Made by a program: the position numbers and the translations under genes | NCBI GenBank assembly: GCA_048213135.1 | Contig: PS015020.1 | Coordinates: 268,430-332,429, forward strand | Source: Reclinomonas americana ATCC 50394 | Taxonomy: Eukaryota | Reading direction: 5' to 3' | Length of the DNA stretch: 64,000 nucleotides | Shown here: positions 1-64,000 of the stretch, in pieces | How positions within the stretch are numbered: the stretch's first letter is position 1 | How the letters are laid out: every line of letters begins with the position of its first letter | The notes under the pieces: model-generated | Told to the model about the DNA's origin: nothing | What the model saw: the letters and a program-made list of their open reading frames with translations, nothing else | Database searches by the model: none

Positions 1-39
<39 letters not shown>

Positions 40-216
40 CAAGAGAGAGGCACGATTGCACACATAAAAGTGACGAAACGCTCTTGGCCTCTCATCTTCC
101 TTTCCTGCTCTCTCACTCCCTCTGCCATTCACGCACATCGCTCCACCCTTACACATCACGATTATTGCTCACACACTCTCTCTCACTCACTCACACGTCA
201 TTGTGCCATCGCACAG

Positions 217-891
217 CCACCGAGTTCCTGAAATCACTGGAGACCGCTCCGGGCTTCTCCGTGGGCCTGTTGGAGATGCTGACGCTGGAGACGATCGGTG
301 ACGACGTGAAGCTGTCGGCCGCCGTCTACCTCAAGAACGTTGTCAAGCAGTACTGGCGCCAAGTTGCATTTGGACTCCTGCTTGTCTGTGTGGTGGTCGA
401 CCTGGTCGACTTGTCCTGAATGATCGTTGCTCCTCCTCTGCCTCCTTTCCACATCCTCCTCAGTCTTCTCCTTTGCTTCATCTTCTTCTTGGTTGATTCT
501 GTGCTCATCTGCTGCTTCTTCCTCTTCATGACTCTTCTTATTCCACCTCCTTCCCTTTCTTCTTCTTCTTCTTCTTTTTCTTCTTCTTCTTGTTCTTCAG
601 TCTTCTCCTTTGCTTCATCTTGATTGTCTTCCTCTTGGTTGATTCTGTTCATTCCTTGTCCCGCCTCTTCCCTTTTCCTCTTCTCCCTCCTCCTTTTGTC
701 TCACCGTCTGTGCTTCACAGGCACAATCACCTGAGGAGTACTCACTCTCCGCCGCCGACCGCGCCACCCTCAAGCAGAACCTCGTGTCGGTCATGGTCAG
801 CTCGTCCACCATTGTGCTGAAGCAACTCTCCGATGTGGTGGCTGTCGTGGCCGCCGCCGATTTCCCCCGACAGTGGGAGGAGTTGTTGCCG
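217..891 (+). CDS. Importin-beta family (CSE1/exportin-2- or importin-7/8/11-like) N-terminal fragment; two visible exons (217-362, 721-891), 5' and 3' parts missing
   Basis: Spliced translation FLKSLETAPGFSVGLLEML...VKLSAAVYLKNVVKQYWRQ|AQSPEEY...RATLKQNLVSVMV...LKQLSDVVAVVAAADFPRQWEELLP fits the IBN_N motifs (AAVYLKNxxxxxW; DFPxxWxxLLP). Confidence 0.8.
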
Positions 892-919
892 GTGCGCTAT
901 GCTTTCACTCTCTCTTCTA

Positions 920-1021
<102 letters not shown>

Positions 1022-2241
1022 GTTGTNNNNNNNNNNNNNNNNNNNNNNNNNNNNNNNNNNNNNNNNNNNNNNNNNNNNNNNNNNNNNNNNNNNNNNNNNN
1101 NNNNNNNNNNNNNNNNNNNNNNNNNNNNNNNNNNNNNNNNNNNNNNNNNNNNNNNNNNNNNNNNNNNNNNNNNNNNNNNNNNNNNNNNNNNNNNNNNNNN
1201 NNNNNNNNNNNNNNNNNNNNNNNNNNNNNNNNNNNNNNNNNNNNNNNNNNNNNNNNNNNNNNNNNNNNNNNNNNNNNNNNNNNNNNNNNNNNNNNNNNNN
1301 NNNNNNNNNNNNNNNNNNNNNNNNNNNNNNNNNNNNNNNNNNNNNNNNNNNNNNNNNNNNNNNNNNNNNNNNNNNNNNNNNNNNNNNNNNNNNNNNNNNN
1401 NNNNNNNNNNNNNNNNNNNNNNNNNNNNNNNNNNNNNNNNNNNNNNNNNNNNNNNNNNNNNNNNNNNNNNNNNNNNNNNNNNNNNNNNNNNNNNNNNNNN
1501 NNNNNNNNNNNNNNNNNNNNNNNNNNNNNNNNNNNNNNNNNNNNNNNNNNNNNNNNNNNNNNNNNNNNNNNNNNNNNNNNNNNNNNNNNNNNNNNNNNNN
1601 NNNNNNNNNNNNNNNNNNNNNNNNNNNNNNNNNNNNNNNNNNNNNNNNNNNNNNNNNNNNNNNNNNNNNNNNNNNNNNNNNNNNNNNNNNNNNNNNNNNN
1701 NNNNNNNNNNNNNNNNNNNNNNNNNNNNNNNNNNNNNNNNNNNNNNNNNNNNNNNNNNNNNNNNNNNNNNNNNNNNNNNNNNNNNNNNNNNNNNNNNNNN
1801 NNNNNNNNNNNNNNNNNNNNNNNNNNNNNNNNNNNNNNNNNNNNNNNNNNNNNNNNNNNNNNNNNNNNNNNNNNNNNNNNNNNNNNNNNNNNNNNNNNNN
1901 NNNNNNNNNNNNNNNNNNNNNNNNNNNNNNNNNNNNNNNNNNNNNNNNNNNNNNNNNNNNNNNNNNNNNNNNNCTCACTCACGAAACAGGTGATAAGGAA
2001 GAAGGGCACAGAGAGGAACGAAGCAAAGAAGTCAATGCAGGTCGATGCGCTCTCGCGGACAAGAAAAAGTGTGATTTTGTGGCTTGTAGAGGAGAGAAGA
2101 CATGCAACGGTCATATTTTTCACGAAAACGGCGGAGAAAGAGCGAGGAGAGCAGAGGAAAGAGACAGAGAGAACAACACAAACAGCAAACATGATAACCT
2201 CATGCTTCTTGCATTCCTCGATGTTGCATTGATGAGGGTCT

Positions 2242-3312
2242 TCACGCCAAGATGCTGAGCTTCTTCGCGCGGAACAACAGCACCTTCTCCAGAAACTCCA
2301 CGTGCTTCTCACACATGAAGCGGTAGTACCCTGCGTGGTCGCCATCCTGATCTGCCTGGAGCACTGCATGGTAGCGCCAACGATCGGTGGCCGGGATGAT
2401 GAGCCCGTACGAGCCGAGCACCAACTGCAGGAGAAGCCGCCCTGTGCGCCCGTTTCCGTCGAGGAAGGGGTGAATGTGCAGGAAATGGGCGTGAACGCGG
2501 GTGGCGTGGATGGTCGGCTCCGTCGCACGGGTGTCGTTGCTGTCGCGGATCCACGAGAGGAAGCGGTGCATTATCGCCGGCACCTCGTGTGGGTACGGTC
2601 GCACGGTGGCCGAGCCGCGAACCTTGACCGGTACGCGTCGGAACACCGTGGCCGGCAAGTGGCGGGCGGAGGTGCTGGCATCATCGTCACGTGCCTCGCC
2701 ACCCATCACTCGCTGGTGTATGCCGACGAGGTGGTCGGCCGTCAGGGTGCGTAGCCGTCCTTCCATTGCACGAGTGAACTCATGTGCCGACAGTGCACGC
2801 AGTCCGTCGATCAGATCCTTGGCCGGTGTCACCGTAGCCACTTCAGACACCACCGTGCGCCACGCTATGTCCATCCTGTAGCCGGCGCGGTCCAGAATCT
2901 CGGCAAGTCGCTCCACGTCGTTGGTGGTGAGCTGGCAGCCCTCCAAGTTGCACGAGTGTTGGACGCTCGCCACTCGATACGCCGCATCGAATTGGTTTCG
3001 CTCTGCAGTGGTGAATGGTGGCAGCTGTGTTCCGAGTTCGTGCCGCAGCTCCCCGATGCGCAGCAGCAGGTCTCGTGGCCACGTGTGCGAGTCGTCCGCA
3101 CCGTCGAAGAGCGGATAATGCGCCAGCCAGAGACGGCCTGTCACTGCAACTTGCAACGCTGCGTCTTCGGGGAGGCCCTGGAGGGGGGCGTAAATGGTGC
3201 GAAGGCGATGCAGTCGCAGCGCCTCAGCAGTGCTCACGGCCTCGGTTGACCACCACCGCACGGCGGGGAGAGGAGGAGCTCGAGGAAGTCGTCTGCAAGA
3301 GGCCGAGAACAT
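2242..3312 (-). CDS. Fic-domain protein (putative AMPylase), intronless, with N-terminal inhibitory motif and mitochondrial-type leader
   Basis: 356-aa ORF with canonical HPFLDGNGRTGR Fic motif, an (S/T)xxxE(G/N) motif SCNLEG upstream, and an Arg/Ser-rich acid-free N-terminus (MFSASCRRLPRAPPLPAVRWWS). Confidence 0.92.
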   Translation of the reverse strand: MFSASCRRLPRAPPLPAVRWWSTEAVSTAEALRLHRLRTIYAPLQGLPEDAALQVAVTGRLWLAHYPLFDGADDSHTWPRDLLLRIGELRHELGTQLPPFTTAERNQFDAAYRVASVQHSCNLEGCQLTTNDVERLAEILDRAGYRMDIAWRTVVSEVATVTPAKDLIDGLRALSAHEFTRAMEGRLRTLTADHLVGIHQRVMGGEARDDDASTSARHLPATVFRRVPVKVRGSATVRPYPHEVPAIMHRFLSWIRDSNDTRATEPTIHATRVHAHFLHIHPFLDGNGRTGRLLLQLVLGSYGLIIPATDRWRYHAVLQADQDGDHAGYYRFMCEKHVEFLEKVLLFRAKKLSILA

Positions 3313-4075
3313 GATGTGAGTGTGTGTGATTGAGAGAGATGGAGGTGGAGGTGGAGATGGAGAGAGTTAAAGCTTCAGTGATAGCGAGTGTGGAGAGTCC
3401 AACGCGATCGACAGAACTCTCTTATTTCCAATAAATGCTCATGAGCGAGAAGAGCCAGCAGAAGAAAGTGGATGGCGATGATTCAGATGATGCAGCAGTG
3501 AGAATGGTACGTCGGGTGCTGAGTGGGCAGGGCAGCAGAACGTGGGGGAACAGTTGGTTTATGTAAATAATTTGTGTTGCGCGCGATCTTCACCTCGCAC
3601 TATTAACACGTGCTACTTCCGTTGTTGCTCTTCGCTGCGTGCGCGCAGTCGACTCCGTTGGTGAGTGTGAGTGTTGACCTACTTTGCTTTTTTTCATTCT
3701 TTGTTGTTTCTCACGTGCACTCATCACGCTGCGCCTCACATGTATTGACATCCATTCCACACTGGCTATGGTCTCGTACGAATAGCCGCAGTCGGCCTCA
3801 GCAGCACTCCCATCGCCAGATGCATCTACGCGGTCCCAGGTGAGTGTGCGTGTGAGAAGATCTCTTGCTTGTGCACTGGAGCAACTTGGTTATCACTCAC
3901 CGCTCGCATGCTTCACTGGTGCCTGCGCAGGAACCGCGACCAGTGGATCCCATGGTCAGTACCGTGTATGATCATCTTCTTGGTTTCTGTGTAAATGAGC
4001 TTCTACACAACACCTTGCATTCCTTTTTCTTTTTTCGCAGCGTGATCCCTGCTGCGGACTTTTGGTGAGTCGGAG

Positions 4076-5286
4076 ATGTCATGGAAGTCTGATCATGCGA
4101 ATGTGCAATTGCTGAAGCTAACTAGAACTCAGCTTGAGAAGGAAGCGGAGATCCGTGAGTTGCGGGATCAGCGACGCGAGCTACAGCTGGCCGTCGAAGC
4201 ACACGANNNNNNNNNNNNNNNNNNNNNNNNNNNNNNNNNNNNNNNNNNNNNNNNNNNNNNNNNNNNNNNNNNNNNNNNNNNNNNNNNNNNNNNNNNNNNN
4301 NNNNNNNNNNNNNNNNNNNNNNNNNNNNNNNNNNNNNNNNNNNNNNNNNNNNNNNNNNNNNNNNNNNNNNNNNNNNNNNNNNNNNNNNNNNNNNNNNNNN
4401 NNNNNNNNNNNNNNNNNNNNNNNNNNNNNNNNNNNNNNNNNNNNNNNNNNNNNNNNNNNNNNNNNNNNNNNNNNNNNNNNNNNNNNNNNNNNNNNNNNNN
4501 NNNNNNNNNNNNNNNNNNNNNNNNNNNNNNNNNNNNNNNNNNNNNNNNNNNNNNNNNNNNNNNNNNNNNNNNNNNNNNNNNNNNNNNNNNNNNNNNNNNN
4601 NNNNNNNNNNNNNNNNNNNNNNNNNNNNNNNNNNNNNNNNNNNNNNNNNNNNNNNNNNNNNNNNNNNNNNNNNNNNNNNNNNNNNNNNNNNNNNNNNNNN
4701 NNNNNNNNNNNNNNNNNNNNNNNNNNNNNNNNNNNNNNNNNNNNNNNNNNNNNNNNNNNNNNNNNNNNNNNNNNNNNNNNNNNNNNNNNNNNNNNNNNNN
4801 NNNNNNNNNNNNNNNNNNNNNNNNNNNNNNNNNNNNNNNNNNNNNNNNNNNNNNNNNNNNNNNNNNNNNNNNNNNNNNNNNNNNNNNNNNNNNNNNNNNN
4901 NNNNNNNNNNNNNNNNNNNNNNNNNNNNNNNNNNNNNNNACTTCAGTCTTTCTCTGTTTGTCATCGTGTTCTTTGTTACAGCAGCAGCCGTCGTCGGTGC
5001 TGCGTGTGAATAGTGGATTGATGGGAGGAAACAAGGGAAGGGAAAGAGAGGGAAAGGGAAACCCGGATTCTAATTCCTTGGTGATACACAATCTCTCTCT
5101 CTCCCTCTCCCTCTCCCTCGCTGTCTCTCTCTCTCCGTCTCTCTCTCACCTTCCTTCCCACAGCCCACGGTGCGACGATCGACGGGCGCGGAGAATGCCG
5201 AGTTGCGACGACAGCAGGCGTTGCTGGCGGCCGCCTCGAGTGTGACGCAGTCGATGAGTTTTACGGCCATGGCGGAGCGTATTGCT
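4076..5286 (+). CDS. Coiled-coil-like exons upstream of Raptor (separate gene fragment or Raptor N-terminal extension), interrupted by a gap
   Basis: QLEKEAEIRELRDQRRELQLAVEAH before the gap; AENAELRRQQALLAAASSVTQSMSFTAMAERIA after an AG acceptor at ~5163, followed by a GTTGCG donor at 5287. Confidence 0.4.
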
Positions 5287-5355
5287 GTTGCGTGTTTCTC
5301 TTTACGTCCTCACGCCTCTCTCATCTCCATCCACATTCAAGGACGTTGTGCGACA

Positions 5356-11758
<6,403 letters not shown>

Positions 11759-12217
11759 GGTGCGCAAGAGGAGTAAAGAGAGAGAGAAAGGCAATGGTGA
11801 TTTGTGGGTGGAAGGGTGGCCCATTGCACAGCAGTGATGTCAGTGAGGTGAGAGGTGCAGGAGATGCCAGCGACAGACTGCGAACGGGCATGCCGCTCTC
11901 AGTGATGTAGAGACGGATAGCGAGGTGGAATGCCTCTCGTCAGCGATGTCGGTGAGGCAGGATGTCGACTGCAACGTGAGCGAGGTGGCATGACGCTCCT
12001 CAGAGATATCACCGAGTCATGAGACCAAAAGCGACCACTCGTCACTGGATCGCTTTTGCAAGCCAAGAGGTTCTGAGGCTTCTCTTTCATCCGCAACGAA
12101 CGGGCACTGTAGCTTTACATCTACGACGAAATGCATGTTCGGCAGGGGGGCTATCTTTGGCCACCCGTCACAAATACATTTGCATTGTCGCGATTGTCAC
12201 GTTTCATTTGCAGTCTG

Positions 12218-12591
12218 ATGTCGGAGAAGGGAGCAACAGGAGGGGAAGCAGTCAAGAGTGCAGACTCGGCCTCTCTGATGGTCTCCGGAGCACAAGTAAT
12301 CTCCGAGTCGACTGCACACACTGCACATGCTGCTGATGAAATCGAAGGAAAGGAGCACAAGTGGCGACATCGATGGCACGAGGCGGGCAACATTACAAAG
12401 CTGGCGGTGCCGATTGTGTTGTCGAATGTGGCGTTGTTTCTGATGGGAGTGGTGGATATGATGATGGTGGTGAGTGAAGGGGGGAAGGGAGGAGAGAGAG
12501 AGAGAGAGGAGGGAGGGAGGAGAGAGAGAGGAGGGAGGAGAGAGAGAGAGAGAGGAGGGAGGGAGGGAGGAGAGGAGGAGGAGGAGGAGAG

Positions 12592-12623
<32 letters not shown>

Positions 12624-12836
12624 AGGACGTACGTTAGTTTGTTTCGTTGTTGTTTGTTTGTTTGTTTGTTTGTTGTTTGTTTGTTTGTTGTTGTTGTGTG
12701 TGTGTCGTGTCGTTNNNNNNNNNNNNNNNNNNNNACGTACGACGTACGAGACGACGTACGACGTAGAGACGAGAGTACGTACGTACGTACGACGACGTAC
12801 GTACGAGTAGTAGAGAGAGAGAGAGAGAGAGAGGAG

Positions 12837-12872
<36 letters not shown>

Positions 12873-15752
12873 GAGGAGAGAGAGAGAGAGAGAAGGGAGG
12901 GAGGGAGGGAGAGAGGAAGGGAGAAGGGATGGGAGAGTGAAGACAAGGGGAAGAGAGAGAGAGAAGATCAAGGGAGCACGTATTGTTCTTGTTCTTGTTG
13001 TTGTTGTTGTTCTTGTTGTTGTTCTTGTTGTTGTTGCTGGTGCTGCGTTGTTGTTGTTGGTGTTGTCGCCGTCGTCATTGTTGTTTTGCAGCTTGGGGGC
13101 CTTTGACTGCATTCCGTGGTGATTGCATGCGGAGATTGAGAAGAAGCATAGACTTGGCGATGATGACCCTTCGTGACTCGTTTCGTCTCCCTGATAACAG
13201 GGTCATCTGGGCACGTTGCAACTGAGTGCTGCGGCGCTCGGCAACATGTGGACTGGCGGTCTGTTGCCATTCTTTGCATGTTTCGTTGGATGATGGCTGG
13301 CGCTGAGTCTTTCGTGTGCAGGTGTCGCGGCGTTCACCATGGGATTCTCGTTTGCGATTGATACGCTGGTGAGTGGGAGATCAGGGGCAGAGGCAAGACA
13401 AAAGCTTCGTTGCCACTTCTCCGGTGGTCTGTGTGTATGTTTGCCTGCTTTGATTTGTACTCGAGCTCTGTTGTCGAGAGGCGAGCTGTCAGCTTTGTTT
13501 CGTCTCTCCATGTTCCCTCTGCTTGTGTTTGCCTGTCTTGCCTGTCTGCTGTCTGCGGTGACCATAGCTTTCTTCCATTCTCGAAAGACAGGCAGACATG
13601 AGTTGTCAGCTTGTATCTTCCCCTGTTGCCACTCCGCTTCTGTCTGCCTGTCTGCCTGCTTGCGTTCCTCTCTCTCTCTCTCTCTGATCATTTGTGAACG
13701 ATTGTCTTTCATTTTTGAGTGAGGCAGAGATGAGCTGGCTGTTTGTACCTGCCTCGCGTTTTCCAACCTGCGTGCCCTGTCACTCACCCTTTTTTCCCCT
13801 TCTCCTCCTCCTTCTCTTTCTTCGCCGAGCAGGTCAGTCAGGCGGTCGGCGCTGGCAACCAAAAACTCGTGGACCAAACACTATACCGCGCCTACTTGAC
13901 GCTGACAATATTATCGCTGCTGACGGCTCCGTTGTGGTGGTACGTTTGAGCTTACACGCATGACTTGACTCTCCTGTCTCGTGTTCACTCTCTCCCTCCC
14001 CTGAAGGTTTGCCGGTCCCATTCTGTCGGTGCTGAACCAGCCGGCCGATATTCTCGAGCTGACACAAGAGTTCACAAGGTTGGTCGAGTCGTTTCGGTTG
14101 TTGCTGCTGCTCCGCTCCTCTGACTCACCACCCCCCGCCAGATATCTCATCCCCGGCATTGTTCCCTGGTTCCTGTACATCGCGATGCAAAAATGGCTGG
14201 CCAACCAGGGCAGCGTGTATCCGAGCCTCGTTGCGTTTTCACACCCCTTGTTCTCGCCCTTGTGACATCCACTCATCGATGGTGATGGCGTGCAGGTGGT
14301 CGCCCTCATCGCCAACGTCTTCAATGTTGCGCTCCCATCGCCTCTCCGTCTCGAAAGTTTCCCGTTCCACTCACATCTCCTCACCGCGCAGGTGATTTTC
14401 AACTGGGTCTTCATCTACGGCGTCGCCGGTTGGGGCGGTTTCGGATTCATTGGCGCCCCCATTGCCACCTCCTGCAGTCGCGCCGTGCTGGCCATCACCA
14501 TGTACATTTTCGTGCGCCTGCGACAGCGGCAAGCGCACCGACGCATGGGAGCCACATTCTGCAGCAGCATGACACGCAAGGGTCTCATCGAGTTCGTCAA
14601 GCTCGGCATCCCCGGCGGCTTCCAGCTGCTTCTCGAGGGTTGGGGATTTGAGGTGCGTGCAGGAAAAGAGTCGTCTTTGTCATCGTTGCTCTGACACATC
14701 TCACAGTCGACGACATTTGTGGCTGGCCTGTTTGGTTCCACGGTGCTGGCCTCTCACACGATTGTGCTTAACATTGGCGCCGTCATCTGGATGACATGCC
14801 TCGGCTTGAGGTGAGTACTATCAGCGCCCTTTTGTAAATGAGAGTGCGGCATGTGAGTGACATTGTGTGCGCAGCATTGCCACGGGCATTCGAGTCGGCA
14901 CGCAACTCGGCGCCGGTTCTGCCAAGGGCGCCAAGGAAACGGGCCTGCTGGGCATGGTGGTGGCCGCAGGTTGCGTCTCGCTGCTGTCTCTTCGCCCAGC
15001 CTCTCTCCCCCGCTCATCTCACTCGTCTCCTCGACACAGTGGTCATGAGCATCATGCTGCTTGTTCTCCCCTTCCGCGGCCTCCTGTTCCGTGCCTTCAC
15101 CGACGACGACACGGTGATTGAGCTGGCGTCGAAGCTCATGATCCTCTGCTCGCTCTTCCTGGTGTTCGACGCGGTGCGTACCGATCGCCCACCGCATCGC
15201 TCCACACGAAGACCGCTGAATGTCATCCATCCCTGCAGGTGTTTACTGTCGGCGGCGGCGTGCTGCGCGGCATGGGCAAGCAGGCGGTGGGAGGCGCGTT
15301 GGTGTTGGTGGCGTTTTATGGCGTCAGTCTGCCGATTGGCCTGCTCTTGACGTTTGTTGCCGACTGGGGAGTCATTGGCGTGTGGAGCGGTCTCACCATT
15401 GGTCTGTTGGTGTGCGCGCTGCTGATGTTGGTTATGCTGCTGCGTGGCATCAACTGGGAAAATGTGAGTGTGGAGAGAGGGAAGAAGTGGGTGAAGCGAG
15501 GGAGGCAAGATGCTTAATATATGAGCGCAGGAGGTGGAAAAGGCAAAGGAACGCACTCGATCGGACGACCACCACCCTCACCTTGTGGACATTGAGATGG
15601 CGACACACGTAATGGCCGTGGCCGATCACAGTGAGGAGCAGCCGCATGTCACGACCGTCGATGAGGAGGGACTGTTGCAGCACATGGACAGCGATGGTGA
15701 GGGGCAGGCGGAGGAGGAGGAGCTAGAAGAGCAAAAGGGGAGCAGAATATGA
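12218..15752 (+). CDS. MATE family efflux transporter, multi-exon
   Basis: KLAVPIVLSNVALFLMGVVDMMMV, IFNWVFIYG...GFIGAPIATS, FVKLGIPGGFQLLLEGWGFE, IATGIRVGTQLGAG, GGVLRGMGKQ, GVWSGLTIG. Confidence 0.93.
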
Positions 15753-16298
15753 GTGAAACGGCCTCATTGCCTCAAGAGACGGATGGAGTAGGGGTCGACA
15801 ATGATTGAGAAAGGCAGGAGAGAGCGCTGTGTGTGTGAGAGAGAGAGAGAGAGTAGAGAAAGACAGGTCAGGTGTTGTAACATGAGGCAGAGTGAAGTAG
15901 CCTGTCGGAAGAAAACCGCAGTGAGCCAAGAAGAAGGAGAAGTTCACCATAACGATACTTGTATGGGAAGACAGAAGGCATGAAGTCGGTGTGCCACGAG
16001 CGAACAATTGCTGCAATTCGAAGTCACTGGCAGGAAAGCTGTGTGAACGAAGAAGAAGGGGGAGTTAGCAAGAGAAGAGACTTGAGCGGAGAGAGTGAGA
16101 GAGAAAGGAGAAGGCGAAGTCTGGCATCACTTTACTTGTGACCATCATGTGAAAGACGGAAGACAGGGTCGTGGTCGATGACATTGGCCACGAGGCTGCA
16201 CCGATGGTGAGTGATCTCCTTTTTCACAGCCGCTCCAAAAAATATGCAAAACATTATTTGTCCTTGCCCGACCCAGCTACAGTGAATTCCTGAAACTC

Positions 16299-17940
16299 AT
16301 GCTGCGGACACCAAACGTGTTTCTCGGAGGCCACAACCGGCACGCCACACGGTGCTTTTCATCTGGAGCAAGCAAGGCTGAGGGCTTCTGTGAGTGTGTA
16401 CATGTAAACATCTCGTTCGTGTGTGTGGCTGATTCTCTGGACATCACAGTCCTCACTGGAAGACTCATGACGCGATGGCCTCTGGTGCTGGCCATAGGTG
16501 TGCCTGGAATTGTTTTTGCACTTGCACTGAATGAGCAAAAGAAGAGGGTGGTAAGTCACCGCTCGCGTGTATACGTATTCGTAGACACTGCGCCAGTGTG
16601 TACTGACGTTGCTGCCCGGCCGGTCGCCCCTCACCATAGTGCGACAACCCCTGTTCGCTCACAGAGCTCGATTTCGACGTTTATAAGTCGCGCCGCTACC
16701 ACGTGGGGCCACAGTCTCTGTTCCATCGCGAAGTGGTCCACAAGCTGGCCCACTCGCTGGCAGCGTCGGTGCCGCTGCCTCCACTCGTGCGCACCTTCTC
16801 GCCACTGTTCGATAAGCCCGCGGAGCTTTTACCTTCTCTGCACGTGCCTGCTTTCTCTCAATACGCGCTCGACTTGAGGGTGAAGCAGATCGCTGACATG
16901 CTGCTAGCCAGTCTCGATAACAAGTCGTTTTCTCTGCAACAAGTCTGCGATCGCGAAGGGCTCGCCCTTCATGATGTTGCCCCACACTCGATACACCTGC
17001 TGGAGCATACCAAGCTGGTGAGTTATCGTTGGCTGTCGCGATCCTCTAGAGCTCTTGCCTCGAGCTCTGCTTCGAATTCACTGGACGGTGCTGCAGCATC
17101 GCCAGATTGCGTCAGTCGTTGACGACTGTGCCAAGTCCTTCGTCGTCGGACAGCGCGTGCCGGGTCAGCAGCCCGAGGCAGCCAAGCCAGACCAGCAGCG
17201 CGTGGTGGCCGAACCCGACCGGCGGCACGTGCTTGTGTCTGCCAGTGCCCCACCTTCAGTACACCTGGTGGCTGGGTACGAATGCGGCCGAAAACTTGGC
17301 AAGCTGTGTAGCATCAGCTTCTGGAACCCTCTGTTCCACCAGTCGGGCGTGCAGCACATCATCTGGCCGGTCAACTTCAACATGGAAGCATCCAAACCAA
17401 CTCACGTGCACGCACCGTTCCTGGTGGCGCAGGAGAAGCCGTCGGCGCCGCACTTGGTGCTGTTCTTACAAGCTGGAGGCGCTCGCGAGCTGCACCCTGC
17501 TCAACAAGAGGTGATCCGCAAGCGACTTGGCCAGGTACGCGCGCCTGCTTCAGCTTGCAATTGGAAATGCAGGTCCAGTATCAGTATGAGGTGTTCACTC
17601 AGTGACGCAGCCCCCCTATGACGCCAAGTCTGGGGAGATATCCGTGCTGAACGTTGTCATTCGAGGTGGCGCTGGCGCTTACTTGACTGAGGCCGATGCG
17701 CCTCAGGTCATGGAACAACTGCGCATGTTTGTCCGGTCGCTAGTCGAACTACACGGCGAGTCCAAGAAGACTGTTTCTATCGTGTCGGCCGCGCCGGCCT
17801 TTGTGACCTTCTCGCTCGGATTTCTGTTGGGCGAGGAGAGCCGCCGCCTTCCGCCGCATGTGTTGCTGTTCGATGGCCGTCCCTCTGAAACGTTTTTTGT
17901 GCGCGAGCTGATATCGATGCAATCAGATCTAGATGTCTGA
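16299..17940 (+). CDS. Transit-peptide + single TM + C-terminal SAVED-like domain protein, 5 exons
   Basis: Exons ~16299-16389, 16450-16550, 16640-17017, 17097-17534, 17611-17940 join in frame through GT-AG introns. The C-terminal ~230 aa carry both SAVED half-motifs: HVLVSASAPPSVHLVAGY and TVSIVSAAPAFVTFSLGFLLG...HVLLFD. Confidence 0.72.
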
Positions 17941-18383
17941 GTACATTCAGTTTTCCCTTGAAGGCTACCAACTAGAGGCATCAGGCCTTGGTGCCGCTGT
18001 CGGTTCAAGTATACGTAAACCGATGAAGAACTCGTGCAAGAGATATGCATGATCAGCTCGAGCTCCACGAAGCTCGACACACATCGCTCCTCACGTATAG
18101 AGCCGTACACACGCACACACACATACATACACGCACGCATGGATCGGTGGCAGGAGAGCTCGAGTGGCCGAGAGGTATGCAGCTGCGTGACCTTTCGTTC
18201 GCGTACGCGTCGGAACAATAGCATTCACAAAGTCAACGACAAACAACCACACACAGGCCCACTCTCTCCTCGCCTCCACCTCCAGCAACAAACTTCACAC
18301 AACGCACACATCTTGGTCAGGACAGCCTTTCCGGTTTCTCTACTCACACACAAAAACATTTCCCACATTGGGTGAGCACGCAA

Positions 18384-20444
18384 ATGCGCATCTCTCTCCT
18401 CCTCGCCTTCCTTGTCCTCGCCGCCACCACCCTGGTGTGCGTGCGTGCCGACCTGATCGGCATCGAGGGCCGCTGCGTGCCCGACGACATCATCTGCACC
18501 TCGCTGCCTCTGATGCTGTGGGTGAGTGAGAAGTGAGCGACATGTGTGCGCCATGTCTCACACACACTTTTGTGCAGCACTTTGATGGTGTCGAGCGCAA
18601 GGACATTGTGCAAGTCGTCGTTGGTCGCCCTCCGCACGGTCACGCACACTCTCTCTGTCACACACACACGCGCGTGACCACTTGCTCACTCTTCTTCTTC
18701 TTCTCACACAGATCAACTGCAGCTCAAGCGGTTCCACACGTATGACTCTCACCGCAACTACTACTTCCTCGCGATGTTGCAAGGCGGAGGAGTGCCTGAT
18801 GTTGCGTGCATTGACAGGATATCGATCACATTTATGATGAATTTCTCCGTGTTTTCTTGACATAAAGTGCGACTTCTTTAGTTGACGTTGTACACGGTCG
18901 ATGTGATGAACAAGAAGCTGTTGTACACGTACTCGGTCAACGATACGGTGTTGCAGTTGGACCTCTTTGCGGGCATGCAGTTTGTTGCGTTTTTTGTTAT
19001 TGCTCGATTGGCTTGTTTTTGTGTTGTCTCGTGCCTCTCTCGCGCTCTTTCGCTGGGCTAGTGTGTGAGTGTGTTTGTGTCTTGTGCGCTGACTGTATCT
19101 CTTTGCAGCATGAGGCCTCTTGCTGTGGCTTTGCTGTTCTTTCTTGTCTCTCCCTCCTCTCTCTCTCTCTCTGCCTCTCTCTGCCTCTCTCTCACTTTCC
19201 GTCTTCGTCTCTGTTACTGTCTTGTACACTTGCTGCAACTGCTCCTCATTTCTCCGAGCTGAAAGGAGACGTGCTTTTCCTCGTTCTCGTTTGCACACTC
19301 ACACTTCCTTGCTCTCTGTCTTCTGTCTTTCTCTGTCTTGTACGCTCGCCACAACTAGTCTTCATTTTTCCGAGCTGGGTTTTTAATGTGCGCTACTCTT
19401 ACTCTTTCACACACTCTGTTTCTCTCTGTTATTCCTCTTTGCCGTTGCTCAGCGTTTCTCTGCCTGATGCACTTGCTGCAAATGTATTTCTACATGCATC
19501 ATGCAAGCTCTCTTCTCACTTCCTCTTCTCCCGCCCCCTCCCCCTCCCCCTCTCCCTCCCCTCTCCCCTTCGCGCCTCCCCCACAGGACCAGCAAACGGG
19601 CACGCTGTTCGGCGTGTTCGGCTCGCACCTCGCCGCCCTCAACTACACCAACGGCGCCGTGTCTGACCTCGGCGCCATGTGGGGCGACAACTACCGCCTG
19701 TTCCCGCAGGTGTCGTCGTTCGACTCGGCCACCGGTCGCATCTTTGTGTCGGTGAACGACGAGTCCAATGACCAGAAGAAGATCGCCACGTACAACACGC
19801 GCACGCACCAGTTCACGCTGTCGAATGAGGTGCTGCACGAGGGCCTCGTCAAGAACGAGATTCAGTACATGGTTTGTTGGTGCAGATGTTCTCTTGCGTG
19901 TGAGTGTGTGTGTGATGGAGTGTGGTGTCTCACCGCCAACTGCAGCTGTGGGACGGCAGCAGCTTGGTCGGCCTTGCGGACAGGTGCCGCATCTTGTTCT
20001 GTGGTGTGTGTTGTGCGTTGTGCTCACACGATCTGCCAATGCAGCTTCGCTTACGCCTCCATTTTCGAGATCACCTCGCCCGAGCAGAGTTGCGTGTCGC
20101 TCTCCGCTCTCTCCCTTCTTTGTCCTCGCTCTCATCACTCTCCTTTCCCCATCGCAGGCCAGTGGAAGTTCCTGATGACCTCGCGCGAGGCGGCCATGAT
20201 GACCTACGACGTGCTCGACCGCGTCAAGTCGTACGGCGACCTGATCGCGTGGGAGGAGCGCGACGGCCACACCGGCCTCCTCGTCAACCTCGTCGACAAG
20301 TCCGACCCCGACAACCCAACCACCGTCATTACTCGCTTCGACCTCAAGCGCAAGTTCTTCTACGACACCGACACGCTCTCGGAGGACGCCACCAGCTACG
20401 TCTACATCTCCCCAGCCACAGGCGACCGCATCGGTCGCGTCTAA
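18384..20444 (+). CDS. Secreted protein of unknown function, probably beta-propeller-like, multi-exon
   Basis: Signal peptide MRISLLLAFLVLAATTLVCVRA; coding-like exons rich in short beta-strand patterns (STYDSHRNYYF, VSSFDSATGRIFV); ends TAA at 20444. Confidence 0.65.
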
Positions 20445-20510
20445 AACGCACGACTGCTGCGACGCGAGTGTTCACATGAGTGAACGGATCATTGAATCAA
20501 CAAATCAATC

Positions 20511-22592
20511 ATGACATCGCGCGCACAGACCGCCTTCTATGTCTCTGCGACCCTCTGCACCATCTTTGGTGAATGCATACACACGCACACGCACACGCAC
20601 ATGCACACACACACTTACTCTCTCTCTCTCTCTCTCTCTGTGTGTCATGTAGGGTTGATTGACCTGTTTGCGGCCGACTTTGCTGTGCAAATGTGGTTCG
20701 GCTTTGCTCCGGAGAAGAGTCCGCATGTGGTGGCGTTGACCAAGGCGTTGGGTGCGGCGCTCTTGGCGCAGGCCGCACTGAGTTGCAATGCAACGCCCAC
20801 TGTCAAGTCGGTGGTGGTGAGTGTGTGTGTGTGCTCAAAAGAGAGAGAGAGTGTGTGTGTGTGAGTGTGTGTGTGAGAGAGAGATGCATTTGTGATGACG
20901 AAATGCTGCATGATTTTCCGGTCTTGCATCATGATTCGATCGCTTTCTCTCTTATCGCTCTCCTCCCAACAGTAATAGCATCGCGTACTGCTTCCTCATT
21001 TCTTCACTGCTTTCTCTCTTGTCTCACTCTTATCGCTCTCTCTGTCTCGCACTTCTTCGTCTCTTCGCTCTCCTCTTATCGTCATTCTGTCTCTCTTCAC
21101 AGCAATGGAATCGTTTCTCTCTCTCGCACATTTTCTTTTCTCGCTCCGTGCTTGCTGGGCGTCGTCGCAAGCGTGTCTGTTCGTTTGCGTTCTGTCTCTA
21201 TCGCTCCCTCTTCACTGCGTTCTTACTCTTCACATACATTATGCTCCTGTCTCTCTCTCTCCCCTTGACCCTCTTCTTCCCACATTTCTTGACGACAGTG
21301 AAAGCGTCACGGAAGTCTGTTCTCCGCTCTGCGTGCCTCTCTTCTCTTTCACATACATTTCGTTTCTCACTCCGCATGTGTCTGTTAACTCTTTCTCTTC
21401 TCCGTTCTCACCTTTCCCGTTCACAGCTCTCTCCTCTTCTCTCTAGATCTCTTGCTCTCTTCGCGACAGTAATAGCGTCAGGAGCTGCTTTCTTTTCATT
21501 TCTCAGTCACTATCTCCCAAGCATTCTCGGTTTTCACGGTGTCTCTACTCTCTGCTGGCTGTTGATTTTCGTGTCTCTTCTCCTTCGCCTTCGTCACTCT
21601 CTTCACTCACCTTCTCTCTTACCCTTCGTCTCCTTTCCCTCATGCTGACCGCCGTGCCTGCAGAGCGGCGGCATCGCATCGTTGATCGGAGCTGCCGCTT
21701 CGCTTTGTTTTGCTTTCTCCAGCCACTTCAAGATGGTTCGTGGTAGACATGTTTGTGTGTCGCCTGCTTGTTCCTCCCGCGTGGAATAATCGTCGCTGCG
21801 ATGCAGGGACCTGTGGCGTACGTGGGTGCTGCCGGCTTTGCCGGCGTCGGCCTCGCCCTTCTCTCTAGCGTCGGTAGGCTTCCTGGTTCTCCACCCTTCT
21901 CCCCCACGTATTCCTGCTTATCTTGCCCCCACCCGCAGGCGCCGTGTCCAATGCCCCGCTGCCGGCTGCGTCGTTCAAGCCCGCCTCGACCCTCATTCGT
22001 CGCATCGTGGCGCTCTTCAGCATCCTGGCGTTCATCAGTGGCGTCACCAGCCTCGTGTCGTCGCCCGAGTCGTTGTTCACCAGCTTGTTCTCGTCGGTGC
22101 CGTCGGTCGAGGAATCCGGCGTTGTCGTTGTCATTCTGCGGTGCGTGTGTTCTTTTGTGCAACCTGCAGGAGTGCTTGTCACCACGAGACTCATCGTGGG
22201 AAGTGCAGCGCGGGCGCTTTGGCTACCATGGCGTGGAGTCTGATGTTGGCGTACGTGCCGTTGACCCCGCGTCTGAAGCGTGGCATTGTCATCGGCCAGC
22301 TGTTGGTGGCCGCTCAGATGGCGTTGCGTTGCCGCCAACCCAGTGCGCTTCGTCTCTTTCGTTAAACTCACAGATCCACGTTACTTGTGTTGTATGTACA
22401 GCTTGGTGGTGATCGGTGGTCACTCGGTCTTCCACTCGGCGTCGCAGATTGGATGGGCGGTAAGTGCCTTGTCGCCCACGCCGCGTGTCGCAAAAAACAC
22501 GCTGCTGACATGCGCAACAGATCGTCCACGCGCTGTTTGGCCTCGTTGTGCTGTACATGGGCCCGAAGGACGCTCGCGAGAACATGGACTAA
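20511..22592 (+). CDS. Multi-pass membrane protein of unknown function, multi-exon
   Basis: Successive hydrophobic exons (AFYVSATLCTIF|GLIDLF, VALTKALGAALLAQAAL, IVALFSILAFISGVTSLV, GIVIGQLLVAAQM, IVHALFGLVVLYMG) ending ...ARENMD-TAA. Confidence 0.65.
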
Positions 22593-22724
22593 CTCTCTCG
22601 CTCGCTCGCTCCTCCCTCCTTCTCTTCTCTCTGTCCAGCAACTCTTGAAGTTTGCGCTGCACCCACACTCCCTTTCCGTTGCAGCGCAAAAAAATCTGGT
22701 AAAATCAGTTGCATTCCTCACACA

Positions 22725-25700
22725 TCAGAAGCGCGTGATACTTGTTTTCCCACTCTCCGCCACCGTCACGCGCGGTGGTCTTATCCGCGGCGACAGCTCC
22801 GGACTCAGCGCACCATTCGGTGACAAGGAATCGACAGTCGACGGTGTCGGCGCGAGAGACACACGCTGCGGCGAGGCACGACCCGGCGACACGCCGCCTG
22901 CACTTCCCACGCGTAGCCTCCTCGCCGCAAGCCCACCGCCAGTGCCGCCAGCACTACCGGGAATCGACAAGCGCGGGACCACTGCACTGCCGGCGCGTGG
23001 TCTCTGTGGTTGTGCGTCTGACGGAAGCAGCAGGCGTGGGATATCGGCGCTGGCCACTCGACTCCGGTCGCGCTGCGCTGGTGGACCATCGACGCCGCGA
23101 GCGCCTCGCGTCGCCAGTGGAGGAGTCAGCATGCCTGGCGGAGATGAGATGAGAAAAGGAAGAAGAGTTGATGGAGAGGGATACCACGTCCACACTCACC
23201 AGTCGAGTCGAGCGCCGAATCTCCACCACCCGTATCCATCGACGTAAACATGGACGGCAGCGTTCCATAAAAGGAGACGCGCGAAGCACGACGTGCCGAC
23301 CGTGGTGACAGCGAGCCCATCAACCCCGACATGCGGATCGCCTGCTGCGCCGACGCAATGGCCACGTCGACACTGCACAAATCTACACGATTGCGAGGTC
23401 GTCAGCACATTGACATGCGGCGATGCACGATCTGCTGCAGTGAGCAACAGCACGCAACAAGCTCGCAGTTCCTGCTTTTGTCGCACAAACTCGCGAGCCA
23501 GATCTTCACTGCGCTTCATCGCTGTGTTGCACTCCTCCAGCACATCACGCTGCGGCTCAAACTGCGTGCGCCAGAACTTTTCGATCGAAGACAGCTGTGG
23601 AGAGAGAGGAGAGAGAATATGGTGAGGCAGGCAGTCATCTACAACTCCGCTCTCTGCACACACACACCTTTCTCTTTGGCGGCTTGCGGAACTTGGCGGC
23701 ACTCATCGTGCGCACAATCTGCCGTAACCTCTTCGCGTCTCTCCTGCTCGCCTCCTTCCAGTTCTCGCGCACATACGACATGACGCTCTCGACCACTGCG
23801 CGAGGGCGGGCAAGCATGAGGTCAGACGAACGACAAAGTGTGCTGATGGAATGCATTCCGTGATGTACCATCGGGCGCCGTGGTGATATTAAAGTCGGTG
23901 GCGTCCAAGTAGCTCCAATCGTCCGGTGGAATGGTGCTGTCGCGCGACCGCACCTCATCCGACGAAATCGGCGACATGAATCCGGAGGGTGGGTGGACAC
24001 GCGAGGCGCTGCGTGAGAGACCCAGTGACGGCGACGCCATGCCACCAGTCGCCAGGAAGTCGGTACCCGTGAACGACATGACACTGATGGCGCCGCGCGT
24101 GGCCTGTGCACGGGACAGTTAACTTGAGTGTGTGTGTGGAGGGAAAGAGAAAGAGAGCAAAGGAAAGCGTACCGCGGCAACTGGAGAACTGATACCAGGG
24201 AGCAACAGGGGAGGCATGTCGAGTTCCGAACACACATTGTCGCAGCTGTCGCAATGTCGCACAGTCAGACAACCACCATTAGTATGTCGAGGCGGTGACA
24301 GGACGCAACAAATGCTGCTCTGCGTACGCGCGGAAAGTACTTGGTCCGGCATTCGTGCGCCCATAACCCATGCCCGACCACGTGTGCACACCGCACGAGT
24401 GAAAGTACTCGGTTCTCCCGCATTGCTGCGTGAGCAATGTTAGCCACAAAGTAACGGAAAGCTACTCGTGCGTGGGGACTCACATTGTACGGTACCACCA
24501 GCAGCGATTTTTTCGACGTCTCAAACGTAAAGTGCACGAATCCATCCAAATTCTGCGTTCGCTGGCGCAACACATCATACTCGTCCTGCGATTCATGCAC
24601 CTCCCCCAGCACCGCCAACACCTCCTCCAGCAGTTCTCGATTGTCGTCAATCTCCTGCACGGGGGGGCACGGTGAGTGTGCAGGCACCATGAATGGTGTG
24701 CGGCAGTAAACGCACAAACTGCTCCTGGTGCCACCACTCGGGCATAAAGGGCTCCACGATGCACAGCGGTCTCTCCTCGCGATCCACCAACTCCCACACG
24801 CACGCCTCGAGAATGTGCACCTGTCGCCCAGCACTGCTGATGAGAATCGTAGGGACGAGAGTGAGAGCAGCCTTTGTCTCTCTCTCTCACCGAGTACTGC
24901 GGCTGCGACAGCGCTGCGTTGAACACGCGCGAGTAATACACTCCCAGTGCGCGTTCCTTGGCCTCCTCAAAGTACGCCTCCCGGTCAACGAATCCGTACC
25001 CATCGTGTGTGCCCTGTCAAAAAAGAGAGTAAGCGCTGTGTTCCTGTGCAACTCTGCATGCTCCCACTTCTCACACCATGTCCACACTGGGTGCCTGATG
25101 CATCGTGTCCTCCTTTGTGGGTGTAGCTTCCACTGTCACTCTCTTCCCTCTGGAAGAGGCAGGTGTTCGCTGCCGCGCCCGCTGCTGCGCCGCCAGTGCC
25201 TCCGCCATGAGCATCATGGTTTCCTCGTCCTCCTCCTCCTCTGTTTGTTGCCCTTGCCCGCTCGCTCCGCCCACATTCAGTCCTCTCTCGAACCGCAGCG
25301 GAGGGAAGCCGCGGAAGCTGAACATTTTGGCCACGAACAGCGAGCGACCACTGCCACTGCATGGGTGATGGGAAGGGGAGAGTGAGTGAGGGGAAAGGAA
25401 GAAGGGGGAGCACAAACGCGAAAGCAAGTTGACAGAAAGCAGACAGACACACACACACACACACCACAGAAATGCGAAGGTAACTCGAAGCGACAAATAT
25501 CACAGACAGACACATACACGCGTGCTAATTTGCAGACAATCATGCCCATCTCACGTACACAGCTGCACGCAATCCGACTATACGACCACACGAAGGCTAT
25601 CTTGCAGGGAGACGCACACACGAAAGTCAACTCAAGAAAACACACAAATATCGTATTCGCGTACATACGAATGCCAACTTGCAGACAACCATGCTCATCT

Positions 25701-26613
25701 CACGCACGCATCTGCAAGCTATCTCACGACACAATCACATATCTCGCAGGGTACAAACCGATCCCATGCACCACGGACAGACAGATACACACGTACAAAG
25801 GCATGCTAACATCACAAGGCACACATCCGCACGCTGTCTCACAATACAACCACATGGAAGCTATCTCGCAAGAAAGCCAACTCTCTAAGGCGCACAAACA
25901 CAAGTATTGCACGACAGACATCACAGACTTGGCACACGTACCTCGCCACTGTCTCCTGCCGCTTGAATTTGTACAACGAGGCATCGGAGGTGGCAGGCAC
26001 TGGTGGCGTCGGTGTGTCACTGGAGCACAGGTACGCCGCGCGACGTTGGCCGACTGCCAGCGGATCACCAATGATCCGAACATCCAACTGCAGCGGGAGG
26101 CATGAGAGCGAAGAAAAGGAAAGGAACAGTGAACTGCGATCCTCTTCTCCAACACAGCGAGCCGATCCATATCTTCCGAAGCTCACACGGGCGGAGCAGT
26201 GATGCAATCTCTATCTGGTCTTTCCATCTTGTCGCTCAACTCACCGTGTGCTTCGTCGCTCTATCCGCTTCTGCCATTCACATTGCCTCCCTGTCCACAC
26301 CATCTGCATCGTCTGCATTCCACTTTTCCTCTTCCCTTTCTTTCTCTTCCCTCCATATGCTTCGTCTTTCTTCCACCGCTTCGCTCGTTCTCATTGTGGG
26401 GCTTCTCTCCTATACGTTTTTCGCCACTGACAAATGAATGCTTCGTCACACCCTCTTCTCACCTCCTTTCATATTCTCTCTCTCCTTCTCCACCAATTCT
26501 TCCTTCCTCCTTTCTTTTCCTTCCCTTCCCTTCCCTTCCCTTCTTCTCTCTATCTCACTGTGCTATCTGTTCTTCTTCACTGCATGCTTCGTCACGCCCC
26601 TCTCCTCCTCGTC

Positions 26614-26644
<31 letters not shown>

Positions 26645-26830
26645 ACTTTCTCTCTCTCTCCCTCTCCACTAATTCTTCCTTCCTCCTTTCTTTCCCTTCC
26701 CTTCCCTTCCCTCCCTTCTCTCCCTTCTTCCACTCACCGTATGCTTCGTCCACGTTCCACTCTCTGGTACATACTCGTATCGTCGCACACGTTCCGATCG
26801 CACCGCCGACCAGTCAATGTCGAGATCCAC
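22725..26830 (-). CDS. Alpha-kinase (eEF2K/MHCK family) domain with degenerate catalytic motifs plus C-terminal coiled coil; 5' end lost toward the gap
   Basis: VRIIGDPLAVGQRRAAY, LFVAKMF, REAYFEEAKERALGVYYSRVFNA, PLCIVEPFM, FVHFTFETSKKSLLVVPYN, VHTWSGMGYGRTNAG, HF|CDNVC (Zn-binding HxCxxxC). Confidence 0.8.
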
Positions 26831-26903
26831 TGTGTGAGAGGGAGAAGGTGAGGAAGATCATCGCGAGAGACTCTCACTGTTGCATCAATGATCGCAGTGT
26901 TTT

Positions 26904-27090
<187 letters not shown>

Positions 27091-27812
27091 NNNNNNNNNN
27101 NNNNNNNNNNNNNNNNNNNNNNNNNNNNNNNNNNNNNNNNNNNNNNNNNNNNNNNNNNNNNNNNNNNNNNNNNNNNNNNNNNNNNNNNNNNNNNNNNNNN
27201 NNNNNNNNNNNNNNNNNNNNNNNNNNNNNNNNNNNNNNNNNNNNNNNNNNNNNNNNNNNNNNNNNNNNNNNNNNNNNNNNNNNNNNNNNNNNNNNNNNNN
27301 NNNNNNNNNNNNNNNNNNNNNNNNNNNNNNNNNNNNNNNNNNNNNNNNNNNNNNNNNNNNNNNNNNNNNNNNNNNNNNNNNNNNNNNNNNNNNNNNNNNN
27401 NNNNNNNNNNNNNNNNNNNNNNNNNNNNNNNNNNNNNNNNNNNNNNNNNNNNNNNNNNNNNNNNNNNNNNNNNNNNNNNNNNNNNNNNNNNNNNNNNNNN
27501 NNNNNNNNNNNNNNNNNNNNNNNNNNNNNNNNNNNNNNNNNNNNNNNNNNNNNNNNNNNNNNNNNNNNNNNNNNNNNNNNNNNNNNNNNNNNNNNNNNNN
27601 NNNNNNNNNNNNNNNNNNNNNNNNNNNNNNNNNNNNNNNNNNNNNNNNNNNNNNNNNNNNNNNNNNNNNNNNNNNNNNNNNNNNNNNNNNNNNNNNNNNN
27701 AGTCGTAGGTAGGAGGGAAGGGAAGGTAGGAGGTAACGTAGTACTACTACGTCGACGTACGTACGTACTCTACTCGTTCGTCTACTACTACTAGTACTCG
27801 TCGTCGTCGTTC

Positions 27813-27869
<57 letters not shown>

Positions 27870-27958
27870 ACTCTCTGTGCGATTGGAGTTGCATCTGATC
27901 TGCGATCGTTTTTCGATTGGTTAACTCAATCACAAACACACTCTTCTCTCTCTCCTCC

Positions 27959-28004
<46 letters not shown>

Positions 28005-28019
28005 TCTCTCTTGCACAGA

Positions 28020-28117
28020 ACACAACCAACGGTCACCCGTCCAACAACACCAACAACTCACACTCATACTCCGCTCCACCCGCAAAGCACACCGTCGACA
28101 TTGCTCACCCACAATAA
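28020..28117 (+). CDS. Orphan terminal exon of a gene whose upstream part is missing
   Basis: Pyrimidine tract + CAG acceptor, then NTTNGHPSNNTNNSHSYSAPPAKHTVDIAHPQ-TAA, directly downstream of the gap. Confidence 0.35.
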
Positions 28118-28730
28118 ACAAGCAATCACACACACAAACAACACACAAAGAGAAAGACAGAAAGAGAGAGGCGCGCGGACAAATCAATCAATCACGTCAT
28201 GTGTTCGGAGCCTTCCAGACAAGGCAGTTTGTGTGGGAGAAAGATGGCAGCTGCGTTTCTCTTGTCACACATGTATGCCACAGAGAGTGTGTGTGTGAGA
28301 GGAAGAGAGAGGTTGATTGAGTGTCTCAGCGCTCTGCAGTCTACAAGACAACTGCTGATAACGCACACATGCATGCACACTGAGAGAGAGAGAGAGAGAG
28401 AGAGAGCAAGAGAGCAACAGAGAGCATGAGAGAGAGAGAGAGAGCACCAGAGAGCATGAGAGAGAAGAGGCTGGGTGTGTGTGAGAGAGATTGAGAGAGA
28501 GTCAAGGTCGGATGCAGCATATCATGACTCTCTCTTGTCTCTCTCTCCCTCTCTCTCACTCCCTCTCTCTCTCACCCCCCTCCTCTCTCTCTCATGCACA
28601 CTCACTCACTCACACACTCTACATCATCCATCACGCACCAATCAATGATACATATTTTCCCGCGCTCTTTCCTTCCCATCTCCCCTCACCCCCATCTCTC
28701 TCTCTCTCTCCCTCTCTCTCACACACACAG

Positions 28731-31244
28731 GCCAGCGAGCTCGTTGCTGTGCATCACTCAGAGGTGCCTGTTCGCCCCCACCGCCAGCCCTCGTGTTGTT
28801 CGATGTTCTTCCAGCATTTCGTGCGGAGTGGCTGGTACATTGCGCATACAAAGGTGCGGTGGGAGGTGGTCGAGTGCGAGGCCGGGCAGTCGCTGGTGCT
28901 GCATATTGGAGAGCCGCGTGGGGTTGCGTGTGGGTGCACGCCATTGGAGGTGAGAGTGGGGAGGGGATGAGAAGGGCAAACTGTTAACTCGCTCCCTGAC
29001 TTAACTCTGCTGTTCTCTACTCTCCTTCTCGACTCTTCTTCGTTGCAGGCAGTCTCTTCACTCTCACTCCCCCTCTCCCTCTCCCTCTTCTTCCCTCTCT
29101 CTCCGTCTGTCATGCCAACAGTGTTGGAGGCACGCAGACTGCTGTCTTATCTGTGTAGCCTCTTCTTTTCTCTGATCTTGCATCATGTCGTCTCCTTCTC
29201 GACTCTTCTCTTTCTCTTCCCTGCAGCCACCAATGCCGTCTCTTCACTCTCAGCCCCTCCATCTCCTGCTCTCTTCTCTCTCTCCTTCTGTCAAGTCAAC
29301 AGTGGTGGAGGCAAACATGCTGCTGGCCTATCTGTGCAGCCTCTTCTCTCTTCTCCTCTCACTCAACTTCTGCTCCTCACTCAGTGCGTCATCCCATGAA
29401 TCGTCCGTGCTTCGCGTTTCTTCATTTCACTCTCACTCCCCCTCCCTCTTCCTTCTCCTCCTCCCTTCCTCTTTCTCCTCCTTTCCCTTATTCTCCTCCT
29501 TCCCCTTCAACTCACCCTTCCCCTCTCCCGCCCTTCCACAGATCTCCCTCTCCCTCCTGTGCCCTCTGTGCATCGCCCCCTGTGTGTGCATCCGCGAAAC
29601 GCGACACTCGTGGTGCCCTCGGTTCGCCTCCACGCGCGTGGCACACCCGAACAAAGCCAGTGGATGCTGCTACTGTTGTGGGTGCCTGTTTAGCAACTGT
29701 CACTGTTGTGTGCCCGACAATACGGGGGTGTCGTCGTCGTCGTCGCCATCAGCTTCCGGGATGGCGGCGGCGGCAGCGGCATCTGGTTCAGCGGGGGCGG
29801 CGGCGGCGGGTGAGAAAGGCAGGGGTGGGGGTGGTTGTATGGGTCGGGGGGCAGTGGCGGTGTTGGACCATCACGGTGGACATGGTGCGGACTATCGGCC
29901 GTCTAGACCGGCGCGTCAGCGTGTCAGTGTGTCGACGGTGTACACGTCGGACCGCGAGGCGCGGTGGACTGTTTGGAAGCAGGACTTGCTTGCACGCGTG
30001 GCTACACCGCCACCAACTGGGCCGAGTTATCCGCGCAACTATCTGCGCGCTGTGTGGACCTCCATGGTGACCGCCTCGGCGGTGCCTGAACAGCAGCAGC
30101 CGCAGTTCCCGACCAATAATGGACAACCGACTCTTGCTCCCATGGGTTCGTCACACCGCCTGGTCGGTGCTGCGACACCGCAGGGAGCTACGGCGAATGG
30201 ACCGTTGTCTCCTCGTCTTCCGGCCACCTCTTCTGCCGCGCGCATTCCGTTCCACACGCACTCGCGGCACCAGACGCCGACGAGTGCCATCAACTCGCCG
30301 CGTGTCGGTCTCCCGGCCGCCTACCGCACCACGGTGATGCCGACGGCGGTGATGACGATTGAGGACATTGTGGATCTGACAGCGATGATGGAGGCAGAGG
30401 AGAATGGCACCACCAAGGCCACCGCCACCCCAGAGTTCTCCGAGGTGGCCTCGGTGAGCGCCACCGTATCGCGCAGTGTGCCGGTGTCACGAGCGGCCAC
30501 TCCGGAGAGTGTCGCCTTTTCTGACGCCGACGGCAAGGCCAGCGAATCGATGCTGGGAGCCCACATGTCTGTGTCCACCATCACCGCCGCGGCCGCTTCT
30601 GCTGCTCCCGCCGCCACCCCGGTCCCCGCTCCGCTGACCGTGTCTGCGTACGCGGCAGCCGCGCTTGCGGCGGTGAACACGGCGCCACTGCACAATTTGA
30701 ACGCGGCGACACCGCAGGAACCCATGTCGTCGCGCGTCACGGAGCTGCGATCGCAAGGCCGACTGCGTCGAGCCACGCAGCAACTGGAGCCTCAGTCATG
30801 CACGTTGGAGTTTGACGGTGACGGACACGTGCACATCCACATGCGACATGTGTCGCGTGGCTGCCTCGGCTGCTGCTCGAGTGGCCTGTGCTGCTCGACC
30901 GGCAACCTCGGATGCTGCTGTGCATGCTGCACTTCGACCGTGTACATTAGGGATGTGCGCGAGGCGGCCATGGAGTCCCGTGTGTGCGAGGCGCACGACG
31001 GACCGCACACGTTGCGTGCACGAGCTTGCTTTTCCCTTGCCTGTTGTCGATCATCACTCACCCGCTGACCCACAGCTGGTACCTGCACAAGTACCGCCTG
31101 CTTCTTCTCGACTACTCCAATCAGCGACACATTGTCTCGCAAGAGGTCAACTCGAAGGACAGCGTGCAAGCTCTGGCCCAACTCATCAACGACTTTCTCA
31201 AGACGGTGGCATCGCCACCGCACACCTCTCGCGAGCGGTACTGA
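28731..31244 (+). CDS. Cys-rich protein of unknown function with a long Ala/Pro/Thr/Ser-rich linker; start uncertain
   Basis: Exon 28731-28949, long exon ~29541-30979, last exon ending RERY-TGA; clusters such as GCCYCCGCLFSNCHCC and GCLGCCSSGLCC...GCCCACC. Confidence 0.6.
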
Positions 31245-31250
31245 GCGCGC

Positions 31251-32152
31251 TTATATTCTCTGCCGTTTCCTCTCCGGCTCCACGGCCTCAGCGCCATCAT
31301 CATCGTCAGCAGCAGCAACTGGCGGTGGTGGAGGTGGAGGTGGATAGGTCCACATTGGTGCCGGTTCCAGTCCGGGGGCCAGAGGCTCGCCGTCGTATGC
31401 AGACACTGGCGGCCACATTGGCACAACAGCAGCCGCACTGTACTCCACTGGCGCAGCAGCAGCAGCAGCCTCACTGGCGACTGCAGTCGTCGTTGTCGTC
31501 GTTGTCGATGAGGACGACGACTCTCCCTCCTCAACTCGCGGGCGTACTCGCCCATACGTGCGCGAGAACACCAACTCCCGTCGCCTGCGCAGCTTCTCTC
31601 GTGTCTCCTCCACGCTCTCCGCCTCAGGAGCGTACGACACGCGCAGGTAGCCACCGACGAATGGCGATTCATCCAACTTTAGCTTGGCTCGCCTGTTGTC
31701 TCGGAAGAAATGAACAACAGTTGTCTGTGAACGCGTGCCCTCATTGTGTCACACACCGAGCATCGTCCACATCAGTGAATGAGACGCGAAACGACTCTGT
31801 GAAGGCCTCGTCGTCGTCACTCGGAGGCAATCGCACATGCCTGCTTTCTGTATCAGTGACTCATTTGACTGTCAATGAGAGAGAGAGAGAGAGAGACGCA
31901 ACCCTGTGATCGTGCCAAAGGAGGCACACAATCGCAACAGATCGCTCTCCAGACGCAGAGCAGGCACGTTGCGAATGAGCAAATGACTGTGCAATCACAC
32001 ACAAGAGTCTAATCAGTCTCTCTTTCTCTTGTCATGCTCGATCGCAGTGTGTGTGTGTGTGTGCAGGCGCGCAACTTGGACTCTTGGTTGACGGTGTACA
32101 CCACCACTGCACGCTCACGTGGTGGCTCCTTGCGTCGACGCGGTCGAGACAT
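31251..32152 (-). CDS. RBM48: RNA-binding protein 48 (RRM; minor-spliceosome factor), 4 exons
   Basis: VYTVNQES...LLIRNVPA...FGTI...EAFTESFRVSF...AKLDESPFVGGYLRVSYAPEAESVEETREKL matches the RBM48 RRM pattern (VYTxNxES; YAPExExVEETRxKL). Confidence 0.85.
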
Positions 32153-32425
32153 TTTGTGAGAGAAAAAGTGTTAAGTTGCAGGACAGGCGATCTTTGAGCC
32201 AAAGTGCAGCAGGTTGTGTTAGTGGGCATTGAAGTACAGGCAAGTACTTGCTGTTCTCAGTACGCCATGTGAACGCGGAAAAGAACACGTCGACGTTCTC
32301 GAAATACAAGTCAGTTTTTGCATGCATTGTGCTTGGCAGCCTACGCTATGCAACTCTACGTGAGGCTAAAGGATTCCAAGGAACAGATATTCTGGTGCCA
32401 GTTCGCAAATATATCCTTGCTATAT

Positions 32426-35300
32426 TCATTGTAATTGCCGCCGTGAATGTACAACCACGCGACAATCCTTGGCGCCACTGGCTAATGCCGTGCCGTCGTC
32501 GTTCCATGCCACAGACGTCACGGCGGCGACATGATGATCGGAGAGCACGGCCAGGCAGCGGCCCGTGTCGACGTCCCACAAACGGACAGTGGCGTCGAAG
32601 CTGGCAGTGGCCAACACGCCAAAGTGCGGGTGGAAGGCCACATCGCGCACGGATTGTGTGTGACCGGTGAGCACGTGCAGACATTGCTGTGTGCGCAGGT
32701 CCCACAGACGGGCTGTCGTGTCGTGCGAGGCGGTGGCGAGCAAGTGCCCGTGTCGAGGGTGGAAGGCGACGCTGAAGAGCACATCCAGTGGTGCGCCGTC
32801 GGCCGAACTCAGTGTACACACTGGAACCGACGGCGCTGCACGAATGTCGAACACTTGCGAGGTGCCGTCACGCGAGGCCGATGCTAATCTCTGACTTCCG
32901 TCGCCGATGCCGCTGAATGCCACCCGGTACACCCAGTCCGTGTGACCGGTCAGCGTCGCGACTCGTCGACCGCCGTCGACATCCCACAACGAGCACGTGC
33001 GATCAACCGACGCCGACGCCAGCATGTTGGCTGCCAGAAGCATGCCAGAAGCGATGAGAGCGTGAGGGAGACATACATACAGTGGAGGCGATGGCGCACC
33101 ATTGCTGGGATTCGAGGTGACGCCAAACACACCGCCCTGGTGGCCTTTCAGCGACTGCGTTCGCCGGTACCACCCACTTGCAGCATCCTCGCTCCACACA
33201 TCGATGGAGCTCTCAAAAACGCCACCCACCACCGCCAGGCTGACTGGTGCTGGTCGAACCCAGGCCACTCCCTCCACCGTGCCGAACCCGGTGCGAATCA
33301 ACTGCTTCGGCTCCTCGTCGCGCCACAACACCAGAGCCTTGTCATCGCCACCAGAAGCGAGCATGCCGTTGTGTGCTCCCGTGCCAAACGCTAAGCACGC
33401 AACGCCGTCCGTGTGTCTTTCCAGTGCGACAATTTGATGCTGTCGATGGCCTTCTGCGTGCAAGTGAAAGTTGGTATGAGTCGTCTGCGATAGGAGAGTG
33501 CACAGCGTGAAGCAGCATGGCGGAACCTGTTAGCCACGATACTGGCGACTCCTTGGGCAGTGCAATAACTGCAGTGGGCCAAGAAAATAATGTCAGTGGG
33601 CATGCGTCGACGAAACCAGGGAGAACATCGTGACGCAACATGGCACGTCATCTGTGGCCAGTGAGTCCCACGCGCCAAAGTCGCTGGTCACAAACGGTGA
33701 CCCAAATTCCTCAACTGTGCGCACACAGACATACAGGCAGTGTGAGAGACACCATCGACGACAACAGAGGACTTCACGTGCAGACGTACATCCGTCGCTG
33801 CCAGTCGAACTATAGGGGGTGCCTGGGAAACCACACGATGAGTTGGAGACAAAGCGAGAGGCCATGGAGGAGAAGCTGCGCACCTGGCAGACTTCCGTTG
33901 CGCCGCCGAGCGCCGTGGGCTCCAAGAGAGTCTATCACAAAAAATGTCATTTCACAGAACCTCAAGGGCGCGGCACGGCACAAGAACGCAACTGGAGCCC
34001 ATGGTACTGGCGCGTGACGAGCGCGTACTCCCCGCACGCATCGGGGGCAGTGTAGGTGGTTGATGCACGGCCAGAGCGTCGACACTGACCGCATCGTTGA
34101 AAACGGACGAGCGTTTCCGCCGACCCACAGCACGTGGTGATGTTTGTGGAGCCTCCACTGTGTTTGTGATCAAAGAGTGAGCGCACCACCATCGATCGAG
34201 CACAGGGGAGATTGAACACACAACTGAGGCTGTGTGACGACGACGACGCCGACGAAGACGAGAGAGCCAGAGAGCACGCGCTGTCTGGCGAGCTCCTTCC
34301 GCGACCACCGTCACGACCTCCGCCTCGCAGTGACTCCACCGGCAGGTGGAGCGGCGGTGGCGACGCAAACAACGAACAATCGTCAGACCGATCGCTCATC
34401 ATGGTGGGCGACGGTCCATCGTCCGCCCCCACATCGCTCTCGAGCACACCCGGGAACGACGTCGCCAACTGCGACGACTCGGCCGACCACAGATTGTGAA
34501 ACAGGCGTCGCCGTCCGTGCAGCTTGACATCTGCGCTCTCCCCGTGCTCAGCACCTGACTGCTCCACGCACGAGCAAACGCACACGCACCATCGCCACGA
34601 AAGAAGAACGGCCACTTGGGTGGCGACGAGTGACGCAAATGCCGCTGATACCAGCCCACATCACTCCTTACCCCTCCTCCCGCACCCATCGAGGCCGCTG
34701 CACCGGCGCTTCCACCAGTCGCCGGCGAGCGCAGACGCAGTGAGGAGACATCAGAGAGCGGAGTGACCACTGTCGACGCCACATCGGGGCTTCCCACCAC
34801 CACAGGCGAGCCTCCGCTGACCATCAGTCGCGGAGCACTGAGTGAGAACTGCGAAGGGCTGCCAGGAGGAGGAACATCGCGAACTCGTGCTGCTGCAGTG
34901 GCCGAGGCGTACAGACTGGCTGCAGGAGCTGTGTGCGAAATCGGAGTCAGCAATCACTGTCTCTATCTGCTCACTCACTCTCACTCACTCACTCTGCTCA
35001 CTCTCCCTCTCTCTCTCTCTCACACACACACACACGCACACACTCACACACTCGCTACGTCACTCATGATCACTGTTGCTCTCATCATGACACGACTCTG
35101 TGTCTGACTCTCTCTCTCTCTCTCACTCAACTTGGCACACTCGCCCGCACGCGCACATCCTCATCGCCTGCATCTGGGTCAAAGAAGAAGTACCGCCAGA
35201 GGGCCACCACCAGAGGCACACTCAGCAGAATCGCGCCCACACTGCGCTCAGAGGGAAGCCTCGAGATAGGTCGCCATACACTCTCAAGAAAGCCAAGCAT
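32426..35300 (-). CDS. WD40-repeat protein, probably with N-terminal TM helix and Ser-rich linker, multi-exon
   Basis: WD40 repeats at 32426-33455 (GHTDWVYRVAFS, LATASHDTTARLWD, GHTQSVRDVAFHP). Upstream exons splice in frame (...DDVP|FIALPKESPVSWLT|EGHRQH...) toward a putative start MLGFLES... with TM VGAILLSVPLVVALW. WD40 part is secure; 5' linkage is less so. Confidence 0.7.
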
Positions 35301-35665
35301 GTGCAGGGAGAGAGAGAGAGGCTGTGCCGCCTCTCTCCACCTAAGTGGAATCGAACGCGCGCGAGTGTCCTTCTTCCTTGCAAGTGAGTCCTCTTTGCAA
35401 GTTACGGTCCGTGTAGTACGTGCGTTGTACGACAAGCTTTCAAGTTGCGAGCTGAGCTTTATCATTGGCAAAGCATGAGAACCCTAAGTCGAAGTTGCAA
35501 TTGATTGCGACGTCGACGTTGCGCGTGCATGCATGCAAGCTGCATATAAGCACGTGAGCCACTCACGCACATAAGTACGCGTGCATGCTCGCCTGTGCTT
35601 TCTCTTATGGCGCACGTCGCACAGTGCGTGTCCTGTGCATCTTTTTTGCGTGTTTTTCTCAGTGA

Positions 35666-35927
35666 ATGCGACGTGGCTTCTTCAGTGCCGCTGTGAGCGA
35701 ATGCGCCAGCGAGCCCAGTGAGAGAAGACCGCGTGTAAGTCGCGATGAGCTGCATGCAGCTGTGCGCGCAATGTGTGAAGTTGAGTCTCACACTCACTCA
35801 TTGTTTCTCTCTCTTTCACTCACTCATGCGCGTCTGTCTGCAGAACGCTCCTCATCTCCTTCGCCTGGGCCCCTTTGCACGATTCACCATGGCCGACTCG
35901 ACCACACAATGCACACAGTTGCGCACA

Positions 35928-35958
<31 letters not shown>

Positions 35959-38900
35959 CTCTCTCACTGTTGTCTGCAGAGTGGTGTGCCAAACCGTTCT
36001 CGAGTGGATCCTCTCCGAGTCTCTCTGTGTGCTTCCCACCTCCTTGGCCTCTGTCAGTGAGCTGGATGAGATTGCGCGTCGCCTGACTCTGTGGTTGCTT
36101 CCGCCTGGCACGAGTGTGGCTGCGGAGCAACCGGTGCCTGTGACTATCAAGAGTGAGCCTGGTGGGCGGAAGCAGGCGGCAGGTGTGAGTGTGCCGAGTA
36201 GCGTGTCGCGACAGGTGCCAGTCGTTCCGCCACAGGTGTCACTGGCCGCGCAGCGAATTCTGCATGCGGTGGGTGGTCTTCTTCTCCTTCTTCCTCCTCC
36301 TCCCTCCTCCTCCTCCTCCCCTTCCCCCTCCCCTCCCTCCCTCCGTACCTCGTCCTCACTCCCTCGCGTCGTACCGTCGTCCGTCCGTACCGTCCGTCGT
36401 CCGTCGTCGTCGTACTACGTACGTANNNNNNNNNNNNNNNNNNNNCTCTCCTCCTCGTGTCTCGTCGTCGTCTCCTACCCCCCCCTTCCCTTCCTTTATT
36501 CCTTCTTTCCTCCTTACTTCTCCTGTCCTTGCTCCTCCTCCCCTTCCTCCTTCACCCTTGCGCCTTCGTTCATCTGTGCTCCCTTCTCCATTCTCCTCCC
36601 TTCTCCTCCCTTGCTTCATTCCTCATTCATCCTTGCCCCACCCTCTCCTTCCTGCCCTTATCCTCCCTTCCTCCTTCCTCCCTCCCTTCGTCTCTCACCC
36701 TTTCCACGCACAGTTCCCTGGCGATGGCGACGACTTGGCGGTCCTCGTCTCGCGTGTTCTTGTCTTGTCGGCCGATGTGCTGGGGCTCATCCGCGCCGAG
36801 GCTGTGCTGTTGCCACCACTGCCTCCGTTGCCTGTGGTGGATGAGATGATGACTGCTTTGGGTGTGGACGAAGCGATGGAGGACAGTGGCACTGCGTCGC
36901 CGGCGTTTGCGATGCCGCCACCGCCACTGCTGCCACTGCCGTTGCCTCCGCCTCCACCGCCCGCACTGGCGGCGCTGTCTGCTGTGTCGTCGACGTCGCT
37001 GGAGTCCATGGCAGTCGATGTGAAGAGCGAGGAGCCGTTGTTGTTGCCGCCGTCTGCATCGTCGTCGTCGCTCCTGTCGGAGACGCCGACCGACGCCGTG
37101 GCCGCCACCGCATCCTTGCGGCGCAGTTCTCGTCGTGCTGCCACCACTGGGCACAAGCGATTCACGCAGACCGAGAGCGGTGGCTTTGCGTACGACGAGG
37201 ACGAGGAGGAGCTGGACGAGGAGCTGTTGCCGGAGGATGACGAGTACGAGGACGAGGAGGACATGGTGATTCCACGCAGTAGCAGCGGCGCGGGTGTTCC
37301 CGCCGCAGGTGGGTCCTCTTCGTCGCTGCCGGGCGTGGCAAGCGACGATAGCGACGATGACTACGAGGACGAGTCGCTGTCGCAGATGATGGCTCGCGTG
37401 CGACCGAAACGCAGTCGTTCCAAGAAGACGGGAGCGACGGCAGCAGCAGCAGCAGCAGCAGCAACAACGGGTTCTGCTTCTGCCGTCACGACGGCAGCGA
37501 AGCCTACCACTCGCTCGTCGAGACGCGCGGCGGCCTCCTCGAAGAACGCGAAACCGACTGCGAACGCCGGGTCGGCCAAGAAGAAGAACAGCATCGGCAA
37601 CATCTCTCCGCAGGTGGATGCCAAGAGCGGGGCGTCTCGTCGCAGCGGGAGTGGCGCTGCCGCTGCAGCAGCAGCGGCGGCAGCAGCTGCGGCCGCCACT
37701 GTGCCCATGGTCGACAGAGGCAACTGCCCGTTCCTCCCGGGATCGGACTTGGCGCACGCGTGGGAACGCATTCGCATGGTGCTGGTGGTGGAGCACAATC
37801 GTGTGGTGCAGTCGGTGCGTGTGCTCGACTCCCATGATGTCATCACCGCGCTGTTCTGGTTTGTGTAACCTTATGTCGCAGGGCGGCTGGCCGAGACCGA
37901 CCGACGATCGGTTCGAGCTCCTTGACTGCGACACAGTGTCGGACCGAGTGTGGCCTGCCGCCGTCGGCGTCATCCAGTCGCTGGTCACCTGTGGGTGGCT
38001 GTCATTTGCGGTCAGTAGATGCGTGATACCCAGGCCATGAAGGAGCAGTTGTGCTGATTCGCGAGTGTGCCTTTTTTCCAGCATGCTGCACGCTCGATGC
38101 TCAGCGCACCGCGTGGTGTCGACTTTATGGTGCACTTTGTGCGCACGTATCCAGCCAGCTGCGAAGTGGTGAGTCGCACTATTTTCCCATGTCACTGCAT
38201 TCCCGCACGCTTGTGTTTCTGAATAATTGTCTACAGCTCGCCCGCAACACTGTCCAGCTGCTCACCGAGCCTCGCCTCACCAATCTCCTCACGGAGCGAT
38301 CGTTTCGTTCGGGCCCTCAATGCTTTGCTGACGAAAGAGACCACTCATGTTTCTTTGCAGTGGCGACCTCATTCTACAACTGGCCACCGCCTCACCCACC
38401 ACGGCTGCCCTCTGTCGCGATGCCTGTCTCGAGTATGACGTCGATGTGCGACTGACGTTGGCGGTCGCTGCCGTTGGCCCGCCCGCCCAGTTCACCACCT
38501 TTCTCGCCTCGCTGCTGGACCGGCGTGTGGATCTGTTCTGGCGACGCTTTCAACACACGTCGGAGCGACAGAGTCTCCAACGGCGCTGGCTCGACGCGTG
38601 GAATGCGCTTGTTGCGTACCTCTTCTGGACGTGAGGAAAGCCTTGAATGATTGATACTTACTCGCACGCCTCACCACACGCAGTCAGTGCAAGCCGGCGC
38701 CGACTCCACGTTGTCGCCCTCGCGCCCAGTAGGCATCCTGTCACCGGAACGTGGCGGTGCTGCGCGTGTGAGTGTGCTGCCGCATTTGTGCAACTTGTTG
38801 CGAGTGCACATGTACTTGGTGTCGGCGCATCGCGTTGATGTCCTCTCCGCGGCGGCGGACTTGTCGCGAGTGCTCGACGCGTGTGCGGAGCTTGCCGTGT

Positions 38901-41820
38901 ACTCGCGTCGGTATGCCCTGCCACTTCTCGCATGCGCTTTGTGCTGCATGTTCTCACTTCCTTTCCCTTCTTCTTCTTCTTCAACGCAGCATCGGTGACC
39001 TCGCACTGTGCCTGGTGACGTGCGATTCGACCGTGCACGAGAAAATGCCTCGAGTTTCGTGCACTGAAGAGATGCGGAGATTTCGTCAGTTCGATGCATG
39101 CTGACCCACGCGATTGCAGAGCGAGGTGCGCGACTGGTATGCACGAATGCTGCTGGGTCCGTGCCGCGATACGGTGCTGCTGTTCTCGACATACTTCCAC
39201 ACTCGGCATTATCAGCAAATCAACACCTTTGTGCGACCGGCCACCCAAATCAACCTCAGTCTGAGTTGAGTGTGGTTGGGGGTTAGTGAGTGTGTGCGCG
39301 GCGAGCATTTTAGTTGACTCCCGTGCCTCCGGTTAGGCAACGAGTGGGCCAAAGAGCTGGAATCGATCATCACCAAAGAGGTGCTGCCGATCGACCGCCT
39401 GGTGCAAGCCGTGCTGGATGTGAAACCTGTGCGCATCGAGAGGTCGCCAACCGGGCACTTTGCGCTCACCTGCGTGTACCAGCTGCTTCGTAGCGGTCTG
39501 CTGCGCAAGCACAAGCGTGACTGCTCCTCGTGGATGTTTCGACAGGTGCAGCTGGTGGTGCCTCCGGTTGACGCCACCGCAGTGCGTGCCGTGGAGGAGC
39601 TGGTGAAGAAGTTGCGCACATCACATACAACCGGTTGTTGGTTGAAGGAGGTTCGCGTATTGGGTTTGCTCATGTGCCTGCGTGGTGTGTAGCACCGAGT
39701 CGCTGCCGGCCGAGCCCTTCAGTATGCAACCGTGGGACCGCAGCGAGGTTGCCAGCGTCATGGCGCGCTGCGTCCGTCAGGCCGATCACGACTCGGCGGC
39801 GTCCACCACTCTCCTGCTTCTCATGTACTATGTTCTGCTGCTGGCCAAGACGAATGCTGAGCACGGTGAGTGTGTGTGGTGTTTGTGTGTGTGTGTGTAT
39901 AGTGTTGTGGTTGTCTCCTCGTTCTCCTCACGAGTGGTGGCGCAGAATTCGACACAAACTTTGTCGACGGGTTGCCACTGAAGCGAGTACTGGCACGCGT
40001 GCACAAACACGCAAAGTTGTACGATGCGCTGTACCCGCAGCTGCTGAGTGTGATTGTGGCCACGTATCCGCACGCGTTCTCCATGCGTTCGCTCTTGCTG
40101 GAGGAGCAAATCGCGGACAGGTTTGTCATTGTGCGCTCCCGACTACCGCGCTCCTTTCCGACTTACTCACTCGCACCGTCCAGTGTGTCTCTGGTGTCAG
40201 CGTCGCGTTCCCGCTTGCACGGACTGCAAGAGCAGTGTGTTGCCGCACGACACGATCCCACCAAGCTGTGCATCGGTAAGAGTTTGTGCTGCTGTGTCTC
40301 TTTGCCATCTCGAGCGTAAGTGTGCTCACAATGTGGCGTGCAGTGTTGGCCAGATTACGCGACGCGCTGCCAGAGTCGCTGCTCGAATTCAAGAGCTTCA
40401 TTGTCAGCGACTGTCTAGAGGCCGCTCTCAAGGACTCGAGGTTTGTATATGAGTTTTTCGGCTTGCCAGTCGCTGACTTCGTGCAACTCACACCCGTGGT
40501 GTTTGCAGCTTTGATCAGCGACAAGCGGCGAGTGTGCTGGCGGCCGTGGAACCCGTGTGGCAGCGACTGCTAGCTGCCGATCCGTTGCCGGTGACACTGG
40601 CCACCGCCAATGCTCTCCGTGCAGTCGACCCTGGGTATGTGCACGTGAGATGATGGTTGTCTCTGTACATGCTAATAACCCCTGCGCATCGCAGCATCGA
40701 CTTTACTCACGAGGACTACACGCGGGAGCCGACGGTGCTGTTTGAGAGTCACGCCAATGTGTTCTCGTTTGCGAGCGCCACACGCATCTTCCTCGACGTG
40801 CTCTCCGTGTACTTGACGGCCTCGCGACGGGAGCTGGAAGCACTGCTGGAAAAGGTGAGGCGACTGCAACGTGCTTTCGTTTTCACGACGCTCACTGCGA
40901 ATGGCGATTACTGCAGACCGGCCGTACCAGCGATCAGCGAGAGTCGCTACATGCGTTGCTGGAGACGCAAGACAGTGTGGTTGTGCAATTGGCATTGGAG
41001 CTCATGGACCCACAACTCGCGCGGTCGGCTCAGGCGCACCCCCGGCAGTCTGGTGCGTGCGCGAGACGGAGGATGTGGCACATCGTGTGTCTCACTTTTC
41101 CTTTCTTCCAGCTGAGCATTTCCAAGTGTGCCTCGCTCTCGGCGACTTCATTCACCAACTGTTCATCGAGAGTCCGAGGACGGCGCGAGTGGTGCACTTG
41201 CAGACGTACGCGGCCAGTCTCTTGCCGACAGCCGTGGAAGTGATTCCGTCCATGCGTTGCGTACCACTCACTGCGCACGACATTGCACACGCACGACTTA
41301 CCCTGTCTCAACCACCTGCAGATATCTGCTTGGATTTCTGCGGCGACATGCTGGCTCAACGCGACCGTCACGAAGTGCAAGTGTTTGCCGTGCAGCTGGT
41401 TGCCGCGATTGCCAACAAGTACATTATTCAGCAGAGGTGAGTGAGTTGTTGAGCATACTGCGTGGTGGTGCGTTCTCAATGCTCATTCACTTGGACCACA
41501 GTGCGGATCTGTTGATTCAGTGCGTTGGCTACATGAAGGAGTGGGTGGCGCAGCGGCCAAACTCGGTGCGCCTGTTGGTGCCGCTTCTCACGCCGATTGC
41601 CGTCAAGTATCCGCCACTGAAGCCACCACTACTCGACGTGATGCTCGGTGAGTTGTGCGGTGGACGATGTATGCAATGGAAACTGCCGACTGAATCACGT
41701 GTGCGTACACGCACAGGTCTCAATGTGTACAAGGACGGTTCGGTGCCACTAGGTGACAGCGACGAGAGACACCAGCAGCTGCTCGAGTGCCTGCAGGCAC
41801 TCTCGGCCAGCGGCGAATAG
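35666..41820 (+). CDS. INTS2: Integrator complex subunit 2-like, multi-exon, with large low-complexity insertion
   Basis: LGDFIHQLFIESPRTARVVHLQTYAASLLPTAVEVIPSM|HICLDF and AARVFLDVL-like/LETQDSVVVQLALE segments match the INTS2 C-terminal conserved block; ends TAG at 41820. Confidence 0.85.
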
Positions 41821-41989
41821 ATGGGGCGAATAAATTGCAAAGAAAAACAACAGCAACTTTGTGCAGCACAAGACGCGATCAATCACCACGCAACCTTTAA
41901 TAATATTTTTCTTTCCTTGGTTGTTTGATTCTTGCGGTGTGTGCGCATGCGTGGGCGAACCAGCGAGCACACCGCAGGTGTTGGGCAGA

Positions 41990-45712
<3,723 letters not shown>

Positions 45713-45955
45713 TTTGTGAGAGGAGAATGAGTGGGTGTCCCATGTCGGAGTTGAAAACTCTTGACGTCGACGAGGAGAACGGTTTGACAAATGATGCCTG
45801 TGCAGAGCTGTGTTGCTGGTAAGCCCTCAAGCCACACGTTGTGGGACACCCCCCTGCTGATCAGCTCGAGTCGACCATCTCCGACCATTATATTGACCAA
45901 TGTCCTGTGCCACGCACTCACACTATCATCGAGCTCGAGCTCGACACACTGCACC

Positions 45956-48701
<2,746 letters not shown>

Positions 48702-49010
48702 TGAGTGTTGTTGCAAGCAAATAAAAGAATGAATATACGAAGCTGAGGTATGCATGAAGCTGAGGTGGACGCAATCTGCTTCAGTTTTTGTACTATCGGT
48801 TGTGGTGACTATACCTACATACCTATGTCGCAGTGAGGAGGAGGGCACCTTGCAATGAAACTTTCCTCTCCCTTTCCCTAAAAAATTTTCGTTTCGAATT
48901 CAGTTTCCCTGGCAACTTGTCTCAAGGTCGCCCGGCGTTTCTTATTAATATTACGTTGCACCACCAGCGCCCCATTTCCTCTCCTTCCCCCCTTCTCTCT
49001 CTCTCTGATA

Positions 49011-52000
49011 TTACAGCGGGCGCTTCCGCTTGCCCGGCTCGATGCGATACGACTGCGCATAACACTCCTCCTCGCCCATCACCTCCATGTGCGATCCGAG
49101 GTGGTGCAGCAGGTACGGCAGTCCGCGAATAAAGTATGGTTGTTGTTGATAGATGCCGACCTCCTTGATCTGCGCGGCGATGCGCTTGCACTTGGAGAAG
49201 TTGACGAGAGTTGAATCGCGTAGGAACGTCTCGTTCTCGTCCAAGTGCACGAGGATGGTGAGGTAGGCGCCGATGAATGGAATGCACGGCGGCTCCACAT
49301 CCTTCAGCAGCGTGCGCATCACGCGGTAGTTGTCGGTGCGCGATACGAGGTCGCGCAAGCGGTCCAATCGCTCGCGCATCGAGCGCGACAACGAGGCGAA
49401 TGTGCGGTCCAGCCGGTAGACCGGCGTAAGGTTGAAGCCGGTGATGATGGCCAGCGTGGTGGAGAAGTTGTTCAGCGGCGAAATGCACACCTCGGCCACC
49501 TCGATCCACCGCATCACCACCTGCTTGCGTCGCTGCAGCTCCTCCTCGCGCAGAATGGTGGTGGCCACGAACCACGACAGCCGATTGGTGCGGTCAATGG
49601 AGCGGATCACATTGGGGGCCAGGCGCGCCTTGTCACGCTTCACCCACGCCTGCTGAATGAGTTCGCGCGGCTGCACGCGACGGAACAGCGAGTACTCGAT
49701 CAGCGTCAACTGGCGGGCGATCTCCACCGGGCTCCACTGCGTGTGTGCGACGAGTCACGAATGAGACAGGGATCGTAATCAGCTCTCTCTTTGTGTGTGT
49801 GCATGTGTTTGAGAGATAGAGAGAGACTCTCCCTCTCCTACTCCGTTGCCTTCTCTCTCATATTCACACACACACTCCGTGCACTGCGCTCTTTTCCTCT
49901 CTCTCTCTCCCTTCCCTCCCCGCTCTCTTGCTTTCCCTCTCCCTCTCCCTCTCCCTCTCCCGCTCTCCCTCCTTCTCCCTTCCCTCCACCCACCTGCAGC
50001 ACACTTAACGGCCGATTGCTCGACACAATGCGACCAAAGATCTTTGGTAGAATCGGCAACGGCGAGTCCTGAATGAGATCGCGCTGCCACTCCAGCTCGT
50101 CCGTCAGGCCGCTGCCAAGCAGGCCCTTGACAATGGCGCGCTTCAGCAGATGCGCGTTCTGCGGCTCATGCAACGCCATGTAGCGGTCGCAGAATTCGAT
50201 AAGCGACGCCAGCAACTCGCAGTCGAGATCCGAGAAGAAATCGTCGACGAGTCGGCGCAGACTGTGAAACACTCGATGCCGAATGGCGCGCATCGAATCG
50301 TGCTGCGGCTGCGAACCACCGCTCACCGCTTCCACCGCAATGAAACGGTACATCAGCGCCTTGATGAGATACGCCGGGGTGGTGAACCACTGATACGTGA
50401 GCATAAAGTCGGTGCGGAAATTTTGACCTGCATGACCGAGGAGCCGCGTGAGCAACCGACAGAAGCACATACACACACACACACTCCCTCGCATCTCCTC
50501 TCCCTGTCTACAACTCACCAAAGCTATCCGGACTCGTCAGCTTCTCAATCAGCTTATCGACAGTGGCGGATCGCACTTGCCGCTCCACAATCATCATCTC
50601 ACGCAGTGACATGACCGACTGAAGCTCGCCGACTTGCGCCGCCACTGCACCGGCGGCGGCAGCGGATGACGACGAAACGTTCATGGTGGAGGCCGACCTC
50701 CCACGCGCCAACTGCACGGTGGTAGCTGCTGCCGGTGTCGCCGCGGCCGTGGGCGCAGCCACAACAACGGCGGCTGTGTCGTCGTCGTCGCCGAGGATGC
50801 GAGGTGCCTCGCCGCGAATGCCGCCGGCGCCAATAGGCTCCTCGAAACGCAGATTGGACGGCGAGTCGGGGGTGTAGCGCTTGGCCTCGCGCCGCGCCGC
50901 ACGAACAACGCTGTCGAACGACGCGTAAGAGGACGACGGCGGCAAGTGCGCATCGGCCGGGTCATCCACGTCCGGTTCCTCGTTGGTCGGCGACGATGGC
51001 GTAGCGCCAGTGTCCACCGCAAGGCTCCGCCGACTGAGCTCCTCCACCACCTCCAGTGTGAAGAACGGCAGAATGTCGTCCGATCGTGCCAGTTTGCTCG
51101 CGAGCAGCATTGTGTCGAGCGACGAGGCCCACACAGTGGCCTGCGGCACACTCAGTCCCTTGCCGAGCTGTGCAGGACACGAGATGAGCGAACACAAAAT
51201 CGACAAGAAAACGAAAACACGTTATGTACCGTTAACAACACGTGCAACAACTTCGACACCTCGACCGGCGCATACTGCTCAGTCGGCATGTCGCAGTGCG
51301 AGAGTACCGACGAGAACAAGAACACCCAGCTGCGGTGCGAGCCGTGCTCCTCTGAAGTACCTGGGGCACGCATCGAATGAGACCACGCAGCCAAGACCAC
51401 CACCATAACGCCAACTGCAATCTCACCGCGCGTGACACAGTGCGAAAGCAGCGGAGCAAATCGTGCAATGAGGCACGGCATTGTCTGCGTGAACGCCCGT
51501 CGCAAGGAAGCCGACGCCGACAACAGGTTCGGTCGCACGCGTTGCCCGCTACCAGGCGATGCTGTGGCGGAGGGTGCACGTGGCCGACTCGAGTCGGATT
51601 GCACAAACACTGCTCGGTGCACCACCGCCGACGCCTCCTCGATCAGCGAGCGCAACGGGCCGGTCAGTGGCGTGTTGTCTGCTCATAGTACACATGAGAA
51701 GGAAGAGACGAGGCGATGGCTGTCGCGCTGACAAACGCACCAGTGGTGTCTGGCGGCAGCGATGAATTGCTAAAATTCAGTGCGGACTCGGTAAAGGACG
51801 CCACCGTCGACAAGGCCTCGGAGCCGGGAATGAGGAACGCCAAATCGTAGTCGTGGTGTGCTGCCGGCGGCTGCGTGTAGCACAGCACCAGACCGAGAAG
51901 ATCGAGGGCCAGTTGACCGATCGTATCGCTGTAGATTTCCTTGTGATCCGGCAGTCGAGTCCTCTCCGCCTCCCAAATCTCCCGAAGTGACGGCGGCTGT

Positions 52001-55000
52001 GCAGCGAAAGAACAACAATAAGAATAAATGTCAATATGCGTGCACACTCGTGCGACCATCGCATACGCAGACCTCGGCGTCCGAGTCCAACTTGGGCTGC
52101 GGTCGCGCAAAGAGGCGCACCACTTCGTTGAGCAGGCGAGCCAGCTGACACATGGTGGAGTATGAGCGACGCGTGATCCAGATGCTGCGCGACACACGAC
52201 AAAGTGTCAGCAATCTGCGACACCAGCACGCCGCGAGATTGTCGACACGCAACAGCAACATGGGGCGCGTGAGGTTCCGGAAAATCCAACACATGCACAG
52301 CAACAGCTCCCGCTCGAATTCCGGCTCAAAGAACGGCAAGTGCTCGACTTCGGAGAGGACCTGCGGTCGCACACGACACAGAAATGGGAATGAGGGATCT
52401 CCTCCTTCCAGTAGACAGGCAAGCAAACATACCGTGTACAGGAATGGCACAAACAATGTGGCGACACGATGCTTGTCGGCGGCAGTCTGCAGCCGCTCGT
52501 CCAAATCCAGCTTGCGAAGGACTTGGCGGAGAACCAAGATGGCCTGCACATGGACGACAATGAGTAAAACAACAACAACAAGGATCGCAAACTGAGAAAA
52601 ATCAAACCTCGTTCTTGACAGACGGTGACGGCTGAGCAAAGGCGTCGGTGAATGTCGCCGAGAACCACTGCAGCGGCGTCGGCAGCGAGTTGTACACTGA
52701 GCGGAGCGGCGACACGAAAGTTGTCGTGCACATGTCCACCAAGTGCACGTCGTCCAGAATGACGCGCAAGAACTCCAACTGCAGCATAACGCGATGTTCC
52801 ACCAGCGTGTAACCGTCCTCGTTCGACGCCGCGGCGGCCGCAGTCGCCGAGGCTGTCGCCGATCCCGGTCCGCCAGCACCACCTGCCGCCGCCTTGGTTG
52901 CCGTCGGGTCCACCAAATCGTCCAGTTCCAGAGTCGACGGTTGACTGTGCACGACCGGCAGCCGCGACTGGTTCCGTTGCAGTGCGTTGCCGACAAAGAA
53001 CGACGTCGAAGCACCACGCAGCGGAATCGGGCGTGAAAACGGTGCAGAGTCGGTGGGCCGTTGGGCTGCCAGGTCGTGATCCGTAGCACGACTGCCATCT
53101 CGGTGTTCACGCTCCAGACGCCGCTCCTCCACGGCCTCGGTCATGGATTTGTCGTCTGGGGGTGAGGCGCCGGCGCTCTCCAGGCACACGTTGATCTACA
53201 GCAATGGAGGACGTAAGACTAGAGAGGCACAGAGATCACCATGCCTTCCTCTTCTCTCGTCACACTCACCAGGTGCAACACTTTGGGAGTGTCGATGACA
53301 CCAATGAGATCCATGCAAAACAGGGCGACCGAGCGCACAGTGTCGGTGGCCAGTTTGGTGGAGGCCTGGCGCGACATGCCTGGCCGCGGATTCACCGACA
53401 CATTGACCGCCTGCACTCACGAATAAGCAACAACAACTGACTCGGACAACAATTACGGCGTACCTCGTGCACCACTCCCTCCACAATGAGTTCAAGCATG
53501 TCGTCGATGCGACGCACGTCATTCTCGTCCTGCAACATACGCACCATCACCACAGTTACGATTCGCATCACATGGCATGAACACCATCATTGATCAATCT
53601 CGCCCCATCGACGAACCAGCACACCGGCCAAGTCATTGGCCAACAACAGGGTGAGCGCCTTGGCCAGCACATCGAAGAGGAACCAGGAGAACTGCAGCAT
53701 CTGGTTGTGCGATCGACTCGTCTGCGCTCGCTCCGCCGTGCTCCACATCATGTTGGCCGCCACGTCAAGCTGTGACACACACGCACGACATGAGGAAACT
53801 CGACGAGGCAGTCTCTGTTTGTTGATTGTCAACGCTCCGCAACTCGTGTCAACACCTGGCGACTGTGCGCAATCTGACCGGCCTGGTTGGCCAGTGATGC
53901 CGACAGCGACTCCGACCGGCAAAAGTGATGGAGAAGCAGGGCGTACGAGCGACGATGCAAGGAGTCGGCGGAATCGAGGATTTCGCTCGTCACATCAAAG
54001 TCAGAATCCTCGTCGCCCACCTCCTCCTCGCCGTCAAGCGGCACCACCGACTCGGTGCCAGGACCACCACCGCTCTCGGTGCCGCCCATTTGCGACGCCG
54101 TGGGGTCACTGATGGCCGTACTGCTGCTCTCGTCGCCCGTGGGAGCGGAGGTGATCATTGTGGACGGTGGTGATGCGCTGTCACGCTGTACGGCCGCGGG
54201 TCGTGTCAGCGACTCGGTGGTGGGCGGCACATCGCTGCCGCCATCGTCCTCCTCCTCCGGCATGAGCTCCACAAAGCGACCGGAGGTCGGCCGCAATCGA
54301 TCCTCTGTGCCGTCGTTTTGCAAGTGTTGCATGAAAGCGGAGACACTGCTGTCGGCAGACGATGAACGCGCCCTCTCGCGCACTTCCCGTTCCAATGCAC
54401 TGCTGCCGGCCTCTGTGGGGAACACGCGCGACAGACGGCCAACCGCGTCGAAGCTCGGCGCAGAAGAGGTACCCGTCGGCGACAAGGGTGCGGCGGCAGA
54501 CGAGCCAACGCCGGCGAACACGTCGCCAGTGTCGTCAACTGTCATGGACGGTGGCAGGCGATTGGCGCCAAGCAGGCGCATGGCCCCATCGTCGAGTGGC
54601 TCGGGGTGGAAGAGCGGATCCAGCACCATCAGTCGGAGCCACTGCTCGGCCACCGTCACCAAAAACGTCAAGTGATCAATGTTGTCACTCGGCACGTCGA
54701 GCACATACTGCACATACGACGACAGCAGCGTGTTGAGACGGGAGCTCGACCCTGAGCGCAGCGCGGCCTCATCGAGACCCGTGTCGTCGGCCGCCGCCAC
54801 CGCCGTAAACACGGCAGCCACTTGCGTCAAGTACGACATGGACGAGGAGTGCATGTCGCCGCCAGACACGCCCATTCCACTGCTACTGCCACTCATGTCG
54901 GCGGCACCAGCAGCCGCTGATGAACCAGAGGCCGTGGCGGCCGACACCGAAGAGGTTGGAGAGGCATTCACGAGACCAGCCGAGGCGCCGAGTTGCATGG

Positions 55001-58000
55001 CTGCGGAGAGCAACTGGAAGGGTGCGGTAACGGCAGGCGCAGCGGCACTCGGCCGCCGCGTGTCAATCAACGACTGCTGGCCTTCAAGGCGAGTGGCGGC
55101 CAGCATGCGCAGCGCGCGGACATCGTCAATCATCAGGTGAGCCGAGCTGCGGAGAACAGCGAGGAGGGTGGAGAGACACACGCGCTGGAATCGAGTGACC
55201 GTCTCGACGAGCTGCAATACACGCACAAAAGGGACGGTCAGACGAACGAGTGGAGCAAGAAGGAGGAGACAGAAAAATGAGACGCAACTCGCTTGGGAGG
55301 CGCATTGGCCATTCGGTCGGCCGCCGGCCCCACGCCAGCAGTACTGCGCCACACGCCACCACGGCGATGCGCAGACGCCACCGTACCATCGGCATTGCGG
55401 ATGATTGGTGAGGAGTACACACGTGAGGTGGGAGAATCAGAGTCCGCGGCCGCCAAATCATCGCGTGTCGGCGACGCAACACCGCCGCTGTTGCTGGAGC
55501 CACCGACGGCCGTGGTGGCCGGTGGAGAGTCACTCCGGCTGCTGGAACCGTCACCCGACTGAATTGCCACGACTGCCGACACGTGACCGGGTCGATCGCG
55601 GAAGAACGAACTGAGCAACGAAGTCGGCTGCGTGGAACCAGCAGTGGTCGCCGCCATGGCAGCCGCCAGACCGACCCTCGATCCAGCTATGCACGGGAAT
55701 CAGCAATGCGACAAGGTGGGAAGAGGGGGAGTACACGGTGGCCGCAACTCTGCCCGCTGGCATCACTTTGCGGCATCGCCAGCGTGCTGGAAAACGACAA
55801 TTGACGAGCGCGGACCACACTTGACGGCAGAGACAGAGCTTGCGCGGGAGAAGAGTATCGCGAGAGCTGGAACAGAGGAAGAAGGGAAGGAGTGGGATGA
55901 GAGACAATTAGACATGGAAGGGCAACAAGAATAAGGCCACGCACATCATCGGAGCCACTGACAGGTGGAAGGGAAGAGTCGCTGCCACTGCCGCCGGCAC
56001 TGCCATCCGACACGGCGGTAACCGGATTGAGTTCACGCTTGGGAAGCACAGCCGCGGCCACCTCCGACATGAGACGAAGAATCAAGTTGAATGCCACATG
56101 CACGTACGCCAGCGCCTGGCGGAACGACACGTCGGCGGTCACGGTGGCGGAAAGGTCGGCCGACTTGATGAGATCCAGCATGGCATCTTGGCACTGGTCG
56201 AGAGCGGCCTCGAGCACTCGTCCACCACGCTTTGCGCCAGTGCTGTGCATGTGCGAAATGGTTAGCTGTCGAGACCACCACAAGGCGGAGGATCAACAAG
56301 AGGTGCAAGTGACGCAACGAGCTCTCGAGCGTGGAGGATACGAGCGAGCAGCTGCGGAGGAGTCGCAGCATGGCGGCGTGCGGCGGCCACACGGAGCTCA
56401 CCTGCTTGGTGCGACACGTGAACCCATCACGCGCTCCACCCATGGTCGGCATTCTGCACGGTGCGCCATGAGAAATCCATGGCGAAAGCGCATGAAACTC
56501 GGGTGAGGCGACGCAACTCGCCACGTGCGCCGAAATCGAGGTAGCCCGACACCAATCGTGTGTACACTGCGAGGTGATGCTCACCGTCCGGAATCATGCC
56601 GTCCTTCTCGATACCCAGGAACGAGAAGCCGAGTAATTGCTGCACGCGATAAACAATCGTCAGATGGCGAGCACAAAGAAAAAACTAGCAGTGTATGCAC
56701 CTCGGTGGGCTGCTCCAGCGCCGACTGATCCGGCACCAGTTGACGCTTGGTCGACACCGAGTAGAACAAGAAAAGCAAGTGATGCTTGCTCTCGCCCAGC
56801 AACGGCACTGCCATGCGGAACTCGTCACTCAACTGTGGCGTGGCCGTGTTGTACCGGATCTGTGTTTGACCAAAGCGTGACGTGGCCGGACTGCCGTGCT
56901 TGGTGTGCACGTTGCAGAGTACACCAGGCAGATTGCACAGGTCGGTGAGTGTGGCGTCGACCCCGATGGCACCGTGCGGCAGCGCGTCGACTTCGCGGTA
57001 CATGACCTGTGGGGTGTGAGGAATGAGACACGCGGAAACGAACCAAACACACATGCAATTACGCACCCTTACAAACACAGGTCGTGTACCAATGGTGGGC
57101 AGCCGAGCAGCTAGCGGGTACACATACAAGTCGTGCACAAACGAGGTGTACGGGGTCGCTGGTGCCACCGTGTAGAATTCACGGACATGCACAAATGCGC
57201 GAGCCACACGCTCGTGTCGGGAGTACTTGCGCGACCGTGCCACCACGTCCTGCTCCGAGGCGCTGGTCGCCCCGGAAGGTGATCCCGTGGGCGACTCGAG
57301 TGGTCCCGCGGCGTTGGCCTGTATTAGAGACGAGGAGGAGGAGGATGGGCGAACTAATAAAAGCCGTCGACCTGCCTCACGCAATACGCACCACAAACTG
57401 GACAGACGACGACAGATTGAACATGGGCGCAGAAGTAAGCATGGCAGTCGACATATTGGTGGACACCGGCAGAGTCCTGGTGAGCGACGCCGAGCGGCGT
57501 GATCGCACCAAGAGCAACGAGTCGGTCGGCGATCGCACGTCGTCGCCATCGTCATCATCTTCCACCGGCGCCGCTGCATCCTGATCGTTCGGCAACGGCG
57601 TGATTTGCAGCAGCAGCTCACCCGGAATCACTCGCAGTTGCTGACGAGTGGCCTCGGCCGACACAATGTAGTCGCACACATCAAACGGACGACTGGCGTC
57701 CCACGCTGGGATCTCGAAGAATGGTGTCGCGCGCACCACCCCCGACGCCAGCCGCAGGCCGCGAGGCACATCCGGAGCGGGCATGACTGGTGTCGTGTAC
57801 ATGGAGGATGATTGTCCGCTGTGTCGTCATCGGCGAGCGTCAGAAAGGTGGACGGGGGAGAGTGAGAGAATGCTCCACACTCACCGGTGCACGTCAAATA
57901 GCCGCACGGCTGTCCACGCAAATGGTTCGCGGTACGAGCCAAAGAGACCGCACACTTCGCGCTTCTTTAGTCGCACCAGGCTGCATGCAAATGAATGATT

Positions 58001-59267
58001 GAATGAGGACAGTGAATCAGTGGCGGTGTCAGCACGGCGACGCAACGACAAGTCGCCACCACTTGCATCGACATAGGGTTGCGAGGCCAGCGCCGGCGGC
58101 AGTCCGTGGAACACACGCTCGAGGAAAATCACCAGCACAACGCTCGGCGACGGCCGCGACACAGAAAAGAGGGCACGTGCGACAGAGCGCACAGCTGATT
58201 CGGCCGAGTATTCGTAATCCACTTGCATGTCGTGACGCGGCGGGAGATGTTGCATGTGCTGCGCGGAGAAGCACACGCATGATGAGGAGGAGGAGTGAAG
58301 ACTGAAGGAGATCGACAGTGTGACGAAACAGCATTGGAGTTGAAGTGAAAGTAGAAATTCTCCGACAGGCGCGTCTTGGTCGACACGTCAAAGAGCGCGC
58401 AGTGGCAGAACACCGGCTCCAGGTCGCCCACCGAGAACACGAGCCGATGGAAACTGATGAGCATTTTGGTGGCGCTGCAGGGGTGTGGCAGAGAAAAAAT
58501 CAGCAGTGAGCGCGTCACTTCCAGTGGGAGCAGGGGAAAGCGGCACGCAACAGCGTCACAGGGTACGGCGGCAGAACCGTGCGATGACACAGGCGCTCTT
58601 CGACACTGCCCGGCCAGTCGCAGTGGCCATCGTACAGCTCGAATAGTGGGCGCGACAGTGAGACCTGTGCGGGATGGATCGGTGAGATTATAATGGTGGG
58701 CTTCTCGTGATGGTTCTGTTGTTGTTTTCTCACCTTATCAGGTCGAATCGGTCGATATGGGGACACCTTGCGTCGCACCACTCGCCACACCCCGCGGAAC
58801 AGACGAAAACTCTCGCGAGCAGAGAGCGGCAGCGATGCCATTTCCTGCACAGCGCAACCAATCAATCAGCATGGAAGTCAAGAAACACAAGAGGGCGGCA
58901 CTCGGCGACGCAACAGGGGCTGCGCGGTCCGCCAGCTCGTTGCGCACGATCTCGGTGCACACCTCGACCTCGCGGCGCACACTGCCAGAGAGGGTCAGCA
59001 AGGGGGAGAAGGAGAGGAAAGAGGAAAGGAGAAGGTGAAGGAGGGCAAGGGGGAAGGAGAAAGGGAGGGAGAACACCAAGGTGTAGAAAGGAGGACGCAG
59101 GGGGGAAGAGGAGGCAGAGAGAGAGACAGAGAGAGGGAAACAAGGAGGAGAGGAGGCGAGGGCGCATGTTTCTGCAAGCCGAGTGGAAGAAGAATACGGG
59201 AGAGATGCGAGAAGACAAGAAGCAGAGAGAACGAACAACAAGGAGGAGGGAGGGAGGGAGAGAGAGG

Positions 59268-59307
<40 letters not shown>

Positions 59308-60055
59308 GGAGGAGAGGAAGCGAACATCTCAAGTCTCTGCAAGCCGTGTGGAAGAAGAGGACAGAGTACAGTGAGAACAGATGGAGAGAGGGAAAGAGAT
59401 CACCAATGAGGAGGAAAGGAGAAGGGCGCAAGACCATGTGAGCCCTCTGCGCCTCTGCTGTGAGGAAGAGGAGGGAGAGAGAGAGAGAGAGAGAAATAAA
59501 GGACAAGGAAGAGGAATGGAGGAGGGCGCAAGACCATGTGCACCCTCTGCTGCAACAGCTGTGAGGAAGGAGAGAGAGGAGAAGAGAACAGAGAATGCCT
59601 TCCCTCCTCCGCAACGATGACTCAAACGTCGACAGCTGCTCCATCAACAGACTCGCCACCGACGACGAGGACGAGCGGCGTCCCACCAGCGACAACGGCG
59701 ACGACGACGAGTGCGCCACTTCTCCCACGAAAGCTCCCGCAGCACCAGAAGACGACGACGACGATGACATGGACGACAACAGCAATCGACGAGTCGGAGG
59801 CGGACGAGAGACTCCAGTCGACTGAGCAGATGATGCCACGAGCGCGGAACGAGCTCGGCGTTCCACTTCTGCCTCCTCTTCCTTGCCATCATCATCAGCA
59901 TCATCAGTGACTGTGTACAGACTTTGATGATGAGGATGCACGGTGGCGTTGCTTGATGCGGTCGACATCGACATCCATGAGCTGGGGTTGGAGACGAGGA
60001 ATACTCCGGAGGTGTTGGTGCTCACTGGTGGCGACTTTTCCGACATGTCGCCCAT
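49011..60055 (-). CDS. DOCK-C/D (zizimin)-like N-terminal region + DHR-1 C2 + helical region fused to C-terminal REM + CDC25 RasGEF; multi-exon, start approximate
   Basis: EPVFCHCALFDVSTKTRLSENFYFHFN, FGSYREPFAW, PYTSFVHDLYVYP, YNTATPQLSDEFRMAVP..HHLLFLFYSVS, RVATLFVPF; then ATVDKLIEKLT, FMLTYQWFTTP, EIARQLTLIE, LNNFST, PCIPFIGAYLT, LVNFSK. Confidence 0.85.
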
Positions 60056-60957
60056 CTCGCTTTCTCTCACGCACGCACTCACGCGCACAACGTGTGGACG
60101 CTCAAACACAAAGAGAGACGCTGGGCACGGAGCAGGGGAAGAAGCAAGGGCGGAGAGAGAGGAGAGCTCTCTTGACCACACAGCCGAAGGAAAGATGTTT
60201 TGGCGGGACCGCGACGTTCATGCATTTTCTCAGGCCAGGCGTGCGCACCACCAGCTGCTGTGTGCTGAGCATCTACGCACGTCGTCCGTACACTCTCCTG
60301 CTGCGTGTTATGCGCACGGACAAGGAGGCGAGATTGCAGGTAAACGTCGACAAGGCGTGCGGAACAATTCCAAATCCGCGACGTGTGACCTCACGCCGAT
60401 AGCAGGGACACGAGAACATGACGAGAAATCCTCTTTTTCCCGAGTGGCTCACTCTCCGTGTTCCTCTTCCATCGCGGAGAATTCTGGCGGGATATTGTCG
60501 GTAATGTCCCACAACAAAAACGGCCCTCGCTCCAGCAGCATGCTACGGCCCACTATATAGCACTTCGTCTCCTCTCCAAGACGCACTGTGCAACATGCAG
60601 CCACGATGACCAGAACCTTACAGGACGACGTCGACGTCGCACGCCACCGAACTCGCCAGAATCGCAGACAACTGCAGCCACGCATAAGAGAGTGATATGC
60701 GCGTGTGCGCACTTGGCACAAGCGTAGCTAGTGCCAGCACGAGCAGCAGGAGAGGCACGGAAAGAGAATTTCAGACATTCTCTTTCACTGCTTGCAATTG
60801 TTGCGTCTCCGACTGGCGACAAAGGTAGTGTGTCGTCGCGCACAGTTATATTCCTGTTTGCCCAAACAAAGCTTAATGCTCCGGTGCTTCGCTGTTGTTT
60901 GCAAAGTATTTTTGGCGGGACGCGGAACAATTGCATTGATTGACACGCACGCAGCGA

Positions 60958-63430
60958 ATGGGGTGCGCGTCGTCACGCGAAAGTGTGGCCGAGCCCGCCA
61001 CCCCGCCCTCTCCCACCTCCACCTCCAACGCACCGAATGGACGCGGAGGCAACAGCATGCGCATCAACGCACAGGAGGAGGACGACGAGGGCGAGATGAG
61101 TGTGACGCGCAAACTGCAAGTTTTGCGTGAGTGCATGGCGGCGGCGGCGGTGGCGGGGTCGCCGAGTGGAACGCGACTGCAGCGGTCGCCGAGTCTGCGG
61201 CAGAGGAGAGTGCGCTTTGATGGGCATGATGAGGAGGAGGATGAGGATCCGGCGTTGATGGGCTCGGCGGTGGAGCTCATGGTGAGTGGGAGGAGAGAGG
61301 GAGGAGAGAGGGAGGAGAGAGGGAGGAGAGAGGGAGGAGAGAGGGAGGGGAGTGTGTCATGATCTTTGACTGCAATCACTCATTCTCGCACGTCTTCTCC
61401 GCACACACACACTCACTCACACACACACATTCACTCACACTCACTCACTCACTCACTCTCTCTCTCTCCTCTCTCTCACTCTCGCTCTCTCTCTCTCTCT
61501 CTCTCCTGTCACTTGCCCTTCTCTCTTCTCCGCTCTTCCTTTGTCATCCCTGCATGCACTCTCCCTTGACACCACCCCCTGCTCACTTTCTCGCTAATCG
61601 CCATCCTTTCCCTTCGCCGATAGGTCCCTCTCAAATCCAACACCTGCCTCATGGACGCCGACTGCGCCGACGCACTGCCCGCCTCATCGCTCGCGGAGAC
61701 GCAGCTGATGGAGTTTGTGGAGCGGAAACGCAGCGGCGGCATGGAGAAGGTGATGCTGGTCAGTGGATGGTCGGGCGGCGGCAAGAGTGCGCTCCTGCGT
61801 GGCCTCGAGAAGCGCTTGTGGGAGCGGGAGAAGACGTTGCCGCTGCTGGTTCGCGTGGCGACGGTGCCGGTGACGGTACTGGAGACGCCGGGCAAGCTGT
61901 TTCCGTATTTATTCGAGCAGGCCGTGTCGCAGGTCACCACGCGCGAATCGCGGTTGAGAATAGAGGAGGTCTGTGCATTCATCTTGTCGCTTCGTGTCCA
62001 CCCCCTCATACGCGAAATGCAGTGCAAGGATCTGCACGCCATGGTCGTCATTCTCGACGGCTACGACGAGTGCGTCGAGCCACCGCGGCAGCTGTTTGAT
62101 GCGCAGACGTTTGCTGTTGCGTGTGCCCTTCATTTACTCATTTTTTCCGCACGGGCTCACTCGCAATGGCAGGCGTGGCCCAATTTGCTGCTGATCGTGT
62201 CGGTGCGGCGTGAGTTCCTGCTCAGTCTCGGTGCCTGCGACGCACTTGCTTTCTTTGCCCCGTCGGCACCGCGATCCGCGCTGGCACAGTGCCATTTGCG
62301 GCTGCTGGAGCAGGACGATGTGGACGAATTCCTCCGACGGTGAGAACTCACATGGCCCTCGTCCCCTCCTTCCTCACCTCCTCACCCTCCTCTTCTGTTC
62401 GCCGCAGGTTCGTGGTCAAAAAGTCGCGCGGCTACAGCCCGCGCACGACGTGGGAGACGTATCGCGAGTTTCTAGAATCGATCCCCGGTCTGAGGGAGAT
62501 GGCGCGCTCGGTGAGACTGTCGCACTCGTCCGAGAGTGGTGCCTCGCACTCACCGTGCGCACTTTGTGCAGCCGCTGCTGTTGAACATGTTGGTGTCGGT
62601 CAAAGATGCACTGCGTTCGGCCGCCGCCGAGCGATGCATCACACTCGGCTTTGTCTTCGAGTCGCTGGTGCAGCGAAAGATCGACTGGGAGTGTCGTCAT
62701 CACGCTGCCGACATTGAGAAAGTGCGTGCGGTCACTATCCGTATTCATGTGCGCGCGTTACACTCACTCGATTACACGCACACATGCAGTATTTTGTGTC
62801 GTCCCGAGAGCAGTTTGCAGAGAGCGTCTTGCAACTCTGCACGGATGTGGCCGGCGAAATGATGCGGTCGTCGGTTTCCATTGTACAGCCCTTTGTTGCG
62901 TTTCTCAATCACACACTCTCTCATTTTTCTCATATCTCCCGCTGACTCCAATCCCACAGACGGAACCCGGCACACTGTTAATGGCCGAGTCAGGTGCTTC
63001 ATCTTCTTCCTCCTCCCCCAACGGCGGCGGAGGCGGCGGCAATTCACGTGCAGCGATCGCGGCGCGAGCCGCCAGCCGGATATGGGATACGCGCTTTTTC
63101 AATGTCGAGCCGCATCACGTCACATCGCAGCGTGGTGCGCTGCTGAGGGTTGCGCGCATGGCGCAGCCGCCATTCGCGACCTTTCTGCACCGCTCCATGC
63201 TCGAGTATTTTGCCGCTTGCGACTGGCTCCTCACGTTGTCCCGTCTCACCAACGAGGGAGTGTCGGATGAGGTGCGCTTATGCAGTCTCATGCAATTAGT
63301 ATTCTCCTCGTATCTCAACCGTTTTATTCCTCGCAGGAGCGTCTCGACATGCTCAGCCACTCGCTGGTGGGACAGGTGTTGTTGACACGGAACAAGGATG
63401 TTGCGTCCGCTATACATTCCCTTCTCTTCT

Positions 63431-63492
<62 letters not shown>

Positions 63493-64000
63493 NNNNNNNN
63501 NNNNNNNNNNNNNNNNNNNNNNNNNNNNNNNNNNNNNNNNNNNNNNNNNNNNNNNNNNNNNNNNNNNNNNNNNNNNNNNNNNNNNNNNNNNNNNNNNNNN
63601 NNNNNNNNNNNNNNNNNNNNNNNNNNNNNNNNNNNGCTCACCCGCGAACCGCACAGACTCCTCGCGTCGTGCTCACATTCATTGCGGACCGCGCGCGGAA
63701 CGACGAGGCCGTGCAGCAGCAGTTGTGGCGCTGCATTGAAATGTCACGCGGTCAAGACGAGCCGGCCGTCATCACGGCGGCGGCGAGTGCGGCGGCGGTG
63801 TTGTGCGTCGCACGTGTGCCGTTCTCGGGTCGCGACTTGAGTGGCGTGCGCCTGCGCAATGCCGATCTGCGCGACATGATTGCGCAGCGCGCGGTGTTCC
63901 GTGGCGCCGACCTGCGAGACGCTGTGCTGGAGGAGGCGTACTGCCGCGAAGCCGATTTTTCACAATGCCAGTTGGCAAACGCGCGCCTGACGAGCACCCC
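60958..64000 (+). CDS. N-lipidated NACHT-type STAND NTPase followed by pentapeptide repeats (NLR-like); continues beyond the window
   Basis: MGCASS start; Walker A GWSGGGKS; Walker B VVILDGYDE; PLLLNML; FLHRSMLEYFAA; FSGRDLSGVRLRNADLRD...FRGADLRDAVL pentapeptide repeats. Confidence 0.85.

Follow-up and report, generated by a model that had tools for sequence, protein, structure and literature searches.

SAVED domains are two-lobed sensors related to CARF that bind cyclic oligonucleotides in bacterial CBASS and in type III CRISPR effectors, and in anti-phage systems of bacteria they receive the alarm signals that these nucleotides carry. Cap14, a CBASS effector, joins a Saf-2TM region of two to three membrane helices to a C-terminal SAVED domain and operates as a chloride channel gated by 2',3'-cGAMP. 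Other SAVED proteins, namely Cap4 and Cap5 (soluble nuclease-SAVED proteins of CBASS), TIR-SAVED, and the type III CRISPR proteins SAVED-CHAT and SAVED-Lon, carry an N-terminal enzyme, be it an HNH/endonuclease, a TIR, or a protease. In the membrane-anchored CARF effectors of type III CRISPR, e.g., Cam1, ligand binding leads to membrane depolarization; for this group, see 10.1101/2025.11.13.688252. The eukaryotic branches described so far comprise synthases (cGAS/cGLR, OAS, and eSMODS) and the receptor STING (PMC10732462). The eSMODS are bacterial-type CD-NTases of Amoebozoa, choanoflagellates, Ancyromonadida, and a sponge, and they provide a precedent for CBASS-type parts reaching eukaryotes via horizontal transfer; the passages on them in the corresponding report name no receptor, and the term SAVED does not occur in its main text (PMC10732462). 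A full-text search of a set of papers other than the founding SAVED paper and a later one on eukaryotic reformulations of prokaryotic immune components returned no description of a eukaryotic SAVED protein.

Organization of the locus

The gene considered here lies on the + strand of a stretch of 64,000 nucleotides from Reclinomonas americana, referred to as the window. Its five exons (16299-17940) sum to 1338 nt and join in frame into 445 codons plus a stop codon. The features of the locus, including a speculative upstream exon, are the following:

16178..16206, + strand: possible 5' mini-exon (speculative), ATG at 16178 and GTGAGT at 16207
16299..16389, + strand: exon 1, start codon and basic, acid-free leader; aa 1-30 and the first base of codon 31
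16390..16449, + strand: intron 1, 60 nt, GTGAGT..CAG
16450..16550, + strand: exon 2, single predicted membrane helix, aa 40-58, about 16476-16532
16551..16639, + strand: intron 2, 89 nt, GTAAGT..TAG, with a branch-point-like TACTGAC
16640..17017, + strand: exon 3, linker region, 126 aa
17018..17096, + strand: intron 3, 79 nt, GTGAGT..CAG
17097..17534, + strand: exon 4, end of the linker and first half of the SAVED-like domain, weakly supported
17226..17276, + strand: motif 1, predicted strand-AP-helix-G core of the first half, from alignment and hmmsearch
17535..17610, + strand: intron 4, 76 nt, GTACGC..CAG, frame-shifting, inside the SAVED-like domain
17611..17940, + strand: exon 5, second half of the SAVED-like domain, well supported, and stop codon
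17770..17820, + strand: motif 2, predicted strand-AAP-helix-G core of the second half, from the alignment of exon 5 with 41 bacterial second halves

The initial annotation had described five exons in frame that encode a leader, one membrane helix, a linker, and a C-terminal domain; translation reproduces this order, and all the peptide stretches quoted there are found in the product. The protein shares with bacterial SAVED effectors the layout of an N-terminal membrane segment and a C-terminal SAVED-like domain. In contrast to Cap14, it has one helix, no family match at the N-terminus, and a linker of about 165 aa between the helix and the sensor, while its gene is eukaryotic, contains four introns, encodes a putative organelle-type leader, and does not adjoin a cyclase. 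The protein may work like Cap14, although the Saf-2TM that defines Cap14 proteins is absent from it. Unlike Cap4, Cap5, TIR-SAVED, SAVED-CHAT, and SAVED-Lon, with which it shares 10-19% identity in structural alignments, it bears a membrane helix and a linker in place of the enzyme. Given the few membrane helices, the nearest mechanistic analogue may be the Cam1-type effectors, which likewise combine a small membrane anchor with a nucleotide sensor of the CARF superfamily, but these are prokaryotic and contain a single dimerizing CARF, whereas SAVED domains consist of two fused lobes. The likeness to STING is only functional, as a membrane-tethered eukaryotic receptor for a nucleotide second messenger, since STING belongs to an unrelated family with an unrelated fold, crosses the membrane with four helices, and is located in the ER/Golgi, and none of the searches carried out here returned similarity to it. 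Finally, eSMODS are synthases, whereas this protein is a putative sensor, and they are candidate producers of a ligand.

The SAVED-like domain

The C-terminal domain (about 215 aa) is probably a very divergent homologue of SAVED, as judged from sequence comparison, with support mainly for its second half. Curated libraries scored single exons only, so that the domain was presented to them split by intron 4. Exon 5 alone gave weak matches to Pfam PF18145 (E 0.18, 12 bits against a cut-off of 26.2; residues 10-70 on profile positions 102-161 of 190), to the NCBIfam SAVED family NF033611 (E 0.094, 12.2 bits against a cut-off of 33), and to the PADLOC SAVED_peptidaseM48 effector (E 0.0048). Hence, the profile search against PF18145 advised in the initial annotation recovered SAVED but, for this exon alone, stayed below the family threshold. 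Profiles built here from bacterial SAVED domains (15 and 41 sequences) gave exon 5 scores of 17.5-19.8 bits; with the 15-sequence HMM, the exon reached 19.8 bits versus 6.0 for the best of 2000 shuffles. The spliced exons 4 and 5 scored 20.1 bits with the 41-sequence HMM in two colinear pieces, while 2000 shuffles topped out at 5.2. Moreover, hhalign aligned the spliced exons with the 41-sequence alignment at 90.9% probability (E 1.2e-6) over 174 columns that run across the intron (query 36-240 of 255); the maximum among 150 shuffles was 2.5%, and exon 5 alone gave 91.7%. The distance from known members is nevertheless considerable, the best pairwise score against 54 bacterial SAVED domains being 8.5 bits.

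The motifs of the domain point in the same direction. Both of the strand-(A)P-helix-G motifs proposed at the outset align with the corresponding motifs of bacterial SAVED domains and keep the near-invariant P and G. In the alignment of exon 5 with the 41 bacterial second halves, P62 falls in a column conserved in at least 90% of the sequences and G70 in an invariant one. A feature search of the ESM Atlas with exon 5 gave 30 neighbours, every one of them a SAVED cluster; the score was 0.90 and the recognition value 2394, with 212 of the 256 features in common. From the profiles, hhalign, the conserved P and G, and the Atlas, exon 5 presents a second CARF-like lobe with a strand-P-helix-G core. 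An AF2 model of exon 5 (pLDDT 70.9) had SAVED proteins as the top nine of 48,161 structural matches, at 10-19% sequence identity, while Foldseek returned nothing at E<=0.001. A complex prediction that treated the products of exons 4 and 5 as two pieces of one domain, run without controls and without the alignments built here, gave 0.03 (mark 0.34), a value that weighs neither for nor against a shared domain.

The first CARF-like lobe, in exon 4, is weakly supported. Alone, this exon scores 5.5 bits against the SAVED profile built here, a value equalled by 3 of 3000 shuffles (p about 0.001), its hhalign probability is 4.6%, and it has no match in Pfam, PADLOC, NCBIfam, or the ESM Atlas; its AF2 model was of unusable quality. 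The hmmsearch alignment with the 41-sequence HMM places profile positions 36-68 on exon-4 aa 34-66, and the full-length hhalign alignment of exons 4 and 5 passes through the first half. Residue 60 of the exon is a G and matches a column where 90% or more of the bacterial SAVED domains have this residue, whereas the exon lacks the S-x-S strand that first halves from bacteria commonly show. The SAVED assignment made originally for the whole domain is supported for the second half, by profiles, hhalign, and Atlas, and is weak for the first half, with curated cut-offs unreached by single exons. Upstream, exon 3 has no family match at E<=10 in Pfam, PADLOC, or NCBIfam, and its score against the SAVED profile built here is -2.8 bits.

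No relative was found by phmmer, word-index, metagenome, and viral scans. Nothing scored in the word-index searches, in which exon 4 was compared with proteins of longer and of near length and exon 5 with longer ones; viral contigs scanned with exon 4 gave no match, and the PDB sequence search with exon 4 returned only a p300 row, attributed to chance. Against 1.84 billion representatives, phmmer with exon 5 returned two rows at E<=0.001, short multi-stretch alignments to proteins of 4023 and 785 aa that are tentatively taken as compositional matches. The metagenome and viral scans pointed to three loci (L162-L164) with one identical 123-aa phage ORF that has an 8-residue word in common with exon 5; this ORF was rejected as a relative because it scores -2.8 bits against the SAVED profile.

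Proposed origin and mode of action

The explanation proposed here, for which we see an even chance, is a spliced nuclear eukaryotic gene for a 445-aa single-pass membrane protein with a divergent SAVED homologue, acting as an oligonucleotide-gated effector derived from bacteria. Most likely, horizontal transfer brought in a SAVED effector gene from bacteria, and this gene then gained introns and diverged, since no sampled bacterial SAVED domain is close. In the mode of action inferred as most likely, a nucleotide-derived second messenger would bind the SAVED-like domain and promote oligomerization, upon which the tethered membrane helices would perturb the host membrane or build a signaling platform there. 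It falls just short of an even chance that the domain is still a ligand-gated sensor; an immune or cell-death role is putative.

Another possibility, which we regard as unlikely but worth weighing, is a true SAVED/CARF descendant that no longer senses nucleotides and serves as a structural or oligomerization module in a housekeeping membrane protein that plays no part in immunity and may be mitochondrial. The extreme divergence (8.5 bits at best among 54 bacterial domains), a first lobe that is hardly recognizable and has lost its S-x-S strand, and the surroundings of the gene are all compatible with such a fate. Indeed, it resembles a single-copy gene amid housekeeping neighbours, without paralogues in the window. 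The initial annotation saw no nucleotide cyclase in the window, and SMODS, Mab-21, and OAS are absent among the 25 commonest of the 53 Pfam families matched by the 148 ORFs of the window. However, the missing cyclase neighbour carries little weight because eukaryotic genes are not arranged in operons, and both the defining motif residues of the two lobes and the effector-then-SAVED order are retained.

Other folds for the C-terminal domain

It is improbable that the domain is not SAVED at all, i.e., that it represents either a generic beta-alpha-beta unit of the Rossmann-like kind or a degenerate remnant of AAA+/ClpB type, with a likeness to SAVED that arose by convergence. The idea stems from a local ClpB-like similarity in exon 5 whose raw strength is comparable to that of the SAVED library matches. 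Thus, the best rows of the PDB phmmer search with exon 5 are NBD2 segments of the ClpB family (E 0.024-0.82, ClpB1 at the top with E 0.024), in NCBIfam ClpK (E 0.069) and ClpB stand roughly level with SAVED, the top rows of Foldseek are PRTases and ClpB NBD2, and none of the curated SAVED cut-offs is reached. As a control, an AAA_2/ClpB profile of 20 sequences was built in the same manner as the SAVED profiles, and it yielded 9.2-11.3 bits over a patch of 38 residues only, with hhalign probabilities of 6.8-13.9%. Like for like, the spliced exons 4 and 5 give 9.2 bits and 6.8% for AAA_2 versus 20.1 bits and 90.9% for SAVED, and the two profiles are mutually unrelated (0.1%). The Walker A lysine is absent, and no G-x-x-G-x-G-K-[ST] occurs in the translation of exon 4 or exon 5, so that a match of 38 residues devoid of the Walker A motif does not place the protein in the AAA+ Clp/Hsp100 NBD2 family (Pfam AAA_2). 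The 30 SAVED neighbours in the Atlas and the nine best of the 48,161 structural matches likewise argue against a fold other than SAVED.

Splicing and genomic setting

The gene is very probably real, with intron 4 spliced as modeled from the sequence. Similarity to SAVED is colinear across intron 4, which changes the frame; this is expected only if the intron is truly removed and therefore supports the gene model beyond chance. The single uninterrupted frame of 445 codons is the outcome of the sole in-frame acceptor choices. GC content at codon positions 1, 2, and 3 is 0.67, 0.415, and 0.67, respectively, a coding-like periodicity that was used in place of a codon-usage score trained on a single WD40 ORF, which separated the frames poorly.

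It is very unlikely that the model is partly wrong or the locus a pseudogene or unexpressed relic, with the leader, the helix, and the SAVED-like domain perhaps belonging to separate proteins. Searches of large protein collections returned no predicted protein from the locus, exons 1-3 are without homology support, and the 5' end leaves room for other arrangements. Intron 1 measures 60 nt and is open in frame, so that its retention would insert 20 residues and leave the protein intact, and an alternative start at the upstream mini-exon is possible, given that removal of an intron at 16207-16282 would add 15 in-frame residues before the ATG at 16299, as read from the sequence and checked by script. 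Against this, the splice signals of all four introns are canonical and strong, with AG at every acceptor, and the continuous frame, the homology running across intron 4, and the GC periodicity speak for one intact gene.

The neighbouring genes carry Raptor_N, WD40, DOCK-C2, INTS2, and RasGEF domains, and the description of the locus as a eukaryotic, intron-containing gene is borne out by this company and by the introns themselves, for which reason bacterial contamination was rejected. Scanning the window for Rfam families and tRNAs gave no matches.

Leader and membrane helix

The leader contains four K/R, two H, and six S/T residues, and its first acidic residue is aa 28. Residues 18-22 form an R-x-F|S-S sequence, which we take to fit the motif rule of the processing peptidase. 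The Kyte-Doolittle profile in a 19-residue window has its maximum of 1.93 at aa 40-58. By composition, the leader and this helix match the pattern of a mitochondrial presequence with a stop-transfer anchor, although an ER signal-anchor may be the alternative. A mitochondrial location, read from leader composition, is a tentative assignment, somewhat less likely than not. A Pfam scan of 16299-16550 found no family at E<=0.1 and, at E<=10, only Defensin_5 (E 0.14), a chance match. A second membrane helix was considered at aa 390-411 and rejected because bacterial SAVED domains carry the same hydrophobic patch, which corresponds to the strand and helix at the core of the C-terminal domain.

Among eukaryotic compartments, only the mitochondrion retains an energized membrane of the bacterial type, and its intermembrane space is accessible to small cytosolic nucleotides. 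A CBASS-type membrane-SAVED effector could have been re-aimed at this organelle, a specific scenario that we consider improbable as a whole. The leader and the stop-transfer helix would fix the protein to the inner membrane, its SAVED domain turned toward the intermembrane space. Upon infection or stress, a eukaryotic CD-NTase of the eSMODS or OAS type, encoded elsewhere in the genome, would produce a cyclic oligonucleotide, and the sensor would bind it and oligomerize, causing depolarization of the membrane and finally the death or arrest of the cell.

Significance

A SAVED-like domain in a eukaryotic nuclear gene would be, if true, an unusual import of anti-phage signaling hardware. If the protein is a bona fide SAVED sensor, the receiver side of CBASS would also have crossed into eukaryotes, and the gene would provide a concrete candidate receptor for eukaryotic bacterial-type cyclases. 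Should the leader prove mitochondrial, immunity based on nucleotide second messengers would be tied to organelle-based cell death, and under the full mitochondrial scenario a eukaryote would have assembled an abortive-infection pathway from CBASS components, with this protein as the candidate receptor of the orphan eSMODS. Even if ligand binding has been lost, the gene would still be a clean case of a defense module domesticated after horizontal transfer.

Gene Structure and Genomic Setting

The SAVED-like gene is predicted to be spliced, and its product to carry a single membrane helix. The five-exon model of the initial annotation was recovered from positions 15800-18500 and the stop-to-stop frames of this region, and the exons, joined by script, amount to 1338 nt, i.e., 445 codons and a stop. 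The GC content of the gene at codon positions 1, 2, and 3 is 0.67, 0.415, and 0.67, respectively.

Exons and introns of the SAVED-like gene (window positions)
16299-16389, +, exon 1
16390-16449, intron 1, 60 nt, donor GTGAGT, acceptor AG
16450-16550, +, exon 2
Intron 2, 89 nt, donor GTAAGT, acceptor AG, internal TACTGAC branch-like site
16640-17017, +, exon 3
Intron 3, 79 nt, donor GTGAGT, acceptor AG
17097-17534, +, exon 4 (146 aa)
Intron 4, 76 nt, donor GTACGC, acceptor AG
17611-17940, +, exon 5 (109 aa)

Since the 60 nt of intron 1 hold no in-frame stop, an intact protein results whether this intron is spliced or retained, and the two products differ by 20 residues directly ahead of the membrane helix. 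Further upstream, a candidate intron (16207-16282) with the donor GTGAGT and a CAG acceptor (16280-16282) lies behind an ATG at 16178, and its removal would add 15 in-frame residues to the N-terminus. Alternatively, the ATG right before the donor and the TGA right after the acceptor would together give a one-codon upstream ORF.

The window, with 54.5% GC, clearly belongs to a eukaryotic nuclear genome. The frames around the gene contain Fic, Raptor_N, MatE, WD40, ATP-grasp_2/Ligase_CoA, Pkinase, DOCK-C2, INTS2, and RasGEF domains, the INTS2 and RasGEF matches coming from among the scanned window frames.

Neighbouring loci in the window
2245-3366, -, Fic/DOC open frame (E 5e-17)
5719-6645, +, Raptor_N gene
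14838-15750, +, upstream neighbour resembling the 3' part of a gene for a MATE-type transporter (MatE, E 1.2e-4, slightly below the cut-off)
From 18384, +, downstream neighbour with a hydrophobic, signal-peptide-like N-terminus
32429-33529, -, WD40 protein
41993-44736, -, Ligase_CoA and ATP-grasp_2, succinyl-CoA-ligase type
45788-48701, +, WD40 frame, then protein-kinase frame
56584-57627, -, DOCK-C2

The Raptor_N, WD40, succinyl-CoA-ligase, WD40/kinase, and DOCK-C2 loci are ordinary eukaryotic genes, and the Fic/DOC family is, like SAVED, more familiar from bacteria. A spacer rich in GA/CA repeats separates the transporter-like locus from the SAVED-like gene, and the frames of the downstream neighbour at 18866-20441 yield no family. 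Seven N runs representing scaffold gaps (3347 N: 1027-1973, 4207-4939, 12715-12734, 27091-27700, 36426-36445, 43376-44249, and 63493-63635) interrupt the window, one of them breaking up the succinyl-CoA-ligase gene. As initially reported, no cyclase is visible in the window, none occurring among the 25 commonest of the 53 families matched by 148 window ORFs.

Assignment of the C-Terminal Domain

Exons 4 and 5 were each scored alone against domain libraries. The matches of exon 5 to SAVED are weak but concordant: E 0.18 in Pfam, under the cut-off; E 0.0048 in PADLOC, for the SAVED_peptidaseM48 effector; and E 0.094 in NCBIfam, between ClpK (0.069) and ClpB (0.16). In the ESM Atlas, SAVED clusters account for 30/30 feature matches of exon 5 (score 0.90; 212/256 features in common). 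Exon 4 matched nothing in Pfam, PADLOC, NCBIfam, or the ESM Atlas.

Custom profiles were built from bacterial genomes, of which 1/5, 11/301, 4/251, 6/301, 6/201, and 29/201 in six samples have a PF18145 match. SAVED matches are far commoner in the phylum of the last of these samples (that of G002, with the Archangium locus L059) than in the four remaining phyla sampled (4/251 to 11/301), and a genome of that phylum frequently has two or three. The samples provided 59 SAVED loci, 58 of which were matched by the first profile; removal of the fragments L114, L115, L123, and L132 left 54 domains, reduced at 70% identity to a set of 41 sequences. With a 15-sequence SAVED HMM, exon 5 scores 19.8 bits (top of 2000 shuffles, 6.0), and with the 41-sequence HMM spliced exons 4+5 score 20.1 bits (top of 2000 shuffles, 5.2) in two colinear pieces, HMM positions 36-68 corresponding to motif 1 in exon 4 and 146-214 to motif 2 in exon 5. 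Moreover, hhalign aligns exons 4+5 with the 41-sequence alignment over 174 columns (probability 90.9%, E 1.2e-6; highest among 150 shuffles, 2.5%), and this alignment crosses intron 4, since it spans query residues 36-240 of 255. Exon 5 alone reaches 91.7%, and motif 2 retains the invariant G and the P conserved in at least 90% of bacterial second halves. As judged from sequence profiles, the SAVED relationship initially proposed holds for the second lobe at least. Of its two proposed motif halves, motif 1 keeps the G found in at least 90% of bacterial first halves, and the first lobe is faint: exon 4 alone gives 4.6% in hhalign and 5.5 HMM bits, equalled or exceeded in 3/3000 shuffles, and its alignment lacks the S-x-S strand that is frequent among the first halves of bacterial domains.

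A relationship to the second nucleotide-binding domain (NBD2) of ClpB-type AAA+ proteins was also considered for the C-terminal domain. The top PDB sequence matches of exon 5 are ClpB-family NBD2 segments (E 0.024), and an AAA_2 control profile of 20 sequences was therefore constructed in the same way as the SAVED profile. It yields 9.2-11.3 bits across a stretch of 38 residues and reaches 6.8-13.9% in hhalign, the SAVED and AAA_2 profiles show no resemblance to each other (0.1%), and a Walker A motif is absent. This relationship is rejected as the main reading.

The AF2 model of exon 5, made with the second halves of 41 bacterial domains (pLDDT 70.9), shows a helix-strand-helix-strand-strand pattern. 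Foldseek returned no match to it at E<=0.001, with PRTases and ClpB heading the rows. In a second, Foldseek-independent search of 48,161 chains, nine SAVED proteins occupy ranks 1-9, each aligned over the C-terminal lobe, and SAVED-CHAT, SAVED-Lon, and CARF proteins rank lower. The AF2 model of exon 4 was unusable and lends the first lobe no structural support; the modelling procedure therefore does not impose a SAVED result.

No orthologue or paralogue of the gene was found in large protein collections, metagenome and viral contigs, or the window. The highest pairwise score against any of the 54 bacterial domains is 8.5 bits, so the C-terminal domain is very divergent. The only loci returned (L162:1655-2026, L163, and L164) have a single word of 8 residues in common with exon 5 and were discarded, as they do not match the SAVED profile. 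They carry one identical 123-aa ORF on three separate phage-like contigs, two of them from IMG/VR and the third a scaffold from an ocean metagenome.

Protein Layout and Possible Function

The basic, acid-free leader and lone membrane helix of the initial annotation were both borne out. Residues 1-27 include four K/R and two H, no acidic residue occurs ahead of aa 28, and residues 18-22 form an R-x-F|S-S stretch; the only predicted membrane helix has its hydropathy peak at aa 40-58. The linker (aa ~59-225), which exon 3 and the first part of exon 4 encode, has no Pfam, PADLOC, or NCBIfam match at E<=10, and the C-terminal domain comprises the last ~215 residues. The other hydrophobic patch, at aa 390-411, forms the core strand-helix of this domain and is present in bacterial SAVED domains as well. 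A basic leader followed by a stop-transfer helix is the rule for mitochondrial presequence-type sorting, and the leader composition is consistent with such an arrangement. Another possible role of the N-terminus is that of an ER signal-anchor.

By analogy with SAVED effectors, the two-lobed sensor would most likely bind a nucleotide-derived messenger, and the protein would oligomerise in the manner of that family. Its membrane segment at the N-terminus would then be the output, since bacterial SAVED proteins place the effector module there (SAVED is at the C-terminal end in 55/58 sampled proteins). Cam1 is a membrane-anchored CARF effector of type III CRISPR, and effectors of this kind appear to be the nearest analogue for so small an anchor. 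The nearest precedent for the layout is Cap14, described in PMC10402079 as a 2',3'-cGAMP-gated chloride channel that joins a transmembrane module to a C-terminal SAVED. The boldest reading, a CBASS-derived effector redirected to the inner membrane of mitochondria that serves a eukaryotic cyclase, is considered quite unlikely.

Bacterial-type eSMODS cyclases are described in the main text of Culbertson and Levin (PMC10732462) from Amoebozoa, choanoflagellates, Ancyromonadida, and a sponge; functional work on them is called for, and the word SAVED does not occur in that main text. Both SAVED and CARF are also unmentioned in a review (PMC11249213) on immune modules that are shared across life. 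Full-text searching found no published eukaryotic SAVED protein; one may be mentioned in Burroughs et al. (2015) or in Burroughs and Aravind (2020). What is recorded here as novel is the format of the SAVED-type sensor, which is eukaryotic, spliced, single-helix, and leader-bearing.
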